Below are positions 1-64,000 of a stretch of DNA of 64,000 bases, in pieces. Made by a program: the position numbers and the translations under genes. Numbering within the stretch: the stretch's first letter is position 1; the number at the start of each line of letters is the position of its first letter. Where the stretch lies: positions 37,857-101,856 of the forward strand of contig JAZQJV010000018.1 of the NCBI GenBank assembly GCA_045541795.1. The letters run 5' to 3'. Under the pieces are notes generated by a model, which was not told the origin of the DNA, did not search any database, and worked only from the letters and a program-made list of their open reading frames with translations. Origin of the DNA: Patescibacteria group bacterium (GTDB lineage: Bacteria > Patescibacteriota > Microgenomatia > UBA1400 > PJMF01).

Positions 1-1012
1 TACTGATGATTACTTGATCGCTTACGAACTGCTCAAAATGTACGAGCCAGAATTTACCAATTACGAGCGCACTTTTGATCTGGCCGCCATCCAACAAATG
101 TATGCTGATAAGCAGTCTATTGACGATGATCTGACCAGCCACATCGGCCGTCAATTTTTGCGCATCTCCAATAAATACGATGCCGTTTACCGCATGATCG
201 GCGAAATCACCAAGTCACTCAACATGAAAGCTGTGAGCGAAGGAGAAGAATTTTTTGGTGACGAGGGGAAAGTCCACGCCCGTTACCAGGAAATTTACGC
301 TGCTAAGTATAAAAGTCTCAAAAGCCGCCTGCTCAAAACCGCTTTCTGGACGACGCTTTCGGTGATTATTGCCAATCTCGCCAGCGTCATCATCATTGAG
401 TGGCCGGTAGCGGAATTTTTGGGGCTCGGTTTTGGTCCCGCGGCGATTGCTTTTGATATTTTCATCCCGTGTGTGGCGATGTTTATTTTGGTGATGCTCA
501 TCCGCCCGCCCAAAAAAGAAAACGAAGCTGTCGCCTGGAATGAAATCCGCAAAATCATCACAGCCGAGGGTCAGCAAGATACTTACGAGATCCGCCGACG
601 CCAGCGCGGGCCCAATCGCTTGGTGCAGGCATTTTTTTACGGGACTACGCTTCTGGCCGGAGGCGTGGGGCTGTGGGCACTAGGGATGATGTTTACGCTG
701 GCTGGGCTACCACCGACCTCAGTGTACCTCAATGTTGTCTACATCACGATGGTGCTTTTTGCCTCACTCAATATCCGCGCCAAAGCCCAAGAACTGACGG
801 TGTTTGAAAAAAGTTCTTTATTTGACTTTGTACTGGATATTTTTTCCATCCCGCTGGCGCGGATCGGCCAGTGGTTTTCCAAAAAGTGGAAAGAATACAA
901 TATTTTTTCCATTCTTTTTTCACTCATTATTGACTCGCCACTTTCAAGTTTTATTGGTTTTATCGAGGATTGGCGTAACTTCCTCAAAGAAAATAAATCG
1001 GAAATCCGCTAA
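1..1012 (+). CDS. Multi-pass membrane protein of unknown function, 5'-truncated by the window edge (reading frame is open to position 2). Its stop overlaps the uvrA-like start as ATGA.
   Basis: The ORF-track frame has no upstream stop before the window edge. About 6 hydrophobic helices are visible in the translation. The stop/start overlap with the next gene is at 1012. Confidence 0.5.
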   Translation, partial: TDDYLIAYELLKMYEPEFTNYERTFDLAAIQQMYADKQSIDDDLTSHIGRQFLRISNKYDAVYRMIGEITKSLNMKAVSEGEEFFGDEGKVHARYQEIYAAKYKSLKSRLLKTAFWTTLSVIIANLASVIIIEWPVAEFLGLGFGPAAIAFDIFIPCVAMFILVMLIRPPKKENEAVAWNEIRKIITAEGQQDTYEIRRRQRGPNRLVQAFFYGTTLLAGGVGLWALGMMFTLAGLPPTSVYLNVVYITMVLFASLNIRAKAQELTVFEKSSLFDFVLDIFSIPLARIGQWFSKKWKEYNIFSILFSLIIDSPLSSFIGFIEDWRNFLKENKSEIR

Positions 1013-3507
1013 TGACTAGTCAGACACCTGTGCAAATTGAAATCCGTGGCGCTCGTGTGCACAACCTACAAAATATCGACGTCGACGTCCCGCTACATCA
1101 AATTGTCGGCATTGCTGGAGTTTCTGGCTCCGGCAAATCGTCACTTGCTCTGGGAGTGCTGTATGCTGAAGGCTCACGGCGTTATCTCGAATCTCTTTCG
1201 ACTTTTACTAGGCGCCGGATGACGGGTGCGGCCGGTGCTGATGTGGATAGCGTTAAATATGTACCCGCGGCATTAGCACTCCATCAGCGCCCCGGTGTGC
1301 CTGGCATCAGAAGTACTTTTGGTACCATGACAGAACTACTCAATAGTTTACGCTTGATGTTTTCTCGTCTGAGCGTATATAAGTGCCCGCATGGTCATGA
1401 CGTCCCGCCCTCGCTCAGCGTTGCCGCAGAAGTAGATTTTTATTGCCCGACTTGCGGCGAGCAAGTCACGCCTATCGGCGCCGAGGAACTTGCTTTTAAT
1501 AGCGGCGGTGCGTGTACGCATTGTGGCGGCACGGGCACTATCCGCACTGTTGACCGCGCCACTCTCATCCCTGATGAAAGTCTGACGATAGACCAGGGCG
1601 CTGTCGCTCCCTGGAATAGTTTGATGTGGTCACTCATGACCGATGTTTGTCGAGCGATGGGCGTGCGTACTGATGTACCTTTTAAAGATCTCACCGATCA
1701 AGAAAAAGAAATCGTCTATGACGGCCCAATGGTCAAAAAGCACATTTTTTATCGGCCCAAAAATGAAGACAGCGTTACTGCCGCCGAAATGGATTTCACT
1801 TATTACTCTGCCACGGCCACAGTCCTTAATGCTCTCAAAAAAGTCAAAGACGAAAAAGGCATGGCGCGCGTCGAAAAATTTTTGCGAGAAGATACTTGTC
1901 CTCATTGCCACGGCACGAGACTTAATGAGCGCGCCCGCTCGCTGAAGTTGTGTGGTATCAGCCTGGATCAAGTCTGTACTTACACGCTCGCGCAGGCAAT
2001 TGATTGGGTCCGTCAGATGCCAGGGACACTGCCGGCACCAATGCAGCCGATGGCTAGGGACATTGCAGATGCTTTTTTGCACACGGCCAAAAGGCTTACT
2101 GACTTGGGACTGTCTTACCTCACGCTCGACCGCCAGGCTGCCACTCTTTCTACCGGCGAGCGTCAGCGCACTCAGCTCGCCCGTAGCGTGCGCAACCGCA
2201 CCACCGGTGTGCTTTATGTACTCGACGAGCCATCTATCGGCCTGCATCCTTCCAACCTTGAGGGTCTCACAGGGGTAATGGACGATTTAGTGGCAGACGG
2301 CAACTCTGTCGTCTTGGTGGATCATGACACTCAAGTCCTTGCCCATGCTGACTGGCTGATCGAACTCGGGCCGGAAGCTGGCGCTGAAGGCGGCACCATT
2401 ATTGCCACCGGCAGCCCGGCTGCTCTTGCCAGCGATCCTCACTCCCGCATCGGCCAATTCCTCACTCCAGACCAGCCGCATGTACTTAGAGCACGCACAC
2501 CACAGTCGGCTCTTTTTGCTGTTGGCCGCATTACTATTGCTACTGATAATATTCACACTGTTGCTCCGCTAGAGGTCAGCTTTCCCAAAGGCCGACTCAC
2601 CGTCGTCACTGGCGTTTCTGGCTCTGGCAAGACCACTCTCATCCTCGAAAGTCTCATTCCCGGCTTGCGCTCATATATTGAAAACACTACACTTCCTGCG
2701 CACGTCAAATCCATCCATGCGGACGGCATCACTCAAGTCAAACTCATCGACGCTACGCCGATCGGCATTAATATCCGCTCTACAGTGGCCACTTATGCCG
2801 GCATCCATGACGAGCTGCGCAAAGTTTTCGCCCGAGTGCCGACGGCAAAAGAGGCTGGTTATAAAGCCGGCGACTTTTCTTACAATACCGGTAAACTGCG
2901 CTGTGCCACGTGTGACGGCACTGGTTCCATCAGCCTTGACGTCCAATTTTTACCCGACGTAGAAATTGAGTGTCCTACCTGCCACGGTACGCGTTACAGC
3001 CGCGAGGCCTCCAACGTCTACCGACAAAATCAAGACAGTACCAAAATCTCTTTGCCTCAGTTGATGGCCATGAGTGTGGACGAAGCACTTCAAATCACTG
3101 GCGACCTCAAAAGCGTCCACGCTCGGCTGCAAGTTTTGCATGACTTAGGCTTGGGTTATCTCACCCTGGGCGAACAGACTCCCAGCCTTTCCGGCGGTGA
3201 AGCCCAACGTCTCAAGCTCGCCAGCGAAATGGGCAAAGGCCAAGCGGACACAGTTTTTGTTTTTGATGAACCCACGATCGGTCTTCATCCTCTGGATGTG
3301 CGCACTCTCATGAATGTTTTCCAACACTTGTTGGATCTAGGCGCCAGTGTCATTGTCATCGAACATGATCTTGACGTGATGAGGAATGCAGATTACATTG
3401 TTGACATGGGACCTGGCGGCGGCGAGGCTGGCGGGCGAGTGGTGGCCTGTGGCACTCCGGATGACATCCGTGCCTGCAAGCACAGTGTCACCGGGCGTTA
3501 TTTGTAA
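1012..3507 (+). CDS. UvrA-family ABC ATPase, class II (UvrA2-like), lacking the UvrB-binding domain
   Basis: The N-terminus reads IRGARVHNLQNIDVDVPL..GVSGSGKSSLA..LYAEGSRRYLESLS, matching UvrA. Cys-rich zinc modules (CPHGHD..CPTCGEQ, CTHCGGTG, CATCDGTG, CPTCHGTRY) and two ABC signature/Walker B regions (LSTGERQR..VLDEPSIGLH and [18 protein letters not shown]) are present. At 831 aa it is shorter than canonical UvrA (~940 aa). The segment corresponding to E. coli residues ~130-250 is absent. Confidence 0.85.
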   Translation: MTSQTPVQIEIRGARVHNLQNIDVDVPLHQIVGIAGVSGSGKSSLALGVLYAEGSRRYLESLSTFTRRRMTGAAGADVDSVKYVPAALALHQRPGVPGIRSTFGTMTELLNSLRLMFSRLSVYKCPHGHDVPPSLSVAAEVDFYCPTCGEQVTPIGAEELAFNSGGACTHCGGTGTIRTVDRATLIPDESLTIDQGAVAPWNSLMWSLMTDVCRAMGVRTDVPFKDLTDQEKEIVYDGPMVKKHIFYRPKNEDSVTAAEMDFTYYSATATVLNALKKVKDEKGMARVEKFLREDTCPHCHGTRLNERARSLKLCGISLDQVCTYTLAQAIDWVRQMPGTLPAPMQPMARDIADAFLHTAKRLTDLGLSYLTLDRQAATLSTGERQRTQLARSVRNRTTGVLYVLDEPSIGLHPSNLEGLTGVMDDLVADGNSVVLVDHDTQVLAHADWLIELGPEAGAEGGTIIATGSPAALASDPHSRIGQFLTPDQPHVLRARTPQSALFAVGRITIATDNIHTVAPLEVSFPKGRLTVVTGVSGSGKTTLILESLIPGLRSYIENTTLPAHVKSIHADGITQVKLIDATPIGINIRSTVATYAGIHDELRKVFARVPTAKEAGYKAGDFSYNTGKLRCATCDGTGSISLDVQFLPDVEIECPTCHGTRYSREASNVYRQNQDSTKISLPQLMAMSVDEALQITGDLKSVHARLQVLHDLGLGYLTLGEQTPSLSGGEAQRLKLASEMGKGQADTVFVFDEPTIGLHPLDVRTLMNVFQHLLDLGASVIVIEHDLDVMRNADYIVDMGPGGGEAGGRVVACGTPDDIRACKHSVTGRYL

Positions 3508-3525
3508 TCGGCTAGTTGTAAGGGG

Positions 3526-3852
3526 ATGATGAGCCAGGCTCAAGCGGAGTCTTACGCGCGTGACCTGCGTGAACTTACCCAAACTGATCCTGATCTTACG
3601 GCACGCATTGACCGCCAGTATCAGCGAGCGTTGGAACTTTCTCATGAATCCGCTGGCGCTGATATGCAGACTTCATTCGCGCAGGCAAACGTTACTGAAG
3701 GCGATCCGCTAGTAGTGTACATGCAAAAGCAACTCGCCGGCGTAGACATGAATGAACAAGTGGATGCGATCCGCACTTTTTTGGATGGAGAACGTTTACG
3801 TAGCGAGCGGGATCAGTTGAATACGCAAATTGAGAATGCCGAACAAAAATAA
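3526..3852 (+). CDS. Hypothetical small acidic protein
   Basis: An intact ORF sitting between uvrA-like and the terminator/repeat cluster. No recognisable motif. Confidence 0.35.
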   Translation: MMSQAQAESYARDLRELTQTDPDLTARIDRQYQRALELSHESAGADMQTSFAQANVTEGDPLVVYMQKQLAGVDMNEQVDAIRTFLDGERLRSERDQLNTQIENAEQK

Positions 3853-3905
3853 TTGAGTATTTATTGTGTACAATAAATAAATTAATATTGATACATAAAG
3901 ATTTT

Positions 3906-3950
3906 TAAAAGTAGTTAAAAACGTTAGCAGACAAGAGGCGCGACTGCTAA
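3906..3950 (-). terminator. Hairpin gttagcag-N13-ctgctaa preceded by an A-run on the plus strand (a U-run on the minus-strand RNA). Candidate intrinsic terminator for the minus-strand gene 4102..5217, and module C of the intergenic repeat family.
   Basis: The inverted repeat is seen directly. The same conserved stem with different loops occurs at ~25521-25560 and ~60953-60980. Confidence 0.45.
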
Positions 3951-4033
3951 AAATTAGTCACTTATTTTTTAGGGAGTGTTTCGGGATTTTTGGGCTGCGC
4001 CCAAAAATCCCGAAACACAAAAACTCCCACAAC

Positions 4034-4065
4034 CAAAAAAATCTGCGCTCCCTTTGGGAGCGCAG
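4034..4065 (-). terminator. Rho-independent terminator (stem ctgcgctccc/gggagcgcag with a T-run on the minus strand) for the glycine-rich protein gene
   Basis: A 10-bp GC-rich stem with a 3-nt loop, followed on the minus strand by ATTTTTTT. It lies about 40 nt past the stop of 4102..5217. Confidence 0.6.
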
Positions 4066-4101
4066 TGCATCTAAAGGTAGAAAGAGAAAGTAAGTGACGA
4101 A

Positions 4102-5217
4102 TTAATTAAGGCGCGTGATCCTGGCATAGCCGTTTCCCGTTTTGCTGCAATCGGCGGTTGCTGTCGCACTTACACAAGTATTCGACTGCGTACGGGTAGC
4201 GTCAACGGTAGAAGTCGCACAGTTGTAGCACGTCATGTGTTTGGTGATGCCGTTTGCGGAAATGAGGTTGGATGAACCAATGTAACCGGAGCCGCCAGAA
4301 CCAGACGAAAATATTGCGCCACTTCCACCATAGTATCCTGCTCCTCCACCACTATTTGTTTCGCCAGTTGAGACGTGAGAATCACCGCCACGTCCAAAGT
4401 CACCACAGGCATTATTGCCGTTAGAACATCCACCATTTGTTTGCGTACCAGGATATGACTTTCTTCCTGAATAAGTCCACCCAGAACATAAACTTGTCCC
4501 TTCTGCACCAGAGTAACCTCCTCCATTACCACCGATTCCGCAATTGGCATAATTAGTATAATTAGCACCGCCGCCAGCACCAGCAACAATTATTATTGCT
4601 GCTTGATTGGTTTTAAATGTTTGCAGCAAGCCAGTACTTGTTGTGATACTGGTGGCACCGCCGCCGCCAGCTACTGAAGTTGTACTTTCGTACATATAGA
4701 CATGATATCCAAAACCACCACCATTATACCCTCCGTTTGTGTAACCCGTAGCGCTGTAAAGCGACTGACCTTTGCCACCAACATTGATAAATAATGAAGT
4801 ATCTAGTGATGACATAATACTGCCAACTGCATAACCGCCATAACCTCCGGCTCGACTAGTAGCATCTCCTCCCTGCGCTCCCCACACCTCCAACTTGTAA
4901 CTCCTCCCGGCACACGCCGTAAATGTCTGCTCACCGCCGGTATAGTCAAAATTCTTACTTCCGCCCACACTCAGCCCGTCATCACAAGTACTGGCCGGCT
5001 CTGTCGCCATCCATCGTCCGCCGCCAATCGCCACAAACTTACTCCCACCAATCCTGATCGTGCTGCCGGCGGCAATATCACGCACCTTCATCGTGGTAAT
5101 GCTAGCGCTCGCCGCCCACACTTTACCGTTTCGTGCGGGCAATTCATCGCTCCATCGTGCCGCTAGTGCCAGTATCATTGTCGCCGCCAAAATCCCCCGC
5201 CACGCTGCATACCGCAT
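4102..5217 (-). CDS. Secreted glycine-rich repeat protein of unknown function (about 372 aa from Met at 5217). It has an N-terminal signal/TM segment and long G/S/T/N/Y-rich tracts.
   Basis: The translation begins MRYAAWRGILAATMILALAARW, which is signal-like. GGxGG / GGYGGY / AGAGGG tracts run throughout. Cysteines cluster near the C-terminus. Confidence 0.6.
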   Translation of the reverse strand: MRYAAWRGILAATMILALAARWSDELPARNGKVWAASASITTMKVRDIAAGSTIRIGGSKFVAIGGGRWMATEPASTCDDGLSVGGSKNFDYTGGEQTFTACAGRSYKLEVWGAQGGDATSRAGGYGGYAVGSIMSSLDTSLFINVGGKGQSLYSATGYTNGGYNGGGFGYHVYMYESTTSVAGGGGATSITTSTGLLQTFKTNQAAIIIVAGAGGGANYTNYANCGIGGNGGGYSGAEGTSLCSGWTYSGRKSYPGTQTNGGCSNGNNACGDFGRGGDSHVSTGETNSGGGAGYYGGSGAIFSSGSGGSGYIGSSNLISANGITKHMTCYNCATSTVDATRTQSNTCVSATATADCSKTGNGYARITRLN

Positions 5218-5545
5218 GCCGTTCCTTTCGTCTATTTCATTTCCAGGCGGGACACTTCTTCGTCCAGAAAAATGCACACGAGCGCTTCCCATCCACAGTC
5301 AGCACAGCAGCGATCTTGGTGAGACTCATAGCTTTCGCTCGAACGTCTACTCCAGAAGCTCCTTACTCATGTGCATTTTTCTCCGTTCGAACTCCACTAA
5401 CAATTTCTTGCTTTGAAACGTTTGGAGTTACTCAACTATCACAAATTCGTCTTTTCCTTTCATCTCACTACTTGCTACTGTGGATGTATTTATTTGTATT
5501 TTAACTTGTCACCGCTTATTTGTCAATAGTCAGTTTTGACGGGTT

Positions 5546-5589
5546 TTTACATCTTGACGGCCTCGGTTTGATGTGTTATAATATAGTAT
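5546..5589 (+). promoter_or_regulatory. Sigma70-type promoter with TTGACG at -35, a 17-nt spacer and an extended -10 TGTGTTATAAT, with the ATG 7 nt downstream (leaderless start of the ATPase gene)
   Basis: The sequence ttgacggcctcggtttgatgtgttataatatagtatATG is read directly. Confidence 0.55.
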
Positions 5590-7011
5590 ATGAAGATCAG
5601 GGACATCAGCGTGAGCGGCCACCCGTTTTTTGGGGAGCTCACTTTTGATGCCCTCCTCCCAGACGGCACACCGGCCAGCACCATCGTCATCGCCGGCGAA
5701 AATGGTACCGGCAAGACTAAGTTTCTCGAGCTGCTTTATGATTTTTCTCGTCTCCAGCCTACAGCAACAGGCTCTGGTTACTGTCAGCTGACATTTGATT
5801 TTGACGTGGAGCAGCTGCAAGCACTTCAAGCTGAGCCAACGCTTTCATCCATCCTCACCGAGGCTACCAATACTTGGCGCATTAAAGTCGATCACTCACT
5901 ACCGGCCACTCAAGGCATTACTATTTTTTGCCAAGATGAAAGCGGCTGGAAACAGTTGGATGCGGCTCTACTCTTGGCTGATCCAGTATTCCGCGCCAGC
6001 GTCAAGGCGCTTTATTCTACTGTGGAAATAAATTACATTCCCACCGCCAGTACTTTCATCACTAATAATAGTATGGAGGATACCGCGCGCGAGAGTATCC
6101 GCTCTGGTCAAGATCTTGCCACCAAAATCCAGCAACTCCTGATTGACATGCAAAGTCGTGACGCCAATGATCTCAACGACTGGACACTAGCGCATCCAGG
6201 ACAAGTGCCGCCCGCATCCGTGCAAGGCCAGCGCATCAAACAGTTCCAAAATGCCTTTAGTGTCATGTTTGGTGACGAACTCAATTACTACGGGGTGAAG
6301 TCTGCTGGTGAGCGCAAACAGGTTTTATTCCGTAAACGTGGCCAACTGGTAGATCTGGCTGATCTTAGTTCTGGCGAAAAGCAAATTGTTTTCCGCGGGG
6401 CATTTTTACTGCAAAACCGCTCCAGCATGTGCGGTAATACTATCCTGATCGATGAACCAGAACTCAGCCTCCATCCGCTCTGGCGCACTGGGATTTTACA
6501 TTACTACCAATCACTATTTAGTGATGGTACCACTATCCGCGGTCAGCTGTTTGTCACTACTCACTCGCCACGGGTGGTAGAAAGCTGCTTCCATCAGCCC
6601 CAAAGTCTTTTGTGGATTTTGCGCCAGGAAAATGGCAAAATCAGCGTCCACAAAATCGGCACCACTCGTGCTCTGCCTAGCGTCACGATTGCCGAGACCA
6701 ATTACTTAGCTTTTGGCTTGGCGAGCATTGACTATCACGTGGGGCTGTACAGTTATCTGCAATCCCTGCTTCACAGTCCCAGCATTATCAAACTTGACCA
6801 CTTCATCCGTCATCACGCCGCTTTTAATCCCAGCCGCCACGAGCTTACTGATCAGTTTGCTGACGCCACTTATTTTACCCTACCTACCTATATCCGCAAT
6901 GCTATCAATCATCCTGAGTCCGGCCGTGAATTTACGCCCACTCAGCTGCGTGTCTCTATCGATTTGCTCCGTCAGATTTGTCAGTCAGAAAATAATAAAT
7001 GTAAAGGTTAG
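5590..7011 (+). CDS. ABC/AAA_21-type ATPase (SMC/OLD-like ATPase fold) with an uncharacterised ~120-aa C-terminal domain
   Basis: Walker A GENGTGKT, signature-like LSSGEKQ, Walker B ILIDEPELSLHP and an H-loop TTHSP are present. No Toprim or nuclease motif is recognisable in the C-terminal region. The stop at 7009-7011 lies 1 nt before the ispH ATG. Confidence 0.6.
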   Translation: MKIRDISVSGHPFFGELTFDALLPDGTPASTIVIAGENGTGKTKFLELLYDFSRLQPTATGSGYCQLTFDFDVEQLQALQAEPTLSSILTEATNTWRIKVDHSLPATQGITIFCQDESGWKQLDAALLLADPVFRASVKALYSTVEINYIPTASTFITNNSMEDTARESIRSGQDLATKIQQLLIDMQSRDANDLNDWTLAHPGQVPPASVQGQRIKQFQNAFSVMFGDELNYYGVKSAGERKQVLFRKRGQLVDLADLSSGEKQIVFRGAFLLQNRSSMCGNTILIDEPELSLHPLWRTGILHYYQSLFSDGTTIRGQLFVTTHSPRVVESCFHQPQSLLWILRQENGKISVHKIGTTRALPSVTIAETNYLAFGLASIDYHVGLYSYLQSLLHSPSIIKLDHFIRHHAAFNPSRHELTDQFADATYFTLPTYIRNAINHPESGREFTPTQLRVSIDLLRQICQSENNKCKG

Positions 7012-7012
7012 C

Positions 7013-7882
7013 ATGCAAGTTTTTTTAGCCAAGGTAAGCGGTTTTTGTGGTGACGGTGGCAAGTTTGGCGTCAGCGGTGCTATCCGTTTGGCCCAGGAAG
7101 CGGCTTTGGGCAATCCGGGGCAAGTTTACATCGTCGGCGATCTCGTCCACAATACTCATGTTACCGATTGGCTCGAGCAGTCTTACGGTATTCATTTCGT
7201 CAAAAATTTAGACGCAGTCCCGGATAAAGCCACCATCGTCATCAAAGCTCACGGCGCACCGCCAGATTTTTGTGATACTTGCATCAGCAAAAATCTTCAC
7301 ATCGTGGATGCCACCTGTCCGATGGTCAAGGCCGCCCAAAAAATGCTCAAAAAATACGTGGACGAAGGCAAGCAGGTCATTTACGTCGCCTCTAAACCTG
7401 ATCATGACGAAGCGGTGAGTGTAAGTCGCCAAGTGGATCACGGCGTCCAAGTGGTGACGCTGCCGGAGCTAGAAAATCTCACCATCAAAAATCCTCTCGC
7501 GACCGTCGTCATGACTCAGACCACTTTATCGATTTTAGAAACAAAGCGCCAGTTTGCCGCCTTGCAAAAAAAGTATCCCGACCTCACTATCCAGCCACAT
7601 TTATGTCGGGCGACGACTGACCGGCAGCAAGCAGTTTTGGAATTGGCCGCTAGTGTTGATGTGCTCATCGTCGTCGGTGCGCCGCACTCAAGTAATTCGC
7701 GCCGCCTGCTTGAAGTGGCCAGTACTAGTGGTAAACCAGCTTACAGTGTCGATGAAGCCGCCGACTTAGACGAGCACTGGTTTGATGCCAGCATTAGTAA
7801 AGTCGGCGTCATTGCCGGCGCCAGCACTCCGGCATGGATCACGACTAGCGTAGTAGAAAAAATTAAAAAAATCAAAAATTAA
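7013..7882 (+). CDS. ispH: 4-hydroxy-3-methylbut-2-enyl diphosphate reductase (IspH/LytB)
   Basis: The translation from the in-frame ATG at 7013 (MQVFLAKVSGFCGDGG..HNTHV..ATCPMV..GASTPAWI) matches the LytB family. The longer ORF-track call 6713..7882 overlaps the preceding gene and is rejected. Confidence 0.8.
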   Translation: MQVFLAKVSGFCGDGGKFGVSGAIRLAQEAALGNPGQVYIVGDLVHNTHVTDWLEQSYGIHFVKNLDAVPDKATIVIKAHGAPPDFCDTCISKNLHIVDATCPMVKAAQKMLKKYVDEGKQVIYVASKPDHDEAVSVSRQVDHGVQVVTLPELENLTIKNPLATVVMTQTTLSILETKRQFAALQKKYPDLTIQPHLCRATTDRQQAVLELAASVDVLIVVGAPHSSNSRRLLEVASTSGKPAYSVDEAADLDEHWFDASISKVGVIAGASTPAWITTSVVEKIKKIKN

Positions 7883-7911
7883 AAAAATTGAGTATTTTTT
7901 GTGTACAATAA

Positions 7912-8418
7912 ATGACTATGAAAAAACTCCCGCAATTCCTCACTGGCATCGGTCAAGATTCACACCGCTTGCGTGCGGCCAAAAAAGGTGAAGTTCTCAC
8001 TCTCGCCGGCGTCCCTTTCGACTGTGGTCTCACGCTACAAGCTAACTCTGATGGTGACGTCATCCTGCATGCTTTATTTAATGCTGTGTCTACCGCCTTG
8101 GGTGGCGGTTCTATCAGTACTGTCGCTGATAAAATGTGCGCCGCCGACATCACTGACTCTCGCGCCTACTTGCAGGTCATCTTAGAAAAAATGTCTGCCC
8201 GCGGCTACATGCTCGTCAATATCAGTATCAGCATCGAAGCCGGTCAGCCGCGTTTGGAAAAATATTTCGTGTACATGAAAAAGTCACTCGCAGATTTGTG
8301 TGGGCTCGATACTGATCAGGTCGGCTTGAGTGCCACTAGTGGCGAAGGACTCACTCGTGTGAGTGATGGCGACGGTATTAGCGTGATCGCCAACGTCCTT
8401 TTGGAACGGACCACATGA
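7912..8418 (+). CDS. ispF: 2-C-methyl-D-erythritol 2,4-cyclodiphosphate synthase (IspF)
   Basis: GIGQDSHRL..SDGDVILHAL..ISIEAGQPRL motifs are present. The stop overlaps the ispE start (ATGA). The alternative start is Met at 7918. Confidence 0.8.
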   Translation: MTMKKLPQFLTGIGQDSHRLRAAKKGEVLTLAGVPFDCGLTLQANSDGDVILHALFNAVSTALGGGSISTVADKMCAADITDSRAYLQVILEKMSARGYMLVNISISIEAGQPRLEKYFVYMKKSLADLCGLDTDQVGLSATSGEGLTRVSDGDGISVIANVLLERTT

Positions 8419-9293
8419 ATAAATTTAGCGTCTGCGCACCCGCCAAAATCAATCTCTCGCTGCATATCGGCGAACGTTTGCCGGGCGGCTATCACGAGGT
8501 CGAGACGATCATGTGCAAACTGCCGCTCGCTGACGTCATGACGGTGGAACTGTTGCCGTCACAAGAGTCGGATGAAGTAATCTGTGATCAAGCTCTAGTC
8601 CCCACCGGTGAGGCCAATCTTATCAATAAAGCTTTGCGCTTGCTGCGCGCCCAGGTGTCCTTACCCGCTTGCCGCATCCATTTGCAAAAAAATATTCCCG
8701 TCGCCGCGGGCCTAGCTGGCGGCAGTAGTGATGCTGGCAGCTTACTGGTGGCGCTCAATGATGAGTGCGGTCTCGGTCTTACTCCTGATCGGCTCACAAG
8801 CCTCGCACTCCAGCTGGGGGCGGATGTACCTTTTTTTACCAGAAACGACAACGTCACTCGCGAAATCCATCACGGTCTGCCCACCTTACAAAGCCAGTCA
8901 CTACCTGATTTGCTGCCCTGCCGGATCATCACTATTTACCAAGCCACCGGCCTGGATACCGCCGCTATGTATGCCGCCTGGGACAGCGAAATTATTTTCG
9001 TCACTGACCGCAGCCATACCATCTCTGCGCTTGACGCTCTCCAAGCCCACTCACTGCCAGGCATTGCCGCGGCTCTCCACAATGACTTCTACCAGTTGGC
9101 GGTCTCCCGTGCACCAGCAATTGCCAGCGCCCGAGAATCTCTAGTGCGTACTGGCGCGCTTGGCGTGAATCTTACCGGCAAAGGGCCGACAATTTTTGGC
9201 CTTTTCCCGCCGGGCGCAGCCATTGATGAAAAATTATTACGAGGTTTTAGTTATCAAGTTTTTGATTTAGAAAGTGCTTATGATCCAACGTAA
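8415..9293 (+). CDS. ispE: 4-diphosphocytidyl-2-C-methyl-D-erythritol kinase (IspE)
   Basis: APAKINLSLHI..GYHEVETIM..PVAAGLAGGSSDAGS is a GHMP-kinase glycine-rich loop. Confidence 0.8.
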   Translation: MNKFSVCAPAKINLSLHIGERLPGGYHEVETIMCKLPLADVMTVELLPSQESDEVICDQALVPTGEANLINKALRLLRAQVSLPACRIHLQKNIPVAAGLAGGSSDAGSLLVALNDECGLGLTPDRLTSLALQLGADVPFFTRNDNVTREIHHGLPTLQSQSLPDLLPCRIITIYQATGLDTAAMYAAWDSEIIFVTDRSHTISALDALQAHSLPGIAAALHNDFYQLAVSRAPAIASARESLVRTGALGVNLTGKGPTIFGLFPPGAAIDEKLLRGFSYQVFDLESAYDPT

Positions 9294-10341
9294 AGATACC
9301 AGATCCGTCCACGTGGGCAATGTCCAAATCGGTGGCGGTGCTCCGGTGAGCATCCAGACCATGGTCAAGGTAGACTCTCACGATCCAGAGGCGTGCATCC
9401 GCCAAATCCTCGATTTTGAAGCCGCTGGTGCCCAGATCGTGCGTATCGGTTTCCTCGATATGGACAGTGTCCGGCAGGTGAGCACGATCAAGCGTCATGT
9501 CCACGTACCCTTAGTGGCCGATATTCATTTTGAGGCTGAACTAGCACTCGAAGCACTGCGCCAAGGCATAGATAAGTTGCGCATCAATCCCGGCAACATC
9601 GGCGGCAAAGACAAGACGGAAGCCGTCGTCAAGGCGGCCGCCCAAAAAGGTGTGCCTATCCGTATCGGTGTCAATGCTGGCAGTCTGCAAAAAGACATCC
9701 TCGCGCGCTACGGCCACCCCACGCCAGAAGCTTTAGTGGAATCCGCCGCCGCTCACATCAAAATCTTGGAAGATCTCGACTTTCACGATATTGTCGTGTC
9801 TCTCAAAATGAGCGACGTCCCCAAAATGGTCAGCGCCTATCGTCTTTTTAGTGAACGTTTTGACTACCCGCTGCATCTAGGTGTCACGGAAGCTGGCCCG
9901 GGTCGCAGTTCCACTGTCAAATCCAGCATGGGTATCGGCAGTCTGTTGCTAGACGGCATTGGTGATACCCTGCGCGTTTCTATGACTGGTGACGGCCGTG
10001 AAGAAGTACTCGTCGGCCGCGAGATCCTCAAACATCTTGGACTGCGGCAAGAACCGATCTTAATTTCTTGTCCTACCTGCTCGCGCACTCAGTGGGACTT
10101 GCTTGAGGTCGCATACAAAGTCGAGCACTACCTTGCCCAAAAAAAAGAACCAATCAAAGTGGCGGTGATGGGTTGCGCCGTCAACGGCCCTGGTGAAGCT
10201 CGGGAAGCAGACATCGGTATTGCCGGTGGTAAGGGCATGGGGATCATTTTTGAGCACGGTCAAGTGGTGGCCACGCTGCCGCAAGAAAAACTGTATGACG
10301 CACTGGTGGCGAGAATTGAAAAAATGACCCAAACTACTTAA
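9274..10341 (+). CDS. ispG: 4-hydroxy-3-methylbut-2-en-1-yl diphosphate synthase (IspG/GcpE)
   Basis: IQRKDTRSVHVGNVQIGGGAPVSIQTM..RINPGNIG..SCPTCSRT..MGCAVNGPGE matches the GcpE family. It overlaps ispE by 20 nt. Confidence 0.8.
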   Translation: MLMIQRKDTRSVHVGNVQIGGGAPVSIQTMVKVDSHDPEACIRQILDFEAAGAQIVRIGFLDMDSVRQVSTIKRHVHVPLVADIHFEAELALEALRQGIDKLRINPGNIGGKDKTEAVVKAAAQKGVPIRIGVNAGSLQKDILARYGHPTPEALVESAAAHIKILEDLDFHDIVVSLKMSDVPKMVSAYRLFSERFDYPLHLGVTEAGPGRSSTVKSSMGIGSLLLDGIGDTLRVSMTGDGREEVLVGREILKHLGLRQEPILISCPTCSRTQWDLLEVAYKVEHYLAQKKEPIKVAVMGCAVNGPGEAREADIGIAGGKGMGIIFEHGQVVATLPQEKLYDALVARIEKMTQTT

Positions 10342-10356
10342 TCGCTACAGCCGTGT

Positions 10357-10453
10357 CAGTTATTCGGTAATAAAAATCAGTATTACGGTTGGAAAATTCA
10401 GTTATTCGGTAAAACGAGAAATTTAAATCGAGTATTTATTGTATACGATAAAT
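10357..10453 (+). repeat. Left copy of a ~100-bp inverted-repeat pair (modules A+B: a ttattcggtaa-rich segment plus the degenerate palindrome ATTTATTGTATACGATAAAT)
   Basis: It is about 90% identical to the reverse complement of 14711-14810 over ~100 bp. Confidence 0.7.
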
Positions 10454-10550
10454 TGTTTTTATTCCGGTATATCAATGTATTCATATACCTCACTTTTTAA
10501 GTAAATTGTACACAATTTGTCTACGCTATCTTCTACCGGAAGACTGAAAT

Positions 10551-11003
10551 TTACTTAGTAGTCAAATTTTTATTGAGTGTGCGCAATTCTTTCAGGATTA
10601 ATTCATCAGTGGTGGGCTTTTTGGGTGTTTCATCTTGCTTTTGTTTTTCTTGACGCATGAATTTATTGATCACTTTCACGATCACAAAAATACACGCCGC
10701 CACGATCACGAAGTCGATCACATTTTCGATGAAAACGCCGTACGTGATTTTGGCCGCACCCACATCCAGTGACAAATCACTAAAATCTATTCCGTTTAAA
10801 ATGATCCCCAAAACTGGTGTGAGGATGTCATTGACCAGCGAGCTGACAATTTTGGTGAAAGCTGCACCTACGATCATCCCGATAGCTAGATCGAGCACGT
10901 TGCCCCGGGCAATAAACTCTTTAAATTCCGCCAGCACATTACCAGTTTTTTGCACTGTCGCTGCCGTTTTTAATTTTTCTAAGTTTTTGATTTTAGCTTT
11001 CAT
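10551..11003 (-). CDS. mscL: Large-conductance mechanosensitive channel MscL
   Basis: GNVLDLAIGMIVGAAFTKIVSSLVNDILTPVLG is the canonical MscL TM1/loop. Confidence 0.85.
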   Translation of the reverse strand: MKAKIKNLEKLKTAATVQKTGNVLAEFKEFIARGNVLDLAIGMIVGAAFTKIVSSLVNDILTPVLGIILNGIDFSDLSLDVGAAKITYGVFIENVIDFVIVAACIFVIVKVINKFMRQEKQKQDETPKKPTTDELILKELRTLNKNLTTK

Positions 11004-11004
11004 C

Positions 11005-11577
11005 TTAATTTCCTTGTTTGATCAGTCCCATTGTCGCCACCGGCCAGTAAGAGAAAAAAGCCCGGCCGATAATACTCGACTCCTCGATCGGTCCCCAGTA
11101 ACGTGAATCAGAAGACTGCTGACGGTTATCACCACAGACAAAATACTGCCCCTCGCCCAAGACAACTTCTTTGTCGCCCGCGGTATAATCCGCCGCTCCC
11201 GTGATCACGCTGTCAGACAAATAGTTACTTTCATCTAACACTTCACCATTGACGTAGACCTTACCATTAGCGATTTTTACCGTCTCACCAGGTAAACCGA
11301 TGATCCGCTTGATGTAATCACAATTGTCACCGATACATGCATTTAAAGGCGCCTTGAAAACAATCACGTCGCCCCGCTGCGGCTGCCCAAACCGGTAACT
11401 GATTTTTTCCGTCAGTAAATACTCGCCGGTACGCAAATTGGGATCCATACTGTGGCCGTTGACCTGATGCGGCTGCACGATAAAAATATAGATGACAAAA
11501 AAAATCGCCAGGGAAGTGACTACTGTCTCTACAAAATCCAGCACCCAGTCAATAATTTTTTGCTTTGTGATCGTCAT
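11005..11577 (-). CDS. lepB: Signal peptidase I (S26 family)
   Basis: An N-terminal TM is followed by the GHSMDPNL catalytic-Ser box, KRIIGLPGE and GDNRQQSSDSRYWG. Confidence 0.85.
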   Translation of the reverse strand: MTITKQKIIDWVLDFVETVVTSLAIFFVIYIFIVQPHQVNGHSMDPNLRTGEYLLTEKISYRFGQPQRGDVIVFKAPLNACIGDNCDYIKRIIGLPGETVKIANGKVYVNGEVLDESNYLSDSVITGAADYTAGDKEVVLGEGQYFVCGDNRQQSSDSRYWGPIEESSIIGRAFFSYWPVATMGLIKQGN

Positions 11578-11595
11578 GGCCTTATTATACCACAG

Positions 11596-12408
11596 CTACG
11601 GGCTAAAAGTGACGTTAATTGTGACGGTGTTTTGGTTTTCGGCCGCGTCACTGGCTTGGATTTCTAATTTGTTCTCGCCATCACTCAAACGGTACTCTAG
11701 TTCAAAATATCCGTCTACATCCGCTCTGGTGGAGCGCTCATTGATGATGATCCGCGCGCCCGGCTCACTGTGTCCCTTGATCGTGATTTGTTGCTGGTCG
11801 CGCCCGTGGAATTCCTGGTGATTTTCTGGTGTTTCCAGATCAATTTCTGGTGTCTGCGTGTCCAGAGTGATGGAGTATTCCTTAGTCTGCGCCGAGGTGT
11901 GACCGGCATCGTCAAAACTGTATGCTTGCAGTGTATTTTCACCTTCCTCAAGTTCTAGGCTGGCACTAAATTCACCGTTGAGTGCGACGGCTGTCTGTAG
12001 ACGGCTGGAGTCATCACCATTGAGGATAAACTGCACGCTAGTGCTCGGCGTCCCGTAGCCCGTGAGCGTCAAAATGTCTTGATTGGTATAACTGCTGGGC
12101 GTATCAAAAAGTGGTGTCTGCGGTCGCACGGAGTGATCCGGAGCGACGTATTTGCTGGAGTTGAGTTGTCCTGTCCACTGTACCAAAAACGGGAAAATGA
12201 AAATCAGATAGATCAAGCCGCTTGCAATAATCAAAAAAAAGATAATCAAAATTTGCCAGCGTAAATATGTAGCCGCTTGCTTTTCATCCTGACGGCGTCT
12301 GTTGGTCGCGCCCAAGCGTGAGTTGCCACTAGAGCGTCCCACGGCCACTAGCTGGCGAGAATAAAAAGCTGGTGCCTGATTACTATTTACTAGTCGTGAC
12401 CTGGTCAT
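11596..12408 (-). CDS. Membrane-anchored protein with extracellular Ig-like/Big-type repeats, unknown function
   Basis: A basic cytoplasmic N-terminus is followed by one TM helix and beta-rich repeats (GEFSASLELEEGENTLQAYSFDDAGH; DVDGYFELEYRLSDGENKLEIQASD). The 5' end is uncertain. Confidence 0.45.
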   Translation of the reverse strand: MTRSRLVNSNQAPAFYSRQLVAVGRSSGNSRLGATNRRRQDEKQAATYLRWQILIIFFLIIASGLIYLIFIFPFLVQWTGQLNSSKYVAPDHSVRPQTPLFDTPSSYTNQDILTLTGYGTPSTSVQFILNGDDSSRLQTAVALNGEFSASLELEEGENTLQAYSFDDAGHTSAQTKEYSITLDTQTPEIDLETPENHQEFHGRDQQQITIKGHSEPGARIIINERSTRADVDGYFELEYRLSDGENKLEIQASDAAENQNTVTINVTFSP

Positions 12409-12437
12409 GCCTTGTATTTTACCTTGTTACTGACCAT

Positions 12438-12479
12438 TTGTCAATTGACAAATCAAGTTTTTTTGCATATACTTACATT
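12438..12479 (+). promoter_or_regulatory. Divergent promoter region containing the perfect 14-bp palindrome TTGTCAATTGACAA, which overlaps a TTGACA -35. A TATACT -10 lies 6 nt before the kinase ATG (leaderless).
   Basis: The palindrome is read directly (its reverse complement is identical). The spacing TTGACA-17 nt-TATACT-6 nt-ATG(12480) is also read directly. Confidence 0.5.
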
Positions 12480-14627
12480 ATGTGGTCACTTATTGCCATG
12501 ATTTTGTCAGCTGCGATCATTTTCTTGATCGGTTTCCAAGTGTGGCGTTTGCGTCCGTATTCTTATCAGCGCCGCTTATTTTTCTTTTTGTCATTTATTA
12601 TTTCTAGCTGGATGCTTTGTAATTATTTCTCCCTCAAAGTGACGGACAAAACTTTATTTCTGCTTTTTGTGCGCCTCGTGATGATCGTCACGGACTGGTT
12701 ACCGCCCACCTTACTACTTTTTTCTTACTGCTTTCCCAATGGCGTCGTCACGCTCTCACGCCGACGTCTGCATTTACTCATGATCTGGACAGTATTCATC
12801 ACTCTGCTAAATTTTACCGATTTTGTTTTTCCCGATGCCAGGATCGTGGGCGACAGCTGGATCCCGCAAGCAGGGTGGGGGATTGGCTTTGTCTTGATCA
12901 ATATGATCGGTTTGCTGTCTTTGACCGCGGCCAACTTTTTCCGCAAATCGCAAAATGCCGCCGGTTTGGAAAAAGTGCGCCTGACTTATTTTGCCTTTTC
13001 ATTTTCACTGGCGATGTTTTTTGCTGTGGTTTTCAATCTCATTTTGCCGGCTTTCTTCCAAAATCCCGCTCTCATGGACATCGGGATTATGGCCATGGGG
13101 CTTACCTTTGTAGGCACTACGGGTTACACCATGCTCAAAACCAACTTTTCCAGTCTGGATCTTATCATCGCTACAGCGATCTATTACATAGTTTTGCTGG
13201 TGTGGCTGATAATCCCTTTTGCACTTCATCACATCCTTCCTAGTAATGATCATCCATCGCTTGTGGCCGCTACTTTTTTCATCTATTTATTGTGGCTTTC
13301 AGCGTACGTGTATATTTACAATCACTTAGAAAAATTTTTGATCACCAAAATCGTCAATCACGGTGCCGACTGGAATCAAGAAAGTGAAAAATTTTTTGCT
13401 CACATCCAGGATGAACTTGACTTGAAAGAAGTGCTAAGCCAGACGCTTTACTTTTTCCAGCTGCTTATCAAAAACACCGGCACTAGTATCATTGGTGACT
13501 TCATGGATGAGGGGCGGCTCACGGTTTACGGCGATATTCCGTCCAAAGCTACCAAATTACAAACATTAGCCCGCAGCCTGTGGCAGGAAGACCGCACTCC
13601 TTACTGGATCGCCGAGCACTGTCTCACAGACGAGCGTCCAGCTTACAAACGCTTGGGCCAGGAAATGAGAGAGTTTGGTATTGCCTTGATTTTCCCGATT
13701 TATTTTTATGATGATTTTAAAGGCGTGATCGTTTTTGGTGATAAACTCGGCGGCAATCCTTATTTCGTCCAAGATCTAGACATGATCACTCAGACCTTGC
13801 GTGAGCTTTCGCCTCTGATCAATAAAACTGCCATCCACCAAAACACCAAAGATTTTAACGCCCACCTGCAGCGTAAAATCGACCGCGCCACGGCGAGACT
13901 GCGCCGCATGAATGAGCAATTGATCGCGGCCGATAAGCTCAAAGATGAATTTGTCTCGGTAGCCAGTCACGAGCTGCGCACACCGATGACCGCCATCAAG
14001 GGTTACTTGTGGATGGTCGCCAAAAACAACACTCCCGAGGCTATTCCCACCAATCAAAAATACATCGAAATCGCACTCAATTCTACCGAAAGATTAATTG
14101 CCCTCGTCAACGATATGCTCACGATCTCCCGTATTGAGGGCGGACGCTTTGCACTCAATAAAGAAATTTTTGATGCTCGCAGTTTGCTCGATCAGATCCG
14201 CCAAGAATTAGAGCCGATTGCCGCTGGTAAGAATTTGCGCTTTGTCACCAAAAAACCCCGCGAAAAATTAATGGTTAATGCTGACGCCAAACGGATCATC
14301 GAGGTCTTACACAATCTCACGGGCAACGCTCTCAAGTTTACCAAGAAAGGCAGTGTCACGCTCGCCGCCCGCGCCGATGCGCACACCGTCTATATTGATG
14401 TCATTGATACGGGTGTGGGTATTGATGAGGCAGATTTTGCCAAACTTTTTTCTAAGTTTGCCCGCATGGAAAAGTCCTACGTCAAAATCAAAGAAACCGG
14501 TACCGGCTTAGGGCTTTACATCTCCCGACAAATTATGAATATGCATGGTGGCGACGTCACTTTTGTCAGCCGGCTTGATCACGGTAGCACTTTCACCATT
14601 TCTCTGCCGCGCGTAAACGCAAAATAG
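12480..14627 (+). CDS. Sensor histidine kinase with a polytopic N-terminal membrane domain (orphan: no response regulator adjacent)
   Basis: About 8 TM helices are followed by a cytoplasmic linker, a HisKA H-box ASHELRTPMTAIKGY and HATPase_c motifs (NLTGNALKFT, DTGVGID, GTGLGL). The start is moved to Met 12480 to avoid overlapping the divergent gene. Confidence 0.8.
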   Translation: MWSLIAMILSAAIIFLIGFQVWRLRPYSYQRRLFFFLSFIISSWMLCNYFSLKVTDKTLFLLFVRLVMIVTDWLPPTLLLFSYCFPNGVVTLSRRRLHLLMIWTVFITLLNFTDFVFPDARIVGDSWIPQAGWGIGFVLINMIGLLSLTAANFFRKSQNAAGLEKVRLTYFAFSFSLAMFFAVVFNLILPAFFQNPALMDIGIMAMGLTFVGTTGYTMLKTNFSSLDLIIATAIYYIVLLVWLIIPFALHHILPSNDHPSLVAATFFIYLLWLSAYVYIYNHLEKFLITKIVNHGADWNQESEKFFAHIQDELDLKEVLSQTLYFFQLLIKNTGTSIIGDFMDEGRLTVYGDIPSKATKLQTLARSLWQEDRTPYWIAEHCLTDERPAYKRLGQEMREFGIALIFPIYFYDDFKGVIVFGDKLGGNPYFVQDLDMITQTLRELSPLINKTAIHQNTKDFNAHLQRKIDRATARLRRMNEQLIAADKLKDEFVSVASHELRTPMTAIKGYLWMVAKNNTPEAIPTNQKYIEIALNSTERLIALVNDMLTISRIEGGRFALNKEIFDARSLLDQIRQELEPIAAGKNLRFVTKKPREKLMVNADAKRIIEVLHNLTGNALKFTKKGSVTLAARADAHTVYIDVIDTGVGIDEADFAKLFSKFARMEKSYVKIKETGTGLGLYISRQIMNMHGGDVTFVSRLDHGSTFTISLPRVNAK

Positions 14628-14710
14628 TCAGCGCCAAAATTAACTTTTTTCACCTCAAAAAATCAGTGCCAAAATTATACCGGTGTACCAATTAAATTTC
14701 AAAAATCAAA

Positions 14711-14836
14711 ATTCATTTATTGTACACAAAAAATACTCAATTTAATTTTTCATTTTTACCGAATAACTGAATTTCCCAACCGTAATACTGATTTTTCTTA
14801 CCGAATATGTCATAAAAATTACCGAATAACTCAATT
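14711..14836 (-). repeat. Right copy of the inverted-repeat pair (palindrome B plus the ttaccgaataa-rich module A, in reverse complement), extended by an extra partial A unit
   Basis: Its reverse complement aligns with 10357-10453 at about 90% identity. Confidence 0.7.
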
Positions 14837-14878
14837 TTGGCGTCATTACTATTTTCCCCATAAAAAACGCGAAATCGG

Positions 14879-15571
14879 GTGTATAATATCCACATGTCAA
14901 AATTTAAGTCCGTGACTGCGCACTTGCAAGAGGTTTGGGAAATATTCCGTGCGGACGGCCTTTATTTGATAAATCTGAATTTTTTCATTGGTATCCAATT
15001 ACTCGTCTTTGGCGGTGGGCTGACACTTTTTTATTTTGGTAATCTGCCGCGCTGGTTCACCCTTTTATCCGCCATCATCTGTTTGGGCATTTTTAATATT
15101 TCCCTGACAGGTGTCTCCAAAAATTTGTTTGCGCTCTCGCGCGAGCGCGGTCCTGCTAAGTACCCCGTTTTTCATCGAAGCTATTTGGTGCTCGGTTTGC
15201 CGCTCCTTTTATCTTATTTACTTATCGGCGTCGTGCCGATTTTGATCATTGTCGCCATGGTGTTTGCACTTCTAGCCGGCGCTTTTGCTTATTGGCCGTA
15301 TATTTTTGCTGTCACTATCATTTTTTGTCTGCTTTGGCAGTGGCTGCTCGGCCTGGCGTCGAGCGTGATTTTAGACACCAGAGTCAGCCTCCCAGATGCA
15401 ATCGTCACCAGTTTCCGGCTGGTGCTGCAAAAGCCCTGGCAGACTTTACTCTTGGTGATTATTGATTTTGCTATTTTGATCGTAGGCAGTTTTATCCCAG
15501 TGGTGGGGACTTTTGCCGCCATCAATTGGATTATCATCAGTGCTGGTCATTTATATTGGGGTCTCAAGTAG
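14879..15571 (+). CDS. Integral membrane protein, unknown function (about 5-6 TM)
   Basis: Hydrophobic helices run throughout. The upstream sequence gggtgTATAATatccacATG indicates a leaderless -10. Confidence 0.5.
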   Translation: MYNIHMSKFKSVTAHLQEVWEIFRADGLYLINLNFFIGIQLLVFGGGLTLFYFGNLPRWFTLLSAIICLGIFNISLTGVSKNLFALSRERGPAKYPVFHRSYLVLGLPLLLSYLLIGVVPILIIVAMVFALLAGAFAYWPYIFAVTIIFCLLWQWLLGLASSVILDTRVSLPDAIVTSFRLVLQKPWQTLLLVIIDFAILIVGSFIPVVGTFAAINWIIISAGHLYWGLK

Positions 15572-15576
15572 TGACT

Positions 15577-16437
15577 ATGCCGGTATCTTCGCGTCTACAT
15601 TTTCTGGCGGCTGGCTCTGATCTCGGGGTCCATGTAGATGGCAGCGCGCGCGGCCCACGGCGGATTATCCAAACTCTGGGCGTTGAAGACCAGACCACGT
15701 TTTTGGATGCGCCGCTTATCGCCAAGTCGCACGCCGTCACTGATCGCGCTAAAAATAGGCACGCCCTGCAAGAATTTAACCGTCGGCTGTACGAGACTGC
15801 AGTGGCGATCAATAAGGAAAAATTTGTCATCACTCTTGGCGGCGATCATGCTGTCGCCATTGCCTCTGGCCTAGCTAGCCTACACGCTCGCCCGGGCAGC
15901 GGTATTATTTGGTTTGATGCCCACACGGATTTTCACCGCCTGGATACTACTATCACTGGTAACTTACACGGCTTGCCGCTGGCGGTGCTTACAGGTGTGG
16001 AGCCAGCGCTCAATGACCTTTGCCCCGGCAGTTTTTATGATCCTGCACGGGCCGTGATCGTCGGGGCGCGCAGTGTGGATGCGCCCGAGTGGGAAAACTT
16101 GCGCGCGGCTGGCGTGACGGTGTGGGGCAGCAGCGACATCAAAAAGCGGGGGATCGTGGCGGTTCTTGATGAAGCTTGGCAAATCGCAGCTGCTGGTGCC
16201 GGTATCCATTTTAGTTTTGATTTGGACGTCATTGATCCGCGCCTAGCGCCCGGAGTGTCGGTGCCAGAAGCAGACGGCCTGGATTCTGCCGAAGTCCAGA
16301 TGGCGGCCGCTTGGCTGCACGCTCACGCGGCAGACCTTAGTGGTTTTGATCTGGTAGAATATAACCCAGCCCGTGATCGCGCCGACAAAACCCTAAGCTT
16401 GGCGGTTTACCTTTTGCGGCAAATCTTTGCCTTGTAA
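15577..16437 (+). CDS. Arginase/agmatinase/formiminoglutamase-family ureohydrolase
   Basis: GGDHAVAI, DAHTDF and SFDLDVIDP are binuclear Mn-site motifs of the arginase fold. The start is placed at the Met immediately after the upstream stop. Confidence 0.7.
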   Translation: MPVSSRLHFLAAGSDLGVHVDGSARGPRRIIQTLGVEDQTTFLDAPLIAKSHAVTDRAKNRHALQEFNRRLYETAVAINKEKFVITLGGDHAVAIASGLASLHARPGSGIIWFDAHTDFHRLDTTITGNLHGLPLAVLTGVEPALNDLCPGSFYDPARAVIVGARSVDAPEWENLRAAGVTVWGSSDIKKRGIVAVLDEAWQIAAAGAGIHFSFDLDVIDPRLAPGVSVPEADGLDSAEVQMAAAWLHAHAADLSGFDLVEYNPARDRADKTLSLAVYLLRQIFAL

Positions 16438-16501
16438 TTGACAATTTTTTCCGTATCGGTTACAATGAGTTAGAAAATAAACAGTAGCCGAAAGCAAAAT
16501 T

Positions 16502-18154
16502 ATGATTAATAAATTCACGCCCGAGCGCCCAGTTGCTTACTTTAGTGCTGAGTTTGCGATTGACTCTAGTTTGCCGAGTTATGCCGGCGGTTTGGGAGTT
16601 TTGGCGGGTGACATTCTCAAGGAGGCTGCTGATCTTGGCATTAATATGGTTGGCGTCGGCCTGCTGTACAAAGGTGAAGATGCGCGCCAGGTGATTACGC
16701 CAGAAGGCAAACAAGCAGAAGAAAACATCGACTTTATCCCGCAGGAGCACGGCCTGGAGCTTGTCCGCGGCAGTCTCGGTCAGCCTCTGGTGGTACAAGT
16801 TCATCTCACTCAAGTAGATTTATGGGTCCAAGTGTGGCGCCGGCGCATTGGCGAGACAGTGGATTTATATTTGCTGGATCCGGATAATGAGCTCAATCAC
16901 AAGCACGAGCGGCGGCAAGCCTGGGCGATTTATGCCGGCACCCAAGAAGAAATCATCAAGCAACAACTCATTTTGGGCATCGGCGGTGTGAAGGCTCTGC
17001 ACGCTATGAATCTCCAGCCCGCACTTTATCACGTCAATGAAGGCCGGCCGAGTTTTCTGCACTGGCAGCTCATCCGTCAGGGGATGGATTTGCAAGGATA
17101 CAGTTATCAAAAAGCCAGCGAGCACGCCAAAAACATGACCGTCTACACCAATCACACCGTCGTTAAAGCCGGTAATCAGACCTATGACCTCGATCTGATG
17201 AAAGCTTACGTCAAGTACTTCAGCGAGCGGATGGGGATTAGCGTTGAGCGCTTACTAGCTCCCGGTACCGACGAAAACGGTCGTTTTGACGTCTCACTTT
17301 TTGCCCTCAATACTTCCCGCAAAGCCTCGAGCGTTTCCAAGCCGCACTTTAGCATCTGTCAGCAAAACTGGCCCGAGTACAGCTGGACTAATGTCACCAA
17401 CGGCGTCCATTTCCCCACCTGGACGGATAAACGTTTCCACGAAGGCAAACTTTCTGACGAAGACATTTGGCGTTTCCATCTAGAAAACAAGCGGGCGACC
17501 CAGAAACTGATCCAAGAGCGTACCGGCTTTGCTTATGATCCGGAATGCCTCATCCTTACCTGGGCACGCCGTTTTGCCACCTATAAGCAGCCAGATCTCA
17601 TTTTCCAAGACATCGAACGGCTGCGCAAGCTCCTTTTGTCCACCAATCGTCCCGTACAACTCTTGATGGCCGGCAAAGCTCATGTTTTTGATGAACGAGC
17701 CAAGCAAATCATCAGGGAAGTAATCAGTTACATGAGCCAAGAACTCAAATTCCATGCCCTGTTCATCCCCAATTATAATATGGAAATGGGAGCCGCCCTC
17801 ACTAGAGGCAGTGACGTCTGGCTCAATACCCCCATCGTTGGTCAAGAAGCCAGCGGCACTAGCGGCATGAAAGCAATCAGCAATGGTGTCTTGCAGCTCA
17901 CGGCTGTAGACGGTTGGACGGCCGAGGTAGACTGGTCGGCTGCCAAGGCCGGCTGGGCACTTAGTTATCCAGATACCCGCGAAAGCTTTTTTGGCTTGAT
18001 GGACGGCCAAGTTTTGCCCACTTTTTATCATCGCGACGCCGATGGCCTGCCGCGCGGCTGGATTAAGATGATGCGCGAGGCAATCAAGCTTTCCCGTCAG
18101 TACTCCGCCACGCGGATGCTCAAAGATTACGACGCCAACCTTTATCAACAGTAA
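16502..18154 (+). CDS. Alpha-glucan (glycogen/maltodextrin) phosphorylase, GT35 family, short form
   Basis: FSAEFAIDSSLPSYAGGLGVLAGDILKEAADLGINMVGVGLLYKGE matches the GT35 N-terminal signature. The PLP-lysine region (..GTSGMKA..NG..) is present. Confidence 0.75.
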   Translation: MINKFTPERPVAYFSAEFAIDSSLPSYAGGLGVLAGDILKEAADLGINMVGVGLLYKGEDARQVITPEGKQAEENIDFIPQEHGLELVRGSLGQPLVVQVHLTQVDLWVQVWRRRIGETVDLYLLDPDNELNHKHERRQAWAIYAGTQEEIIKQQLILGIGGVKALHAMNLQPALYHVNEGRPSFLHWQLIRQGMDLQGYSYQKASEHAKNMTVYTNHTVVKAGNQTYDLDLMKAYVKYFSERMGISVERLLAPGTDENGRFDVSLFALNTSRKASSVSKPHFSICQQNWPEYSWTNVTNGVHFPTWTDKRFHEGKLSDEDIWRFHLENKRATQKLIQERTGFAYDPECLILTWARRFATYKQPDLIFQDIERLRKLLLSTNRPVQLLMAGKAHVFDERAKQIIREVISYMSQELKFHALFIPNYNMEMGAALTRGSDVWLNTPIVGQEASGTSGMKAISNGVLQLTAVDGWTAEVDWSAAKAGWALSYPDTRESFFGLMDGQVLPTFYHRDADGLPRGWIKMMREAIKLSRQYSATRMLKDYDANLYQQ

Positions 18155-18261
18155 CGTATACATCTTGACGCCAATAATTTGAGTTAGATCGCCTCTGTTT
18201 GTGGTCAGTGTCTAAATTACCTCTTGACAAATTACAATTTTGTGGTATAATAGATAGGTTA

Positions 18262-19590
18262 ATGCAAAAAAAAGATACAAAAAAACAACCATTTATTAAG
18301 AAGCTCGGCGATAGTGCCTTGGAATGGATCAAAAAGTCACCCATGCTCGTCTTCCTGGCGGCTGTGGTAGTTCTCTTTGTTTTGATTGGCGTCTCCCAAA
18401 GCCAATCTCAGCCAGAAACGCCAGCCAGCGATGATTTTGTCAAGACCACTTTTGTAGAACTTTATCAACCAGGTCAGGCCTACCTCACCACCCAAGCCAA
18501 AGTTACGGATAAAGGCGTGGTCACGGTGGTGGCGCAAACTGCCGGCGTGGTGCAGCGCGTCAGCGTCACCGAAGGTCAGACTGTCCGCCGCGGCCAGCAG
18601 CTCGCCTCACTCTCGAGTAATTACCAAGGAGCGAATGCCTCTGCTCTCCAGCTCGAGCTTGCCAAGAAAAATTGGCTCATGACTCATGCCAACTTCTGGG
18701 ACCAGGAAAAAGTCGACGGTATCAATTACGAACTCAATCAAAACACTGCCTGGATGACCAGATGGCAGACCAATGGCGGCTCTGGTTCTATGGGTAACGG
18801 TGATGCTTACACCTCTTACAAGGGCTTGCAAAACCAAGAACTCCTGGACATCAGCGAGGCCATGACTCAGCGTGGTCAGCAACTCAGCCTCGATCAAGCA
18901 GAAAATAATTACTTTTCGGCACAGATTGCCGCCAGCCTCATGTATCCCGCCACCCCGGTAGCTGGCAGTGTGGAAAAAGTCAACGTCAAAGTCGGTGATC
19001 TGGTGACTGGCGGTCAGACAATCGCGATCATCAAGTCAGACAGCGGCAACGTCAAGATGGAATTATCCGTCCCGGAAAATGTGATCCGCAATTTATCACT
19101 GACAGCGCCTGCTTGGTTTATGGTGGACGGCCAAAGACAAAAAGTTTATCTGGATTTCTTGCCCACCACTCCCACCACCGGTAACAGTTATTACCTGACG
19201 ATGACCCTCAGTGATGAACAAGCTGATCTGGTGGCCAACGGCAGCTATGTGGACATCAATCTCCCCTTGGATACCAAGCAGGGTGAACGGCTCCTGCTGC
19301 CGCTCAATAGCGTCTACCAGACTCAGACTGCATCCTATGTTTATGTAGTCGGCTTTGATGACAATGGTCAACCGGTGGCCCGCCAAAAGCAGGTAGTTTT
19401 AGGCCCGGTGGTCGGCACTCAAGTAACCATAGAAAGCGGCCTGGAAGCCACTGATCAAGTTATCCTGTCCAACTCGCTCATGGATGGCGAACACATCACC
19501 TATACGATAGAACAGCACTCGGCAGAGGCGACGTATCCTATTCTCACCTTGCCCACTTCTACCATGAGCGCAGTATTATTTGTGGAGTAA
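18262..19590 (+). CDS. Efflux periplasmic adaptor (membrane fusion protein, HlyD/AcrA-like)
   Basis: An N-terminal TM anchor is followed by coiled-coil and beta-barrel segments. It sits immediately upstream of the RND permease. The start is set at the Met following a TGGTATAAT -10. Confidence 0.6.
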   Translation: MQKKDTKKQPFIKKLGDSALEWIKKSPMLVFLAAVVVLFVLIGVSQSQSQPETPASDDFVKTTFVELYQPGQAYLTTQAKVTDKGVVTVVAQTAGVVQRVSVTEGQTVRRGQQLASLSSNYQGANASALQLELAKKNWLMTHANFWDQEKVDGINYELNQNTAWMTRWQTNGGSGSMGNGDAYTSYKGLQNQELLDISEAMTQRGQQLSLDQAENNYFSAQIAASLMYPATPVAGSVEKVNVKVGDLVTGGQTIAIIKSDSGNVKMELSVPENVIRNLSLTAPAWFMVDGQRQKVYLDFLPTTPTTGNSYYLTMTLSDEQADLVANGSYVDINLPLDTKQGERLLLPLNSVYQTQTASYVYVVGFDDNGQPVARQKQVVLGPVVGTQVTIESGLEATDQVILSNSLMDGEHITYTIEQHSAEATYPILTLPTSTMSAVLFVE

Positions 19591-19593
19591 GAC

Positions 19594-22500
19594 ATGAAAA
19601 AAAACGGCATTGCTGGTTATCTAAGTAATTTACGCCTCGTTTTTTTCGCCTACGCGGTGGTGATTATCGTGGGTGTCTACGCCTGGATGACCCTTCCCCG
19701 TGAAGAAATGCCTTCGATCAATATCCCGGTTACCTTGGTTTCCACCGTTTTGCCTGGTGCTAGCCCTCAGGATGTAGAGCAGCTACTCACCAGACCGATT
19801 GAGGACAAAATCCGTGGTGTGAGTGGGATTGATTACGTCCGTTCCACCAGTATGGAAAACGCTTCCATCGTCATCATCATGTTTAAAGATGACGCCGGTG
19901 ACCCGGATGAGTTGACCCGCAAAGTCAAGGAAAAAGTAGACAGTGTAGATTTACCAGATAATGCCAATACGCCTACCGTCATGAAGATGGATTTTGATGA
20001 GCTACCAGTCTGGACGTTTGCGATCAGCGGCGAGGATAAAGTTGGTCTGCGCCGCCTGGCAGAAAAGCTAGAAAAGCAACTAGAACGGCAAGCCACCATC
20101 GACCGCGTGGAAATTACCGGTATCCAAGAACGTGAAGTCGTCGTCCATATGGATCAAGCCGACATCACAAAATACGGCGTCAATCCTGCTGTTTTGGCCA
20201 GCAACCTGGCTGCAGCGACCACTAATGTCCCCGCTGGCAGCATCAACTTAGGTGATTATTCGTACTCAGTCTCTCTGGCAAAAGAAGTCAGCGATATTGA
20301 CAGCCTGCGGGCAATGACAGTCATCCTTAATGGTGTGGAGTATCACCTGAGCGACATTGCTCACGTTTATGAGCAAGAAAAGCCTGGTAATACTAACTCC
20401 TACCAGCTGCGTGACGGTGAAGTCAAGCAGGTCATCACTCTCAATGTCTATAAGACAGCCGGCTCGGATATTGAAGCCAACGCTAGACTGGCCAGACAAG
20501 TGGCAGAAGACGTCATGAGCGATTATCCTCAATTCGAGTTGACTAATATTACCGATGTAGCGCAGGAAATCGATGACACATTTGATCGGCTCTACAACAA
20601 CATCTACGCCACTATTGCCTTGGTTTTCGTGGTGATGTTTGTCTTCCTGGGCATCCGTGAAGCCGCGATTTCTGCTATCAGTATTCCTTTGGTGATGCTG
20701 GTAACTTTTGCAGGGATTATGTTCTCTGGCATGACACTCAATTTCATCACTCTTTTTGGTCTGCTGATCGCTTTAGGTATGTTGGTGGATAACGCGATCG
20801 TGGTCACGACTGCCTTGAGCCGCAGCTATTTTGAGCGGCGCGAACAAGGCATTACCGCTTTACAGGCTGGCGTCGATGTCTGGAAAGAATTTTTTGTCGC
20901 ACTCATCTCTACCAACCTCACTACGATCTGGGCATTTTTGCCGCTGTTGATTATGACTGGAGTGATGGGGCAAATGGTAGCTCCGGTAGGCATCGTGGTG
21001 ACAGTCGCCATGCTGGCGTCTGCCATGGTGGCTTTCCTGTTGTCACTGCCTCTGGGTATTTATATCCTTGAACCATATCTACCAGTGCGCGTCCAAAAAT
21101 TACTGGTAGCTTTGGTAATGTTGACGGTCGCCGGTCTGGAAATTTATTTCCTGCCCAAAAACTGGACGCTCCTTCTCATTATCCCCGTGACGTGGTTACT
21201 CATGATAGTCCTGGCAAGCTTGGTCATGCGCTTGATCCGCTCACACCAACAAAAAAAGCCGCAAAACGCCAAGAGGAACTTCTTAGTACGCATCGTCCAA
21301 GACGGTTTTGTCAGTACCACCTGGCTAGAACAAGGATATCAAAAAATCATTGCTGCGATCTTGCAAACGCGTTCTAGCATGATTACTACTATTGTCTGCA
21401 TCGTTATTATTACCATTGTTTCTTTCTCTATGCCACTGCTCGGCTGGGTACACTCAGAATTCTTCCCCAAGGAAGAAGCTGACTCATTCCAGGCTACCTG
21501 GACTCTGCCTACCGGCACCAATAGTGACGAAGCTGATCGGGTGGCACGCGAGCTTTTACCTCAGCTAGCCGAAGGCGTGCCTGATCTGGAATACATCACA
21601 GCAGAAGTCGGCCGCACTACCGCTAGCAGTATTGCAAGTGGCGGCAATAGCAATAAGATCCTTTTCACCTTTAACCTCATCCCGGAGAAAAAACGTCATT
21701 CAAGCTCCATCCAGACGGCTGCTGATTTCCGCGCTCGCTGGAAAAATAATGCATACGGCACTGTGGACGTCAGCGAAGTCAGTACCGTGTCTACTGGTGG
21801 CAGCGACCTCTCTATGTACATCGTCGGTGATGATCTCAATGTCTTGGCTGCCAAAGCTCAAGAAATGGAAGCATGGTTGGCAGCGCAGCCGGGTGTAGTA
21901 GACATCAAATCTGATCTTGACTCCACTAGTAAGAGATTGGTGTTTTATCCGCACGCGGAGCTTTCTGCCGAATACGGCTTGTCCAATACCAGCCTTGCTG
22001 TGTTGCTGCGTAGCGCTCTAAGCGGCTGGACGCTCGGCACTCTCAAACTCAATGAAAATGATGACAAAGATACGGACATCGTTTTGCGCCAGCAGACTGG
22101 TATCCCAGATATGACTAATCTGGATAACATCCAAGTGCCGATTTCTGGTGTGGGCTATGTCCCGCTGGAAAGCTTGGGTGAGGTCCGCGTCGAGCCTAGT
22201 TTAGCCTCCATTTACCGCTATGATTACCAACATGCCGTGCAGGTCAACGCCAGTGTCATGAACGGGTATTCATCTACAGAAATTAATCAAGCCTTTGAAC
22301 ATTTTGTAGATACCGAACTCAACCTACCTCAAGGTTATTCCCGCAAGGTGGCCGGCACTCAGGACGTCAATAACAAAGCCTTAGTTGATTTGTCTAAAGC
22401 CATGGTCGTAGCGTTTGCCTTGATTTTGATCACCTTGGTCATCCAATTGCGCTCCTTCCGCAAAGCCTTCATCGTCATGAGTGTGATCCCGGTGGCTATT

Positions 22501-22926
22501 TCTGGCGTCTTCATTAACTTTGCTTTGCTCGGCTGGTCACTCAACTTGCCGGCCATTATCGGTATCCTGTCTTTGTTTGGGATCGTGGTCAATAACTCTA
22601 TCCTCATCATTGAGCGGATCAACCAAAACCTAGACGAAAAAATGCCGTTCCAGCAGGCCGTGATTGAAGGCTGCGTCAGCCGTCTCCAGCCGATCTTGCT
22701 CACTTCACTGACCACCATCATCGGCCTTTTGCCGATCACGCTTTCCGATCCTCTCTGGCAGGGTTTAGGCGGTACGATCATTTGTGGTTTGACGTTCTCT
22801 GGTATCTTGCTGCTGTTCTTCATCCCGGCCTTGTTTGTACTCATGTTTGAGCCCAAGCATCGCGGCGACACTGACGCGCAGTGGTATGCACTACTGGATC
22901 AACTCTCACAAAAGCAAGAAGACTAA
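19594..22926 (+). CDS. RND superfamily efflux permease (AcrB/HAE1-like, 12 TM with two large extracytoplasmic loops)
   Basis: The N-terminus MKKNGIAGYLSNLRLVFFAY..PREEMPSINIPVTLVSTVLPGASPQDVEQ..TRPIE matches the AcrB family. At 1110 aa it is full length. Confidence 0.85.
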   Translation: MKKNGIAGYLSNLRLVFFAYAVVIIVGVYAWMTLPREEMPSINIPVTLVSTVLPGASPQDVEQLLTRPIEDKIRGVSGIDYVRSTSMENASIVIIMFKDDAGDPDELTRKVKEKVDSVDLPDNANTPTVMKMDFDELPVWTFAISGEDKVGLRRLAEKLEKQLERQATIDRVEITGIQEREVVVHMDQADITKYGVNPAVLASNLAAATTNVPAGSINLGDYSYSVSLAKEVSDIDSLRAMTVILNGVEYHLSDIAHVYEQEKPGNTNSYQLRDGEVKQVITLNVYKTAGSDIEANARLARQVAEDVMSDYPQFELTNITDVAQEIDDTFDRLYNNIYATIALVFVVMFVFLGIREAAISAISIPLVMLVTFAGIMFSGMTLNFITLFGLLIALGMLVDNAIVVTTALSRSYFERREQGITALQAGVDVWKEFFVALISTNLTTIWAFLPLLIMTGVMGQMVAPVGIVVTVAMLASAMVAFLLSLPLGIYILEPYLPVRVQKLLVALVMLTVAGLEIYFLPKNWTLLLIIPVTWLLMIVLASLVMRLIRSHQQKKPQNAKRNFLVRIVQDGFVSTTWLEQGYQKIIAAILQTRSSMITTIVCIVIITIVSFSMPLLGWVHSEFFPKEEADSFQATWTLPTGTNSDEADRVARELLPQLAEGVPDLEYITAEVGRTTASSIASGGNSNKILFTFNLIPEKKRHSSSIQTAADFRARWKNNAYGTVDVSEVSTVSTGGSDLSMYIVGDDLNVLAAKAQEMEAWLAAQPGVVDIKSDLDSTSKRLVFYPHAELSAEYGLSNTSLAVLLRSALSGWTLGTLKLNENDDKDTDIVLRQQTGIPDMTNLDNIQVPISGVGYVPLESLGEVRVEPSLASIYRYDYQHAVQVNASVMNGYSSTEINQAFEHFVDTELNLPQGYSRKVAGTQDVNNKALVDLSKAMVVAFALILITLVIQLRSFRKAFIVMSVIPVAISGVFINFALLGWSLNLPAIIGILSLFGIVVNNSILIIERINQNLDEKMPFQQAVIEGCVSRLQPILLTSLTTIIGLLPITLSDPLWQGLGGTIICGLTFSGILLLFFIPALFVLMFEPKHRGDTDAQWYALLDQLSQKQED

Positions 22927-23879
22927 ATAAAGCGGCTGAAAAACCGTCTCCAGCGCCAATATAGTTTGGTCATGCCGGCTGACTGGCGTACCAGCAGATC
23001 TGCCCACCAGTAACGAGCCTCATATAAAAACTGCCGGCGCAAAGATTTCAGTTCTTGGCGAGTCAAAACACCGGGCGGGAAACCTTTGGCCTCCCAGGTC
23101 TTCACACTGCTCACCAGCTCATAAGCCGATTGTAGCAAGCTCAAACTCACACCGTGTGTGCCCTCCAACATTCCTTCATCACGAAAACCGCGCCGCCATA
23201 ACTCGTCAAAAAAACTTTGCCAAATTACTGCCGGACTTAGGCCTTTGGCACTACAAGTTTTTGCTTTTTCCTGGGCGGCGGCAGTAGTATATTTATCCAG
23301 CCGGCGCAAAAACTGCGAGACAGTCTGGTAATTATGATGGATGACGGCCAGCTGTCGGTCTTGATACGGCAAATACGCCGTTGTCCCTTTCACAATTGGC
23401 TGCGAATGCACGCCGGAGCGCCAGGTGATTTTTCCTGCTCGCCAGAGACGAAGCTGATAATCCGGATACCAGCCCGTCTGCTCAAAAAAATGACCAAAAA
23501 TCTCATTATTTCTGGGTAAATAGTAAATGTCTGCCTGAGGCAGTTGCGGACACGCGCTCACTTTTTTGCCGTCGACAATCTCACGGATACTGCGCGAAAG
23601 TGTGCTTGGCAAACATTCATCCGAGTCCAGGATCAGTAGCCACTCACCAGTCGCCCGCTCAAAAGCAAACTCACGTGCCGGATCAGCATAGCCGACCTCC
23701 GGATCAGGGTACTGATAAATCTTGACTTGGTCAAATTTCTCCGCAATTATCAATGTCTCATCACTACTGGCCATGTCCACCAGCACGATCTCATCGGCGA
23801 TCGCCGCTACGCTTTCCAGGGCAGCTTCTAAGTAAGCAGCACTGTTTTTGGTATTGACGATCACCGATAATCGCGCCAT
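22923..23879 (-). CDS. Glycosyltransferase family 2
   Basis: LSVIVNTKNSAAYLEAALESV..LVDMASSDET..ILDSDE (DxD) defines a GT-A fold. Confidence 0.7.
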   Translation of the reverse strand: MARLSVIVNTKNSAAYLEAALESVAAIADEIVLVDMASSDETLIIAEKFDQVKIYQYPDPEVGYADPAREFAFERATGEWLLILDSDECLPSTLSRSIREIVDGKKVSACPQLPQADIYYLPRNNEIFGHFFEQTGWYPDYQLRLWRAGKITWRSGVHSQPIVKGTTAYLPYQDRQLAVIHHNYQTVSQFLRRLDKYTTAAAQEKAKTCSAKGLSPAVIWQSFFDELWRRGFRDEGMLEGTHGVSLSLLQSAYELVSSVKTWEAKGFPPGVLTRQELKSLRRQFLYEARYWWADLLVRQSAGMTKLYWRWRRFFSRFI

Positions 23880-23900
23880 AGATAAAAATTCCTCAAATTA

Positions 23901-24368
23901 TCACTTTTTGGCCTTTACACGGGCATTAATGCTAAACTCCCACTGATCGCCATCGGAAGTATCAAAACTCGTAGAGCCCGTCAATTGGTGATAATTGACC
24001 AGGTGACTAGAAAGCGTTTCTTCGATCTCCTTTTTATTTTGTGAGATCTCCGCAATTTCTAGTTTGAGGTTGACGATCTCCGGCTTATTGAGGGCCTGTG
24101 ACTTTTTTTGTTTGATTTCGTCATTAAGCGCTTTCGCTTTAGTCTGCGCTTCGGCGATTTCACTATCATTTTCCAGCGCACTTTTGAGCATTTCTCGTTT
24201 TTCTTTGAGCGTCTTGCTGACTGTGAGCAGCTCATTGGCATTGCGCTCGATCACGCCCTGCAAAGCCGAAAGCGTTTCCGCAATTTTATCAGACGCGGCG
24301 GCTTCATCGACGTCATTATTTACTGACGCTAGGGCTTGATTTGCTAGGTCTTCTCCTGTTTGTGCCAT
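23901..24368 (-). CDS. Hypothetical coiled-coil protein
   Basis: A charged, heptad-rich sequence without recognisable motifs. Confidence 0.35.
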   Translation of the reverse strand: MAQTGEDLANQALASVNNDVDEAAASDKIAETLSALQGVIERNANELLTVSKTLKEKREMLKSALENDSEIAEAQTKAKALNDEIKQKKSQALNKPEIVNLKLEIAEISQNKKEIEETLSSHLVNYHQLTGSTSFDTSDGDQWEFSINARVKAKK

Positions 24369-24382
24369 TTGTCCTCCTTACT

Positions 24383-25420
24383 TTAATATTTTATTGCTTG
24401 TTCTACCAACCGATTACAATAACCCCACTCGTTATCATACCAGGCTACCACCCGCACTAGATTACCGCCAATCACGTTTGTCAGTGACAAATCTACCACT
24501 GATGAGTAATTAAGACCGATAATATCACTACTCACGATCGGGTCATTGGTCACCTTGACGATACGCCGATACTCATCCTGCGCGGCGGCAGTAGTGAGGG
24601 CTTGATTAACCTCGTCAATCGTCACGTCCTTACGGCTGACAAATACAATATCAGACAAACTGCCAGTCCGCACCGGTACCCGGATCGCGACTCCATCAAA
24701 TTTACCGGCCACAGCGGGATAAATTGCGCCCACGGCCTTTGCAGCGCCGGTGGTGGTGGGGACGATATTCATCGCCGCTGAGCGCGCCCGGCGCAGATCT
24801 TTGTGTGAGTTATCCTGGATATTTTGATCATCAGTATAGGCATGGATGGTATTGAGGAACGCCTTGTCTATGCCAAAAGCCTCATTAAGGATTTTAATAA
24901 TCGGGCCGACACAATTGGTAGTGCAAGATGCATTGGAGACGACAGTACTGGCCGGATCAAAGTCCTTCACGCTGATCACAGACATATCCACACCGTCACC
25001 TTTGGCTGGCGCGGAAATGATTACCCGTTTGGCGCCGCCCTGCAAGTGCAGTTCTGCTTTTTCCTTACTGGTAAAAGCACCAGTGGACTCAATCACTGTC
25101 TCCACACCGTACTTACTCCAGGGGATCAGCGCAGGGTCACGCCCAGCACTCACCGGGATCCGGACATCGTCTATCAGAATGTAACCAATCAAAGGATTTT
25201 CTGGTGTCGCCTGCTTAGCCGGTTGGAGTTTTTCAAAGCTCACTTCTTGGTGGAGTGGGCCGTAATTGCTATCGTATTTGAGTAAGTGTACCCAACCTTC
25301 AATATCCATGGAACCGGAAGTGTTAATCAAACCAATTGTCGCCGGCTTGCCTTTCGCCAGCCACACTCGCCACGCCGTGCGGCCGATACGTCCAAAACCA
25401 TTAATACCAATTGTCGCCAT
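24383..25420 (-). CDS. gap: Glyceraldehyde-3-phosphate dehydrogenase, type I
   Basis: MATIGINGFGRIGR (NAD-binding) and ASCTTNC (the catalytic Cys motif) are present. Confidence 0.9.
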   Translation of the reverse strand: MATIGINGFGRIGRTAWRVWLAKGKPATIGLINTSGSMDIEGWVHLLKYDSNYGPLHQEVSFEKLQPAKQATPENPLIGYILIDDVRIPVSAGRDPALIPWSKYGVETVIESTGAFTSKEKAELHLQGGAKRVIISAPAKGDGVDMSVISVKDFDPASTVVSNASCTTNCVGPIIKILNEAFGIDKAFLNTIHAYTDDQNIQDNSHKDLRRARSAAMNIVPTTTGAAKAVGAIYPAVAGKFDGVAIRVPVRTGSLSDIVFVSRKDVTIDEVNQALTTAAAQDEYRRIVKVTNDPIVSSDIIGLNYSSVVDLSLTNVIGGNLVRVVAWYDNEWGYCNRLVEQAIKY

Positions 25421-25520
25421 ACATTCCTTTCACTAATTTATCGCTTTATGCTTATCTATATTGTAACGCAAAAATTCGTACTTTTGACAGCAATTTTGCT
25501 GCAATTTTGATTTCCTAAAT

Positions 25521-25650
25521 TATTAGCACTCTATCATTTAGACTGCTAACGTTTTTAACTACTTTAAAATTTACCTATGTATCAATATAAATTCATTTAT
25601 TGTACACAATAAATACTCAATTTTCTTTTTCATTTTTACCGTATAACTGG
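25521..25650 (-). repeat. Full-length copy (reverse orientation) of the modular intergenic repeat, with the hairpin module C, the palindrome module B and the ttaccgtataa module A. It overlaps the stop codon of the A2M-like gene.
   Basis: The reverse complement of 25521-25622 is about 85% identical to 3853-3950. Positions 25611-25650 match 14730-14770. Confidence 0.7.
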
Positions 25651-28600
25651 TTGGGTCTCGCCGCCGCTGACTTCATCACCATCTGCCGCCACTTTTTGCG
25701 CCGTCTCTACCACTTCTTCTTGTCTCGTCATCACTTCTGGCGTAATGACGGGAGGTGGGGTCGGCGGTCGGCGGTTTTTGCGGATGATCGTGACTATGCC
25801 GGCTATGATTGCTACAGTTGCTAAAGCGAGTAAGATCCACGCATTAGTGCTGCCCTCGGGCTTGCTGATTAGTGTTTCTTGCTCGTCAGCGTAAGTCTCA
25901 TCAGCCTTGCTGATCCATGCCGGCTGCTTATCTAAGATTTGGATTTTATCCGTCATGGCTGTCTGCGCTACAAAGTCAGCATCATACATCGAACCGACAC
26001 GGGTCGGCGGTGCGCTTACTGTTTGTGCCAAATTTGTTAATACCGCTTGGTAAGAGACAATCGTCATTCCTCGTTTGACTTCATACAAAGTACCATTAAA
26101 GCCAGTGAAATTAAACGTCCGATTGGCCCAGACATTGTTTTCCCGCAAAAGTGGGCGCAAATTGCTGGGCAGATAATCATCAATATTGACGAAATATTGT
26201 GTCTGGCCTTTATTCTCAATCCCCAAGTATACCGTCACGATGTCGCCGGCTTTGATGTCCTCGCCAGTTTTTTCGGCGCGCACGTAGGCCTTGTAAATAT
26301 TGAGCTTCTTGTTTTCCCGCGGGGAATTGGTGCTGGTACGCCACTGATCGACACTGACGGTCACGTATATGGGTGCATCAGCGCCGTCATCTGTACGGCG
26401 TACGGTAATGGTATTGACGTCACCTGGTAAGTCAGCTAAGTTGACCGTAAAATGCTTTTCCCGGTCTATGCCAGAATTAAAATCAGCCATACCGATGGTC
26501 TGCTCGCCAGCCAAAATCACATAACTGCCGCCAACATCTTGGGGCGCAGCATACTCATACCATGCCATCAATGCCTCAATTGCTGTCGCGCTTTCGTAAG
26601 TGTTGGCCCAGCCAGCCTCGCGCCGATACCCCAAAAGCTGTGTCACGAGTTTTTCCAACTGTTGTTGATAGCCGCCATATTCTTGGTGATAAGCCAATAC
26701 TGCCTGTATCGTCAGTGCTAGATCTGCCGGTACGCTCCGGTAACGTTGGGCCTCACTACTGGTCAGATCGATGTTGTCATTTTCCATCGCTCGCAGTAAA
26801 CGGGTGACATTATGACTGGCTGCTTCTCGGTCGCCAGCTAAAAGATTAGCTTGCACCATCCACGAAAGCAAATCAACGTCAGTGGTGGCGGCGGCATTCA
26901 TCTGATCGTAATACTGTAAAGCGGCATCAAAGCTGGAAACTGATTTTCCTTCCATGGTCACTGTCTGACTGCGCTCACCCAGCAAAAGCAAACCGTACAC
27001 ACTGGAAATTAAATCAGCACTATTCAAACGTTCGCCAGCCGCTAAGTATTTACCCTGTAAAGTGTCAGCCAAAAACTGTGCGGCTCGAGCTTGCACCGGA
27101 GTTTGGGCTTGCGGCAAATGCTTCACCACGTATGTCGTCCGGAAAGCGCTAGCATCACCGCGAGTTTTATTCCAAAAACCCCAGCCGCCGCTGCTTTGCT
27201 GCAAAGAAGTCAGATTTTTCACGCCCGTCTCAATTAATTGATCAAGATCCACGCCGTCAAAATCTTCACTACTAAAGTAGTCACTATCGTGCGCTGCCAG
27301 GGCCGGCACTAATCTGGAGGTCACTTGCTCCACACAACCGCGCGGATACTCCAGCAAATCCTTCATCGCACTGCGCAGTGATGAGAGTAAATCCGCCGCT
27401 ACGCTGATGCTTACGCTCGAGCGCTCTCGCTCACTGTCGGGAGCAACTCCCAGATCAAATTCGCCCGCATGCAGTGAAAACTGACTCGTTTTCTGACTGT
27501 AGCCAAAAGGAAGAATCTGTAAGGTTTTAACCAGCACATCACCACTGCCTCCACTGCTGACATTACGCACGCCCGTAGTGATTTTGGTCGCTGGCATTTC
27601 ACTGATTGCTTTTACCGGTACGGTGACGTTTTTGGTTTCGCCAGCTGTGAGCGTAAGGCTGGAGGGGAAAGTTTCCAGAGTCTGCAAACCTTCTCCCGCT
27701 TCCCAGACAGGTACAAAGCTTTGCGTGACACCAGTATAATTCGTCACACTAAAACCCAAATGTAAAATGTCGCCCACGCGCATTCTTTCGGGCGCAATTA
27801 CCCGGGAGACTACGTCTTTTTGCGTGACTACTTCCTGTTTGCTTTCGCCTACTACTGTTTCCGGCGTCACGGCCACGCCCGTGAGTGCCCAGGTAGTCAA
27901 GTTATCCGGCATCACAAATTCCGTGCTGGCTTCACCATTGCTGTCGGTAATGATTTTTGGATTCCAGTAAGCGGTATCTTTGAAAACATCGCGCAGTTCA
28001 CTACCATCGCCACCACCGCCCTCGGCGCCAAAAAGCATAATGGATTGTAGTGAGTGGTAAGTACGGATCCAGTGATGACGCTCACTCCAGTAACGGCTAA
28101 AAATATCGCCCCGGTGTGAAGCCGCCAGCTCAAGCAAGGCTTTGTCAATCGTCCACAAAGTGACGCTGGCGCTTAGTGGTTTGCCTGTGTAGGCATTGGT
28201 AGTTTTTATTTTTACTTTTACGCTGTCACCAGGATTGTAAATTTCTTTGTCTGTAGTAATTTCTACGTTAATCTTTTTCAGGTCTCGAGCCATGTCCACG
28301 CCGCTCGTGCTGGAGATGTAATTATTACGGTCAAAAAGTGATACGTCATGGAAAGTGTTTGGCTGATCGGTATCTACTGCCTCGTAAGCGACTTGATCAG
28401 GGCTTTGGTGGAAAGTGCCGATAGAGTAACGATCTAGCCGCTGTCGGCCAAAGTCAGCAAAATACTGCCGACCGACTAAATTCTTGCCTACTTCGTAGCT
28501 GACATTGATTTTTTCACTCGGCACGTGCTTTTTGTCTTTGTCAATCACGATTTTGAGGGCAGAATCAGGGTCACTGCTGACGCCATTGCTACTTCCATCC

Positions 28601-30402
28601 AAGCCATAATCACTCCCACTATTGTCGTCACAATAAAACCAATCATAAGCAGCTTGAAAGTGTCCGTTCTCATCATAAACTTTGTAAATCACGCTACGAT
28701 TATCACAAGTACTGGGGCGATAACCAAAACTAAAATTCCCGTCAGCATCAGTACGGCTTTCGAGTGTAGTCAATTCCAAAAACTGCTCATAATGATCTGG
28801 GTCGCGCAAAATAATGGTGGCCGTCATCCGTCTGTTGGCAGCACTGACTTCATCACGGATACTGTTGATCTTTCCCGTCATTTCCATGCCGCTGCCCACT
28901 TGGAAGCTTTTGTTGGTGTCGCTTGTTTTAATTTCAAAAGGCGTGTAATTTATTTTTACCACTTTGAAGTCTTCGGCAGGCTCACTCAGGCCGTCACTAT
29001 AGCGGACAAATAAGGTGTAATAAAGCTGCGTTGTTCCTGACTCTTCACGTTTGTCCTCTTGCTTAGGCAGTCCAGTTTTAATTTCCCAGTCGAGCTCACC
29101 ATTTTCGCCCAGTGTCAGCGCGTGCCACTGGCAATCTTCGTTGTCATCATTGCCGCCCCAGGTATATCCTTGTTTGAAACAATAACTCACGCTTGAGCCA
29201 TTCATATCATGACCGGCAAAACTTGTCCCGCGCACGTGGGCGCTCACATTTTCTCCGGTCACTAGTGTATCTTCGTCTACATCCAAAATCAACTCATATT
29301 CCGGTTTGACGTACTCTCTCACTTCAAACCAAGTACTATTGCTGTACCGGTGCTCGCCACCCACAGACAAATAATAATCCGTCAGATCTGCATTCTCTCC
29401 GATCTTCCAGCTGCCATCAATGCCGCCGTATTCATCCGGGGTGTAAGTTTGTGCCCAATCAGTCACTTCACCATTTTTGCCAGAGTGAGTAATTTTCACG
29501 CTCACAGGTTCACGAGGCACACTGTAACGCGCGTCATCTTCTCGGCGCAGGAAAGCTTTAAAATATACCGTATCGCCGCGCTGGTAAAGCGGTTTATCGG
29601 TAAAAACATAATTATTTGCATCAGCGTGGTAAATCGAGTAGCTACCACCCGCAGTCCATAAACTACCAAGTTCCACGTCCTGGATCGCTAAAGGGATAAA
29701 ATCCCAACCGTTTGCCGTCACCACTACTAAAGCATCAGCATTTTCGGAGTAAGGGACAGTTGCGATCCCGTTGCTCGGGAAAGAAATTTCGTCGAGCGCG
29801 TGTACGCCGTCTTGTAAATTATACACGAACACTTGTCCGCTGATATTACCCGAGCCGCTAGCCAAATCCTGCGACCATAATGTAAGGTTTTCGTCACCAT
29901 TTTTGGCCATGGTAGCAAAACTTGAGCGCGTCACTAAAGCAAATTGCTCCTGGTCAGCGTCTACTGCCCGTATCCACCAAGCACCCGTGGCGGCTGGTAC
30001 GTCTAATTCATAATTACGGCCAGCCAACTGGTCCAAAGTCACACTGGTCACAGGCAATGCCAAGTCAAAATCAAAGTTTGACCACTGCAACTGACGGCGT
30101 TTGAAATAACTTTGCACTTCCTCATCTGGACTACTATATATCAAAGCATCAAGCAAGCCGTCCAAATCCAAAGGATAAAGACTGATCACTGCTTTAGGAT
30201 CGCTAAAATCTTGCGGATTTAGCTTGATTTTGTCATCAAGTCCCAGTGGTACAAATACAGAACGTGCCCCATAGTCTTCGGTAAAATTAAAACGTATCCG
30301 GCGCTGTTGCTGGTAAGCGGCACCAATTTCCTTGCCCTCGCCAAAAAACAATAAACTCAAACTCACCAGTATAGTCAACAAAAAACGTCCACACCATTTC
30401 AT
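25636..30402 (-). CDS. Alpha-2-macroglobulin family protein (bacterial A2M/ECAM-like, thioester-containing), 1,589 aa from Met at 30402, with an N-terminal signal peptide and a C-terminal TM anchor plus a Pro-rich cytoplasmic tail
   Basis: LEYPRGCVEQVTSRLVPALA matches the bacterial A2M thioester region (compare the E. coli YPYGCLEQTTS motif). DTAYWNPKIITDSNGEASTEFVMPDNLTTWALTGVAV matches the A2M domain. The start is chosen at MKWCGRFLLTILVSLSLLFF (signal peptide), downstream of the ORF-track Met at 30771. The C-terminus AWILLALATVAIIAGIVTII-RKNRRPPTPPP is a TM followed by a basic stop-transfer. Confidence 0.8.
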   Translation of the reverse strand: MKWCGRFLLTILVSLSLLFFGEGKEIGAAYQQQRRIRFNFTEDYGARSVFVPLGLDDKIKLNPQDFSDPKAVISLYPLDLDGLLDALIYSSPDEEVQSYFKRRQLQWSNFDFDLALPVTSVTLDQLAGRNYELDVPAATGAWWIRAVDADQEQFALVTRSSFATMAKNGDENLTLWSQDLASGSGNISGQVFVYNLQDGVHALDEISFPSNGIATVPYSENADALVVVTANGWDFIPLAIQDVELGSLWTAGGSYSIYHADANNYVFTDKPLYQRGDTVYFKAFLRREDDARYSVPREPVSVKITHSGKNGEVTDWAQTYTPDEYGGIDGSWKIGENADLTDYYLSVGGEHRYSNSTWFEVREYVKPEYELILDVDEDTLVTGENVSAHVRGTSFAGHDMNGSSVSYCFKQGYTWGGNDDNEDCQWHALTLGENGELDWEIKTGLPKQEDKREESGTTQLYYTLFVRYSDGLSEPAEDFKVVKINYTPFEIKTSDTNKSFQVGSGMEMTGKINSIRDEVSAANRRMTATIILRDPDHYEQFLELTTLESRTDADGNFSFGYRPSTCDNRSVIYKVYDENGHFQAAYDWFYCDDNSGSDYGLDGSSNGVSSDPDSALKIVIDKDKKHVPSEKINVSYEVGKNLVGRQYFADFGRQRLDRYSIGTFHQSPDQVAYEAVDTDQPNTFHDVSLFDRNNYISSTSGVDMARDLKKINVEITTDKEIYNPGDSVKVKIKTTNAYTGKPLSASVTLWTIDKALLELAASHRGDIFSRYWSERHHWIRTYHSLQSIMLFGAEGGGGDGSELRDVFKDTAYWNPKIITDSNGEASTEFVMPDNLTTWALTGVAVTPETVVGESKQEVVTQKDVVSRVIAPERMRVGDILHLGFSVTNYTGVTQSFVPVWEAGEGLQTLETFPSSLTLTAGETKNVTVPVKAISEMPATKITTGVRNVSSGGSGDVLVKTLQILPFGYSQKTSQFSLHAGEFDLGVAPDSERERSSVSISVAADLLSSLRSAMKDLLEYPRGCVEQVTSRLVPALAAHDSDYFSSEDFDGVDLDQLIETGVKNLTSLQQSSGGWGFWNKTRGDASAFRTTYVVKHLPQAQTPVQARAAQFLADTLQGKYLAAGERLNSADLISSVYGLLLLGERSQTVTMEGKSVSSFDAALQYYDQMNAAATTDVDLLSWMVQANLLAGDREAASHNVTRLLRAMENDNIDLTSSEAQRYRSVPADLALTIQAVLAYHQEYGGYQQQLEKLVTQLLGYRREAGWANTYESATAIEALMAWYEYAAPQDVGGSYVILAGEQTIGMADFNSGIDREKHFTVNLADLPGDVNTITVRRTDDGADAPIYVTVSVDQWRTSTNSPRENKKLNIYKAYVRAEKTGEDIKAGDIVTVYLGIENKGQTQYFVNIDDYLPSNLRPLLRENNVWANRTFNFTGFNGTLYEVKRGMTIVSYQAVLTNLAQTVSAPPTRVGSMYDADFVAQTAMTDKIQILDKQPAWISKADETYADEQETLISKPEGSTNAWILLALATVAIIAGIVTIIRKNRRPPTPPPVITPEVMTRQEEVVETAQKVAADGDEVSGGETQPVIR

Positions 30403-30466
30403 ATCTACTATCATAACACGCACCCTCATACTTGTCAAATCTGTGCACATGTAGTAAAATGAATTT

Positions 30467-31150
30467 ATGCCATTTGCAAGCACCAAACAATCAGCTGCGC
30501 CAGACCCTAATTCATCGGCCGACATCGCCGAAAATAGTGTCACTTGGGAAGAAGATGTGAACGTCGATCCTGACGAAGTTATTTTGGCGGCGATCATGGA
30601 AAACCTCGAGTCGGATATATGCGCTCGCTTGCAGGAGGATTTTGGCGACGAACTAGCGGCCACTTTTGAACAGGCACTTGCTGGCAACGGACAATTTGTA
30701 CGCATGTTGCTGCAGTCAGGCGTCCCGGTGGTGACGATGTTTGAGTGTCTGCGCGGGCGCCAGACGGCCATTAAAGATCAAGCGACTCTTGATGCTCTTT
30801 TGGATCACGGCTTGAGTTTGGAGCTTTTGCTGGGTGAGGCAGTGCCGTTTTATTTGCTAGTCTCTAGTGCCAATCGTGATGAGAGACTTTTTGACGCCTT
30901 GCTTGCCCACAAAAACATTAATCTGGACGATTTACTCCTGGCCAAAGCCGATCCGACCAAACTTGCCCGTCATCTTGATCGCTTTTCGCCAGTCAACGTG
31001 AGACTGCTACTACAATACGGCATCCCGCTACCCACGCTGGAAGCATACATTGATCAGTGTGACGCTGTCAATGAGCAACGCGGCTATGCGCCGCACTATT
31101 TCCGCCGGCGGGTGCAGGATATTTTGGATAGCGCGCACACAGGCGTGTGA
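30467..31150 (+). CDS. Hypothetical cytoplasmic protein with degenerate ankyrin-like LLxxGxxL repeats
   Basis: LLQSGVPV / LLDHGLSL / LLAHKNINL / LLLQYGIPL periodicity is visible. It is leaderless behind a TAAAAT -10. Confidence 0.35.
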   Translation: MPFASTKQSAAPDPNSSADIAENSVTWEEDVNVDPDEVILAAIMENLESDICARLQEDFGDELAATFEQALAGNGQFVRMLLQSGVPVVTMFECLRGRQTAIKDQATLDALLDHGLSLELLLGEAVPFYLLVSSANRDERLFDALLAHKNINLDDLLLAKADPTKLARHLDRFSPVNVRLLLQYGIPLPTLEAYIDQCDAVNEQRGYAPHYFRRRVQDILDSAHTGV

Positions 31151-31188
31151 CTAATTTCAGCTAAAGCATCACTGTCATTTAAGGTCCA

Positions 31189-31225
31189 TTCCCAAAAACT
31201 GGCCAAATGACCACTTTTTGGGAAT
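31189..31225 (+). terminator. Hairpin ttcccaaaaa-N16-tttttgggaa downstream of 30467..31150 (weak terminator-like structure)
   Basis: A 10-bp inverted repeat is read directly. It is AT-rich, so the confidence is low. Confidence 0.3.
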
Positions 31226-31406
31226 TGCATCCAAATAGTAATTGATAGGGAAGCGGGCTATTTGTCGTCATTCTTACTTTATACCCGATCACTAATTAGC
31301 GTCTGCATGTCCCGCCCGCCGTAGATGATCATTGCTATATCATTTTCCCGCCTTCTTGTCAAAACTTTTACTGTTTTCACTCATATCATCAAATTCCCAT
31401 GCATAG

Positions 31407-31435
31407 CGCTCATTTTTGTGGTATAATAAGAATAT
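31407..31435 (+). promoter_or_regulatory. Extended -10 promoter TTTGTGGTATAAT with the ATG 8 nt downstream (leaderless)
   Basis: catttttgtggtataataagaatatATG is read directly. The same motif recurs at 18237, 32663, 34118, 35222, 38676 and 47700. Confidence 0.55.
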
Positions 31436-32563
31436 ATGCGAAAACTTCGTGTTTTTAGCCAGGCTGTGTGTGTGTGTGTGGCTCTCGCCACTCTTTGTGC
31501 TAAGTCGGTAAGTGCAAATTATTGCTTGTGTCAGTATCCCGCCAGCGGGACACCGACAGAACTAGACTGCAAAGATGTAGGAAGCACGACCTCATGTAGT
31601 GATCAGTGTAGCTATTGGTCAGTTTACACATGGGGAACACATAGCGGACCATATAATACTTCAACCGAATGTGCAGCAAAGAAGCTTGAAGCTCAAAGGA
31701 AAACTGGTGCTGATACGGGCAATCAAACATGCCTGATTGTGGTTCAAGACAACACTACTAAGGGAGTTAGACATACGTGTGAAAAACTAGGCGGCGCCAG
31801 TTCTTGCAATGATGTAGCAGCGGCGGCAACACTTAATAGCAACGAAAGTATTAGGCAGAAGACGCTGTTTGATGATCCCTCAGCCTGTGAAAATGCATTT
31901 AGTACTCTTACAACACAAGTAGCCTGCAAGAAAACTAAAAACAGCGAGTGTATAGATATTACCGTCTACACTGATAGTTGGGATACAATAGGGTATTTTG
32001 CTTGTTTTAATGGCGAAAACCGTATGTCGTATTGTCAGGGTCCACAGTGCTGTATCTATCAAAACGATAGTGGACGCCAAACATGTCAATGCGGTACTGA
32101 TAATCTTACTGACAGCGGAAGTTGCAAGAGCACCCACGGTAGTGCTGGTTCATTGGTAAGTGGTCCGTATCACCGTACCGCTTGCGCAGATAAGCTAGAC
32201 TCCGAGCCCCTCACCGTCGACCTCCTCCCCAAATACGAAAAACTCTCCCAGACCTCACTTGACGAAATCAACCCTCTTACCCAAAGCAAAGTCCTCAGCG
32301 AAGCCAACACTCGTACTCCCGGCGCTCTCGTCTCTCGCCTTGTCCGCAATATTGTCTTCCCGATTGCTGGCTTACTTCTCTTTCTCATGATTACCTGGTC
32401 TGGCTTTCAAATCGTCCAAGGCGGAATGATGGGTGATGATAATGCTGTCAGCTCAGGTAAAGGACGTCTTACCGCCACTATTGTCGGCTTCCTACTGCTT
32501 TTTGGCAGTTACTGGCTCTGGTCGCTGGTAGAAGCGGCGCTGGGACTGGGGACAACGAGCTAG
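31436..32563 (+). CDS. Secreted cysteine-rich protein (about 28 Cys) with a conserved C-terminal two-TM hairpin anchor (VirB2/TrbC-type pilin-like), paralog A
   Basis: Signal peptide MRKLRVFSQAVCVCVALATLCAKSVSA. A Cys-rich ectodomain ends with the QCGTDNLTDSGSC motif shared with paralog B. The C-terminal 123 aa are identical to paralog B: TM1 IVFPIAGLLLFLMITWSGFQIV, loop QGGMMGDDNAVSSGKGR, TM2 LTATIVGFLLLFGSYWLWSLV. Confidence 0.75.
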   Translation: MRKLRVFSQAVCVCVALATLCAKSVSANYCLCQYPASGTPTELDCKDVGSTTSCSDQCSYWSVYTWGTHSGPYNTSTECAAKKLEAQRKTGADTGNQTCLIVVQDNTTKGVRHTCEKLGGASSCNDVAAAATLNSNESIRQKTLFDDPSACENAFSTLTTQVACKKTKNSECIDITVYTDSWDTIGYFACFNGENRMSYCQGPQCCIYQNDSGRQTCQCGTDNLTDSGSCKSTHGSAGSLVSGPYHRTACADKLDSEPLTVDLLPKYEKLSQTSLDEINPLTQSKVLSEANTRTPGALVSRLVRNIVFPIAGLLLFLMITWSGFQIVQGGMMGDDNAVSSGKGRLTATIVGFLLLFGSYWLWSLVEAALGLGTTS

Positions 32564-32684
32564 ACAAACCCAGAAATTGATAAATTAAGAAATAGAAAGG
32601 TAGAAAAAATATAAATAAAGTGGAGGTGAGAGCGTGTTTTAATTTCCCCTATTTACGGGAAGATTTTGTGGTATAATAAAAGGT

Positions 32685-34097
32685 ATGACGAAGAAAATTG
32701 GCTTCATTGTTATACTTGCAGCAACAAACATAATATTAGTTACTAATGCGGTTTTTGCGGACGAGAGTTGGTGCTTATTTGTTCCTACGCCAGGAACTGA
32801 TTCTGCTGGTAAGACGTATGCGGGAAGGTTTGATTGTTCACCACCAGATGTTTCCGGCGCCTGTAATCCAGCACTCGCAGGATATGGTAGCTGGGAAGCC
32901 GCTGGTTCGGGATACAAAAGCTTTGATGAATGTGCGAATGCTTATGACAATCTAAGCGGTTACTGCTATACAAGTGGTAGTGACGAATGTGCTAGTGCTA
33001 AGCGCAACACTTGCAGTTCCTTTTTTTATAAAGACGCAAATACGTGTGGGAATGAACATCTAGATTTCAACGCTTACTGCTATGACCCGGCTACAAACAA
33101 ATGCAATAAAATAAGTGGAGGGGTATCCAAAAGCTCTACTAGCAGTAAATGTGTCGGCGAATACACATATAAGGGGGGCACGGCAGAGTCTAATAAGAAA
33201 TCTTGCGAGGACTATGCTGCAACAATGGACGAACAGAAAAAAGCGGGTGATAAATTTTGTCTCTGGTACACTCATGGAGAGAATAATAATGAAAAGGCGG
33301 GAGATACGGATTTTAGGTCATTCAGATGTGAACCGATACTAATTGAGACCGAAACAACATGTGATGATCGTTTCCCACCAACTAATAGTGAAAAATGGAT
33401 ACTCTATCGCAAACAACCATATTCTACTCAAGAAGAATGTAAAAACGCTCTGTACCAAGAAAAAGTCTGGTGTTTCCATCCAAACGACGGCCGCTGCCAT
33501 AATGAAACATACGTCCAGTGTAGGGAACAAAACGGACAACAGTATAAGGATAAGACAACGTGTGAAGATAAACACCAAAAATGCTGTAAATATGAAGATA
33601 AGAATGGACACTCAACTTGCCAGTGTGGCTCTGATAATTTGGACGCAAAGGGGCAATGCTTAGCTTCATCTGATAAATACGGTTCTTTAAAGGGTAGCTA
33701 TGACGGTAGAACTGCTTGTTCTGATTCACTCGACTCTGAACCTCTCACCGTCGACCTCCTCCCCAAATACGAAAAACTCTCCCAAACCTCACTTGACGAA
33801 ATCAACCCTCTTACCCAAAGCAAAGTCCTCAGCGAAGCCAACACTCGCACTCCCGGCGCTCTCGTCTCTCGCCTTGTCCGCAATATTGTCTTCCCGATTG
33901 CCGGTCTTTTACTCTTTCTCATGATTACCTGGTCTGGCTTTCAAATCGTCCAAGGCGGAATGATGGGTGATGATAATGCTGTCAGCTCAGGTAAAGGACG
34001 TCTTACCGCCACCATCGTCGGCTTCCTACTGCTTTTTGGCAGTTACTGGCTCTGGTCGCTGGTAGAAGCGGCACTAGGACTGGGGACGACGAGCTAA
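32685..34097 (+). CDS. Secreted cysteine-rich protein (about 40 Cys) with the same C-terminal two-TM hairpin anchor, paralog B
   Basis: An N-terminal signal/TM (IGFIVILAATNIILVTNAVFA) is followed by a divergent Cys-rich ectodomain and the shared QCGSDNLDAKGQC motif. The last ~123 aa are identical to paralog A. The nt identity is about 97% over 33719-34097 vs 32191-32563, and all differences are synonymous. Confidence 0.75.
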   Translation: MTKKIGFIVILAATNIILVTNAVFADESWCLFVPTPGTDSAGKTYAGRFDCSPPDVSGACNPALAGYGSWEAAGSGYKSFDECANAYDNLSGYCYTSGSDECASAKRNTCSSFFYKDANTCGNEHLDFNAYCYDPATNKCNKISGGVSKSSTSSKCVGEYTYKGGTAESNKKSCEDYAATMDEQKKAGDKFCLWYTHGENNNEKAGDTDFRSFRCEPILIETETTCDDRFPPTNSEKWILYRKQPYSTQEECKNALYQEKVWCFHPNDGRCHNETYVQCREQNGQQYKDKTTCEDKHQKCCKYEDKNGHSTCQCGSDNLDAKGQCLASSDKYGSLKGSYDGRTACSDSLDSEPLTVDLLPKYEKLSQTSLDEINPLTQSKVLSEANTRTPGALVSRLVRNIVFPIAGLLLFLMITWSGFQIVQGGMMGDDNAVSSGKGRLTATIVGFLLLFGSYWLWSLVEAALGLGTTS

Positions 34098-34141
34098 TTT
34101 CCGTTGGACGCACGCCGGATTGTGGTGTATAATAAGCGCTA

Positions 34142-35203
34142 ATGTCAGAAAAAATTAACCAGTACGTACTGCAGGAAATTAATGAACTCAAAAGCCGTAT
34201 CCAAGAGGCCAAATTGCCGGAAGCTGTCCAAAAAAAAGCCGAACGTGACATCATTAGTCTGGAACGCTCGATTGACTTCGGCAATTACGACGAAAAATAC
34301 GAAATGGTGACGCACTACATCGACTGGCTGGTGCGCATCCCCTGGAATAAATTCACCAAAGACCGTCTCGACATCAATGAGACCCGCCGTATTTTTGACT
34401 CACACCACTACGGTATGATGGAAGTAAAAAACCGCTTCCTTGAATACGTCTCCATCCTCAAGCTCCAAAACCAAAATAACCAAACTCAAGCCTACCGCGC
34501 GCCGATTTTACTACTCGTTGGGCTGGTGGGTACTGGTAAGACTACTTTTGCTTATTCATTGGCTGAAGCCCTTGGTCGTTACATTGTCCGCATTCCTTTT
34601 GGTGGTATGGGTTCGGCCAGAGAACTGCGCGGCTGGTCGCGGCTACATCTGGAGGCCGAACCAGGCAAGATTATCAAAGGACTTTGCGAGGCAGGTGTCC
34701 GCAATCCGATTTTCCTGCTTGATGAAATTGACCGGGTGGCGGAAAGCGCGCTTATGGACATTATGGGCGTACTGGTGGAGTTGCTTGATCCGGCGCAAAA
34801 CCAAGCGTTTACTGATACTTATATCGACTACCCGGTAGATCTTTCTCAGGCGATCTTTTTGGCCACTGCCAACAATACCACCAAAATTGCCACTGCCGTC
34901 ATGGATCGTATGGAAAAAATTTCTATGCCTTCTTACACTGATTACGAAAAAGAAATGATCGCCAAAAATTACATCTTGCCGCGGCTCTACTCCAATGCTG
35001 GTATCCGTCCCGAGCAAATCCATATCGATGACTCACTCTGGAGTAAAATCATCCGTCCACTCGGCTATGATATGGGCATCCGCACACTCGAGCGGACTCT
35101 AGAAAACATGGTTCGCAAAGCCGTACGCATTATGGTGGAACAAGGCTATCAGGAAATCTGGGTGACGCCAGAAAATTCCAAGATCTTCTTGCCCCAATAC
35201 TAA
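34142..35203 (+). CDS. Lon-like AAA+ ATPase module without the N-terminal substrate domain and without the S16 protease domain
   Basis: YIDWLVRIPWNKFTKDRLDINETRRIFDSHHYGMMEVKNRFLEYV and ILLLVGLVGTGKTTFAYSLAEALGRYIVRIPFGGMGSARELRGWSRLHLEAEPGKIIKGLCEAGVRNPIFLLDEIDRV align closely with E. coli Lon residues ~270-420 (Walker A, Walker B and sensor regions). The ORF stops at 35203 and recJ follows with its own promoter. Confidence 0.75.
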   Translation: MSEKINQYVLQEINELKSRIQEAKLPEAVQKKAERDIISLERSIDFGNYDEKYEMVTHYIDWLVRIPWNKFTKDRLDINETRRIFDSHHYGMMEVKNRFLEYVSILKLQNQNNQTQAYRAPILLLVGLVGTGKTTFAYSLAEALGRYIVRIPFGGMGSARELRGWSRLHLEAEPGKIIKGLCEAGVRNPIFLLDEIDRVAESALMDIMGVLVELLDPAQNQAFTDTYIDYPVDLSQAIFLATANNTTKIATAVMDRMEKISMPSYTDYEKEMIAKNYILPRLYSNAGIRPEQIHIDDSLWSKIIRPLGYDMGIRTLERTLENMVRKAVRIMVEQGYQEIWVTPENSKIFLPQY

Positions 35204-35244
35204 TCTGTGCTCACTGCCTGTCTTTTTGATGGTATAATCAGCCT

Positions 35245-36912
35245 ATGGCAAAGTACACGTGGCAGTTTTTACATGAAGATCAGGCAGATACTATCCAAGA
35301 ATTTACGGCGGCCATCATAAATAATCGCCATTGGGACCAAGAAACCCTTCAGGCGGAGTTTGCTTGGGAGCGTCTCACGCCTAAGGCTCTCAATATTGAT
35401 AAAGGGCAGCTGGAGGCAGCTATCGCCCGTCTGCAGGAGGCGGCCAGCAAAAAACAAAAAGTGGTCATTTTTGGTGACTATGATGTCGACGGTAATTGCG
35501 CCACGGCCATCATGTGGCAAAATTTGCGTGAAATTGGTATTGACGCGGCTCCTTTCATCCCACACCGTATCCGTCATGGTTATGGCATGTCTGTAGGCGC
35601 CTTAGAAGAAATCTTCGCCGCCGGCAAGCCAGATTTGATTATCACTGTGGATAATGGCATCACTGCCCGCGCCGCGCTCGATTTTTGCCGGCAGGAAGGC
35701 GTAGACGTCATCGTCACTGATCATCACCAACCAGACCAAGCCGGACCGCTGCCGGTGGTCGCCCTCGTGCACACTATCAGTCTTTGCGGTGCAGGCGTGG
35801 CCTGGTATCTCGGCTGGCAGCTGCACACTGCTTCTCTCGGGGTCAAGCCCGCTCAGAGCAAAGCCTTACCAATGCTTGATTTAGTGGCGCTAGCCACTAT
35901 TGTGGATCAAGTGCCTTTGGTAGGTCTGTGTCGTGCTCTCGTCAAGAAAGGCATTGCTTGTCTGCGTGAGAGCCAGCGCGTCGGTATCATCGCTCTTTGT
36001 GAGCAAGCACGTATCAAACAATCAGCACTGCGCGTGCGCGATATTGGTTTTAGCTTGGGGCCGCGGATAAATGCTATCGGCCGATTGACCAACACTCTGG
36101 AAGCACTCCGTCTTCTTTGCACGTCCAAAAAAACTTATGCTGCTAAACTTGCCCAAAGTCTGGGTGACGTCAACACTTCTCGTCAAGAGCTTACGAGCCA
36201 GATGCTGGAGACGGCTTGCGGCCAGCTGGGGCAAAAGTGCCAGGATAATATTATCATCACCGGCAGCAGTGAGTTTCACGAAGGTATCATTGGTCTGATC
36301 GCTAGTAAATTGGTAGATAAATATGCCCGGCCGGCTATCGTTTTTGCCATCCATGACGGGATCGCCAAAGGCTCAGCGCGTTCGATTGAGGGCTTTGATA
36401 TTATTGCTTTTATCCGCCGCTTCCGCGATCAGCTGCTAGAAGCTGGCGGTCACACTATGGCGGCTGGTTTAAGTATCGCCGCCGATCGCTTCGAAGAAGT
36501 CACTGCCAACATGCGTCAGACTGCCAACCAAGTCATCACCAAGCAACAATTAACCCCAACACTCAAAATTGAAACCCGCGTCAAAATAGAAGCTCTCTTT
36601 CATCCTTTTTTGCCGGCTCTATTGGAAGAATTAGAACCTTTTGGTGCCGGCAATCCGGAGCTGACGATAGCTATAGATGCTCAGGTCCACCGCGTCAGCA
36701 CCATTGGCAAAGACAAAAATCATCTCCGCTTAGATTTCGTCACGAGTAAAGGTCAATATTTCAACGCCTTGCTCTGGAATTATGTAGACTCCGGCCTGAC
36801 GCCACCTTCAAGCGGCGACCGGCTCCAAGTAGCCGGACAGCTGAGTCTCAATGACTACAACGGCCGCGTCAGCCCTCAGCTAATTATCCAAGATTGGCGA
36901 GAGATGGCATAA
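35245..36912 (+). CDS. recJ: Single-stranded-DNA-specific exonuclease RecJ (DHH/DHHA1)
   Basis: VVIFGDYDVDGNCATAIM, ITVDNGI, VIVTDHHQP and the GGH motif are the DHH-family signatures. Confidence 0.85.
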   Translation: MAKYTWQFLHEDQADTIQEFTAAIINNRHWDQETLQAEFAWERLTPKALNIDKGQLEAAIARLQEAASKKQKVVIFGDYDVDGNCATAIMWQNLREIGIDAAPFIPHRIRHGYGMSVGALEEIFAAGKPDLIITVDNGITARAALDFCRQEGVDVIVTDHHQPDQAGPLPVVALVHTISLCGAGVAWYLGWQLHTASLGVKPAQSKALPMLDLVALATIVDQVPLVGLCRALVKKGIACLRESQRVGIIALCEQARIKQSALRVRDIGFSLGPRINAIGRLTNTLEALRLLCTSKKTYAAKLAQSLGDVNTSRQELTSQMLETACGQLGQKCQDNIIITGSSEFHEGIIGLIASKLVDKYARPAIVFAIHDGIAKGSARSIEGFDIIAFIRRFRDQLLEAGGHTMAAGLSIAADRFEEVTANMRQTANQVITKQQLTPTLKIETRVKIEALFHPFLPALLEELEPFGAGNPELTIAIDAQVHRVSTIGKDKNHLRLDFVTSKGQYFNALLWNYVDSGLTPPSSGDRLQVAGQLSLNDYNGRVSPQLIIQDWREMA

Positions 36913-36951
36913 ATCTTTGACGCCGGGCGCATTTCATGTTACAATGAAAAT

Positions 36952-38676
36952 ATGCGCCGATTATTAATGAGTTTTGGCATTTTTTTCCTGCTTTCCGGGA
37001 TGAGTTGTAGTGCTATTGACCCGGTAGATGAACTGCAAGGCCAGATCAACGAGCTGGAAAACCTCAAGAAAATGTCTGAAGATGCGACTTCTAATCTGGA
37101 AGCAGAAGTTAAGAATTTAAGCAGTCGCATTAACGCTGCCAGACGTCAAGTGGCACAAATTAAAGTCCAAATGGAGGAATTAGCCACCAGCATTGAGCAG
37201 CGCGAACAAACTCGCGAGGAAAAAACCGAACTTCTCGGTAATGTCGTCGCTAAAACTTACAAATCATCCCGTCAAACGTCACCTCTGCTCATCCTCCTCG
37301 ATCCCGAAAGTAATCATTCTGCCTTCCTTTCGGCCGTCAGTTACCAGGCTGCGCAAAAACGCAACCAGCAACAAATCCAAGATATTGTCAATGAACTTAT
37401 CCAGCTACAGCAAGACAAGGTATCTTTGGAAAACACCAAGACTCGTCTGGTTGCCTTAGAAGCGCAGCTCGACGAACAAACAAAATTTTTCCAGCACGAA
37501 ATTGACTCTGCCAAAAGTTACCAAGCTGAGCTTTCTGGAAAAATCGCCGAACTGTCCGCCCGCCAAAAGCAAATCATTGACGCTCGCTCGGGCACATCCA
37601 TTACTAGTGTCGGCGAGGTCCCGGCTGCCGATGATCCCAAAGCCTCCATCGAATGGAAAGCCCAGGCTCCCAGTAATCATTTTGCCGTTTTCTCTTTTGG
37701 CGCCTACACGCATCGTAACGGTATGAGTCAGTACGGCGCTCGCGCGCGCGCGAGCGAAGGCCAAAGTGTAGAGGAGATTTTAGCTCATTACTATCCCGGC
37801 ACTCATCTGGAAAAGGGCTATAGCGAGATGGGGGAGATCGACGTACAAGGTTACGGTCGGATGTCATTTGAAGATCAATACTTACAAAGTATTTACGAAA
37901 TGCCCGGCAGCTGGCCGCTGGAAGCGCTCAAAGCTCAGGCGATCGCTGCCCGCACTTATGCCATCCGCTACACCGGCAACGGCGCTCGTTCTATCTGTAC
38001 TACTGAAGCCTGTCAGGTCTACAAAAACGGCAAAAAGGGCGGCGACTGGGAAAAGGCAGTCAATGAGACCAAAAACTGGGTTTTAGTCACTGATGACGGC
38101 CAGCCGGCCTCTACGCAATACGCCTCCACTCACGGCGGCTATGCCAATACCAGCGGCTGGGATACGACCGATGGCAGCGGTGATGGTACCTGGTCAGATC
38201 GCGCCTGGGAAGCAAAAGCGTCCTCACCTTGGTTTTACAAAGCTTGGTGGCGCTCTGGGTATTCCTCCAGAGGTGATACTTGTGGCCGCGACAGTCCGTG
38301 GCTGTCTCAAGCCGAAATGAGCGACATCCTCAATGCATACCTGGTCAAAAACGGCTCTACTGGTGCCGACATCAGCCGGATCCAGCCTGTGACGATTAAC
38401 TCCTGCAAAATCGGTGGTTCGGGTGGCAATCCTTATTCCCTTGATGAACTCAAACGTTTTGCCGAGGCCGCTGGCGGAGCCGTCACTACGATCTCCGGTG
38501 TGACCGTGTCTCATGGCAGCGGCGGTCAGACAGCTCAGGTCCGTTTCCAGACAAATCGCGGCGAGCTCACCTTGTCAGGCAGCGAATTTAAGCAAATCTT
38601 TAATCTGCGCGCCCCCGGGTTTTTACGCATTCCCCAAAGTAGTTTTGCCAGTTTTAATATCGAGTACAAACCTTGA
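36952..38676 (+). CDS. Secreted SpoIID/LytB-domain protein with an N-terminal ~200-aa coiled coil (putative peptidoglycan remodelling enzyme)
   Basis: A signal peptide is followed by a long heptad-rich region. MSQYGARARASEGQSVEEILAHYYPGT and PLEALKAQAIAARTYAIRYTG are SpoIID-family motifs. Confidence 0.7.
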   Translation: MRRLLMSFGIFFLLSGMSCSAIDPVDELQGQINELENLKKMSEDATSNLEAEVKNLSSRINAARRQVAQIKVQMEELATSIEQREQTREEKTELLGNVVAKTYKSSRQTSPLLILLDPESNHSAFLSAVSYQAAQKRNQQQIQDIVNELIQLQQDKVSLENTKTRLVALEAQLDEQTKFFQHEIDSAKSYQAELSGKIAELSARQKQIIDARSGTSITSVGEVPAADDPKASIEWKAQAPSNHFAVFSFGAYTHRNGMSQYGARARASEGQSVEEILAHYYPGTHLEKGYSEMGEIDVQGYGRMSFEDQYLQSIYEMPGSWPLEALKAQAIAARTYAIRYTGNGARSICTTEACQVYKNGKKGGDWEKAVNETKNWVLVTDDGQPASTQYASTHGGYANTSGWDTTDGSGDGTWSDRAWEAKASSPWFYKAWWRSGYSSRGDTCGRDSPWLSQAEMSDILNAYLVKNGSTGADISRIQPVTINSCKIGGSGGNPYSLDELKRFAEAAGGAVTTISGVTVSHGSGGQTAQVRFQTNRGELTLSGSEFKQIFNLRAPGFLRIPQSSFASFNIEYKP

Positions 38677-38697
38677 TCGGTGTGGTATAATATCCCC

Positions 38698-39900
38698 ATG
38701 CAAAGGCTTTGTCGTTGGTTAAGTTTTGACTGGGTACGTATTGGTTTGATTTGGATCGTCTATCATCTCTTCATCTTGACTGTCGCGAGTCTGACTACTT
38801 ACTTTGAGCCGCTCGGCTATCATCCCAGTCACGCGCTCTCAGAACTCCTCGATGCAGCTCCGTTGTCGCCTTACATTTCTCGTCTCGCTGGCTTTGATGG
38901 CGTGCATTACCAGACTATCATCAATCACCGCGGCTACCGAGAAATTGGCGGTGTACAGGCTTTTTTCCCGCTTTATCCTTGGCTCATGTCACTGTTTAAT
39001 TTTATCACTCACCAGTCTATTGTTTCGGGTTTACTGATTTCCAGCCTGAGCCTATATGGATTTTTACTGCTTCTTTTCCGCTGGACTAGAAAAAAAACCG
39101 ACACTACCACCGCTTGGTGGCTGATCGCCCTCGTTTTGTGTTTACCAGGCAGTTTTTTCTATCTTACGGTGTACACGGAGAGCCTCTTTTTATTCCTACT
39201 TTTAGCTGCTTTTACCGCTTATGAACACAAAAATTACCCCATTTGTGCCGTTTGCTTGTTTTTCCTTTCTGCCTGCCGGATTGTGGGCATTTTGGCAGTG
39301 GTTGCACTGTTTTGTGACTATTTTATAAAGTCATACAAAAGACATCAATTAACCAAAAAATCTTCTCTTTGTAATCTTTTTGTACTCAGCCTCGGCAGTC
39401 TTGGTTTGATCTCCTATATGATCCACTTATACCTTATTCATGGTGACCCTCTAATGTTTGTCCATGTCCAAGCTGATTTTGGCGGTGGGCGGGACACCTC
39501 ACAGTTGGTGCTGCTACCGCAAGTTTTTTACCGTTATCTAAAAATGTGCCTGGTCGGGTTTAGTTCTTGGCCTGAAGCCTACCGCGTTTACCAGGAATTG
39601 CTGATTTCGCTCGCTTATTTACTGGGGCTTATCGGCGCCAGTTACCAATATTGGCGACAAAAAGACCGCATTCAACCTCTCTACTTACTCCTTTTTAGCC
39701 TGGCCGCCTACCTGATCGGCCCAGCCACCGGGATGCTCAGCAGTATGAGCCGTTATACACTAGTCTGCCTGTCAGTACCCCTTTTTATCTTGTGCGTAAG
39801 AAAAATACGCTGTCATTATTTGATACCCTCTATAATTATCATGGCGGTCATCCAAATCATCAACTTAATATTATTTCTCGAGGGTATTTTTATCGCATAA
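38698..39900 (+). CDS. Polytopic membrane protein, probable GT-C-fold glycosyltransferase
   Basis: About 10 TM helices with an HYQTIINHRGYREIGGVQAFFPLYPW loop. The start is at the ATG 6 nt after TGGTATAAT (the ORF-track GTG start lies inside the promoter). Confidence 0.45.
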   Translation: MQRLCRWLSFDWVRIGLIWIVYHLFILTVASLTTYFEPLGYHPSHALSELLDAAPLSPYISRLAGFDGVHYQTIINHRGYREIGGVQAFFPLYPWLMSLFNFITHQSIVSGLLISSLSLYGFLLLLFRWTRKKTDTTTAWWLIALVLCLPGSFFYLTVYTESLFLFLLLAAFTAYEHKNYPICAVCLFFLSACRIVGILAVVALFCDYFIKSYKRHQLTKKSSLCNLFVLSLGSLGLISYMIHLYLIHGDPLMFVHVQADFGGGRDTSQLVLLPQVFYRYLKMCLVGFSSWPEAYRVYQELLISLAYLLGLIGASYQYWRQKDRIQPLYLLLFSLAAYLIGPATGMLSSMSRYTLVCLSVPLFILCVRKIRCHYLIPSIIIMAVIQIINLILFLEGIFIA

Positions 39901-39975
39901 TTGCCCCTTGACAAAATGAAGATGATATGTTATAATATATTTGTCATGGTTAAAAGTGACTAAGTTAAGGAAAAT

Positions 39976-40347
39976 ATGAAAAAGTTAATTATTAGCTCCG
40001 CCATCATGCTCGGCCTTGCTGGCGCTGTCTTACCAGTTAGTGCTGACACGCGCACTTATACTGAGCGCGAGTGTAGTACCGATAGTTACGGCAATACCAC
40101 CTGTCGTGACAAAACCACCAACGTGGAAACTGGAGTCATCACTTACTCCAATCACACGGTCAATGGTTATGCCACAGGCAGCAGTACTCGCGGCGGTTAC
40201 ATTACTTACGGCCAGGCGGTCACCGGCCAGAGTGTCAATATCCTCAATACCGGTCTGCCCACCGGTGGTGCGCTGGTAGCAGGCGTCATTGTTGCCTTGG
40301 GGAGTCTCAGCTTAGCTTTCAAAGTGCTTTTGCGCCAAGCCAAGTGA
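39976..40347 (+). CDS. Small LPXTG-type cell-wall-anchored surface protein (predicted sortase substrate)
   Basis: A signal peptide (MKKLIISSAIMLGLAGAVLPVSA) is followed by a T/S/G-rich domain and LPTGG + hydrophobic segment + RQAK at the C-terminus. An AAGGA RBS is present. Confidence 0.7.
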   Translation: MKKLIISSAIMLGLAGAVLPVSADTRTYTERECSTDSYGNTTCRDKTTNVETGVITYSNHTVNGYATGSSTRGGYITYGQAVTGQSVNILNTGLPTGGALVAGVIVALGSLSLAFKVLLRQAK

Positions 40348-40406
40348 AACCTCATTTCTGTACAAAATTGCCCCGTTAAATTGCGTTTGACATGTTATAA
40401 TCACTC

Positions 40407-43400
40407 ATGTCAAATTTTGCTGCCAAATTTAAAAGTGAACTCGCCAAACTCAACCCTGCCCAAAAACAGGCCGTGGACACGCTGGAAGGCCCGGTGATGG
40501 TTTTTGCCGGCCCAGGCACAGGCAAAACCCAGATCCTCACGCTGCGCATCGCCAATCTCATCAGTCAGGGTCTGGCCGAGCCAGCCCAGATCTTAGCACT
40601 GACTTTCACTACCTCAGCTGCCGCCAATATGCGCACTCGCCTGGGCAGAATGATCGGCACCGCTGGGCTGCAAGTCCCGTTTTTCACTTTTCATGAGTTT
40701 TGCCAGACGGTGATCGGTGACCATCCAGAAGTTTTCCCTTTTGGTGAGCACGCCTTACCTCTGGGAGACTTAGAACGGATCGACATTTTGCAACAGGTGA
40801 TTGACCAAGTAATGCCGCCTAGTCTCCGGCCTACGGGCGCCGCTTACACGTATCTGGAGGCGATTTCGAGTGCGATCCAAAATCTCAAGGCTGAGTACGT
40901 GACACCAGAAAAATACCGCCAGCTTTTGGCGCAGGAAAAAAAACGGGTAGACAGCTTGATTGACGAAGAAATGGCCCGCAAGCGCCCGCGCAAAACTGTG
41001 ATTACTCATTTGAGGGTCACTTTTGCCAAGCAAGAAGAACTGGCGGATTTATACGAGCATTATAACCGCCTGCTGAGTGAGCGTCATCGTTACGATTTTG
41101 CCGATATGATTTTGCAAACAGTAAGCGTTTTCCGCGAGCAACCGGATATTTTAGCTCAGTACCAGGAGAAATTCCAGTATCTGCTCGTGGACGAGTATCA
41201 AGATACCAACAATTCTCAAAATGCTGTGCTTGACGCTTTGGCTAGTTTTTGGGGTGAACAGGCAAATATTTTTGTCGTCGGCGATCCTTATCAGTCTATC
41301 TACCGTTTCCAGGGCGCCAATGTAGAGAACTTTTTGGGCTTTACCAGTCGCTATCCGGCCGCCCGAGTCATCAATCTCCTCACAGGTTACCGTTGTCATG
41401 CTCATACTTACGCGCTCGCACATGCCCTGACCCATGAGATGAGTCCGCTCGAGGTAGACGGGGCAGGGGAGGCCCTAAAAAGTGGCAGTCACTTGTCACC
41501 ACTGCCGGCTTTACTTACCGCTTGTCCTAGTCAACAAGCTGAAATCATCAATATTTTTACCCGCATTCGCTCACTTATTGCTTCCGGCACGCCGCCTGAG
41601 CAAATTGCCATCATTTACCGTAAAAATCGTGAAGCCGACGCGCTCCTAACGGCTGCTGCTCACTATGGTATCGCTTGCGAGATTGAAGGCGGCGCTGACG
41701 TACTCGAAATGGAGACAGTGATCTGGATTTTACAGCTTTGCCGTCTCTGCGCCCATCTGGAGGACAGGCAAACCAGTGATAGCCTGGTCTATCAGCTGCT
41801 GTGGCGTCCATTTTGGCATGCAGACACTCTGGCTGTCGTCAAACTTATCCGCCTGGCTCGGGAAAAAAGATGGGTGCTCTGGGATATTTTGGCCGATCGC
41901 CGCCACCCGGCTTGGTTAGAGCTGGCAGCTGACGGCGTGAGCGAGCAACACTTAGCGGCCCTCGAAAACGTCGGTAATATTCTTAAAGATCTGGCCGCGC
42001 AGGCCGCCAATCTGCCTCCGTCACAATTTATCGCCTTACTGCTGGAAAAAAGCGGCATTTTGGCCTGGGTAAGGACACGCCAGGACTACTTACATCAGTT
42101 GACCGCCATTTTCACCTTTACCCAAGCTGTAGGTGAATGGTGCAGTGCCGATCCATATTTAACTCTAGCCGGAGTATTGACCAATTTTGATCTGATGCGC
42201 CAGCACAACTTACATTTACCACTGCAAGATCTCAACGCTCGTGATGGCGCGATCGCTCTTACCACTGCTCACAAAGCTAAGGGACGAGAATGGGATTATG
42301 TTTTCATTTATGGGCTTAATAAGGGCGTCTGGGATCACGCGCGGGCGGCTTTGAGTGTCAAATTGCCCGCTGGTATTATCACCATGCAGTCGCTTGATGA
42401 TAAAGAAAGTATCCTTGATGAAGAAAAACGGCTTTTTTACGTCGCGCTCACGCGTGCCCGGCGGCAAAACTTTCTCAGCTGGCATGAAAGCGAAATTAGC
42501 GCCGCTCGTACCCGCCAAATGCAGGCTTCTGATCTCGTTTTCTTTCTCCAAAAGCAGGTCACCGCTGGTCTGGTGGAAGAAGCACCGCTACTTTTGGATG
42601 CAGCCGCGCTCACTCGTGAACTTGACGTCTTCCTGGCGCCCGCTCCCGAGCGAGACTGGGGATCGGTAAGTCGTGACTATCTGCAAGGGCACGTCAAAAA
42701 CCTCAAACTGTCGGCTACCATGCTTAATGACTATTTGAGCGACGTCAACGTATTTATCGAGCGACACTTACTCGGTGCTCCAGGAGAGCCGGCCAGCACC
42801 CCGCAGCTTTTTGGCAACAGTTTCCATCGCACTCTGGAGCGAGCATTGCGGCCACAATTGACGGGCGCTGATCGCCTCTCGCTTGACGCGGCCAAAGAAC
42901 TATTTGCTGCTGATTTTGGGCGGGCAATTATCGAAAAGGCCGATTTGCAAGCCTGGACGAGTTTGGGTCTGGACTCACTAGAACTGTATTACAGGCAGCT
43001 GGCCACCTCACCCGTCATGCTGGTGGCCCTAGAGCGTAAATTTGGGGATTTGCCGCCCGTCTACCTAGACGACATCCCGCTTACAGGCAAAATCGACCGT
43101 ATTGATCAGCTGGATGCTGACACTGGTGAGGTCATAGATTATAAAACTGGTCAGCATCTGACTATGGGACAGCTTTTGGGTACTACGGCCAGCTCCAAGC
43201 TTTCCGCCCGCGAGCAAGAACTGCCAGAATGCATTCGCTCGCCATATAAGCGGCAGCTGCTTTTTTACAAACTTCTATGCGAGCGCGACCCTGAGTTTCA
43301 TTTACCAATTGCTCGGGGTGCTTTACATTTTGTCAAATCCGAAAAAGGAAAAATCGACGTCCGCCAATTCACACTTCCTGATGAAGAAGTTGCCGCTCTC

Positions 43401-43463
43401 GCCGACCTCATCCGGCAAGTCTGGAGAGAAATCCAGGAGTTGTCGTTTTGGACGGGGAAATAA
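40407..43463 (+). CDS. UvrD/PcrA/AddA-like superfamily-1 DNA helicase fused to a C-terminal PD-(D/E)xK (RecB-type) nuclease domain
   Basis: Walker A FAGPGTGKTQILT, motif II LLVDEYQDTN, motif VI-like VALTRAR, and the C-terminal GKIDRIDQLDADTGEVIDYKTG nuclease motif are present. Confidence 0.75.
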   Translation: MSNFAAKFKSELAKLNPAQKQAVDTLEGPVMVFAGPGTGKTQILTLRIANLISQGLAEPAQILALTFTTSAAANMRTRLGRMIGTAGLQVPFFTFHEFCQTVIGDHPEVFPFGEHALPLGDLERIDILQQVIDQVMPPSLRPTGAAYTYLEAISSAIQNLKAEYVTPEKYRQLLAQEKKRVDSLIDEEMARKRPRKTVITHLRVTFAKQEELADLYEHYNRLLSERHRYDFADMILQTVSVFREQPDILAQYQEKFQYLLVDEYQDTNNSQNAVLDALASFWGEQANIFVVGDPYQSIYRFQGANVENFLGFTSRYPAARVINLLTGYRCHAHTYALAHALTHEMSPLEVDGAGEALKSGSHLSPLPALLTACPSQQAEIINIFTRIRSLIASGTPPEQIAIIYRKNREADALLTAAAHYGIACEIEGGADVLEMETVIWILQLCRLCAHLEDRQTSDSLVYQLLWRPFWHADTLAVVKLIRLAREKRWVLWDILADRRHPAWLELAADGVSEQHLAALENVGNILKDLAAQAANLPPSQFIALLLEKSGILAWVRTRQDYLHQLTAIFTFTQAVGEWCSADPYLTLAGVLTNFDLMRQHNLHLPLQDLNARDGAIALTTAHKAKGREWDYVFIYGLNKGVWDHARAALSVKLPAGIITMQSLDDKESILDEEKRLFYVALTRARRQNFLSWHESEISAARTRQMQASDLVFFLQKQVTAGLVEEAPLLLDAAALTRELDVFLAPAPERDWGSVSRDYLQGHVKNLKLSATMLNDYLSDVNVFIERHLLGAPGEPASTPQLFGNSFHRTLERALRPQLTGADRLSLDAAKELFAADFGRAIIEKADLQAWTSLGLDSLELYYRQLATSPVMLVALERKFGDLPPVYLDDIPLTGKIDRIDQLDADTGEVIDYKTGQHLTMGQLLGTTASSKLSAREQELPECIRSPYKRQLLFYKLLCERDPEFHLPIARGALHFVKSEKGKIDVRQFTLPDEEVAALADLIRQVWREIQELSFWTGK

Positions 43464-43507
43464 TCAGGGTGAAAATTAGTCATTTTTATGATATAATATA
43501 GACAGTT

Positions 43508-44281
43508 ATGACAGTAAAAAGGCCCAATACTTCCAGATATTTGTTCATTTGCGCTGCCTTTTTAGTAGTGGGGATAGGGTTTTTATTTTTCCGTCACGTC
43601 CGCCAGCAAAAAAAGATTCTTGGCGAGACGACTTGGCTAGCGCCAGAGGCTAGCAGCGAAGCGGTAGTCAGCGAAAGTCCAGACCTTGCAGCTGACAGTC
43701 CGAATCAGTCTCCAACTACCCGTCTGCTCGAGGAGCGACGCCGAGTGCTGTGTGATCAGACTGCTGGCGTATATGAGCTTATTTCTCGTGAGACTGTCGA
43801 CGCCAGCATAGTCACCGGCTATTATCGCCTGGATGTCTCGCCGGCACTGACCATTGCTGCGGCTACACGGATGACAATTGAGACTGATGGCGTCACGGAA
43901 ACTGTGGACTTGCCCGCGTCAACCCATACAAGTTATACTACCTATCAAAGCAGTGATGATGCTGGCTTGCAGGCGCGCACCTACAGCCTCCAGGGAGATG
44001 CCTGGGTGTATACAAGCAAACCTGTAAACGGTGAGGCACAAAAAATTCTCGGCCATCATTTGTGGGAGCTGGCAAGTTTACCAGAACCAGACGGCACCGA
44101 CCGCCTGACTGCGCCTGGCGTTGCAGGCGGCACTTACCAGTTTGAATTCCAAGACTTGCAGCTTACAAAAGTCATTTTTACCAGCGGTGATGGCCGTGCT
44201 CGTATGGAATATTTACCACTGGATGAAAAGCCGCAAACCCAATTCCCGCCAGAAATAGCCGCCAACGCGACCAGTTTATAG
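43508..44281 (+). CDS. Hypothetical N-terminally anchored extracytoplasmic protein
   Basis: An N-terminal TM (YLFICAAFLVVGIGFLFF) is present and no other motifs are recognisable. A hairpin ctcgcc-cggtga-ggcgag follows the stop. Confidence 0.35.
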   Translation: MTVKRPNTSRYLFICAAFLVVGIGFLFFRHVRQQKKILGETTWLAPEASSEAVVSESPDLAADSPNQSPTTRLLEERRRVLCDQTAGVYELISRETVDASIVTGYYRLDVSPALTIAAATRMTIETDGVTETVDLPASTHTSYTTYQSSDDAGLQARTYSLQGDAWVYTSKPVNGEAQKILGHHLWELASLPEPDGTDRLTAPGVAGGTYQFEFQDLQLTKVIFTSGDGRARMEYLPLDEKPQTQFPPEIAANATSL

Positions 44282-44336
44282 TCTGGTATACAAAAACTCG
44301 CCCGGTGAGGCGAGCCTTTGCATTCTAAGATGACCT

Positions 44337-44582
44337 TTAGACGCCGCCCTTGACCGTCTGTGCAATCAAAAGAATAAAGAGGAAAAACAAAGCTACACCG
44401 GCCCAAAAAAGCACTGTTGTAGGAAATTCCACCTCAAAAAGCGTCGTTGGCGCTTTACAGTTGGCCTCGTCCTTGACTTTGGAAGCCACCCGTACTTGTT
44501 TACTCTTAGCGGCCTTAGTGGCGGACTTCACGCCCGTCCGTTTTGCCGTCGTCTTTTTGGCACTACTTTTTGTTTTTGTCAT
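44337..44582 (-). CDS. Small tail-anchored protein with a Lys/Ala/Thr-rich basic N-terminus (histone H1-like composition) and a C-terminal TM
   Basis: MTKTKSSAKKTTAKRTGVKSATKAAKSKQ is followed by a hydrophobic C-terminus LFWAGVALFFLFILLIA. Confidence 0.35.
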   Translation of the reverse strand: MTKTKSSAKKTTAKRTGVKSATKAAKSKQVRVASKVKDEANCKAPTTLFEVEFPTTVLFWAGVALFFLFILLIAQTVKGGV

Positions 44583-44710
44583 ATACTGCCATTATAACAT
44601 AGTTATTAGAGCGTGTCAACGGCATTTTCGCAAACTGTCTAAATTGCTCGCCAAAACTGCATTTGTGGTGGTAAAATACGACTAGGATAAATGATATACA
44701 AGGAGAAATT

Positions 44711-46003
44711 ATGAAAATTGCCTCGATTAAAGCTCAGGAAATTCTTGATTCACGGGGAAATCCAACCGTCTATGCACAGTTGGCACTTGAGGATGGTACC
44801 TGTAGCGCTGCTGGCGTCCCTTCTGGCGCCTCCACCGGCTCGCATGAAGCCGTAGAGCTGCGTGATGGCGACAAAACTCGTTACTCCGGCAAAGGGGTAC
44901 TGCAAGCCGTCGCCAACGTCAATGATATTATTGCGCCCGCATTAGTCGGCCAAGACATTGAGGATCAAGCTGCTCTTGATGACCAAATGATTAATTTAGA
45001 CGGCACACCCAACAAAGCCAAACTTGGTGCCAATGCTATCCTGGCTGTCTCCATGAGTATCACTAAGGCTGCTGCCGCGCTCAAAAAAGTGCCGCTATAC
45101 CAGCACGTGGCTGAGCTTTTTGGCCAGTCGACTGATCACTATGTGCTACCCATCCCAATGATGAACGTTCTCAATGGTGGTAAGCACGCGATCAAATCCT
45201 CTGATATGCAAGAATTTATGCTTTTCCCGCTTGGTCGCCCCAGTATTGCTGAGGCTGTCCGTGCTGGTGCAGAAACTTTTCACGTACTCGGGGGACTCCT
45301 CAAAGATAGCGGTTTTGCTACCAGCGTGGGCGATGAGGGCGGTTATGCTCCTTCGCTGGGGACCAATGAAGCTCCGCTGCAATTAATGGTCGAAGCGATC
45401 GAAGCGGCTGGCTATCGGCCAGGAGTAGATATTGGTATCGCTCTTGATCCCGCCTCAAGCGAATTTTACGACGCTGACACTCGTACTTATAACTTAGCCA
45501 CCGAGGGAGTACGACTGACCAGCAGTGAGCTGACCGCCAAATACGCCGCTTGGTTGGATCGCTATCCGATCGTCTCTATCGAAGACGGTCTCGCCGAAGA
45601 TGACTGGGAAGGTTTCACCGCCCAAACGGCTCTGCTTGGTGACCGCTTGCAAATTGTCGGCGATGATCTTTTTGTCACCAATCCTGCCCGGCTCCAAAAG
45701 GGAATTGACTTGCACGCTGCCAACTCTATCCTCATCAAACTAAATCAAATTGGCACGGTCAGTGAAACGATTGCTGCCATCAAGCTTGCCAAAGCTCACG
45801 GCTACACAGCGGTGGTCTCTCATCGCTCCGGTGAGACGGCTGATACCTTTATCGCTGATTTCGTCGTCGGCGCGGGTACGGGTCAGATCAAGACCGGTTC
45901 GGCAAGCCGCAGCGAGCGGATCGCCAAATATAATCGCTTGATGATGATTGAAAGAGAACTTGGTGAACGGGCATCATTTGCCAAATTTCCGTTCACAAAA
46001 TAA
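44711..46003 (+). CDS. eno: Enolase
   Basis: IKAQEILDSRGNPTV, SGASTGSHEAVELRDGD and SHRSGETED-like SHRSGETAD are enolase signatures. An AAGGAGA RBS is present. Confidence 0.9.
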   Translation: MKIASIKAQEILDSRGNPTVYAQLALEDGTCSAAGVPSGASTGSHEAVELRDGDKTRYSGKGVLQAVANVNDIIAPALVGQDIEDQAALDDQMINLDGTPNKAKLGANAILAVSMSITKAAAALKKVPLYQHVAELFGQSTDHYVLPIPMMNVLNGGKHAIKSSDMQEFMLFPLGRPSIAEAVRAGAETFHVLGGLLKDSGFATSVGDEGGYAPSLGTNEAPLQLMVEAIEAAGYRPGVDIGIALDPASSEFYDADTRTYNLATEGVRLTSSELTAKYAAWLDRYPIVSIEDGLAEDDWEGFTAQTALLGDRLQIVGDDLFVTNPARLQKGIDLHAANSILIKLNQIGTVSETIAAIKLAKAHGYTAVVSHRSGETADTFIADFVVGAGTGQIKTGSASRSERIAKYNRLMMIERELGERASFAKFPFTK

Positions 46004-46061
46004 AACAAAAGTTACAAATTAACACATTTTGTTTTCGTTTGTTCATCAAAACCAGGCGAAA

Positions 46062-46094
46062 TTGTTAAACATTTGTTAAACATATGTTTAACAA
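46062..46094 (+). promoter_or_regulatory. Candidate operator upstream of gpmI: three 11-mers TTGTTAAACAT (two direct, one inverted), with the second and third forming a perfect 22-bp palindrome TTGTTAAACATATGTTTAACAA. A nearby direct repeat GTGAACAA occurs twice.
   Basis: Read directly. The reverse complement of 46073-46094 is identical to itself. Confidence 0.5.
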
Positions 46095-46148
46095 CAAATA
46101 TAGACAAAATGTGAACAATAATGTACACAAAAAGTGAACAAAGGAGTC

Positions 46149-47678
46149 ATGAAAAAATTTAATAAAGTTTTACTCGTGATTATGGACGGCTGGGGCATTG
46201 CTCCGGATGGTCCCGATAACGCCATCAGCGTCGCCCGTACTCCATTTTATGACCGATTGATGGCTACAGATTTATCAGCTACCTTGGCAGCTTCTGGTGA
46301 GGCCGTCGGCCTGCCGGCTGGCCAGATGGGCACATCCGAGGTCAATCATCTTACGATCGGTTCTGGTCGTGTAGTTTTCCAGGACTTGGTCAAAATTAAT
46401 AAAGCCATAGGCGATAAAAGCTTTTTCCACAATCAGGCTTTTATTAAGGCTTTCGAGCACGTCAAAAAGCATGGATCTACCCTCCATATCCAAGGTTTAC
46501 TCTCGCCTGGAGGTGTCCATTCTCACGAAAACCATATTTTTTCACTGTTACAAGCAGCCAAAGAGTACGGCCTGCAGCGTGTGTACTTGCACGTGTTTAC
46601 CGATGGCCGCGATACGCTACCGCAGACGGCCAAAAAATATGTGCACGAGCTAGAAGAATTTATGAAGAAAATCGGCATTGGTCAGATTGCTTCTATCTCA
46701 GGTCGTTATTATGCGATGGATCGTGATCACAACTGGGAGCGCACCGATAAAACCTTTGACGTCCTTTGCGGCAAAGCAGATAGTGCCCACCGCTTTCATT
46801 CCATTGAAGAAGCTATTGATTACAACTACGCTCACGGCCGTAGTGATGAGTTCATCGAACCAGCCTTGATTGAAATTAATCATGACGGCGAAGTTGGCTG
46901 CATTTCCACTCACGACGCTGTGATTTTTGCCAATTTCCGCAATGATCGCACCCGTCAGCTTACGGAGCGCATTCTTGACGTCAAAAAGAGCGAAGATCTG
47001 GAATTTGTCACCATGACTAAGTACAAGCCAGAATATCAGGTGCTAGTTGCCTTTGAACCAGAGGATCTGCGTGAGACTTTGGGAGAAGTCCTCTCGGCCG
47101 CCGGCAAAAAGCAACTCCGGGTGACAGAAACTGAAAAATTTGCTCATTTGACGTTCTTTTTTAATGCCAAACGCGAAGCCGCTTTTGAAGGCGAAGATCG
47201 GATGATGATTGATTCTTACTCAGACATTAAAACGCACGATCAAAAGCCATATATGCGCACGCCAGAAATTACCAGGCGCCTCTTGCAAGAACTTGGCGGT
47301 GGTTACTATGATTTCATCGCCACCAATTTGTGTAACGCTGATATGGTCGGGCACTCCGGCAAGATGGCTCCGACAATTGTAGGCATAGAAACGATAGATC
47401 AGGCACTCTCACAAATTGTGCCTGAAGCCATCAAAAACGGCTATCACGTGATTATCACTGCCGATCACGGCAATGCTGACGAAATGCGCGATCCGGACAC
47501 CGGCGAGCCCAAAACCTCCCACACCACCAATCCCGTACCATTTATCCTGGTAAGCCCAGATAAGAGTATCACTAGTCTTACTCATTACCAGGGTCTGCTC
47601 AGTGACATTGCCCCAACTATCCTCACACTGATGGATTTACCAGTGCCAAAGGCGATGACGGGTCGGTCGCTGGTGTAA
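46149..47678 (+). CDS. gpmI: 2,3-bisphosphoglycerate-independent phosphoglycerate mutase
   Basis: VLLVIMDGWGIAPDGPDNAI, SHEN/HxH metal motifs and ITADHGNAD are iPGM signatures. The start is at the ATG following AAGGAG (the ORF-track GTG at 46134 is rejected). Confidence 0.85.
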   Translation: MKKFNKVLLVIMDGWGIAPDGPDNAISVARTPFYDRLMATDLSATLAASGEAVGLPAGQMGTSEVNHLTIGSGRVVFQDLVKINKAIGDKSFFHNQAFIKAFEHVKKHGSTLHIQGLLSPGGVHSHENHIFSLLQAAKEYGLQRVYLHVFTDGRDTLPQTAKKYVHELEEFMKKIGIGQIASISGRYYAMDRDHNWERTDKTFDVLCGKADSAHRFHSIEEAIDYNYAHGRSDEFIEPALIEINHDGEVGCISTHDAVIFANFRNDRTRQLTERILDVKKSEDLEFVTMTKYKPEYQVLVAFEPEDLRETLGEVLSAAGKKQLRVTETEKFAHLTFFFNAKREAAFEGEDRMMIDSYSDIKTHDQKPYMRTPEITRRLLQELGGGYYDFIATNLCNADMVGHSGKMAPTIVGIETIDQALSQIVPEAIKNGYHVIITADHGNADEMRDPDTGEPKTSHTTNPVPFILVSPDKSITSLTHYQGLLSDIAPTILTLMDLPVPKAMTGRSLV

Positions 47679-47732
47679 TTGCTAGCGCTAAAATGACTAG
47701 TTTGTGGTATAATAGGGAAAAAGGAGCCGGAT

Positions 47733-48197
47733 ATGAACGAAAACAAACAACTTATCATCGTCGCTGTTTTATCAGCACTGGCAATATTTTTAGGTATTGG
47801 TGGCGGCTGGTTGCTCCGTGGGACTGGCACTACTCGCAGTGGCGGTGCTAGTGTGGACGGTGATGAACCCGTTGCGGTGACGGCTACAGTGGCTTCTGAT
47901 GTTTCTGCCATCAAAAAGGGCGATGTTTTTGGTAGCAGTAATCCTGATGATTTTGTCGATAGTGCTCAAGGTTATCTGCAAGCCGGTGGCGCTCATGGAG
48001 AGGGTTCTCACGCGCTACTGCGCCAAGGTGGCGCCAGTCAGACAGTATATTTGACGTCTTCCGTCACTGACCTTGATAAATTTGTCGGCATGGACATCCG
48101 CGTCTGGGGAGAAACATTTTCTGGTCAGTCCGTGGGTTGGCTCATGGATGTAGGACGAGTAGAAGTGATCAATCCCCAAGGTACCGATCCAAGTTAA
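47733..48197 (+). CDS. Hypothetical N-terminally anchored secreted protein
   Basis: A TM/signal (LIIVAVLSALAIFLGIGGGWLL) is followed by a Gly/Ser-rich linker. It is preceded by TGGTATAAT and an AAGGAG RBS. Confidence 0.4.
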   Translation: MNENKQLIIVAVLSALAIFLGIGGGWLLRGTGTTRSGGASVDGDEPVAVTATVASDVSAIKKGDVFGSSNPDDFVDSAQGYLQAGGAHGEGSHALLRQGGASQTVYLTSSVTDLDKFVGMDIRVWGETFSGQSVGWLMDVGRVEVINPQGTDPS

Positions 48198-48203
48198 GGC
48201 TAT

Positions 48204-48518
48204 ATGTTGGGTTTAGATACCAAGCCACAATTCATCAAATATCGGCTCTGGAATAACCGTCGCCCAATCACAGTGGTTTTTGCCGATGGCGAAGTCTGGC
48301 TCAATCAAAACCAAGTGGCCGAGCTTTACAAATTACAATTGTCTACTGTTAATGAACACTTACGCAAAATCACCGTGAGCGATGGCCCTTATCCTGCTAA
48401 GCACTATGCTCGGCGTTTCCGCACTCCGGGCAAAGACGGTAAACTGTATGAAGTCTGGCACTATCGTCTGGAGGCGGTGGAAGCATTAAGCAGCCGTACC
48501 CGCAAGAGTTCGCTTTAA
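48204..48518 (+). pseudogene. Truncated RhuM-family (virulence-protein RhuM-like) gene: only the N-terminal ~100 aa remain
   Basis: GEVWLNQNQVAELYKLQLSTVNEHLRKI and RFRTPGKDGKLYEVWHYRLEAV match the conserved N-terminal RhuM blocks. Full-length RhuM proteins are about 330 aa. The ORF ends 2 nt before the convergent ABC gene. Confidence 0.5.
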
Positions 48519-48520
48519 AA

Positions 48521-49282
48521 CTATTTTTTTTCTTTACTCGTGACGCCTTGCGCTGCTTGATAAAGCGGCAAGATCTTACTTGTGTTGCCGAACTTTTTAA
48601 TTTGTCCGTGGTCCAGCCAAAGGCATTTATCAGTTAAATTGGCGACGCTCGTTAGATTATGACTGACTATCAACACTGTCCGCCCCTCATCGCGTACCAG
48701 CTGTCTCACTTTGTCAAGACTTTTTTTCTGGAAGGCGCTGTCGCCCACACTGAGCACCTCATCAATAATCATTATTTCACTGGCCAAAAATGCACTAATG
48801 GAAAAGGCTAAGCGGGTGTACATGCCAGACGAATAATATTTTACCGGATCATCCAAAAAATTTGCGACGCCAGAAAACTCCACGATTTCGGCAAAATGCG
48901 CATCTATCTCAGCCTTACTCATTCCTAAAATCGTGCCATTTAAATAAATGTTTTCGCGGCCCGAAAGCTCAGGATGAAATCCCGTGCCCACTTCAAGCAT
49001 TGAAGCTACACGTCCGCGTAGTATCGCTTGGCCAGTGGTCGGCCTGGTCACTTTAGACAAGATTTTAAAAAGCGTACTTTTACCAGCGCCATTGTGACCA
49101 ATTACACCTAGCACTTGCCCTTCCTCCAAACTAAAACTGATATTTTGCAGCGCCCAAAACTCATGTCGAGGCACTTGTCGGCCCAGCGTCAAGAGTTTTT
49201 CCCGCAGTGTGGGAAAACTAGGCTCTAAGCCCGTTCGCTTGTAATAACGCTTGCCGATACCGTCTACCTCAATCATTTTCAT
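48521..49282 (-). CDS. ABC transporter ATP-binding protein of polysaccharide/teichoic-acid exporters (TagH/Wzt-like)
   Basis: GHNGAGKSTLFKIL (Walker A), YSSGMYTRLAFS (signature) and IMIIDEVLSVGD (Walker B) are present. Confidence 0.8.
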   Translation of the reverse strand: MKMIEVDGIGKRYYKRTGLEPSFPTLREKLLTLGRQVPRHEFWALQNISFSLEEGQVLGVIGHNGAGKSTLFKILSKVTRPTTGQAILRGRVASMLEVGTGFHPELSGRENIYLNGTILGMSKAEIDAHFAEIVEFSGVANFLDDPVKYYSSGMYTRLAFSISAFLASEIMIIDEVLSVGDSAFQKKSLDKVRQLVRDEGRTVLIVSHNLTSVANLTDKCLWLDHGQIKKFGNTSKILPLYQAAQGVTSKEKK

Positions 49283-49283
49283 A

Positions 49284-50111
49284 TTATGCCCGGTCTATCA
49301 AGTCTGATTCTTTGCGGCGGAAAAAAGCTAGGCCAGCGGCCGCCACCGCCACACCCAGTATCAGCTGTAAGCCCCAAGCCCACAGATCAATCTGCCCAGT
49401 CAAAAGTCCTGCTCGCACAAATTCCAGGATCCCTGTCACCGGATTGAGGTGAGCAATGAGCTCTAGTTTTCCTGATAAAAGCCCCCGGTCATAAAAAACC
49501 GGAGTGAGGTAAAACCAAATTTGCACTATAAATGGTACTAAGTGCCGGACGTCACGGTACATCACGCTCAGCGCCGAAGTGATCAGGCCCAGGCCTGCCG
49601 CCCACAAGAAAATGTTGACAGTCCCTAAGATGTAAGCTACTATACCGATACTTGTCGGCCACACGTGCTGCCAGCACATCGCCGCGATTAAAAATATCGT
49701 CCCGATACCGTAATCAAAAAGCTGACGAAAGACTATCGTGAGTGGGATATAAGCACGCGGGAAGTAAATTTTCCTGATAATCCCAGCTTGCTCATATACG
49801 CTTCCGCTGGCTGCCCCGATACAGCTAGAAAAAAACTGCCAGAGAGTAAAACCAGTAAGAGTACTCAGCAAATAATTGCTGTCATTGTTACTATTAAACA
49901 CTCGTGCGAGCACCAGCGTAAAAATCAAAGTGGATAGCGCCGGCTGTAGCACCACCCAAATCACTCCCAAAAAAGTATTTTTATAACGCACACGTAAATC
50001 TCTTTTGACCAAAGCCCAAAGAAGCGCTCGTCGTGACCATAACTCCGCCAAGCCCAAATCGCCAAAACTGCGTTTACTGGTGATTATTTCTTGGTAGCCA
50101 CGTGTGTGCAT
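49284..50111 (-). CDS. ABC-2 type exporter permease (TagG/Wzm-like)
   Basis: Six TM helices in an ABC-2 arrangement, and operonic position with the ATPase. Confidence 0.7.
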   Translation of the reverse strand: MHTRGYQEIITSKRSFGDLGLAELWSRRALLWALVKRDLRVRYKNTFLGVIWVVLQPALSTLIFTLVLARVFNSNNDSNYLLSTLTGFTLWQFFSSCIGAASGSVYEQAGIIRKIYFPRAYIPLTIVFRQLFDYGIGTIFLIAAMCWQHVWPTSIGIVAYILGTVNIFLWAAGLGLITSALSVMYRDVRHLVPFIVQIWFYLTPVFYDRGLLSGKLELIAHLNPVTGILEFVRAGLLTGQIDLWAWGLQLILGVAVAAAGLAFFRRKESDLIDRA

Positions 50112-50130
50112 ATTGCTGATTATATCATAC

Positions 50131-50721
50131 TTAGGTAGTTTTTGGCGGGCGCATGTGAATTCCTGTCTGTCTGCCGACCAAAAGATACCACCAAATCCCG
50201 GAAATAATTACCAAGCAACCAGTCAGCACCGGTGTAAACAAAAAGTGCGCGAACCGGAAAAACAAAAAGCTCGCGCTGCTGATAGCTACCCATGTTCCCC
50301 AGGCGGGTTTTTGGAAAAGATAAGTCACCACTGACCAGTTAGCGCCAGCGAGTAGTAATTGCACTAGTAAATATGAATCCGGGAAAAGCCAATTGGCAAA
50401 AACCGCCGGATCCGTGCGGCGCACTAACATGTAAAGCAGGCTGTAAAAAAAGATTCCCAAAATCAAAAGTGGTGACGTCCGGTAATAATTACCCCAAAAA
50501 CTTTTTTTGGCCGTCGCTTGCGCTTCTTCATTATTAAGCGCTGCACTCCTCTCTCTAACTGTCACTGCTTCCGGTGTGATTGGCCTATTCTTTTGTTCTC
50601 TCCTAAGCACAGGCGTGCGCACTAGCCTCCTGGAGACATTCGTCGGCGCAGGCGCCTGCTCACTCACCTCCGTGGTCAAATGTCTTTTCACTGGACTAAT
50701 TTCTACCACCTCACTCATCAC
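50131..50721 (-). CDS. Hypothetical membrane protein
   Basis: A Pro/Thr-rich cytoplasmic N-terminus is followed by about 4 TM helices. Confidence 0.35.
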   Translation of the reverse strand: MMSEVVEISPVKRHLTTEVSEQAPAPTNVSRRLVRTPVLRREQKNRPITPEAVTVRERSAALNNEEAQATAKKSFWGNYYRTSPLLILGIFFYSLLYMLVRRTDPAVFANWLFPDSYLLVQLLLAGANWSVVTYLFQKPAWGTWVAISSASFLFFRFAHFLFTPVLTGCLVIISGIWWYLLVGRQTGIHMRPPKTT

Positions 50722-51065
50722 TGATTTTCTATGCCGCGGAATTTTTGCGGCTGCTTATTATTACTGCGTGTAGGCTTGATTTTGCTCTTGCGGGCGACTT
50801 TTGGCGTTTTGGCGTCACTTAGTAATTCTTTGCGGATCTGCATTAGCCACTCGTAAAGACTAAAATCTGCCCCGATCAGACGTTTGCTCTCGCGTAGTCT
50901 GTCACATGTTTCCTGCCAGTCATGCTCAATCTCGCGGCTTACTTGTCGGCCTTCAGGCGTATGTTTGATGAAATAATCAAAAAGTGCCAAAAGCTCAGCT
51001 AAATTCTCGCCGTTATCACGTGCATTTTCCAGCTGCTGGTCAATGTTTTCTACGTTGACTTCCAT
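50718..51065 (-). CDS. Hypothetical protein (YtxH-like position next to a DUF948-like gene)
   Basis: A charged, helical protein that is operonic with 51065..51334. Confidence 0.3.
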   Translation of the reverse strand: MEVNVENIDQQLENARDNGENLAELLALFDYFIKHTPEGRQVSREIEHDWQETCDRLRESKRLIGADFSLYEWLMQIRKELLSDAKTPKVARKSKIKPTRSNNKQPQKFRGIENQ

Positions 51066-51334
51066 TATTTACGTTTTTTCAGCCACAGTGAAAACGCGTC
51101 AAAAGCCTTCATTCCTCCGGCCACGCCAGAAGCCAAACTGCCGAGCGTTCGGATAGGATTCACCAATAAATCCAATTTTTCGTCCGCATTCTTTATCAAA
51201 TGATCGCCACTGACTAAAAGTCGACGCGCATCTTTGATCAGCAAAAAAAGCTGGACGCCAAGCACCACCAATACTACGGCCACAACAGTCATGACTACTA
51301 TCAATACAATTGGGACAACTTGATCTGGACTCAT
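51065..51334 (-). CDS. Small N-terminally anchored protein, DUF948-like
   Basis: An N-terminal TM (PIVLIVVMTVVAVVLVVLGVQLFLLI) is followed by a helical domain. Confidence 0.35.
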   Translation of the reverse strand: MSPDQVVPIVLIVVMTVVAVVLVVLGVQLFLLIKDARRLLVSGDHLIKNADEKLDLLVNPIRTLGSLASGVAGGMKAFDAFSLWLKKRK

Positions 51335-51355
51335 CAGGTTCTTTCCTTGTACTTA

Positions 51356-51796
51356 TTATTTCGCCAGTAAACGCTCTACTGCTGCTTTTACCCGCGCTCC
51401 GTCACACTGACCGGCAACTTGTTTCATCACTTGTCCCACCAAACGGCCACTATTGCTTGTATCGCTGGCTTCAGCAATGATCTTTTTGACTACTTCATCC
51501 AATTGTGCTTCGCTTAATTGCTGCGGTAAGTACTTCTCCATTACTTGGATTTTTGCCTTTTCTTGCGCGGCGAGGTCACTGCGACCGGCAGCTTCAAACT
51601 CATTTACTGCCTCTTTAGATTTTTTGACTTGTGAAGCAATGATTTTTTGCAGATCGCCATCCGTATTGCCAGCTCCATCTATTTGCGCGTTTTGGATGGT
51701 GGAGCGCAAAAAACGGATCACTTGCAGTGTCTCCATGTCATGCGCTTTCATCGCCGTCTTCATGTCATCCATCAGTTGTGCTTCTAGTGTCATCAT
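51356..51796 (-). CDS. GatB/YqeY domain protein
   Basis: LEAQLMDDMKTAMKAHDMETLQVIRFLRSTIQNAQID matches the YqeY family. Confidence 0.7.
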   Translation of the reverse strand: MMTLEAQLMDDMKTAMKAHDMETLQVIRFLRSTIQNAQIDGAGNTDGDLQKIIASQVKKSKEAVNEFEAAGRSDLAAQEKAKIQVMEKYLPQQLSEAQLDEVVKKIIAEASDTSNSGRLVGQVMKQVAGQCDGARVKAAVERLLAK

Positions 51797-51825
51797 TTCT
51801 TTCTAATTATTTGCAATTATCCATA

Positions 51826-53094
51826 TTATACACCTTTTTTGGGCAAAACTCGCCTGTGTTTGTAGGCTAAACGCAACCCGGATATAATTAAGTAAATACT
51901 CACCGGGGCTAAAGTGATCAGCTGCTGAGTAAAATGGAGCTGCTCGGTGTGCTCGCCGATCCACAAAAAAGGTACGTATCGAAGCATCGCGCTTAGTGAC
52001 AAAATGTAAAACGCCATCACTGACATTTTTGCCCGTGCCAAAGGTACAAAGATTAGCGCCCAAGACAAATACCACGGATGAAAACGTTGGGCGCGACTGG
52101 TTAAAAGCGGTAGGAACATTGCGACGGCGCATAGATCAAAAAAGTATTTATCAACCCATAAAAACAAAGTGCGCACTTTTGGGATCAGTACTTTCGAGTT
52201 TTTAAGCAGCCGACTACATAATTCCTCGATTTTGCTGCCAAGAATTAAGTACAACCAAGCCGGTAATAATGCGAGCGTCGCATATTTGATGGAGAGAGAA
52301 AAAATTAAGCACAAAGCAGAAACGACCATAGTTTTGAGCGTTTTTTTGTGTCCGCGCGGATAGAGCAAAAATACTGACCATAAAGCTGGCAGCATCATCC
52401 ATAAATCATTATGGATATTACCGATAATTTCAATCAACACCAAAGGACTAAGGCAAAACAGCCACCAAGCGTCATTATCTCGCTCAGGATAAATTTTGCG
52501 CACGCCATAAATAAGGCAATATGCGACCGCAATTAATAAGACTACATTAAAAAGGCGAAAACTCCACCATGACAAGCTAAATTTCCCCATGCCTAGCGCC
52601 AACGGCAACAGTGATACCCCAGTCCAACCGTAACCATAAGGAGCAGGAGTGTGCACATTGTGCATAAAACGAGTCCAGTCGTCAGCCTGATAATCCAAAG
52701 CCGTCTTTACATGAGGATTATCATGATACACGCTCACTATTTTGGCATTAAAAAGATAATTAAATACATCACTGGATAAAGCATTATACGCAAAAAGCAG
52801 CGGTATTATGGCCGGCAAGATGGTAAATAACACTGACCATCGACCAATTGTTTTTGCTGGGGTCATTTTTTTGGCCAAGGCCACAAATACCAAAAATAAC
52901 AAACCGATGATGACAGCATAAATTAGCGCCCCTTGCGGACGATGCATACTAAAATATGTAGTCAGCCAATTTTGTATCGCCACGTAATTTTCCTGGGTGC
53001 TAAAATATAAATTGGGATTAACCAGCAGCCACGACCACACGGAGTAAGCCCACAGGAGTAAACTATAAATAATAATCAATCCATATTTTTTCAT
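51826..53094 (-). CDS. Polytopic membrane protein, probable GT-C-fold glycosyltransferase
   Basis: More than 10 TM helices. It is operonic with GT2 and GT-C genes. Confidence 0.45.
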   Translation of the reverse strand: MKKYGLIIIYSLLLWAYSVWSWLLVNPNLYFSTQENYVAIQNWLTTYFSMHRPQGALIYAVIIGLLFLVFVALAKKMTPAKTIGRWSVLFTILPAIIPLLFAYNALSSDVFNYLFNAKIVSVYHDNPHVKTALDYQADDWTRFMHNVHTPAPYGYGWTGVSLLPLALGMGKFSLSWWSFRLFNVVLLIAVAYCLIYGVRKIYPERDNDAWWLFCLSPLVLIEIIGNIHNDLWMMLPALWSVFLLYPRGHKKTLKTMVVSALCLIFSLSIKYATLALLPAWLYLILGSKIEELCSRLLKNSKVLIPKVRTLFLWVDKYFFDLCAVAMFLPLLTSRAQRFHPWYLSWALIFVPLARAKMSVMAFYILSLSAMLRYVPFLWIGEHTEQLHFTQQLITLAPVSIYLIISGLRLAYKHRRVLPKKGV

Positions 53095-53873
53095 GATTGT
53101 TGCTTATATAAGCCTCGCCAACTTGCCAAACGGATCCGGATAATATCGCGCAACATCCGGACTGAGTCTTTTAGTGGGGCTACTCTCTGCGTTGGGCGGT
53201 GCTGCCATAATACTGGTATTTCCGCCACCGGGATGTGATTTTTGCGAGCCAGAAATAATAATTCCACGTCAAAAGCTCCCGTAAAGGCATCGCGAACATT
53301 GTTGCCGCGCGCATAAATCCGCAATTGAGGAAAAAGTTTGCGCGCAGCACTGGCGGAAAAAAGTTTAAAACCGCACTGCGAATCCTTTATCCCAGGTAGG
53401 ACGATTATCTGCGTGAGCAAATTAAAGCCTACCCCCATTATATGCCGATGCAGAGGTTCTTTTTCTCGCTTTGCTCCTTGTGCCGCCCGTGAGCCGATCA
53501 CGATTTGGTGATCTACTGTAGACGGCAAGAGTTTTTCTATCTCACTAAGCGGTGTGGATTGGTCAAAATCGCTAAAAAGCCGCCACTGACCTTTAGCCGC
53601 CAGCATCCCTGATGCCACAGTAGGGCCTTTGCCAGCGTGTTCCAATGCGAGCACCCGCCAACCTTCGTGGGATTGGCAAAATTCTTCTAGCAGTTTCCGG
53701 CTGCCGTCACTTGAGCCGTCGTCTGCAATAATGACTTCATATTTATAGTCCCGAGTATGCAAATATTTGTCTATTTTCCCCAAAACTCCCTTGGAAATAT
53801 TATTCATCTCATTGTAAGCCGGGAGCACCACTGATAAAAAAACACGCTCATTATTTATTGCTTTATTGGTCAT
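53091..53873 (-). CDS. GT2-family polyprenyl-phosphate sugar synthase-like glycosyltransferase (DPM1-like)
   Basis: LSVVLPAYNEMNNI, IIADDGSSDGS and a DxD-containing GT-A core are present. Confidence 0.7.
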   Translation of the reverse strand: MTNKAINNERVFLSVVLPAYNEMNNISKGVLGKIDKYLHTRDYKYEVIIADDGSSDGSRKLLEEFCQSHEGWRVLALEHAGKGPTVASGMLAAKGQWRLFSDFDQSTPLSEIEKLLPSTVDHQIVIGSRAAQGAKREKEPLHRHIMGVGFNLLTQIIVLPGIKDSQCGFKLFSASAARKLFPQLRIYARGNNVRDAFTGAFDVELLFLARKNHIPVAEIPVLWQHRPTQRVAPLKDSVRMLRDIIRIRLASWRGLYKQQS

Positions 53874-55570
53874 ATGTCCTCTTCTAAGTCTGCCGCCACG
53901 CCAGAGCTTTGCCGGTACAAGCGGTATACGTCACGCTGAGCATCACTAAACATCAGCTCATACGTGGCCTCAGGCAAATTGCGGAAAACTACCAGCTCAT
54001 AGCTCGGATTATCATACAAATTAATATCTCGCATTTCATCGATAACGATGAAATCGTCACCAAGCAAAAATTGATCATGCGGTAAAATTTTATCAGTCAA
54101 GCTCTCAAAAAAATAGCGGTAATGCTCGCCCCACAAATCACCATTACCGTCGATTAAAATAAAATCAAAGTGATGATCAGCCGGCAACATCTGTACAATT
54201 TTTTTGCATGCTTCCCAAGTACTGCGGTAGGGTAGACCGTTGGGTAGTAAATAATCGCTTGGGCGATTGGCAAACGCGAAAATGATCAAAAATACAGCGA
54301 TCATGACGGCATTGGTGCGCCAGCTAAAAGCCGTCAGCAGACATCCATAAACCAAAAAAAGTACCGGCAAAAAATACAGCACATAATGATCAAAGACCGA
54401 ATGCCGGTAAAAAGCGAGCGCCACAATTGTAAACACGCACGTCACCAAAAGAATCCACAAACCCGTGATCCGTTCATTTTGATCAGTGTGAAATAATGTC
54501 CGTAATTTTGTCCATAATCTCGAGGCATGTGTCTGCTGACGGTAATTTGTGATCGTCTCTCGACCAACTAGAGCTATAAAAGCCAACAGCACCATCAGAC
54601 CATAGCTGACGCGCATCCAGTATACGCCGCTGCCTAAAAAAGCTAAATCTGCCTCAATCTTGGGGAAAGATAAAGTAGTAAAAATGTGAGCAATACGGCC
54701 AAAAATTCCCAGTGCACCGGTAAAAACACTAATGAATATATTCGTATCGGCAAAACTCGATTCCGCAGTAAATATTCCTCCTAATGCTTTGAAGTTTAGC
54801 CAACCATGTTTCCAGTCAAAAAGGAAAAGCGGTACACATGTGAGCACAAAAATCATCACCGCTTGCATCGAAACTAACCAAAACTTTTTTTGTTCAGCTT
54901 TTTGTTTTTGCTTGGTAATTTGAACCGCTTGTAGCAGCCAAAAAAACCCTGCTACCGCTACCAATATGAGATTGACGTAATGTAGCTGGATCAAAATCCC
55001 GGCCAAAAGTGCCACTAAACGCCAACTGCGTGCCGTCTTCACGAGCGAGGCGTGGATGAAGTATAATGTCAGCACTGAAAAAAACAATGATAAATTTGGA
55101 TTCCAACTAAAACGTGAATAAGTGGCTGCCACCGCTGAAATTGCCGTCAGGACGCAGGCGATCAAAGCGGCTTTTTTGCCCACAAGACGCTGTCCCAAAA
55201 AATAGACCAAGCCGATCGCGATGGTATTGACTAGGGCCACCGCAATTACCGGACCCAAAGGACTAGGATAAGAAAGCCACAACCAGGGCAACATAAAATA
55301 ATAATAAAACGGCCCTAAATACATATTACCGACACTGGTGACGGGTCCTATAAACACAGGATCTAATTTGCGCCAGATCGCTGAGACAATCATCGCGTCA
55401 CGCCCTTGATCACCCATAAACATCATTGTTTCCGGCAAGAGAAAAAGTCGCAACCAGCCACCCATCACGCAGGCAAGAATAACGATCGCAGCCCGCCAAG
55501 GTTCTGCCAGACACCAATGCCGCACACTGTGTGCTATGTTTCGCCAGTATGTACGCAGCATCTGGATCAT
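53870..55570 (-). CDS. GT-C membrane glycosyltransferase (PMT/ArnT-like, GT39/GT83-type)
   Basis: Twelve or more TM helices with an N-terminal motif region (ETMMFMGDQGRD) typical of PMT/ArnT-family lipid-linked sugar transferases. Confidence 0.55.
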   Translation of the reverse strand: MIQMLRTYWRNIAHSVRHWCLAEPWRAAIVILACVMGGWLRLFLLPETMMFMGDQGRDAMIVSAIWRKLDPVFIGPVTSVGNMYLGPFYYYFMLPWLWLSYPSPLGPVIAVALVNTIAIGLVYFLGQRLVGKKAALIACVLTAISAVAATYSRFSWNPNLSLFFSVLTLYFIHASLVKTARSWRLVALLAGILIQLHYVNLILVAVAGFFWLLQAVQITKQKQKAEQKKFWLVSMQAVMIFVLTCVPLFLFDWKHGWLNFKALGGIFTAESSFADTNIFISVFTGALGIFGRIAHIFTTLSFPKIEADLAFLGSGVYWMRVSYGLMVLLAFIALVGRETITNYRQQTHASRLWTKLRTLFHTDQNERITGLWILLVTCVFTIVALAFYRHSVFDHYVLYFLPVLFLVYGCLLTAFSWRTNAVMIAVFLIIFAFANRPSDYLLPNGLPYRSTWEACKKIVQMLPADHHFDFILIDGNGDLWGEHYRYFFESLTDKILPHDQFLLGDDFIVIDEMRDINLYDNPSYELVVFRNLPEATYELMFSDAQRDVYRLYRQSSGVAADLEEDI

Positions 55571-55572
55571 GA

Positions 55573-56817
55573 CTACGTTTCCTTTCTTTCCTTCCAGATG
55601 ACGTGATTGTAAATGAAATAGTTAATAAACATCCCAAAGAAAATTCCCACCACTTGGTAAATATTTTCTCGGTTGACGGTAATGACAAATGTAAAAAGCT
55701 CTCCGAGACCAAAAAGCGTCTTACCAGCCCACATACAAAGCGCTTGTACGCCAATACCCCAGATACCGTTGATATTAAACTTGATAAATTGGGGGATAAT
55801 TTCGCGCGGTGGGATTTTACGCTCCTTAAACGTCCAGATATTATTAATCGCGAAAGTGACCATGCCGCCAAACTCTATTGACAGGAAGTTGGCTACTTGG
55901 TAAGCCCAAGGATAAGTTAAGTCGTCGGCCAGCGGCGTAAACAGGCGCAACAGCAAAAAACTGATCAACTGTGTCATCGCTCCTGAGCCACCGGCGACCA
56001 CAAATTTAAAAACTCTGTGATTGACAATCTCATCAAAGCGAGCCTTAAAAATGTACAACAAAGTATTTTTGATATATTCGCTGCCGAGTTTTGATTGACC
56101 AATTTTACGATCTACAAAATGAATCGGCACTTCACAAATCCGGAAATTTTTGCGTACTGCTTTATGTAAAAATCCGATCTGCCAAGTATAACCAGAAAAC
56201 CGTTCACCTTTCATTTCTGGCACTACCGCTTCGTAGACCCGCTTGCTGATCGCCCGGTAGCCGCTCGTCCAGTCGCGGATACGGAAATCAGTGAGTACAC
56301 ACATGATCACGATGTTGCCCACCACCGAGTAAAACTTGCGGATCAAAGGCCAAGCTGGATCAATGCTACCGCCATCTTTATAACGGCCACCAATTACAAA
56401 ATCATACCCTTCATCTAATTTGGCCAAAAATGCCGGTATCCGTGCGGGGTCATGTGAGCCATCAGCGTCAAACTCAAAAATGTAATCAGCATCCAATTTG
56501 CCAAAAGCCTCTCGCATTCCCTTAAGGTAAGCTCCGCCCAAACCAGATTTGTTGGGATTGACCAGCAAATGCAAGCGCGGCCATTTCTTTTTCATCTGCC
56601 GTACTACTTCGTAAGTTTTATCTGGCGAAGTATCATCTACTACTAATACGTGCACATCATAGCTACTGACATTTTCACTGGCGGCAAAAATCTGCGGGAC
56701 AATATTTTGGATGTTTTCCCTTTCATTATAAGTAGGAATGATCACCACTACTTTTTTCCGGTTGTCTGCCTGGCGACTCTGTTTTGTGTTCTTAGATCTT
56801 GCCTTCTTTTTTGCCAT
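55573..56817 (-). CDS. GT2 polyprenyl-phosphate sugar synthase (DPM1-like) fused to a C-terminal GtrA-like four-TM domain
   Basis: VVVIIPTYNERENI and VVDDTSPDKT are followed by the GT-A core. The C-terminus FKFVVAGGSGAMTQLISFLLL.. through to the end forms a GtrA-like membrane domain. Confidence 0.7.
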   Translation of the reverse strand: MAKKKARSKNTKQSRQADNRKKVVVIIPTYNERENIQNIVPQIFAASENVSSYDVHVLVVDDTSPDKTYEVVRQMKKKWPRLHLLVNPNKSGLGGAYLKGMREAFGKLDADYIFEFDADGSHDPARIPAFLAKLDEGYDFVIGGRYKDGGSIDPAWPLIRKFYSVVGNIVIMCVLTDFRIRDWTSGYRAISKRVYEAVVPEMKGERFSGYTWQIGFLHKAVRKNFRICEVPIHFVDRKIGQSKLGSEYIKNTLLYIFKARFDEIVNHRVFKFVVAGGSGAMTQLISFLLLRLFTPLADDLTYPWAYQVANFLSIEFGGMVTFAINNIWTFKERKIPPREIIPQFIKFNINGIWGIGVQALCMWAGKTLFGLGELFTFVITVNRENIYQVVGIFFGMFINYFIYNHVIWKERKET

Positions 56818-56828
56818 CTTATCCTATC

Positions 56829-57821
56829 TTAAAAATCACACATCTTAGCTTTCCCCTCCAAAATCGCCAGCTCACTGTCTACCATGATCTTCACAAGCTC
56901 ACTAAAAGTCACGCTTGGTGTCCAGCCCAATTGCTTTTTGGCTTTCGTCGGATCACCAATGAGTAAGTCTACCTCGGCCGGCCGGTCAAATTCTGGATTA
57001 TGACGGAAACATCTTTCCCAATCATCAATTCCTACGTGATGAAAAGCCAACTGTAAAAACTCCCGCACGGTGTGCGTTTCACCGGTGGCGATCACATAAT
57101 CATCCGGTTTGTCTTGCTGTAGCATCAACCACATTGCTTGTACATAATCTTTAGAATAACCCCAGTCGCGTTTTGCTTCGAGGTTGCCGAGCTCCACAAA
57201 GTCACGCCGTCCGAGTTTTACTTCCGCCACTTGATGAGCGATTTTGCGCGTGACAAATTCCAAGCCCCGGCGTGGTGACTCGTGATTAAAAAGTATCCCC
57301 GAACAAGCAAACATGTTATAAGACTCGCGGTAATTAACTGTGATAAAGTGACCAAAAGCCTTAGCAACGCCATAAGGAGAACGAGGATAAAACGGCGTCA
57401 ACTCCGTCTGCGGGATTTCGCGGACTTTACCAAACATTTCTGACGACGAAGCTTGGTAAAAATGAGCATCCGGCTTGAAAAGGCGCACAGCGTCTAAAAT
57501 CTTAGAAACAGATACGGCCGTGTACTCGCAACTAGCGATCGGCTCATCCCAGCTAGCATGGACAAAAGAATGAGAAGCCAAATTATATACTTCATCTGGT
57601 TGAATATCGCGTACTGCCGTCATCAGGGACACCGTATCCGTGATGTCACCAGGCACGAGGTGAAAATTTGGTTTATCGAGGATTTTTTCAATTCTTTCGG
57701 TGGTGGGTGTACTGGTACGTCTGATCAAACCAAAAACGTCATAGCCCTTTTCCAGCAAAAATTCCGCTAAATAAGAACCGTCCTGACCGGTTACACCAGT
57801 AATAAGTGCTTTTTTTGTCAT
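56829..57821 (-). CDS. gmd: GDP-mannose 4,6-dehydratase
   Basis: KKALITGVTGQDGSYLAEFLLEKGYDVFGLIRRTSTPTTERI is near-identical to the Gmd N-terminus. YGVAKAFGHFITVNYRESYNMFACSGILFNHESPRRG contains the YxxxK active-site motif. Confidence 0.9.
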   Translation of the reverse strand: MTKKALITGVTGQDGSYLAEFLLEKGYDVFGLIRRTSTPTTERIEKILDKPNFHLVPGDITDTVSLMTAVRDIQPDEVYNLASHSFVHASWDEPIASCEYTAVSVSKILDAVRLFKPDAHFYQASSSEMFGKVREIPQTELTPFYPRSPYGVAKAFGHFITVNYRESYNMFACSGILFNHESPRRGLEFVTRKIAHQVAEVKLGRRDFVELGNLEAKRDWGYSKDYVQAMWLMLQQDKPDDYVIATGETHTVREFLQLAFHHVGIDDWERCFRHNPEFDRPAEVDLLIGDPTKAKKQLGWTPSVTFSELVKIMVDSELAILEGKAKMCDF

Positions 57822-57823
57822 AT

Positions 57824-58783
57824 TTACCCTTCTTTATTTGCGCCAGCCTGCCTGTCACGCCAAAATTGTAAAATATCTTTCAAGGTTTCATCAAGTGTAA
57901 TTTGCGGTGTCCAGCCAAGGGTGCGCAATTTTCCCGCATCGCAGATCACTTGTGGATAATCCACCGGTCGGAATTTTTCCTTATCGCTCACGACTTCTAT
58001 CGGTACGCTGGCTAACTTAATGAGCTTATCCAATACCGTCTGGATTTTAATACCCTTGCCCGTGCCGGCGTTGTATATTTCTCCGCTCGCGCCCTCCCTC
58101 ATGAGCAGATGATAAGCGCGCACCATGTCGCGGACATCTGTAAAATCTCGCTCGGCCGACAAATTACCTACTTTCATGATTCGCTGACTGGGGTCGCATT
58201 CGGCTTTGGCTACACTAGAGGCAAAATCAGCCACTACAAATCCCGTCCGCTGACCAGGACCAATGTGATTAAACGGCCGTACGATCACAATTTGCAAATC
58301 AAAACTTGCCGCGTAAGCTTGAGCAAGCATATCTTGAGTGGCTTTGGAGACGGCATACGGATTAAGCGGCCGCACCAAGCGTTTTTCATCAATTGGTGAT
58401 GGATCGTCATGATCGTACAAATCGGCGCTACTTACGAGCAAGATCCGCGACTTTGGCGCATACATCCGTACGGCTTCCAGCAAATTGAGCGTAATCATAA
58501 AATTATTCCGCAACACGAGTCCGGGGTCGCGAAAACCTATTACGACGTGGGCGATAGAGGCCAAGTGGTAAATTTCATCGGGCGTATATTTTTTGATTAG
58601 ACGAGCCGTATCGTCTTCATCCGTCAGATCCAATGCCTCAAAAATCACTTTCTTATCAGCATTATTGACGACTTCCTGCTGCGTCGTCACGATTAGCTCC
58701 GCTTCCGGCTCGTGCTCGCGCAAAAACTCAGTCAGATAACATCCGACGAAACCAGTCCCACCAGTAATTAATATCCGCTTCAT
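57824..58783 (-). CDS. NAD-dependent epimerase/dehydratase (SDR), likely a GDP-4-keto-6-deoxymannose reductase (Rmd-like) partner of Gmd
   Basis: The ILITGGTGFVG Rossmann motif and the YAVSKATQD YxxxK motif are present. Assignment of the exact product is an inference from adjacency to gmd. Confidence 0.55.
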   Translation of the reverse strand: MKRILITGGTGFVGCYLTEFLREHEPEAELIVTTQQEVVNNADKKVIFEALDLTDEDDTARLIKKYTPDEIYHLASIAHVVIGFRDPGLVLRNNFMITLNLLEAVRMYAPKSRILLVSSADLYDHDDPSPIDEKRLVRPLNPYAVSKATQDMLAQAYAASFDLQIVIVRPFNHIGPGQRTGFVVADFASSVAKAECDPSQRIMKVGNLSAERDFTDVRDMVRAYHLLMREGASGEIYNAGTGKGIKIQTVLDKLIKLASVPIEVVSDKEKFRPVDYPQVICDAGKLRTLGWTPQITLDETLKDILQFWRDRQAGANKEG

Positions 58784-58784
58784 A

Positions 58785-60089
58785 TCAAACTGTTTTATTT
58801 TGTCTGCCGATGCCTAGATAGGTATAACCAGCTTTCGTGATTGCTTCTTGATCAAACTGATTGCGCGCATCCAAGAATACTACCTGTTTGTCTGCCGTAT
58901 TCTTAAATTTGTAATCAGTAATCTCTGGCCACTCTATCAAAGCGATGACCACGTCCGCATCCGTGATAGCTGCCTTGATCGAACGTACTTGTTCGTAATT
59001 TTTATCCTCGCTGATCTTATCACTGGCGATTTTTTTCACCATCGGGTCATATGCCGCCACACTCGCGCCTTTTTCCAGTAATAATGGGATCAAAAATAAT
59101 GCCGGCGCTTCGCGCTGATCATCGGTGTTTGGTTTGAAAGCTAGTCCGAGTACTGCTACCTTCTTGCCCTTGAGTTTACCGGTGACGTTTTCTAGGTTTT
59201 CTACCACGTCAGCTGGGCGCTTGACGTTCAGCTTATTGATAAACCGGAACAAATTCCGCTCAGGTGATTCGTACTCATCCACAAATGCAGCCAGGGCTTT
59301 CACGTCCTTGGGGAAACAGGAACCGCCATAGCCAAGACCAGGATACCAGTAGTGACTGCCGATCCGTTTCTCATGACCCATAATTTCTAAGACCTCATCA
59401 ATATCGGCCCCAGATTGTTCACAGACATCAGCCAACACGTTAGCGTACACAATCCGCAAGGCCAAATAATCATTGCTGGCATACTTCGCCAGTTGTGCTG
59501 ACGCCGGGCGCACGCGTACCATAGGTGCTTTGAAAGGTTCGTGTAATTTAGACAACTTCTCCCAGGAAAAATCATCTTCCACGCCGATGGCGATTCGATC
59601 TGGGTATAAAGTGTCGTCTACCGCTGTCCCTTCCTTGAGGAATTCTGGCAAACTGGCGTAATGAATCTTCTTGGCCGTCAATTTCTTGACAATCGGCTTG
59701 ACTTGCTCCAGCGTCCCCGGCAGTACTGTGGATTTAATCACCAAAATTGCATCCTCCTTGAGATATGGTGCTGCCTCCTTTGCACTTGCCTTCACATAGT
59801 CTAGATTAATGGATCCATCCGGACGCGAAGGTGTGCCGACAGCGATCAAGACGACATCGGCATCACTTATAGCTTCTTCATAAGAAGTAGTAAAGTGCAA
59901 TTTCTTCTTTTCCAGACCACTTTTGAGCAGCTCTTCCAGTTTTGGCTCAAAAAAAGGCACTTTACCTTTATTAAGGCTGGCCACCTTGGACTCATCTACA
60001 TCTAAGCCGATCACATTATTGCGAAACTTAGCATAGACAGCCGAAGTCGTTACACCTACAAACCCTGTACCTATAACCGTAATATTCAT
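58785..60089 (-). CDS. Nucleotide-sugar 6-dehydrogenase (UDP-glucose/GDP-mannose dehydrogenase family)
   Basis: MNITVIGTGFVGVTTSAVYA, the GGSCFPKD catalytic-Cys motif and the central/C-terminal UDPG_MGDP_dh domains are present. Confidence 0.8.
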   Translation of the reverse strand: MNITVIGTGFVGVTTSAVYAKFRNNVIGLDVDESKVASLNKGKVPFFEPKLEELLKSGLEKKKLHFTTSYEEAISDADVVLIAVGTPSRPDGSINLDYVKASAKEAAPYLKEDAILVIKSTVLPGTLEQVKPIVKKLTAKKIHYASLPEFLKEGTAVDDTLYPDRIAIGVEDDFSWEKLSKLHEPFKAPMVRVRPASAQLAKYASNDYLALRIVYANVLADVCEQSGADIDEVLEIMGHEKRIGSHYWYPGLGYGGSCFPKDVKALAAFVDEYESPERNLFRFINKLNVKRPADVVENLENVTGKLKGKKVAVLGLAFKPNTDDQREAPALFLIPLLLEKGASVAAYDPMVKKIASDKISEDKNYEQVRSIKAAITDADVVIALIEWPEITDYKFKNTADKQVVFLDARNQFDQEAITKAGYTYLGIGRQNKTV

Positions 60090-60201
60090 TTTTTCTTTCT
60101 ATTTTCACTACGATAGTCGTATTGTACCACGGATTTGCCGTTTTTGGATAGCAAACTGAAATCATTTTCTCAACTTTTTGTGCTATAATAACAGACACCT
60201 T

Positions 60202-60285
60202 GGAAGTGTCGCCTAGCGGCTATGGCAGCGGTTTCGAAAACCGCCGGGAGCAATCCCTCGCAGGTTCGAGTCCTGTCACTTCCGC
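60202..60285 (+). tRNA. tRNA-Ser (anticodon CGA), type II with a long variable arm. CCA is not encoded.
   Basis: The acceptor GGAAGTG pairs with CACTTCC. The anticodon stem is GCGGT/ACCGC with the loop TTCGAAA. The variable arm is GGGAGCAATCCCTC, and the T-loop is GGTTCGAGTCC. It is preceded by tgtgcTATAAT. Confidence 0.8.
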
Positions 60286-60317
60286 CCAAAATCACGAGCA
60301 AAAGGATACTATTATAT

Positions 60318-60905
60318 ATGGATCAAAACAGATCAAACAAACAGGATATTTTGGCGGCTTTACGCTCATATGTGCCAGCCGACGAGCGTGAGCGCTCAAG
60401 TCTCCAGCAGACCATCACCTGGCTTGGTCACAATTCCATCCTTACTTATCCGGCCAATAAGTCTGGCCATCTCACGGCCGACTGCTGGCTTTTAAGCCCG
60501 GATTGCTCGCATGTTTTGCTTACCCTTCATCACAAATTTCATCGCTGGGTACAGCTGGGCGGTCACATGGACGCGGGCGAGACACTTATCCAAACGGCTT
60601 TGCGCGAAACTCATGAAGAAAGCGGCATTGCGGATGTTACTCTGCTAAGCAGTGATATTTTTGACCTCGACGTCCACCGTGTGGACGCGTACCCTGGCGA
60701 GCCTCACTATCATTATGATGTCCGGTTTCTCGCTCGTGCCGGCAGCTGGGATTATCAGATTTCACCAGAATCAGACGAGTTGCGTTGGTTTACGCCCGAG
60801 GATGTGGATGCACTTGCAGCTGGCGATCTCAATCAAATCAATGCGACTCTGACACGGATGACGGCTAAATGGAGAAAGTTTTTGAGTATTTATTGTGTAC
60901 AATAA
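60318..60905 (+). CDS. NUDIX hydrolase
   Basis: The Nudix box GGHMDAGETLIQTALRETHEESGI is present. The start is trimmed to the Met after the tRNA (the ORF-track call 60222 overlaps the tRNA). Confidence 0.75.
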   Translation: MDQNRSNKQDILAALRSYVPADERERSSLQQTITWLGHNSILTYPANKSGHLTADCWLLSPDCSHVLLTLHHKFHRWVQLGGHMDAGETLIQTALRETHEESGIADVTLLSSDIFDLDVHRVDAYPGEPHYHYDVRFLARAGSWDYQISPESDELRWFTPEDVDALAAGDLNQINATLTRMTAKWRKFLSIYCVQ

Positions 60906-60981
60906 ATCGAAAAAATACCTATACACAGGTAAAATTACAAGTCAATAAAAACGTTAGCAGAGTAGGAGTGAGACTGCTAAT
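60883..60981 (+). repeat. Copy of the modular intergenic repeat (palindrome module B overlapping the NUDIX stop codon, plus hairpin module C acting as a minus-strand terminator for 60982..62226)
   Basis: ttgagtatttattgtgtacaataaat .. aaaaacgttagcag-N13-ctgctaa has the same architecture and stem as 3853-3950. Confidence 0.7.
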
Positions 60982-62226
60982 TTAATTTACAAACAACCGC
61001 ATGCTGTCAATCATCCCGGTGGAATAGCGTGAGGTAAAATCCAAATCAGCGCCGTACCACGGATCATGCATTTTATAATTGCCGCCGCTTCCCTCGTAAA
61101 GGACGATAAAGTGTCCGCCGTAACCATTATTGGTGCGCACGTGGACAATCACCGGCCGTCCCGCTGCCAGTTCACGGTCTAGCGTCTCGCGGTTAAAATA
61201 ATCTTGCCTCTTGTAAGTGTAACCGCTCGGGGATGGGGGAGTGGTCATCAAGGCCGTATTGGAAAAGAAATAATTACGGTTGCTAGCGATGATACTGGGG
61301 CTGGTATTGGTCCCGTATTTTTTGAAAATCATCGCCACCGAAGAAATATAACAGCCTACGTCACCCACTGTCATATCGGAGCCGCCGATCAGCTGATTAC
61401 ACCATCGCGGATCGCGCTGGGAAAAATAAAATCCATTGCTGCCTTCGCCCGGCATTGAGGATAGACACCGCCCACCGCCGGCGCTTTGCGCAAACCGGCG
61501 AAATGATTCCGCTTCCTTGGCCGCTTCTTGTTTGAGCTGCTGGTAACGTTTTTCGTCATTTTTGGTTTGTGCCAAAAGAATTGCTTTCTCCTCTTTTTGC
61601 GATTCCAGTGCTTTTTGCTGGTTTTTGAGTTGTACCGTTTTGGCCTCCAGCTCTTCTTGTAATTTTTCTCGGTCTTGTTTTTGTTGGTCAAAATCAATTT
61701 TTTCTTGCATCGAGCGGAAAAGCACTTTGCTGGTCTGCAAACTTACTAGTTCTTCGCGTTCACGTGCGCTTACCGCTGAGCGGAAATTGGCATTGGCCAA
61801 AAACATTTCCAAAGTCGAAACGTGCTGAGATTTGTAAGACGTCACTACCAGCTGTGAAAGTAGTGCCGCCATCCTCTCCATAGAGGCAGCTAAGTTTTCA
61901 ATGCGCGCCGATAAAATTTCTGCTTCTTTGCCCGCCTTCACAATTTCGAGGCGAGTTTTTTCAATTTGTGTTTCTTGATAAGCAATCCGGTTGTTGATGT
62001 ATGAAAGCTCACCCGAAAGCGTGTTTTGCTGCGATTTACTTTCATCTATTTTTCGCTGATAACAAGCCATTTTTTCGTCTACACATACTGCGCGTTCGTC
62101 GTCGTTTTCGATCGCCGCACAGTTGTAATTATCCTGACATTCATCCGCTCTCACCACGCCAGCGCCGCCAAAGCCACTAACTAGTAGCGTGACGATCGCT
62201 AGTAGTAAGGACAATTTTTTTGGCAT
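60982..62226 (-). CDS. Secreted coiled-coil protein with a C-terminal papain-like (C39/CHAP-type) cysteine peptidase domain, a PcsB-like putative FtsEX-regulated peptidoglycan hydrolase
   Basis: A signal peptide is followed by a ~230-aa heptad-rich region. The C-terminal domain has a candidate catalytic Cys (VGDVGCYISS) and His (NGYGGHFIVLYEG). It lies immediately downstream of ftsE-ftsX. Confidence 0.6.
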   Translation of the reverse strand: MPKKLSLLLAIVTLLVSGFGGAGVVRADECQDNYNCAAIENDDERAVCVDEKMACYQRKIDESKSQQNTLSGELSYINNRIAYQETQIEKTRLEIVKAGKEAEILSARIENLAASMERMAALLSQLVVTSYKSQHVSTLEMFLANANFRSAVSAREREELVSLQTSKVLFRSMQEKIDFDQQKQDREKLQEELEAKTVQLKNQQKALESQKEEKAILLAQTKNDEKRYQQLKQEAAKEAESFRRFAQSAGGGRCLSSMPGEGSNGFYFSQRDPRWCNQLIGGSDMTVGDVGCYISSVAMIFKKYGTNTSPSIIASNRNYFFSNTALMTTPPSPSGYTYKRQDYFNRETLDRELAAGRPVIVHVRTNNGYGGHFIVLYEGSGGNYKMHDPWYGADLDFTSRYSTGMIDSMRLFVN

Positions 62227-62227
62227 T

Positions 62228-63127
62228 TTATTTTTTGATTAATCTACCTGTAGACAACCAAGCGGCAATACAAGCCAATTGCGCGGCCACAAATTGTCCC
62301 ACAAACGCTTGCCAAAAGAAGAATTGTGGCGGGAAAGGCAGGACATGAATATCGCCAAAAAACTCAATCAGTTGCGGGGAAATGTAAGACAAAGCAGCAT
62401 AAGAAAGACCAAAAGCGATCAAACTCCCGACCGTCCCCAACCAAAAAGCTTCGCGGATGAAAGTTCCTTTGATTGCTCCTCGGCTCGCACCTAAAATACT
62501 CATGATGTTGAGTGTGCGCCGGCGTGCGGCCACCTTCATCCCGGTGATCACAGCAATGACCAACATAAACTGTACCGTGAAGACGGCACAAATCACGACG
62601 CTGACATTACGCAGGGCACTCGTCCAACTTAAAAATTGATCAACGACATCTTGGTGATAATCTATTTCATCAATGCCGTCAAGTTTGGTGAGTTCATCGC
62701 GTACTTTTTCTAATCCTTCGGGAGAATTGGCTTTAATGCTCATACTGGCGGGGAAAAGATCAGCGCTTAAAAGACCCAGTAGTAATGGTTCATCGGCATT
62801 TTCTGCTTGGTAATTTGCGAAGGCATCTGTTTTGCCCACGACCGTCACCTCGTCTACGTAGTCAAGTTTTTCGACGAGCTTGGCGGCTTGCGTGGCAGCC
62901 TCATCACTCACGCTCACGTCGAAAAACACTAAGACTTCTGGTTGTGTCTCAAAGTGATGGAGGATTAAATTACCCATGTATAAAAAATCAGTCAGCACGT
63001 ACACCAAAAAGAAAGTGGTGATCACCGCAAAAAGCGCCGTCAAACTCTGATTGGGCGTGCGTCTCAGGTTTGTCCAACTCGAAAAAATATTATTCATGTT
63101 GACCTTCCTGATCAGGTGTAACGTCAT
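62228..63127 (-). CDS. ftsX: Cell-division permease-like protein FtsX
   Basis: A basic N-terminus is followed by TM1, a large extracellular loop and three C-terminal TMs, matching the FtsX topology. It is operonic with ftsE. Confidence 0.8.
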   Translation of the reverse strand: MTLHLIRKVNMNNIFSSWTNLRRTPNQSLTALFAVITTFFLVYVLTDFLYMGNLILHHFETQPEVLVFFDVSVSDEAATQAAKLVEKLDYVDEVTVVGKTDAFANYQAENADEPLLLGLLSADLFPASMSIKANSPEGLEKVRDELTKLDGIDEIDYHQDVVDQFLSWTSALRNVSVVICAVFTVQFMLVIAVITGMKVAARRRTLNIMSILGASRGAIKGTFIREAFWLGTVGSLIAFGLSYAALSYISPQLIEFFGDIHVLPFPPQFFFWQAFVGQFVAAQLACIAAWLSTGRLIKK

Positions 63128-63995
63128 CAGTATCTTGCAGCGTAGCTAAATCAATCTGTCGGATTTTGTGATCAATCGGCACTTCATCTGCGGCCTCCGC
63201 TGTCACATTCGGCTCAACTTCCGATTGAGACACGGGCTTTGCATGCGGTTTTTCTGGTTTGGCTGTCTGCTCTTCCCGACGCTCAGCTGCTGGTTTTTCT
63301 TCTGGCGGCATTTTTACTTTGTTTTTTTTGCCGGTATCTTTTACAAGTTTGCCGTGCTGGAATTTTAGCTCTCGCGCGCCCGGCACTTGTGAGATGAGGC
63401 TAAGGTCATGAGTTGTCATGATCACCGTAGTGCCATAACTGTTGACGCTGGCGAGTAATTTGAGCATGTCGCTGGCATTTTGCGCATCAAGGTTGCCGGT
63501 GGGCTCATCGGCAAAAATCACTTCTGGCGCCGTCACTAGTGCCCGTGCCAGTCCCACCCGCTGGGCTTCGCCCCCAGAAAGCTGTGACGGGAAGACTTTT
63601 TCGTAGCCTTCCAACCCCAAAAGTGTCAGTAACTCTTCGATCCGATTTTGGATTTCTTTTTTCTTTTCGTGCGCAATCAAAAGTGGTAAGGCAATATTTT
63701 CTTGGACGTTGAGTTCGTCAATCAAACGATAGTCTTGGAAAACAACGCCCACCTTGCGCCGGTGCTTAGCCACTTTGCCTCGTGATAGTCGGCGCAGATT
63801 TTTGTGATCAAAGTAAACGGAGCCGGCGGTCGGTTGCAACTCCCGCAGTAGCAAACGCAAAAGTGTAGTCTTGCCACAGCCAGAATGCCCCGTGACGAAG
63901 ACAAATTCACCATCATCAATGTCAAAAGAAACATCATCCAAAGCGATTTTCTCACCGCGGCAAAAATTCTTGCTCACTTGATCAAATTTAATCAT
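63090..63995 (-). CDS. ftsE: Cell-division ABC ATPase FtsE with a ~80-aa low-complexity C-terminal extension
   Basis: [25 protein letters not shown] (Walker A), [15 protein letters not shown] and [11 protein letters not shown] are present. The C-terminal ~80 aa are K/E/P-rich and presumably disordered. Confidence 0.85.
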
Positions 63996-64000
63996 ATACT

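Follow-up and report, generated by a model that had tools for sequence, protein, structure and literature searches.

Gene Structure and Neighborhood

The window, which is the whole 64-kb stretch of DNA that was analyzed, carries on its minus strand a complete coding sequence (25636..30402) for an alpha-2-macroglobulin (A2M) homologue of 1588 amino acids plus a stop codon, as read from the ORF list and its translation. The longest ORF at this locus (25636..30771, minus strand) would encode 1711 residues, and the original prediction had given a range of 1,589-1,711 residues. The start was assigned to the ATG at 30402, from which the protein begins MKWCGRF. Given that the upstream part of the longer ORF runs antisense through a separate plus-strand gene (30467-31150), and that the signal peptide, a promoter-like site, and the calls made for homologues fit ATG 30402, the 1711-residue version was rejected as an antisense artifact and the 1588-residue protein was retained. 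A metagenome allele with 98% identity (P0001), which adjoins the same 227-residue gene, had been called by its own annotators at 1588 residues with the equivalent start. The term "giant" that had been applied to the protein was overstated, the PDB constructs of the E. coli and Salmonella A2Ms being of ∼1600-1650 residues.

The best σ70-like site of the region, TTGACA-17-TATGAT with TG (30410..30438, minus strand), matches the consensus at 11 of 12 positions, and 7 nucleotides separate its end from ATG 30402; as a consensus match, this placement would correspond to a leaderless-type arrangement. The gene is under strong purifying selection, with a dN/dS of 0.10 against P0001, relative to which the bait loop and thioester motif show no changes.

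The stop codon (TAA, 25636-25638) falls, as had been proposed, within an intergenic repeat that occurs in several dispersed copies; the copy in question (25518..25649, unstranded) overlaps both the stop and the last three to four codons. Within this copy, unit D3 (25584-25649) is 91% identical to 14704-14769 and the 111-nucleotide unit I1 is 83% identical to 3845-3955; further copies were found at 3845-3955, 7881-7915, 10361-10460, and 60867-60981.

The neighbors of the A2M gene encode glyceraldehyde-3-phosphate dehydrogenase (GAPDH), a GT2 glycosyltransferase, an AAA ATPase, and pilin-like proteins, the PF18895 pilin-like genes flanking it. No transglycosylase or transpeptidase domain of the kind expected for pbpC was found in the 40 neighboring ORFs scanned across the 64-kb window, in agreement with the earlier statement that no pbpC is adjacent; the scan covered all but about nine of the non-overlapping ORFs of ≥150 residues, and none of these nine is adjacent to the A2M gene. 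A conserved operon partner was not found at the locus. The named relatives of the enolase encoded in the window belong to Woesebacteria, Pacebacteria, and Patescibacteria, and the nearest named relatives of the A2M, among the matches listed, to WWE3, Daviesbacteria, Microgenomates, and Patescibacteria. Together with the PF18895 pilin-like neighbors, these relationships indicate that the host is most probably a bacterium of the Patescibacteria (CPR). Patescibacteria are known to be without an outer membrane, and from this taxonomy the host would have a monoderm envelope. The premise of a monoderm cell with a reduced genome thus has indirect support from the enolase and A2M relatives, the flanking PF18895 genes, and a sortase on the contig of one relative.

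Domain Organization and Fold

The window gene encodes a genuine bacterial A2M in an intact coding sequence. Pfam matches above the curated cut-offs were obtained for MG2 (aa 265-361; E = 3.4e-16), A2M (PF00207; 6.4e-15), the bait-region domain A2M_BRD (aa 670-759; 4e-7) and, barely over its cut-off, TED_complement (aa 1000-1104; 5.8e-5), and no Pfam domain outside the A2M family was matched at E up to 0.1. Two AlphaFold models were used, one of aa 390-1516 (pLDDT 82.9) and one of aa 24-800 (mdad87368a177; pLDDT 83.4, pTM 0.75). From Pfam, the models, and Foldseek, the N-terminal part (aa ∼34-760; 28123..30303, minus strand) consists of about six MG-type β-sandwich domains, the model of aa 24-800 being all-β with about six sandwiches. 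These are followed by the A2M domain, or MG7 (aa 810-893; 27724..27975, minus strand), in which the WNPK...PDNLTTW block, assigned by PF00207, contains columns that are invariant in the family alignments. The thioester domain (TED; aa ∼1005-1284; 26551..27390, minus strand) is all-α, with ∼12 helices in the model and with Pfam and Foldseek support, and the C-terminal MG domain (CTMG/MG8; aa ∼1346-1480; 25963..26367, minus strand) is modeled as a β-sandwich that holds Met1472-Tyr1473 and from which the RDDR hairpin is deleted.

The thioester motif YPRGCVEQ (Tyr1019, Cys1023, and Gln1026; 27325..27348, minus strand) aligns with YPYGCLEQ of ECAM. Both sequence blocks named in the original prediction were recovered, LEYPRGCVEQVTS at aa 1016-1028 and WNPKIITDSNGEASTEFVMPDNLTTWALTG at aa 813-842. 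The best Foldseek matches were native ECAM (5a42; 2.6e-51) and native SaA2M (4u48; 3.5e-50). For the N-terminal model, the β chains of complement C3, C4, and C5 were matched at E = 1e-25, and ECAM and SaA2M were also matched. The first match in a sequence search of the PDB was ECAM (3.7e-16), in which YPYGCLEQ lined up with YPRGCVEQ; SaA2M, TEP1, and human A2M came next. In the model, CVEQ (1023-1026) begins helix 1024-1039 of the helical TED. The proposal of an A2M with a thioester domain was thereby borne out by the Pfam models (MG2, A2M_BRD, A2M, and TED) and by the position of CVEQ at a helix N terminus in a fold that matches native ECAM and SaA2M. Family membership, fold, and motif integrity are accordingly shown.

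Thioester Pocket

The roles of the thioester-pocket and RDDR motifs in bacterial A2Ms have been described (PMC4498604). The Tyr, Pro, Gly, Cys, Glu, and Gln residues of YPRGCVEQ are invariant in the family alignments, and Tyr1019, Met1472, and Tyr1473 are invariant across 25 family members; Cys1023 and Gln1026 would be expected to form the thioester. The second pocket Tyr is replaced by Arg1021 in the window protein and its three closest relatives, a substitution that is rare in the family (2 of 117 representatives). The hydrogen bonds made by the RDDR hairpin of ECAM and SaA2M are to the TED in the native protein and, once the protein has been activated, to the cleaved bait (PMC4498604). The hairpin with E.RDDR is deleted in the window protein and in P0001-P0004 and is degenerate in P0005 and P0006.

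These two losses, and an N-terminal part that is about two domains shorter than in ECAM, could be explained if the protein were a structural or shielding component of the surface, its MG scaffold serving as part of an envelope or coat and CVEQ being a relic; type II bacterial A2Ms do operate without a thioester (PMC5764988). Set against this is the invariance of the Cys, Glu, and Gln of CxEQ, of Tyr1019, and of Met1472-Tyr1473 in an alignment of family members that share no more than 24-38% identity with the window A2M, as well as the retention of.P.GC.EQ in 117 of the 127 nearest family representatives and the strong purifying selection. Because this conservation of CxEQ and pocket is too high for a relic, a purely structural role is considered improbable.

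Bait Loop

Between the bait-region domain and MG7 lies the predicted bait loop (aa 782-803, YHSLQSIMLFGAEGGGGDGSEL; 27994..28059, minus strand), to which, as to few other segments, the model gives a pLDDT <50. In the PDB sequence search it aligned with the ECAM bait segment ...RFGGDGDELKRG, and its GGDG.EL[KR] part is also common to ECAM. Conservation of the loop (0.65) exceeds the protein average (0.45), as would be expected more of a loop that is cut in one specific way than of a promiscuous bait. The same loop is the site of insertion of a Hint domain in relatives.

Signal Peptide and Membrane Anchor

Hydropathy analysis revealed only two hydrophobic segments (aa 3-21 and 1522-1540), the sole pattern of this kind in the protein and the one anticipated for a signal peptide and a C-terminal transmembrane helix. 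The first is the peak of an N-terminal signal peptide (aa 1-23, MKWCGRFLLTILVSLSLLFFGEG; 30334..30402, minus strand), the n, h, and c regions of which match those of homologues (e.g. ...LRLAQA/DY in P0002). Judged by eye, cleavage would occur after GEG23. No lipobox is present at this N terminus, as had been noted previously, since Cys4 precedes the hydrophobic core and stands in no L-x-x-C box; a lipoprotein attached through Cys4 was rejected for this reason.

The second segment (aa 1522-1540, WILLALATVAIIAGIVTII; 25783..25839, minus strand) has a hydropathy of 2.7 over 19 residues and is assigned as the transmembrane helix. It is followed by a 48-residue tail (RKNRRPPTPPPVITPE...; 25639..25782, minus strand) that is basic, then Pro-rich, and then acidic. 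The tail opens RKNRRPPTPPP, in keeping with the basic, Pro-rich character ascribed to it, and by the positive-inside rule it would be cytoplasmic.

No LPXTG motif occurs in the protein. The NCBIfam model Microco_LAVTG was matched at 15 bits, below its cut-off of 27, and this weak match and the sortase on the contig of a relative had raised the question of a sorting signal. Given that no conserved motif precedes the transmembrane helix in 107 family members and that their tails range from 3 to 120 residues, a sortase or exosortase sorting signal was discarded. A Gram-positive pilin-type thioester adhesin (Cpa/SfbI-type TED) was likewise discarded on the basis of the exclusively A2M-family Pfam matches, the A2M-type helical TED fold, and the missing LPXTG.

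A Family of C-terminally Anchored A2Ms

Counted over the nearest representatives, the family comprises 100 or more clusters at the 50% identity level. A C-terminal transmembrane anchor was present in 104 of 127 representatives and a lipobox-like pattern in only 5, and the tails are mostly basic at their start. On the sequences compared, the C-terminal anchor is a hallmark of this large family and not a peculiarity of the window gene. The family is typical of ultrasmall candidate-phyla bacteria and is not described in the literature searched; a profile search of a 5.8-billion-protein set with the family alignment returned no new named relatives.

In at least 72 of the 127 representatives, an intein-like Hint domain lies exactly in the bait loop. 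This Hint/BIL-like insert is 128-129 residues long and displays Cys1 and TxxH, and its terminal HN precedes a Gln, Asp, or Glu. In addition, a Memo-like gene is immediately downstream in 8 of the 11 relatives' loci examined. Hint-containing members from Patescibacteria (e.g. P0005, P0006, L003, L004, L006, and L008) are 25-30% identical to the window A2M over the full length and share its signal peptide, C-terminal transmembrane helix, basic tail, YP.GCVEQ, and Met-Tyr pair, as well as the loop on either side of the insertion point (AE.GGG before it and.GD.R..F.DTAYWNP after it). By contrast, the window A2M has no Hint domain, and tblastn found no Memo-like gene in the 64-kb window. Given that Hint domains are of a self-cleaving type, their presence in the loop of most relatives suggests that members of this family may be activated without any foreign protease.

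Some loci of C-terminally anchored relatives, among the matches listed, are labeled Gammaproteobacteria, Bdellovibrionales, or Micavibrio, and an AcrB/HlyD-type pair lies 3 kb from the A2M gene in the window. Both observations would suit a trap in a diderm cell that guards the periplasm, with the C-terminal helix in place of the lipid anchor of ECAM. The labels are doubtful, however, in that one enolase sequence is filed as both Pseudomonadales and Woesebacteria, and the "Micavibrio" locus contains an LCP-family wall-glycopolymer transferase, which is typical of monoderms. Moreover, the markers found in the window itself indicate Patescibacteria, and no outer-membrane genes were seen among the 40 scanned ORFs. 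A periplasmic location is judged unlikely.

Proposed Function

A function in protease defense or adhesion may be inferred for the window A2M. The favored reading, to which we assign a probability of about 0.62, is that of a functional thioester A2M that is exported by its signal peptide, tethered at its C terminus, and serves as a protease trap at the cell surface. The mechanism is proposed by homology with the A2Ms of E. coli and Salmonella. Here, the Sec signal peptide would be cleaved and the single C-terminal helix would tether the protein to the outer face of the cytoplasmic membrane. Given that Patescibacteria are without an outer membrane, the ectodomain of ∼1500 residues would then lie on the cell surface, within or beneath a wall or S-layer. 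Cys1023 and Gln1026 would form an internal thioester, shielded at the interface of the TED and the C-terminal MG domain by Tyr1019, Met1472, and Tyr1473. Cleavage of the disordered loop (aa 782-803) by a foreign protease, either from a host bacterium or from a neighbor, would be followed by rearrangement of the domains and covalent capture of the protease by the exposed thioester, so that the protease would remain fixed to the anchored C-terminal fragment. Both the deletion of the RDDR hairpin with replacement of the second pocket Tyr by Arg and the greater conservation of the bait loop than of the rest of the protein speak against a trap, as does the Hint domain in the loop of most relatives.

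A covalent attachment device similar to C3 and TEP1 was also considered, in which the trigger would be a cut in the bait loop where the two cells make contact, letting the membrane-anchored TED-transmembrane fragment bond the surface of a host bacterium and fix the epibiont to it. The anchor and the TED are on the same fragment, and a reacted thioester would therefore link two cells; published work describes the cultured members of the lineage as obligate epibionts. The bait loop is conserved and not hypervariable, and the Hint domain of at least 72 of the 127 representatives would be expected to cut it autonomously, as in pre-processed C3 and TEP1. The window protein itself, however, has no Hint domain, the solved structures nearest to it are those of protease inhibitors, and no conserved partner or adhesion gene adjoins the A2M gene in the window, such that attachment is judged unlikely. 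A broader version of this idea, that the C-terminally anchored CPR A2Ms in general are covalent "grappling hooks" or contact sensors and not defensive traps, is speculative and appears rather unlikely. Here too, a cut in the bait loop would unmask the thioester on a membrane-anchored fragment and bond it to the host-bacterium surface; the loop of the window protein would be cut by a host-surface protease and that of most relatives by the built-in Hint domain, possibly with the Memo-like membrane protein. If true, complement- or TEP-like surface-tagging chemistry would be used for bacterium-to-bacterium attachment.

The gene also departs from the published picture of bacterial A2Ms. Reviews describe bacterial A2Ms as Gram-negative, periplasmic, lipid-anchored, and PBP1c-linked (PMC12939704, PMC3735191). 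The thioester A2M of the window is held to the membrane in another way, and it comes from a lineage believed to lack an outer membrane. For CPR biology, the gene puts forward a very large, abundant, and chemically reactive surface protein as a candidate player at the epibiont-host interface. With respect to evolution, the existence of a deep bacterial family with eukaryote-like core domains is relevant to the long-standing idea that A2M passed from animals to bacteria. If the relatives with Hint in the bait loop do self-cleave, a new way to activate or process a thioester protein would be represented.

Comparison with Known A2M Systems

The type I proteins ECAM/YfhM and SaA2M are the best matches to the window A2M in both sequence and structure, although identity is only ∼15%. 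Common to all three are the MG ring, bait-region domain, MG7, CUB, a TED with CxEQ, and the C-terminal MG domain, together with the first pocket Tyr, the Met-Tyr pair, the GGDG.EL[KR] part of the bait, a monomer-sized chain, and membrane tethering. Type I bacterial A2Ms are defined by CXEQ and a bait region (PMC3735191, PMC5764988), and the window A2M has both. However, it is anchored by a C-terminal transmembrane helix in place of an N-terminal lipobox, it has lost the RDDR hairpin and carries Arg at the position of the second pocket Tyr, and its host belongs to the CPR, ECAM and SaA2M being from Gram-negatives. In type I systems pbpC is adjacent, but the scan of 40 ORFs in the window turned up none. 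With moderate confidence, ∼six MG domains precede the bait, as counted by secondary-structure segmentation of the AlphaFold model, in contrast to eight in ECAM (PMC12939704); equivalents of MG0/NIE, the two additional N-terminal members of the thirteen-domain type I set, are therefore missing. In Foldseek, the best N-terminal matches were not ECAM but complement β chains (MG1-6). Lacking the lipobox, the pbpC link, RDDR, about two N-terminal domains, and one pocket Tyr, the window A2M falls outside the classical type I bacterial A2Ms. The last three of these differences go beyond those named in the original prediction.

Type II bacterial A2Ms (MagD/YfaS) function without a thioester (PMC5764988). 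They have no CXEQ and reside in a six-gene mag/yfa operon, whereas the window A2M has CVEQ and other neighbors. Among eukaryotic proteins, the complement β chains (MG1-6) superpose best on the N-terminal 777 residues, with a target-normalized TM-score of ∼0.58 and a root mean square deviation of ∼8 Å. The core of ∼10 domains resembles that of the eukaryotic thioester proteins (C3/C4/C5, TEP1, A2M, A2ML1, and CD109), but the ANA/C345C and receptor-binding extras of these proteins are missing and identity is ∼13-15%. CD109 is also membrane-tethered at its C terminus, by a glycosylphosphatidylinositol (GPI) anchor in contrast to the transmembrane helix of the window A2M, the host of which is bacterial.

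A2M-domain membrane proteins have been mentioned in passing for Vampirococcus lugosii (Absconditabacteria), also of the CPR (PMC8080830). At 1895 and 2368 residues these proteins, which may be counterparts of the window A2M, are much longer; for the A2Ms of this CPR predator or epibiont, the authors proposed protection against host proteases (PMC8080830).

Definition of the gene

The longest minus-strand open reading frame (ORF) in this region (25636..30771) would encode 1711 aa, but its first 123 codons are antisense to a separate plus-strand ORF (30467-31150). A 98% identical metagenome allele (P0001, JGI sample 3300011008) was annotated independently as a protein of 1588 amino acids with the start MKWCGRF, and adjoins the same divergent gene for a 227-aa product. 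Just 5' of the ATG at 30402, with a gap of 7 nt, lies the sigma-70-like site that scores best in the region (TG-extended TTGACA-17-TATGAT with 11 of 12 matches). Given the antisense overlap, the gene call for P0001 and this promoter-like site, the alpha-2-macroglobulin (A2M) gene was assigned to 25636-30402 on the minus strand, with a product of 1588 aa. The 1711-aa reading was rejected.

P0001, a natural allele, differs from the window gene by 111 nucleotides and 29 amino acids (dN/dS 0.10), and no difference falls in the bait loop or thioester motif; the gene is intact, and purifying selection acts on it. As had been noticed from the sequence, its stop lies inside an intergenic repeat, one copy of which provides the stop and the last 3-4 codons. 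This element is dispersed in both orientations (3845-3955, 7881-7915, 10361-10460, 14704-14807, 25518-25649 and 60867-60981), is up to ∼110 nt long and has a near-palindromic core, TTATTGTGTACAATAA, with a hairpin-like module, TTAGCAG...CTGCTAA. Strong -10 elements (TGGTATAAT or TATGAT) at 30410-30438 (minus strand), 30432-30460 (plus strand), 31405-31429 and 32655-32679 are followed by an ATG ∼6-7 nt on, and at 47691-47715 the gap to the ATG at 47733 is ∼18 nt. Such short gaps suggest that leaderless mRNAs are common in this genome.

Domain composition and predicted fold

The thioester-motif segment LEYPRGCVEQVTS (aa 1016-1028) and the WNPK...LTTWALTG block (aa 813-842) were both found in the protein, as originally quoted. 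Four Pfam matches exceeded curated cut-offs, namely MG2 (aa 265-361, 3e-16), the bait-region domain A2M_BRD (aa 670-759, 4e-7), A2M (aa 810-893, 6e-15) and TED_complement (aa 1000-1104, 6e-5). A sequence search of the PDB returned E. coli A2M (ECAM/YfhM) as the best match (3.7e-16), together with Salmonella A2M (SaA2M), mosquito TEP1 and human A2M; in the alignment, YPRGCVEQ pairs with YPYGCLEQ.

The structure was predicted as two overlapping pieces, each with a homologue alignment: aa 24-800 (pLDDT 83.4, pTM 0.75) and aa 390-1516 (pLDDT 82.9, pTM 0.68). In Foldseek searches, the C-terminal piece matched native ECAM (5a42, E 2.6e-51) and SaA2M (4u48, 3.5e-50) most closely, followed by A2ML1, A2M, CD109, C3-C5 and TEP1. 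The N-terminal piece matched the beta chains of complement C3/C4/C5 (E 1e-25; target-normalised TM-score ∼0.58, rmsd ∼8 Å) and also ECAM/SaA2M. The model comprises approximately six beta-sandwich domains to aa ∼760, a disordered bait loop, YHSLQSIMLFGAEGGGGDGSEL (aa 782-803, pLDDT <50), macroglobulin (MG) domain MG7 and then a split CUB, an all-helical thioester domain (TED, aa 1005-1284) and a C-terminal beta-sandwich (aa ∼1346-1480). CVEQ is placed at the N-terminus of the helix at aa 1024-1039. Together, the Pfam, Foldseek and model results indicate that the protein is an A2M homologue whose CVEQ lies within a TED-like fold, as had been proposed.

Predicted membrane topology and the anchored family

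A 19-residue hydropathy scan revealed only two hydrophobic segments, at aa 3-21 and aa 1522-1540 (WILLALATVAIIAGIVTII), the latter followed by a tail of 48 residues beginning RKNRRPPTPPP. At the N-terminus, n, h and c regions are arranged as in a Sec signal peptide (MKWCGR / FLLTILVSLSLLFF / GEG), which would probably be cleaved; cleavage sites are clearer in homologues (e.g. LRLAQA|DY). A lipobox at Cys4 was ruled out, because this residue precedes the hydrophobic core. The pattern agrees with the original prediction of a signal peptide, a C-terminal transmembrane (TM) helix with a basic, Pro-rich tail and no lipobox, and the product would be a type I membrane protein with an ectodomain of ∼1500 residues.

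With aa 400-1588 as the query, 1.84 billion representatives were searched exhaustively by HMMER, and 980 proteins matched at E ≤1e-30. The window protein's own clade comprises only four representatives at 50% identity. Among the 127 full-length proteins in the best 150 of the 980 matches, a C-terminal TM helix is seen in 104,.P.GC.EQ in 117 and a lipobox-like pattern in only 5. Tails of the anchored relatives are 3-120 residues long, and no signature motif precedes the helix; it is therefore regarded as a plain anchor, and a sortase or exosortase signal was rejected. Among the A2M genome loci listed, it is confined to the closest relatives; it was absent from ∼70 listed loci of Chloroflexota, Armatimonadota, Acidobacteriota, Leptospira and others.

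Genomic context and probable host

Downstream of the A2M gene comes the intergenic repeat, followed on the same strand by the GAPDH gene, an ORF of 155 aa and a gene for a GT2 glycosyltransferase. The divergent genes upstream encode the 227-aa product, which has no family, then two paralogues whose C-termini match PF18895 ("T4SS pilin"), and an AAA ATPase. The paralogues (31436-32563 and 32685-34097) are in tandem and share 300 nt at 94% identity (32177-32476 and 33711-34010); the 375-aa copy is missing from the near-identical metagenome contig L002, hence a recent duplication or deletion. The absence of an adjacent pbpC, noted at first, was confirmed: Pfam detected no transglycosylase or transpeptidase domain in 40 ORFs scanned across the 64 kb, which take in all but about nine of the non-overlapping ORFs of ≥150 aa, the adjacent ones included. 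Elsewhere in the window, a 396-aa ORF (4102-5292, minus strand) that adjoins a repeat copy matches the ALK/LTK glycine-rich domain (PF12810, 3.9e-34). MEP-pathway genes (LytB/IspH, YgbB/IspF, a GHMP kinase that is likely IspE, and GcpE/IspG) are contiguous at 6713-10341 on the plus strand; isoprenoid precursor synthesis is therefore kept in a putatively reduced genome.

The named relatives of the window enolase (67-71% identity) are Candidatus Pacebacteria, Woesebacteria and "Patescibacteria group"; one, P0115, carries two labels, "Pseudomonadales bacterium" and "Candidatus Woesebacteria". WWE3, Daviesbacteria, Microgenomates and a Patescibacteria single-cell genome supply the closest named A2M relatives among the matches listed from species-representative genomes, and the contig of a 39%-identical relative also encodes a sortase. 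Together these point to a host within the Patescibacteria (CPR), bacteria that lack an outer membrane according to cryo-electron microscopy and gene content. Caution applies to the MAG labels Gammaproteobacteria, Bdellovibrionales and Micavibrio that some anchored loci (L007, L012, L015, L018 and L031) bear. The enolase relative looks mislabelled, and beside the A2M gene of the "Micavibrio" locus lies a gene of a kind typical of monoderms, for an LCP-family wall-glycopolymer transferase (L031 20554-22227). A periplasmic location in a diderm is improbable, resting as it does on a taxonomy judged unlikely.

A Hint insert and a Memo-like partner in relatives

In at least 72 of the 127 relatives, a Hint domain of 128-129 aa lies exactly inside the bait loop (...AE.GGG | CF...TxxH...VHN | QKGD..R..F.DTAYWNP), for example at aa 832-960 of the related protein P0005 and in the A2M ORFs of loci L003, L004, L006, L012, L015 and L018 (∼9.4-14.9 kb of each). 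Cys1, a TxxH in block B and a terminal His-Asn are all present in it; at the +1 position Gln, Asp or Glu usually stands in place of Cys/Ser/Thr, and the best Pfam match is PT-HINT (6.5e-10). This combination is typical of bacterial intein-like (BIL) domains, which cleave instead of splicing. The matching site of the window protein, aa 796-799 (∼28006-28017), has the insert-free form GAEGGGG-DGSELRDVFKDTAYWNP. A literature search combining macroglobulin with intein, BIL or Hint found nothing.

A gene for a membrane-anchored Memo-like protein (PF01875, 1e-27 to 6e-6; motifs GGIxPHH, GPNHxEKG, VDFSHYL and HTNS) lies directly 3' of A2M in 8 of 11 anchored loci examined, often with overlapping stop and start codons (L001 14652-15485, L003 6723-7541, L006 14779-15555, L008 14328-15233, L012 14833-15741, L015 14872-15783, L018 14919-15809 and L031 14586-15512). 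Among these loci is that of the 39% relative, a member of the same clade as the window protein. No homologue was found elsewhere in the A2M loci examined (10-kb flanks), non-anchored ones included, nor within the 64-kb window.

Proposed mechanism and comparison with type I bacterial A2M

According to structural work on type I bacterial A2M, the YPYGC tyrosines and the EXMY Met-Tyr pair of the C-terminal MG domain line the thioester pocket, and a conserved RDDR motif of that domain bonds to the TED until activation and then to the cleaved bait (PMC4498604). In a 38-sequence alignment, Y1019, C1023, E1025, Q1026 and M1472-Y1473 are retained in the window protein. The second YPYGC tyrosine is replaced by Arg at aa 1021 (27340-27342), a change shared with the related proteins P0001-P0003 and P0195 but found in only 2 of 117 family representatives, and the RDDR hairpin is wholly deleted in the protein and its clade.

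The best-supported reading, at a probability of roughly 60%, is that the protein acts as a surface-tethered snap-trap protease inhibitor. The conserved pocket, a bait loop homologous to that of ECAM, strong constraint and the predicted exposed location all fit, and the CPR predator Vampirococcus has membrane proteins with A2M domains for which the same role was proposed (PMC8080830). A degenerate, structural role is unlikely, given the invariant CxEQ and MY residues. Against a simple promiscuous trap stand the bait loop, one of the best-conserved stretches of the protein (0.65 versus 0.45 mean column majority), the missing RDDR and the self-cleaving-type domain in the bait loop of most relatives; on these same grounds covalent attachment in the manner of C3/TEP stays alive as a slim prospect. 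The original observation is confirmed, and its interpretation is supported to the limit of sequence and structure prediction.

Type I (class 1) bacterial A2M combines a CLEQ thioester, a bait region, a lipobox signal peptide and adjacency to pbpC (PMC3735191, PMC5764988), to which structural work adds two further N-terminal domains, MG0 and NIE (PMC12939704). The window protein most probably works like a type I A2M. It nevertheless departs from the ECAM class in several respects: the lipobox and an adjacent pbpC are missing, RDDR is lost and approximately six MG domains, rather than eight, are predicted before the bait. The Hint insert in the bait loop and the Memo-like partner of the anchored family are a more novel lead than this protein itself. 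Thioester A2M was already known; what is new here is the C-terminal TM anchor, trimmed domain set and altered lock in a candidate-phyla bacterium.

What the first reader, a model, noticed from the sequence alone, without database searches (positions are those of the whole stretch)
31436..34097. Tandem, diversifying cysteine-rich surface proteins sharing an identical pilin-like two-TM C-terminal anchor
Two adjacent genes encode secreted proteins of 375 and 470 aa. Their ectodomains are unrelated over most of their length but both are extremely Cys-rich. They converge on a shared QCG(T/S)DNL..G.C motif and then on a C-terminal ~123-aa block that is identical at the protein level. At the nucleotide level 32191-32563 and 33719-34097 are about 97% identical, and every difference is synonymous. 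That is the signature of strong purifying selection or gene conversion on the anchor while the displayed domains diverge.

The shared block is a helix-loop-helix membrane hairpin: IVFPIAGLLLFLMITWSGFQIV, then QGGMMGDDNAVSSGKGR, then LTATIVGFLLLFGSYWLWSLV. Its organisation is that of VirB2/TrbC-type T4SS pilins and the Gram-positive/CPR T4SS-pilin-like family. Here the pilin-like hairpin is used as the C-terminal anchor of a large disulfide-rich ectodomain rather than as a free pilin subunit.

Each gene has its own TTTGTGGTATAAT leaderless promoter. In an organism that looks like an episymbiont, this resembles a cassette system for presenting variable adhesin or host-interaction domains on a common membrane or pilus scaffold. 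I cannot name a described family with this architecture.
Basis: partly seen in the sequence, partly recalled or inferred. Interest (0 to 1): 0.8.

Follow-up and report, generated by a model that had tools for sequence, protein, structure and literature searches.

The report
Two cysteine-rich extended T4SS-type pilins
Two neighbouring genes of a probable ultra-small (CPR/Patescibacteria) bacterium encode surface proteins that join different disulfide-rich outer domains to one identical pilin-type membrane hairpin; gene conversion keeps that hairpin identical, and this is an undescribed variant of the pilin gene arrays already known in these bacteria.

Summary
Genes 31436-32563 (375 aa) and 32685-34097 (470 aa) encode Sec-signal proteins with 20 and 26 ectodomain cysteines. 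Their last 122 residues are identical, and all 18 nucleotide differences in that block are synonymous.

The shared block belongs to Pfam PF18895 (T4SS_pilin), the VirB2-like pilin family of Patescibacteria. Tandem arrays of these pilins are already published. Homology to classical VirB2/TrbC could not be shown here.

The long cysteine-rich N-terminal extension is not unique. It is common in this family: 119 of 125 close relatives longer than 170 aa, and 65 of 67 long ORFs in 75 metagenome loci. I found no paper describing it.

Two things are unusual. First, evolution is concerted. In three related genomes the two extended pilins carry 99-100% identical modules, against 64-84% between genomes and 20-32% in 15 ordinary extended pairs. 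dS jumps from 0.18 to saturation at the domain boundary. Second, the ectodomains are not unrelated. Both are strings of one 4-Cys beta-hairpin/helix unit.

No T4SS genes lie in the window, so pilus incorporation is inferred. Only two copies exist, so there is no cassette library.

Verdict: new variant of a known kind, moderate interest.

The parts
31415..31427 (+). Extended -10 promoter-like element TTTGTGGTATAAT of gene A. The -10 ends 8 nt before the ATG, so the mRNA is probably leaderless or nearly so.
   Evidence: Exact motif at this position. There is no room for a Shine-Dalgarno sequence. The same layout occurs before homologues in L021 and L004. Function is inferred from sequence only.
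31436..32563 (+). Gene A: a 375-aa extended T4SS_pilin-family protein (P0005).
   Evidence: ORF. PF18895 at aa 303-356, E=1.5e-5. Top hit of the family profile search. AF2 model with pLDDT 76.
31436..31516 (+). Gene A signal peptide (aa 1-27, ...SVSA|NY).
   Evidence: N-terminal hydrophobic segment. AXA-type site read from the sequence. No lipobox and no prepilin motif. The cleavage site is inferred.
31517..32194 (+). Gene A ectodomain: four 4-6-Cys units (aa 28-92, 93-160, 161-203, 204-253), 20 Cys in total.
   Evidence: Cys positions and unit layout. AF2 predicts repeated beta-hairpin, strand and helix; the third unit has low confidence. No Pfam, NCBIfam or PDB match.
32195..32563 (+). Homogenised module, copy A (aa 254-375): linker with the NPL motif plus the two-helix membrane hairpin.
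   Evidence: 95% nt identity and 100% aa identity to 33729-34097. dS is 0.18 here versus saturated immediately upstream.
32318..32542 (+). Gene A helical hairpin (aa 295-369): helix 1, a GD turn within the loop QGGMMGDDNAVSSGKGR, then helix 2.
   Evidence: AF2 helices H295-332 and H335-369 with pLDDT above 90. Two hydrophobic 19-mers.
32643..32662 (+). Terminator-like GC hairpin followed by a T-run that overlaps the gene B promoter.
   Evidence: Found by the terminator scan. An analogous hairpin plus TTTTGTGGTATAA occurs before both L021 genes. Function is inferred.
32665..32677 (+). Extended -10 promoter-like element TTTGTGGTATAAT of gene B. The -10 ends 7 nt before the ATG.
32685..34097 (+). 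Gene B: a 470-aa extended T4SS_pilin-family protein (P0006).
   Evidence: ORF. PF18895 at aa 398-451, E=3.9e-5. Family profile search. AF2 model with pLDDT 68.
32685..32759 (+). Gene B signal peptide (aa 1-25, ...AVFA|DE).
   Evidence: Hydrophobic segment. Site read from the sequence. Cleavage is inferred.
32760..33728 (+). Gene B ectodomain: six 4-6-Cys units (aa 26-89, 90-126, 127-186, 187-256, 257-297, 298-348), 26 Cys in total.
   Evidence: Unit layout. AF2 predicts six beta-hairpin...helix units; the middle ones have low confidence. Internal duplication is indicated because B residues 9-143 and 187-297 both align to P0012 24-171.
33729..34097 (+). Homogenised module, copy B (aa 349-470).
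33852..34073 (+). Gene B helical hairpin (aa 390-463).
   Evidence: AF2 helices H390-427 and H430-463 with pLDDT above 90.
36952..38676 (+). SpoIID-like peptidoglycan lytic enzyme. It is a conserved neighbour of this pilin family and a candidate cell-wall partner.
   Evidence: PF08486 and TIGR02669. A homologue lies beside the pilin genes in 11 genome loci. It is divergently adjacent in 29 of 34 metagenome loci. The functional link is inferred.

Best explanation
Genes A and B are paralogous, N-terminally extended members of the Patescibacterial T4SS_pilin (PF18895, 'VirB2-like') family.

Shown:
- Each protein has a Sec-type signal peptide.
- Each has an ectodomain made of four (A) or six (B) disulfide-type 4-Cys beta-hairpin/helix units.
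- Each has a conserved linker with an NPL motif and a C-terminal two-helix hydrophobic hairpin whose short loop carries Lys/Arg.
- This architecture is common in the family.
- In this lineage the linker-plus-hairpin module of the two genes is repeatedly homogenised by gene conversion. The tract starts a few residues after the last ectodomain cysteine. After conversion the module is held under very strong purifying selection.
- The ectodomains diverge extremely fast.

Inferred:
- The signal peptide drives the ectodomain outside.
- The hairpin inserts N-out/C-out with its basic loop inside, like a VirB2-type pilin.
- The identical module lets both proteins dock into one and the same assembly, presumably the pilin fibre or T4SS-associated surface structure built with a short 'free' pilin paralogue.
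- Two different, rapidly evolving binding domains are thereby displayed on a common scaffold for contact with a host or partner cell.
- Each gene is transcribed from its own generic extended -10 promoter, probably as a leaderless mRNA.
For: Family membership:
- PF18895 hits at E=1.5e-5 and 3.9e-5.
- 143 of 148 profile relatives hit PF18895.
- The profile search found 1,503 representative clusters. In all top 150 the module sits at the extreme C-terminus, and protein lengths run from 112 to 852 aa.

Architecture is common:
- 119 of 125 relatives longer than 170 aa have at least 4 N-terminal Cys.
- 65 of 67 module ORFs of 250 aa or more in 75 metagenome loci have at least 8 Cys.
- Extended forms sit inside arrays together with short pilins.

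Topology:
- There are exactly three hydrophobic segments per protein and an even number of mature Cys.
- AF2 predicts the hairpin with pLDDT above 90 and a modular ectodomain.

Concerted evolution:
- Within-genome module identity is 100% (window), 99% (goat MAG, L001/L002) and 97-99% over the available part (L021).
- Between genomes it is 64-84% for the module and 23-45% for the linker.
- The ectodomains are orthologous across genomes. A-ecto matches only the goat A-like protein, and B-ecto matches the goat B-like group. The A/B duplication therefore predates the split of these lineages.
- dS is 0.18 in the block, against pS of 0.91 in the 50 codons upstream, with a sharp step at 32195/33729.
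- There are 17 synonymous and 0 nonsynonymous differences.
- In 15 ordinary extended/extended pairs the modules are only 20-32% identical.

Free pilin:
- A short 161-aa paralogue exists in the closest genome and is not homogenised with the extended pair (60% identity).

Literature:
- Patescibacterial T4SS loci carry arrays of VirB2-like pilins, which are essential in Southlakia (PMC10633639, PMC12102498, PMC12857230).
Against: - No VirB4, VirB6 or VirD4 gene, or any other recognisable T4SS gene, is in the 64-kb window or in any related locus scanned with Pfam.
- Genes A and B score just below Pfam's gathering threshold (25.4 and 24.1 bits versus 26.6).
- No pilus of this family has been seen experimentally, so 'pilin' is itself an annotation.
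- A 230-320-aa globular load on every subunit would be sterically hard to fit in a VirB2-type helical fibre, so at best these would be minor or tip subunits.
- The ectodomain models are of moderate or low confidence in the middle units.
Confidence: 0.55

Rival explanations
1. Static membrane anchor. The PF18895 hairpin here never polymerises. A and B are ordinary cell-surface proteins (adhesins or envelope proteins of a wall-poor cell) held in the cytoplasmic membrane by a two-helix anchor. The identical anchors reflect a shared requirement for insertion or for docking to one membrane partner.
Against: The module is the same family that forms multi-gene arrays of 100-150-aa proteins consisting of little more than the hairpin. 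That is hard to explain for a mere anchor. These small proteins are essential and T4SS-linked in Saccharibacteria (PMC10633639, PMC12102498). The extreme conservation covers the whole linker plus hairpin, including the extracellular linker, and exceeds what a passive anchor needs.
Confidence: 0.3
2. Pro-pilin. The Cys-rich region is a long pro-segment that is cleaved in the conserved linker (around the NPL motif). Cleavage would release a standard small pilin and a soluble secreted Cys-rich protein. The two genes would then supply identical pilin subunits plus two different secreted factors.
For: Classical VirB2/TraA pilins are made with long leaders that are removed (general knowledge of the family). 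The NPL motif and linker are nearly invariant across the family (N, P and L at 90% or more). Short family members begin shortly before this linker. Identical mature products would explain selection for identity.
Against: No protease site or dedicated peptidase is evident. The free-pilin-sized paralogue keeps the same linker downstream of its own signal peptide, so the linker belongs to the mature module. In ordinary extended pairs the modules are only 20-32% identical, so producing identical pilins is not the general purpose of the architecture.
Confidence: 0.1
3. No special biology. The identical block is a very recent partial duplication or an assembly artefact (a collapsed or chimeric repeat), and the synonymous-only pattern is chance.
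For: Repeats of this kind break assemblies. The related contigs L001, L002 and L021 all end inside the module.
Against: The two copies differ at 18 positions, so they are not a collapsed repeat, and one contig spans both. The chance of 0 of 17 differences being nonsynonymous is about 1e-10 under neutrality. The same pattern recurs independently in three genomes with different module sequences. dS in the block (0.18) is not that of a brand-new duplication.
Confidence: 0.03

Closest known systems
Patescibacterial (CPR) VirB2-like pilins, Pfam PF18895 T4SS_pilin, and their tandem arrays (Wang et al. 2023, PMC10633639; Quinonero-Coronel et al. 2025, PMC12102498)
   Same: The hairpin module is the same sequence family. 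Genes are in tandem. The taxonomic range matches: Microgenomatia-type CPR and gut or rumen relatives. Each protein has a signal peptide plus two hydrophobic helices.
   Different: Published accounts treat these as small pilins and report that array members are divergent (mean 25%, maximum 54% identity). Here the pilin module carries a 230-320-aa Cys-rich ectodomain, and the two modules are 100% identical through gene conversion. No virB4 is nearby. I found no paper describing the extended forms.
Classical VirB2/TrbC/TraA conjugative pilins (Pfam PF04956)
   Same: The organisation is the same: a cleaved signal peptide, two hydrophobic helices joined by a short basic loop, and both ends outside. 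There are weak TrbC hits (E=0.05 for A; 3 of 148 relatives at E<=1e-3).
   Different: Homology is not demonstrable (hhalign probability 0.8%; no PDB pilin hit). The classical proteins are about 70-aa mature subunits without an ectodomain and are always encoded within a T4SS operon beside virB1 and virB3.
Modular type IV pilins, in which a pilin module is fused to a functional domain (e.g. Streptococcus sanguinis PilB/PilC). Cited from my own knowledge, not tested here.
   Same: The concept is the same: a polymerisation module carries an extra globular domain, so the fibre itself displays an adhesin or enzyme.
   Different: It is an unrelated pilin class with a class III signal peptide and an N-terminal hydrophobic helix. 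Neither is present here. In those proteins the extra domain is C-terminal, whereas here it is N-terminal.
Paralogous VirB2 arrays of Bartonella and Anaplasma (as cited in PMC12102498)
   Same: Tandem pilin paralogues are thought to vary the exposed surface for interaction with a host.
   Different: In those arrays the variation lies within the small pilin itself. Here the pilin part is kept identical and the variation lies in an attached ectodomain.
Giardia variant-specific surface proteins (Cys-rich variable ectodomain on a conserved C-terminal membrane anchor). Analogy from my own knowledge; PMC2188815 surfaced.
   Same: A variable Cys-rich ectodomain is combined with an invariant C-terminal anchor shared between paralogues.
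   Different: It is a eukaryotic family of hundreds of genes with CXXC motifs and a single TM, and expression switches between genes. Here there are two genes, no CXXC, a two-helix pilin-family hairpin, and no sign of a switching mechanism.

Membership tests
Pfam PF18895 T4SS_pilin (Patescibacterial / Gram-positive VirB2-like pilin) | Match to the family HMM at or above the gathering score (26.6 bits). | tested here: inconclusive
   A scores 25.4 bits (E=1.5e-5) and B scores 24.1 bits (E=3.9e-5), both just below the cut-off. However, 143 of 148 profile relatives match at E<=1e-3 (best 1.5e-11), and relatives L008, L009 and P0002 pass the cut-off. Membership by transitive homology is secure.
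Pfam PF18895 T4SS_pilin | Signal peptide followed by two hydrophobic helices joined by a short polar or basic loop. | tested here: met
   Three hydrophobic segments per protein. AF2 hairpin with pLDDT above 90 and the loop ...GKGR.
Pfam PF18895 T4SS_pilin | Small protein (about 100-150 aa) that is little more than the hairpin. | tested here: not met
   The proteins are 375 and 470 aa. Long Cys-rich N-terminal extensions are nevertheless frequent among family members, so small size does not define the family.
Pfam PF18895 T4SS_pilin | Encoded in tandem arrays of paralogues. | tested here: met
   A and B are adjacent. Arrays of 2-12 genes occur in related loci. Arrays are also reported in PMC12102498.
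Pfam PF18895 T4SS_pilin | Genomic linkage to T4SS machinery (virB4, virB6 and others). | tested here: not met
   None was found in the 64-kb window or in the flanks of related loci scanned. The rest of the genome is not available. PMC12102498 finds the pilin near virB4 in only 1,135 of 1,948 assemblies.
Classical VirB2/TrbC pilins (PF04956) | Detectable sequence or profile homology to VirB2/TrbC. | tested here: not met
   PF04956 scores E=0.052 and 0.38, far below the gathering score. hhalign of the module profile against 8 genuine VirB2/TrbC proteins gives probability 0.8%. The profile against PDB sequences finds no pilin.
Classical VirB2/TrbC pilins (PF04956) | Fold match to solved conjugative pilins. 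| tested here: inconclusive
Type IV pilins (T4P/T2SS class) | Class III signal peptide (G|F/M xxxE) and an N-terminal hydrophobic helix. | tested here: not met
   The motif is absent. The hydrophobic helices are C-terminal.
Sortase-anchored Gram-positive pilins or surface proteins | C-terminal LPXTG sorting signal, a single hydrophobic stretch and a basic tail. | tested here: not met
   There is no LPXTG-like motif, and there are two helices rather than one.

The most novel reading that the evidence does not exclude
CPR bacteria possess 'modular T4SS pilins'. In these, a VirB2-like polymerisation module carries large, fast-evolving, disulfide-rich binding domains. In some lineages gene conversion keeps the polymerisation module of different adhesin-bearing subunits identical, so that they remain interchangeable in one fibre. 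A SpoIID lytic enzyme and a large SLT_3 protein, rather than VirB1, serve as the dedicated cell-wall partners of this pilus locus. That would make these genes the host-recognition determinants of the essential CPR T4SS or pilus apparatus.
Probability: 0.3. Interest if true: 0.75.

Novelty: new variant of a known kind. Interest (0 to 1): 0.55.

Why it matters
The T4SS-linked pilin arrays of Patescibacteria are essential for epibiotic growth in the one cultivated system tested, but what they bind and how host specificity is set is unknown.

A large share of the family carries modular Cys-rich ectodomains on the pilin module. In this lineage two such ectodomains are kept on an identical module by concerted evolution while they diverge faster than any other gene in the neighbourhood. 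Together these findings point to concrete candidates for host-recognition determinants.

They also give a testable prediction: the module is the assembly interface and the ectodomain is the variable ligand binder. The near-universal divergent pairing with SpoIID suggests a missing cell-wall-remodelling partner for a system reported to lack VirB1.

If instead the hairpin is only an anchor, the result still corrects how PF18895 proteins are annotated.

Tried and rejected
- **Iterative HMM search for internal repeats in the ectodomains.** Only a weak hit resulted (E=0.036). The repeat claim therefore rests on Cys spacing, AF2 secondary structure and cross-genome BLAST, not on profile statistics.
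- **Sequence search of the module against the PDB, as a single sequence and as a 148-sequence profile.** Only spurious membrane-protein hits came back.
- **hhalign against genuine VirB2/TrbC proteins retrieved from annotated plasmids.** Not significant.
- **NCBIfam on A, B and unannotated neighbours.** No hit for A or B.
- **Looking up the source contig by exact protein.** Not on record.
- **First metagenome scan with alignment A1.** It found nothing. The second scan, with A4, gave 75 loci.
- **Search for T4SS ATPases or VirB6 in the flanks of related loci with Pfam.** None was recognised. This may reflect CPR divergence as well as true absence.
- **Hypothesis that window ORF 38680..39900, next to SpoIID, is a diverged gene-1-type pilin.** Rejected. 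It is a polytopic membrane protein.
- **Hypothesis that the window modules derive from the free pilin that sits beside Lon in the goat MAG.** Rejected. Identities are about equal: 61% to the free pilin versus 64% to the goat A/B modules.
- **Silent or partial cassettes in the window.** None found by blastn, tblastn or HMM.
- **Type IV pilin, sortase substrate or lipoprotein readings.** Rejected on motifs.
Full report
**1. The observation**

The two ORFs exist as described: 31436..32563 (375 aa) and 32685..34097 (470 aa), both on the + strand. They contain 23 and 26 Cys, or 20 and 26 after the predicted signal peptides. That is 8-9% of the ectodomain.

Counting from the stop codon, the last 122 residues are identical. 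Eighteen of 369 nt differ, including TAG versus TAA, and all differences are synonymous. The block is 32195-32563 versus 33729-34097. With 92.8 synonymous and 273 nonsynonymous sites, 17 synonymous and 0 nonsynonymous changes has a neutral probability of about 1e-10.

Both proteins contain QCG(T/S)DNL...G.C. TTTGTGGTATAAT lies 8 nt (A) and 7 nt (B) before each ATG. It also occurs at 18239 and 47701, and with one mismatch at 60177 before tRNA-Ser. That makes 5 matches against 0.11 expected. It is therefore the organism's generic extended -10 promoter, here placed so close to the ATG that a leaderless mRNA is plausible.

**2. What the shared block is**

Pfam gives PF18895 (T4SS_pilin) for both proteins over the two hydrophobic helices. 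E-values are 1.5e-5 and 3.9e-5, with scores of 25.4 and 24.1 bits against a gathering score of 26.6. TrbC/VirB2 (PF04956) gives only E=0.05 and 0.38.

A profile of the block plus four database relatives was searched against 1.84 billion representative proteins. It found 1,503 clusters at E<=1e-3. In every one of the top 150 the module is at the extreme C-terminus, and lengths range from 112 to 852 aa. Of 148 of these, 143 hit PF18895, with a best E of 1.5e-11. Family membership is therefore secure by transitive homology.

Each protein has exactly three hydrophobic segments: the signal peptide and two helices. AF2 predicts a long helical hairpin with pLDDT above 90 (A: 295-332 and 335-369; B: 390-427 and 430-463). 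The turn lies in GMMGDDN, and GKGR sits at the start of helix 2. There is no LPXTG, prepilin or CXXC motif.

**3. Relation to classical pilins**

I could not show homology to VirB2/TrbC/TraA.
- The 148-sequence profile finds no pilin in PDB sequences.
- hhalign of a 33-sequence module alignment against eight genuine VirB2/TrbC proteins taken from annotated plasmids gives probability 0.8%. The alignment does pair helix 1 with helix 1 and helix 2 with helix 2.
- Foldseek gives nothing at E<=1e-3.

'Works like VirB2' thus rests on the shared organisation and on the literature, not on a test passed here.

**4. What is already known**

Patescibacterial T4SS loci contain VirB2-like pilins detected with PF18895 and PF04956. 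Quinonero-Coronel et al. report 441 arrays of 2-11 pilin genes in 383 assemblies, mostly Microgenomatia and Saccharimonadia. Identity within an array averages 25% and reaches at most 54% (PMC12102498). In Southlakia epibionticum the pilin array within the T4SS cluster is essential (PMC10633639; reviewed in PMC12857230).

None of these papers, nor my other searches, describe large Cys-rich N-terminal ectodomains on these pilins. They are treated as small proteins.

**5. The extended architecture is common**

Among the 152 proteins in hand, 125 are longer than 170 aa, and 119 of those have at least 4 Cys N-terminal to the module.

In 19 loci from species-representative genomes the encoded proteins form a continuum, from 100-aa bare hairpins to 540-aa Cys-rich forms. 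Their records are titled Woesebacteria, Blackburnbacteria, Gottesmanbacteria and 'Patescibacteria group', plus gut or rumen MAGs that are probably mislabelled 'Pseudomonadales'.

In 75 metagenome loci I found 242 module ORFs. Sixty-seven are 250 aa or longer, and 65 of those have at least 8 Cys.

A conserved cluster layout emerges:
- SpoIID on the opposite strand;
- 33-417 nt away, a first extended pilin of about 380-440 aa with 10-16 Cys;
- a second pilin of 113-560 aa with up to 45 Cys;
- sometimes a few unrelated genes;
- an array of 8-10 short pilins;
- a large (811-1,420 aa) secreted Cys-rich protein, which in two cases has a C-terminal lysozyme-like SLT_3 domain.

**6. The ectodomains**

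A and B do not align with each other upstream of the last Cys unit, and there is no Pfam, NCBIfam or PDB match. They are nevertheless not unrelated.
- winA 48-366 aligns to goat B-like 162-539, and winB 144-461 aligns to goat A-like 51-391.
- B residues 9-143 and 187-297 both align to the same stretch of P0012.
- By Cys spacing, the sequence parses into four (A) and six (B) units of the form C-x6-20-C-x6-14-C-x8-28-[YF]x5C.
- AF2 predicts each unit as a beta-hairpin, usually with a further strand, plus an alpha-helix. The units are at A 29-90, 98-159, 162-200 (low confidence) and 205-252. B has six such units, with the middle ones at low confidence.
- An iterative HMM did not confirm the repeats statistically, so this point is moderately supported.

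**7. Concerted evolution**

The closest genome, goat jejunum MAG RGIG2556, has a Lon-like AAA that is 94% identical; other proteins are 41-88% identical. It carries an A-like gene (L001) and a B-like gene (L002). Their modules are 98% identical in nucleotides and differ at 1 of 115 residues.

A third genome (L021) has a syntenic upstream gene (58% identical to window 30467..31150). It is followed by two tandem extended pilins whose available module parts are 97-99% identical.

Between genomes the module is 64% (window versus goat) to 84% (window versus L021) identical, and the linker only 23-45%. A-ecto matches only the goat A-like protein, and B-ecto matches only the goat B-like group. The A/B duplication therefore predates the split of these lineages, and the modules were homogenised independently in each one.

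In the window pair, dS is 0.18 in the block. The 50 codons immediately upstream have pS 0.91 and dN 0.55. Identity falls from at least 90% to 40-57% within 30 nt. In all three genomes the tract starts 3-6 residues after the last ectodomain cysteine.

Both processes are therefore at work: gene conversion first, then very strong purifying selection. Zero nonsynonymous changes against 17 synonymous implies omega below about 0.06.

This is atypical for the family. In 157 adjacent pilin pairs the median module identity is 31%. In all 15 extended/extended pairs it is 20-32%. A few short-pilin pairs reach 94-99%. The goat genome's 161-aa free pilin (L004) is only 60% identical to the goat A/B modules, so it is not part of the homogenised set.

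**8. Context**

The window contains only these two module genes and no partial copies. The neighbours are:
- a giant alpha-2-macroglobulin;
- a conserved 227-aa unknown;
- a 353-aa Lon-like AAA without a protease domain;
- RecJ;
- SpoIID;
- a polytopic membrane protein;
- an AddA-like helicase and glycolytic genes;
- glycosyltransferases further away.

No T4SS or type IV pilus gene was found.

In the goat MAG the A-like, B-like and free pilin genes sit at three different places. They are flanked by homologues of window regions 47.7-51.8 kb and 51.8-58.8 kb, and by the Lon-like gene, respectively. The pilin genes thus coincide with synteny breakpoints. Three contigs end inside the module.

**9. 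Mechanism**

Shown: family membership, topology elements, the modular Cys-rich ectodomain, concerted evolution plus purifying selection on the module, rapid ectodomain divergence, and separate promoter-like elements.

Inferred:
- Sec export and disulfide formation.
- N-out/C-out insertion with the basic loop inside.
- Use of the identical module as a common assembly interface, so that A and B can enter the same pilin-based structure, probably as minor or tip subunits beside a short pilin, and present two different binding domains.

The main rival is a static two-helix anchor (0.3). A pro-pilin cleavage model (0.1) and artefact or recent duplication (0.03) are less likely.

**10. Verdict**

The family and its arrays are known, however, and the cassette idea is not borne out, since there are only two copies.

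Three things are new relative to the literature I could search:
- how widespread Cys-rich modular ectodomains are on PF18895 pilins;
- the lineage-specific concerted evolution that keeps two such pilins on an identical module;
- the conserved SpoIID and SLT_3 partners.

I classify this as a new variant of a known kind, with interest 0.55.

Noticed in passing
window 36952-38676; L007-L013, L015-L018; 29 of 34 metagenome loci among L030-L104: A SpoIID-like lytic enzyme with an N-terminal coiled coil is a near-universal neighbour of this pilin family. It is usually divergently transcribed 33-417 nt from the first extended pilin gene. In the window it lies 2.9 kb downstream on the same strand. It is a candidate functional substitute for VirB1, which PMC12102498 reports as mostly absent.
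   Followed up: partly
L010:10270-13758, L040:10233-14495, L008:10559-14158, L012:16227-19751, L016:5976-9569, L031:15487-18945: Large (811-1,420 aa) secreted Cys-rich proteins (24-48 Cys) close the pilin clusters in many CPR loci. They are homologous to each other, and two carry a C-terminal SLT_3 lysozyme-like domain. None is present in the window.
   Followed up: partly
L040, L041, L051, L060, L061 (short pilin pairs): Some adjacent short pilins within arrays have 94-99% identical modules. This is well above the 54% maximum within-array identity reported in PMC12102498, so homogenisation or recent duplication also occurs among small pilins.
   Followed up: no
window 31436-34097 vs L001, L002, L004: Between the window and its close relative (goat MAG RGIG2556) the pilin genes sit at synteny breakpoints. 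The A-like gene is next to homologues of window 47733-51796. The B-like gene is next to the glycosyltransferase cluster 51826-58783. The free pilin is convergent with the Lon-like gene. Contigs L001, L002 and L021 all end inside the repeated module.
   Followed up: partly
window 34142-35203; L004:10615-11676: A 353-aa Lon-like AAA+ protein has the AAA and Lon-lid domains only, with no protease or N-terminal domain. It is 94% identical between the two genomes and lies adjacent to a pilin-module gene in both.
   Followed up: no
window 18239, 31415, 32665, 47701, 60177: TTTGTGGTATAAT (an extended -10) recurs 5 times against 0.11 expected, including before tRNA-Ser. Before gene B and both L021 genes it is fused to a GC hairpin plus T-run, so a terminator and the next promoter overlap.
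   Followed up: partly
window 25636-30771 (-): A giant alpha-2-macroglobulin-like protein (MG2, A2M, bait region and TED domains) has a C-terminal TM segment. It lies immediately upstream of the locus. The listed ORF start probably overextends and overlaps ORF 30467-31150.
   Followed up: no
window 30467-31150; L021:473-1141: A 227-aa protein of unknown function with no signal peptide is conserved (58% identity) directly upstream of the pilin pair in L021, where a ParE toxin-antitoxin pair is inserted between them.
   Followed up: no
window 4102-5292 (-): A bacterial protein gives a strong match to the ALK/LTK glycine-rich domain (PF12810, E=4e-34).
   Followed up: no
window 38680-39900 and 51826-58783: A polytopic membrane protein (weak NCBIfam hit to 'cell surface glycopolymer formation') lies next to SpoIID. 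There is also a cluster of GT2, PMT_2 and GtrA glycosyltransferases, and in the goat MAG that cluster lies directly upstream of the B-like pilin. The Ser/Thr-rich ectodomains (17-23% S+T) might be glycosylated.
   Followed up: no
L003, L005-L010, L015-L019 record titles: Many MAGs that carry CPR-type pilin clusters and SpoIID homologues 50-60% identical to the window's are titled 'uncultured Pseudomonadales' or 'Gammaproteobacteria'. These are probably taxonomic mislabels.
   Followed up: no

What the first reader, a model, noticed from the sequence alone, without database searches (positions are those of the whole stretch)
34142..35203. Lon-like AAA+ ATPase module encoded without an N-domain or a protease domain
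The 353-aa product aligns convincingly with the central AAA+ module of Lon (E. coli residues ~240-600). Conserved blocks include YIDW(M/L)V..PW, DxDHYG..VK.R.LEY, the Walker A GxxGxGKT, the R..GG..E.RGhRRTY-like region and the FLLDEIDK/R Walker B.

The ORF begins only about 90 aa before Walker A and stops right after the helical subdomain. The LON substrate-binding N-domain and the S16 Ser-Lys protease domain are both absent. The next gene, recJ, starts 42 nt later behind its own promoter.

The gene sits directly downstream of the paired pilin-anchored Cys-rich proteins. It is either a degenerate or split Lon whose other parts are elsewhere, or a stand-alone Lon-derived unfoldase or chaperone.
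Basis: partly seen in the sequence, partly recalled or inferred. Interest (0 to 1): 0.6.

Follow-up and report, generated by a model that had tools for sequence, protein, structure and literature searches.

The report
Protease-less Lon ATPase of CPR bacteria
This gene is an intact, strongly conserved copy of only the ATP-burning middle part of the Lon protease, found across the ultra-small Patescibacteria (CPR) bacteria, which has lost both the protein-cutting domain and the residues Lon uses to pull proteins through its pore, so it is very unlikely to be a protease even though some databases call it one.

Summary
ORF 34142-35203 (+) encodes 353 aa that match only the central part of LonA: the three-helix bundle, the AAA+ alpha/beta domain and the Lon lid (TIGR00763 positions 255-572 of 795, E 7e-94).

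It is not a frameshift, split or decaying gene.
- An in-frame stop lies two codons before the ATG, and recJ starts 41 nt after the stop.
- The 120 closest homologues are 315-362 aa (97 are exactly 352 aa) and 67-95% identical.
- By their record titles, relatives are in Amesbacteria, Shapirobacteria, Levybacteria, Roizmanbacteria, Pacebacteria, Moranbacteria, Woesebacteria and Saccharibacteria.
- None of 38 such loci, nor the 64-kb window, has a Lon N-domain or S16 domain in any frame. All 47 ordinary LonA loci have both.

The family splits from LonA in 200 of 200 bootstraps.

The ATPase residues are invariant or nearly so (167-169 of 169). The two substrate-gripping pore-loop positions are lost. 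The pore-loop-1 Tyr (46/46 in LonA) is H/N/L/Y/F/Q here, and the pore-loop-2 aromatic is Ala.

My best reading is an oligomeric, ATP-hydrolysing, non-proteolytic Lon derivative that acts as a remodeller or switch rather than a threading unfoldase. Its client is unknown. I found no description of it in the searchable literature. I call it a new variant of a known kind.

The parts
34105..34133 (+). Promoter-like site: TGGACG, 17-nt spacer, TATAAT. The -10 box ends 8 nt before the ATG and there is no Shine-Dalgarno sequence, so the mRNA is probably leaderless.
   Evidence: 10 of 12 consensus matches; sequence; the same arrangement is seen at many genes in the window. Function was not tested.
34142..35203 (+). 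Complete gene for the 353-aa protease-less, N-domain-less Lon-type AAA+ ATPase. The stop codon is at 35201-35203. An in-frame TAA at 34133-34135 rules out any N-terminal extension.
34145..34336 (+). N-terminal three-helix bundle (residues 2-65). It corresponds to the C-terminal part of the LonA HI(CC)/NTD-3H region.
   Evidence: AF2 model with helices 2-22, 27-43 and 49-65; alignment to Lon residues from about 247-251 onward; domain naming from PMC6722904.
34508..34921 (+). AAA+ alpha/beta (nucleotide-binding) domain, residues 123-260.
   Evidence: Pfam PF00004, E 1.3e-15.
34520..34543 (+). Walker A motif GLVGTGKT (residues 127-134).
   Evidence: G127, G132, K133 and T134 are each 169/169 in the family and 46/46 in LonA.
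34628..34666 (+). Remodelled pore-loop 1, RGWSRLHLEAEPG (residues 163-175). H169 replaces the invariant LonA Tyr. E173 is a family-specific, nearly invariant acidic residue.
   Evidence: the role of this Tyr in LonA comes from PMC8503904.
34715..34726 (+). Walker B motif LLDE (residues 192-195).
   Evidence: D194 and E195 are 169/169.
34730..34762 (+). Remodelled pore-loop 2, DRVAESALMDI (residues 197-207). A203 stands where LonA has Phe, Tyr, Trp or Met, and the LonA GDP motif is lost.
   Evidence: Trp431 of MtaLonA is described.
34871..34873 (+). Sensor-1 Asn (N244).
   Evidence: 169/169 in the family and 46/46 in LonA. The assignment as sensor-1 comes from my knowledge of Lon (E. coli N473).
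34907..34909 (+). Trans-acting arginine finger (R256).
   Evidence: 169/169. The assignment comes from my knowledge of Lon (E. coli R484).
34994..35146 (+). Lon-type AAA+ lid (small helical) domain, residues 285-335. It contains the sensor-2 Arg R314 (35081-35083).
   Evidence: Pfam PF22667, E 1.4e-9; R314 is 167/169.
35183..35200 (+). Conserved C-terminal tail IFLPQY (residues 348-353). It aligns with the LonA linker into the protease domain. The family pattern is [FY][LIV]P followed by an aromatic residue or a short extension.

Best explanation
The gene encodes a member of an old, vertically inherited protein family found across Patescibacteria (CPR). The family descends from LonA and keeps only the three-helix bundle plus the AAA+ module. 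This is the natural equivalent of the E. coli Lon(235-584) proteolytic fragment.

**Shown**
- The protein is complete.
- It has no N-domain and no S16 protease domain.
- It keeps every nucleotide-binding and hydrolysis residue.
- Constraint has been relaxed specifically at the pore-loop-1 Tyr.
- A small residue replaces the pore-loop-2 aromatic.

**Inferred**
- It assembles into a ring or spiral oligomer and hydrolyses ATP, because the trans-acting Arg finger is invariant.
- It cannot degrade proteins itself.
- It does not thread polypeptides in the processive, Tyr-paddle way that Lon does.
- It therefore most likely acts as a non-degradative, ATP-driven remodeller or switch on some conserved housekeeping client. 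It may engage that client through the retained three-helix bundle and a new acidic pore motif, LE[AS]EPG.
- The client is unknown.

One consequence is that database labels such as 'ATP-dependent Lon protease' are wrong for this family.
For: **Domain content:**

**Integrity and conservation**
- The top 120 homologues are 315-362 aa, 97 of them exactly 352 aa, at 67-95% identity.
- 142 of 353 positions are at least 98% conserved among them.

**Distribution:** record titles name many CPR classes.

**Missing domains:** no LonN or LonC domain in any frame at 38 CPR loci or in the window. All 47 non-CPR LonA loci have both.

**Family limits**
- Longer relatives also end at the lid, with no Lon_C domain.
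- The family-versus-LonA split is recovered in 200 of 200 bootstraps.
- Within-family identity averages 0.51, against 0.52 within LonA and 0.38 between the two.

**Active site and pore loops**
- Walker A, Walker B, sensor-1, Arg finger and sensor-2 are present in 167-169 of 169 members.
- The pore-loop-1 Tyr is H46/N32/L27/Y22/F15/Q5, and the pore-loop-2 position is Ala in 125 of 169.
- Only two positions in the whole module are at least 90% conserved in LonA yet below 50% in the family. Both lie in pore-loop 1.
- In LonA, Tyr397 and Trp431 contact the substrate and are required for degradation (PMC8503904).

**Structure**
- AF2 model pLDDT 89. Foldseek TM about 0.8 to LonA and LONP1, and 0.80/0.83 to 6N2I.
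- The EcLon(235-584) fragment crystallises as an open hexameric spiral (PMC6722904).
Against: - No biochemical data exist. ATPase activity, oligomeric state and client are all inferred.
- About 22% of family members still have Tyr or Phe at the pore-loop-1 position, so some threading ability may remain.
- A protease partner encoded elsewhere in the genome cannot be excluded with these tools.
- In LonA, the protease domain is generally thought to contribute to hexamer stability (my knowledge). A stable ring without it is therefore not guaranteed.
Confidence: 0.55

Rival explanations
1. Split Lon. The ATPase works with a separately encoded S16 (Lon_C) protease subunit, or an N-domain protein, located elsewhere in the genome. 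Together they would rebuild a two-component Lon protease, as ClpX does with ClpP.
For: - The conserved C-terminal tail [FY][LIV]P plus an aromatic residue lies exactly where LonA continues into the protease domain. It could be a docking element.
- ATPase residues are intact.
- Whole genomes could not be searched.
Against: - No LonC or LonN domain in any frame within +-10 kb at 38 loci, or in the 64-kb window.
- Both pore-loop gripping residues needed to feed a protease are lost or unconstrained.
- In the supplementary tables held for the complete Saccharibacterium S. epibionticum genome, PF05362 appears only in ComM/YifB. That genome seems to lack this family too, and the stored tables may be truncated.
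Confidence: 0.12
2. A nucleic-acid-linked ATPase. The protein would act on or with the RNA-decay or DNA-repair machinery, for example by remodelling PNPase or RNase J complexes or nucleoid proteins. This would exploit the known DNA/RNA affinity of the Lon AAA+ module.
For: - Ancestral position directly downstream of rpsO-pnp in 24 loci (median gap 41 nt).
- Upstream of a UDG-family gene in 20 loci (median gap 52 nt; the two ORFs overlap in L001), of RNase J in 28 loci and of FtsK in 20 loci.
- In the window it is followed by recJ.
- Lon AAA+ modules and lid domains bind DNA (my knowledge). The PDB molecule name for 6n2i is 'DNA-binding ATP-dependent protease La'.
Against: - The block nusA...rpsO-pnp...rnj...ftsK is also loosely conserved in Firmicutes (my knowledge of the B. 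subtilis gene order). That fits plain inherited synteny.
- The window lineage has lost this neighbourhood.
- The new pore motif is acidic, which is unfavourable for threading nucleic acid.
Confidence: 0.15
3. A classical unfoldase that hands substrates to a different peptidase, such as ClpP, HslV or FtsH, or that acts as a disaggregase by threading.
For: - It belongs to the same AAA+ branch as ClpX and HslU (my knowledge).
- It has intact ATPase motifs.
- Some members keep Tyr or Phe in pore-loop 1.
Against: - The pore-loop-1 aromatic is unconstrained and pore-loop 2 is Ala.
- No ClpP-docking IGF-like loop was evident; this is by inspection only.
- No peptidase gene is a conserved neighbour.
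Confidence: 0.07
4. An artefact or decaying gene: a sequencing or assembly frameshift, or a pseudogene remnant of full-length lon.
For: None beyond the truncated architecture itself.
Against: - An in-frame stop lies two codons before the ATG, and recJ starts 41 nt after the stop.
- An identical protein is found on an independent JGI contig.
- The 120 closest homologues are 315-362 aa, and more distant short relatives also end at the lid.
- The family is as conserved internally as LonA.
Confidence: 0.01

Closest known systems
LonA protease (endopeptidase La, MEROPS S16, TIGR00763): its central AAA+ module
   Same: - 37-41% identity over the whole 353 aa.
- The same three-helix bundle, alpha/beta domain and Lon-type lid.
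- 62 positions are conserved identically in both groups.
- All ATPase motifs are shared.
   Different: - No LON N-domain or long coiled coil, and no S16 Ser-Lys protease domain.
- Pore-loop 1 changes from GHRRTY[VI]GAMPG to GxS[RK]xxx[ED][AS]EPG, with the Tyr position unconstrained.
- Pore-loop 2 loses its aromatic residue and the GDP motif.
- It forms a separate clade (200/200 bootstraps) and scores half the TIGR00763 cut-off.
E. coli Lon fragment 235-584 (PDB 6N2I), a laboratory limited-proteolysis product
   Same: - Almost the same boundaries: the C-terminal part of HI(CC) plus the AAA+ module.
- Query residues 13-346 match chain residues 11-335.
- Foldseek TMq 0.80 and TMt 0.83.
- The fragment packs as an open helical hexamer in the crystal.
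   Different: 6N2I is an artificial piece of a protease and keeps the canonical pore loops. The CPR protein is a natural, independently evolving gene product with remodelled pore loops.
LonC (e.g. Meiothermus taiwanensis LonC)
   Same: A Lon derivative that has given up one of Lon's two coupled activities (PMC3391209 and PMC13069640, listed).
   Different: It is the mirror image. LonC keeps the protease and has lost ATPase activity. This family keeps the ATPase site and has lost the protease.
ClpX and HslU (stand-alone unfoldases of the same AAA+ branch) and RuvB
   Same: Single AAA+ module proteins with no fused peptidase. They belong to the HCLR clade (my knowledge).
   Different: - ClpX and HslU keep aromatic pore loops and dock onto separately encoded peptidases.
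- RuvB has basic DNA-binding pore residues.
- This family has neither feature.
- No sequence match to them better than a generic AAA hit.

Membership tests
LonA protease (TIGR00763 / MEROPS S16 subfamily A) | N-terminal LON substrate-binding domain (PF02190) | tested here: not met
   - No Pfam hit.
- My own LonN HMM finds nothing in any frame of the window.
- An in-frame stop two codons before the ATG rules out an extension.
LonA protease (TIGR00763 / MEROPS S16 subfamily A) | AAA+ module with a Lon-type lid | tested here: met
   PF00004 at 1.3e-15 and PF22667 at 1.4e-9. Foldseek TM about 0.8 to LonA structures.
LonA protease (TIGR00763 / MEROPS S16 subfamily A) | C-terminal S16 Ser-Lys protease domain (PF05362) | tested here: not met
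   No Pfam hit. The ORF stops after the lid and recJ follows 41 nt later. My own LonC HMM finds nothing in the window or in 37 other CPR loci.
LonA protease (TIGR00763 / MEROPS S16 subfamily A) | Score above the curated equivalog cut-off | tested here: not met
   TIGR00763 scores 316 bits against a cut-off of 608. NF008053 scores 240 against 891.
LonA protease (TIGR00763 / MEROPS S16 subfamily A) | Pore-loop-1 Tyr and a hydrophobic or aromatic pore-loop-2 residue that grip the substrate | tested here: not met
   The window protein has H169 and A203. Across the family the Tyr position is H/N/L/Y/F/Q, against Tyr in 46 of 46 LonA sequences.
AAA+ ATPases (classical/HCLR type) | Walker A GxxGxGKT, Walker B hhDE, sensor-1 Asn, Arg finger and sensor-2 Arg | tested here: met
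   All are present in the window protein and in 167-169 of 169 family members.
AAA+ ATPases (classical/HCLR type) | ATP hydrolysis and ring or spiral oligomer formation | not testable with these tools
   This is only inferred, from the invariant trans-acting Arg finger and the hexameric packing of the equivalent EcLon fragment.
LonB / LonC / Lon-like defence proteins (BrxL and similar) | A membrane insertion in the AAA module (LonB), a degenerate ATPase with an S16 domain (LonC), or a match to defence-system models | tested here: not met
   - No S16 domain is present.
- No NCBIfam Lon-family hit other than TIGR00763 and NF008053.
- PADLOC gives only weak generic AAA hits, the best being DolB at 1.9e-7.
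CPR protease-less Lon-AAA family (defined here) | About 350 aa ending at the lid; pore-loop motif RGxS[RK]...[ED][AS]EPG; a clade separate from LonA | tested here: met

The most novel reading that the evidence does not exclude
At the root of the CPR/Patescibacteria radiation, Lon proteolysis was given up. The Lon motor was repurposed as a non-degradative, non-threading ATPase with a new acidic pore. It would work with the RNA-decay or DNA-maintenance genes it has travelled with (pnp, udg, rnj, ftsK). This would be a new functional class of AAA+ protein, and it would leave most of this huge radiation without a Lon protease.
Probability: 0.12. Interest if true: 0.8.

Novelty: new variant of a known kind. 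Interest (0 to 1): 0.6.

Why it matters
- **It breaks the definition of Lon.** All Lon subfamilies are described as single chains that combine an ATPase with a protease (PMC9569914, abstract listed). Even minimal Mycoplasma keeps full Lon as one of its two essential ATP-dependent proteases (PMC7737663, abstract). A protease-less Lon motor conserved across a radiation holding a large share of bacterial diversity would be a natural experiment in what the Lon AAA+ module does on its own.
- **It affects how CPR biology is read.** If so, protein quality control in CPR bacteria differs from textbook bacteria.
- **It affects annotation.** Automated labels such as JGI's 'ATP-dependent Lon protease' probably overstate the proteolytic capacity of these genomes. 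KEGG or COG Lon assignments may do the same, but that is my inference and was not checked.
- **It gives an experimental handle.** The precise relaxation of the pore-loop Tyr, with a fully preserved ATP site, is a clean, testable structure-function case.

Tried and rejected
- **Frameshift or extension:** rejected by reading the sequence and by a six-frame search with my own LonN and LonC HMMs.
- **Nearby S16 or N-domain gene:** none in the window or at 37 other CPR loci.
- **Whole-genome check for a distant S16 partner:** not possible.
- **Functional link to the upstream pilin-like genes:** rejected, because the neighbourhood is not conserved.
- **PNPase, RNase J, UDG, FtsK, S15, NusA in the window:** no hits, so the window lineage has rearranged this region.
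- **Defence-system membership:** only weak generic AAA hits.
- **Literature:** six searches on Lon plus CPR, Patescibacteria or Saccharibacteria, or on protease-less Lon, found nothing on this family.
- **S. epibionticum Tn-seq tables, searched for an essentiality call:** that genome appears to lack the family. The pnp-hypothetical-rnj-ftsK block is present, and PF05362 appears only in ComM. The stored tables may be truncated.
- **The listing of cluster members for taxon names of distant relatives:** mostly unnamed. The closest full-length LonA cluster is labelled Clostridiales.
- **Foldseek against afdb50:** the library was unavailable.
- **First NJ tree attempt:** it timed out and was redone with faster code.
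Full report
**1. The observation**

The ORF at 34142..35203 (+) encodes 353 aa.

- Pfam finds AAA (residues 123-260, E 1.3e-15) and the Lon-specific lid (residues 285-335, E 1.4e-9). It finds no LON_substr_bdg and no Lon_C domain.
- NCBIfam TIGR00763 'endopeptidase La' matches at E 6.6e-94. It covers only model positions 255-572 of 795 and scores 316 bits, half the 608-bit cut-off.
- The best solved structures are LonA proteins: B. subtilis 3m6a at E 6e-72, and E. coli Lon residues 251-575.

The gene boundaries leave no room for missing domains.
- An in-frame TAA lies two codons before the ATG.
- The stop codon is followed 41 nt later by a bona fide recJ with DHH, DHHA1 and RecJ_OB domains.

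A promoter-like TGGACG-17-TATAAT ends 8 nt before the ATG and there is no Shine-Dalgarno sequence.

**2. Not an artefact: a large conserved family**

- Searching 5.8 billion proteins, the 120 best hits are 315-362 aa and 67-95% identical. Of these, 97 are exactly 352 aa.
- Sources name them 'AAA family ATPase' (NCBI: Moranbacteria, Woesebacteria, Patescibacteria group) or 'ATP-dependent Lon protease' (JGI).
- Among these homologues plus the query, 142 of 353 positions are at least 98% conserved.
- An identical protein occurs on an independent JGI contig.
- A scan of GTDB species genomes returned 32 loci of this short type. Their record titles name Amesbacteria, Shapirobacteria, Levybacteria, Roizmanbacteria, Pacebacteria, Saccharibacteria and 'Patescibacteria group'.
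- Several MAGs carry other labels that I suspect are wrong. The next-best hits in that scan are ordinary LonA genes of Firmicutes, Actinobacteria and other phyla.

I built HMMs of the LonA N-region, AAA+ module and protease domain from 46 full-length LonA sequences. I then searched six-frame translations of the window and all loci.
- All 47 non-CPR loci carry LonN and LonC in the same ORF as the AAA+ module.
- None of the 38 CPR loci has either domain in any frame within +-10 kb. The same holds for the whole 64-kb window.

An exhaustive phmmer search of 1.84 billion cluster representatives places full-length LonA (about 780-830 aa, 37-41% identity) as the nearest outside relatives.
- It also shows more distant short members (351-361 aa, 38-52% identity).
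- A few members have unannotated N-terminal extensions. All of these also end at the lid and lack Lon_C and LON-N domains.

In neighbour-joining trees of the AAA+ region, the family separates from LonA in 200 of 200 bootstraps.
- Mean identity within the family is 0.51, essentially the same as among the LonA sequences (0.52).
- Identity between the two groups is 0.38.

The truncated architecture is therefore old, arose once (inferred), and has been under purifying selection ever since.

**3. Anatomy**

The AlphaFold2 model (pLDDT 89.1, pTM 0.81) shows an N-terminal three-helix bundle (helices 2-22, 27-43, 49-65). A linker, the alpha/beta domain and the helical lid follow.

Foldseek aligns about 340 residues to LonA and LONP1 chains with TM about 0.8. 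The match to 6N2I is TMq 0.80 and TMt 0.83.
- 6N2I is the E. coli Lon(235-584) limited-proteolysis fragment. It holds the C-terminal part of HI(CC) plus the AAA+ module.
- It packs as an open helical hexamer in the crystal (PMC6722904).
- The CPR protein is in effect a natural version of that fragment.

**4. What is kept and what is lost**

I compared 169 family members with 46 LonA sequences.

Kept:
- Walker A (G127, G132, K133, T134), Walker B (D194, E195), sensor-1 N244 and Arg finger R256 are present in 169 of 169.
- Sensor-2 R314 is present in 167 of 169.

Lost or changed:
- The LonA pore-loop-1 motif RGHRRTY[VI]GAMPG is replaced by RGxS[RK]Lx[LP][ED][AS]EPG.
- The Tyr position is Tyr in 46 of 46 LonA sequences. 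In the family it is H46/N32/L27/Y22/F15/Q5, with the remainder scattered.
- A new Glu (E173) is present in 165 of 169.
- The pore-loop-2 position (Trp431 in MtaLonA; Phe, Tyr, Leu or Met in my LonA sample) is Ala in 125 of 169. The adjacent GDP motif is gone.

In MtaLonA, Tyr397 and Trp431 are the residues that contact the translocating substrate. Both are required for degradation (PMC8503904).

A position-by-position comparison sharpens the picture.
- 62 positions are conserved identically in both groups.
- 15 positions are conserved in both but differ between them.
- Only two positions are at least 90% conserved in LonA yet below 50% in the family. These are the His of RGH and the pore-loop Tyr, both in pore-loop 1.

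The remodelled loops are shared by all CPR sub-lineages examined, including the Saccharibacteria-type members. The C-terminus keeps a conserved [FY][LIV]P-aromatic tail (IFLPQY here). It aligns with the LonA linker into the protease domain.

**5. Genomic context**

In the window the gene follows two paralogous Cys-rich proteins.
- Their C-termini are near-identical and give a weak T4SS_pilin-like match.
- The gene precedes recJ, a SpoIID-domain protein and an AddA-like helicase-nuclease.

This context is not conserved. Across the CPR loci the recurrent order is nusA, a DHH protein, rpsO, pnp, this gene, a UDG-family gene, RNase J, FtsK and an HTH_25 protein.

| Neighbour | Position | Loci | Median gap |
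|---|---|---|---|
| PNPase | immediately upstream | 24 | 41 nt |
| UDG-family gene | immediately downstream | 20 | 52 nt |
| RNase J | downstream | 28 | 709 nt |
| FtsK | downstream | 20 | 2893 nt |

- In L001 the ORF overlaps the UDG-family gene.
- None of these neighbours is present in the window.
- A similar pnp...rnj...ftsK order exists in B. subtilis (my knowledge). I therefore read this mainly as inherited synteny of a housekeeping gene, and only weakly as a functional hint.

**6. Mechanism**

Shown:
- The protein is a complete Lon-type AAA+ module.
- Its ATP site is fully preserved.
- It has no protease domain and no N-domain.
- Constraint has been specifically relaxed at the substrate-gripping pore-loop residues.

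Inferred:
- It oligomerises. The Arg finger acts in trans, so its invariance makes sense only in an oligomer, and the equivalent EcLon fragment packs as a hexameric spiral.
- It hydrolyses ATP and does not degrade proteins.
- It does not thread polypeptides the way Lon does.

I therefore favour a non-degradative ATP-driven remodeller or switch acting on an unknown conserved client (confidence 0.55).

| Rival explanation | Confidence |
|---|---|
| Nucleic-acid or RNA-decay-linked ATPase | 0.15 |
| Split Lon with a distant S16 partner | 0.12 |
| Classical unfoldase feeding another peptidase | 0.07 |
| Artefact or pseudogene | 0.01 |

**7. Comparison with what is known**

- The protein works partly like, and descends from, the LonA AAA+ module.
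- It fails four defining LonA features: the N-domain, the S16 domain, the equivalog cut-off and the pore-loop Tyr. It should not be filed as a Lon protease.
- LonC is the mirror case: protease kept, ATPase lost.
- Reviews state that all Lons combine ATPase and protease domains in one chain (PMC9569914).
- Six literature searches found no description of a protease-less Lon in CPR.
- PADLOC gives only generic AAA matches.

**8. Verdict**

'Stand-alone Lon-derived ATPase' holds. 'Degenerate' and 'nearby split' do not. 'Unfoldase' is doubtful.
- This is a new variant of a known kind. It is present in databases under generic or wrong names and appears to be uncharacterised.
- Interest is 0.6.

Noticed in passing
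window, many gene starts, e.g. 5590, 11577(-), 12408(-), 30467, 31436, 32685, 34142, 35245, 36952, 40407, 43508, 50111(-): At least 14 of 46 putative genes have a TAnAAT box, often TGgTATAAT, starting 11-16 nt before the ATG and no Shine-Dalgarno sequence. This suggests widespread leaderless transcripts in this genome. Other genes do have GGAG-type sites.
   Followed up: partly
window 31436-32563 and 32685-34097; repeat 32177-32476 / 33711-34010: - Two adjacent Cys-rich secreted or membrane proteins share a nearly identical C-terminal part of about 125 aa (a 300-nt direct repeat, 94% identity).
- That shared part gives a weak, sub-threshold T4SS_pilin match, while the N-terminal parts are quite different.
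- The independent contig L087, which carries the identical Lon-AAA protein, has only the 470-aa copy.
- The pair may therefore be a variable cassette or an assembly difference.
   Followed up: partly
window 25636-30771 (-): - A giant alpha-2-macroglobulin-like protein with MG2, A2M, bait-region and TED domains and a GCVEQ thioester-type motif, in a CPR-like genome.
- The longest ORF (1711 aa) overlaps the 227-aa ORF at 30467-31150.
- The gene call on L087 is 1588 aa, so the true start is probably further downstream.
   Followed up: no
loci L010-L036, L040, L086 (e.g. L027:7466-9874, L025:13001-14788, L034:5751-8075): A deeply conserved CPR gene order: nusA, DHH, rpsO, pnp, Lon-AAA, UDG, RNase J, FtsK, HTH_25. 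In L086 a toxin-antitoxin pair (HTH_17/PIN) plus DUF2079 and DUF4012 genes are inserted between pnp and the Lon-AAA gene.
   Followed up: partly
L001:10001-11062 and 11034-11765: The Lon-AAA ORF and the downstream UDG-family ORF overlap by 29 nt. This suggests translational coupling in that lineage.
   Followed up: no
L009, L013, L014, L019, L020, L022, L024-L027, L029, L031; P0017, P0089: - Contigs that carry the family bear titles such as 'uncultured Gammaproteobacteria', 'Pseudomonadales', 'Candidatus Methanoperedens' or 'Vitreimonas'.
- Most of these contigs also have the CPR-type synteny.
- These look like taxonomic mislabels or mis-binned contigs. I did not verify this.
   Followed up: no
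window 35245-36912, 40407-43463: DNA-repair genes cluster just downstream of the Lon-AAA gene: recJ and an AddA-like UvrD helicase fused to a PD-(D/E)XK nuclease. A SpoIID-domain protein and an unannotated 406-aa polytopic membrane protein lie between them.
   Followed up: no
window residues 109-118 of the protein (34466-34495): A Gln/Asn-rich loop of about 6-9 residues (QNQNNQTQAY) lies between the last N-terminal helix and strand beta-1. It is variable in the family, absent from B. subtilis Lon, and is the lowest-confidence part of the model.
   Followed up: no
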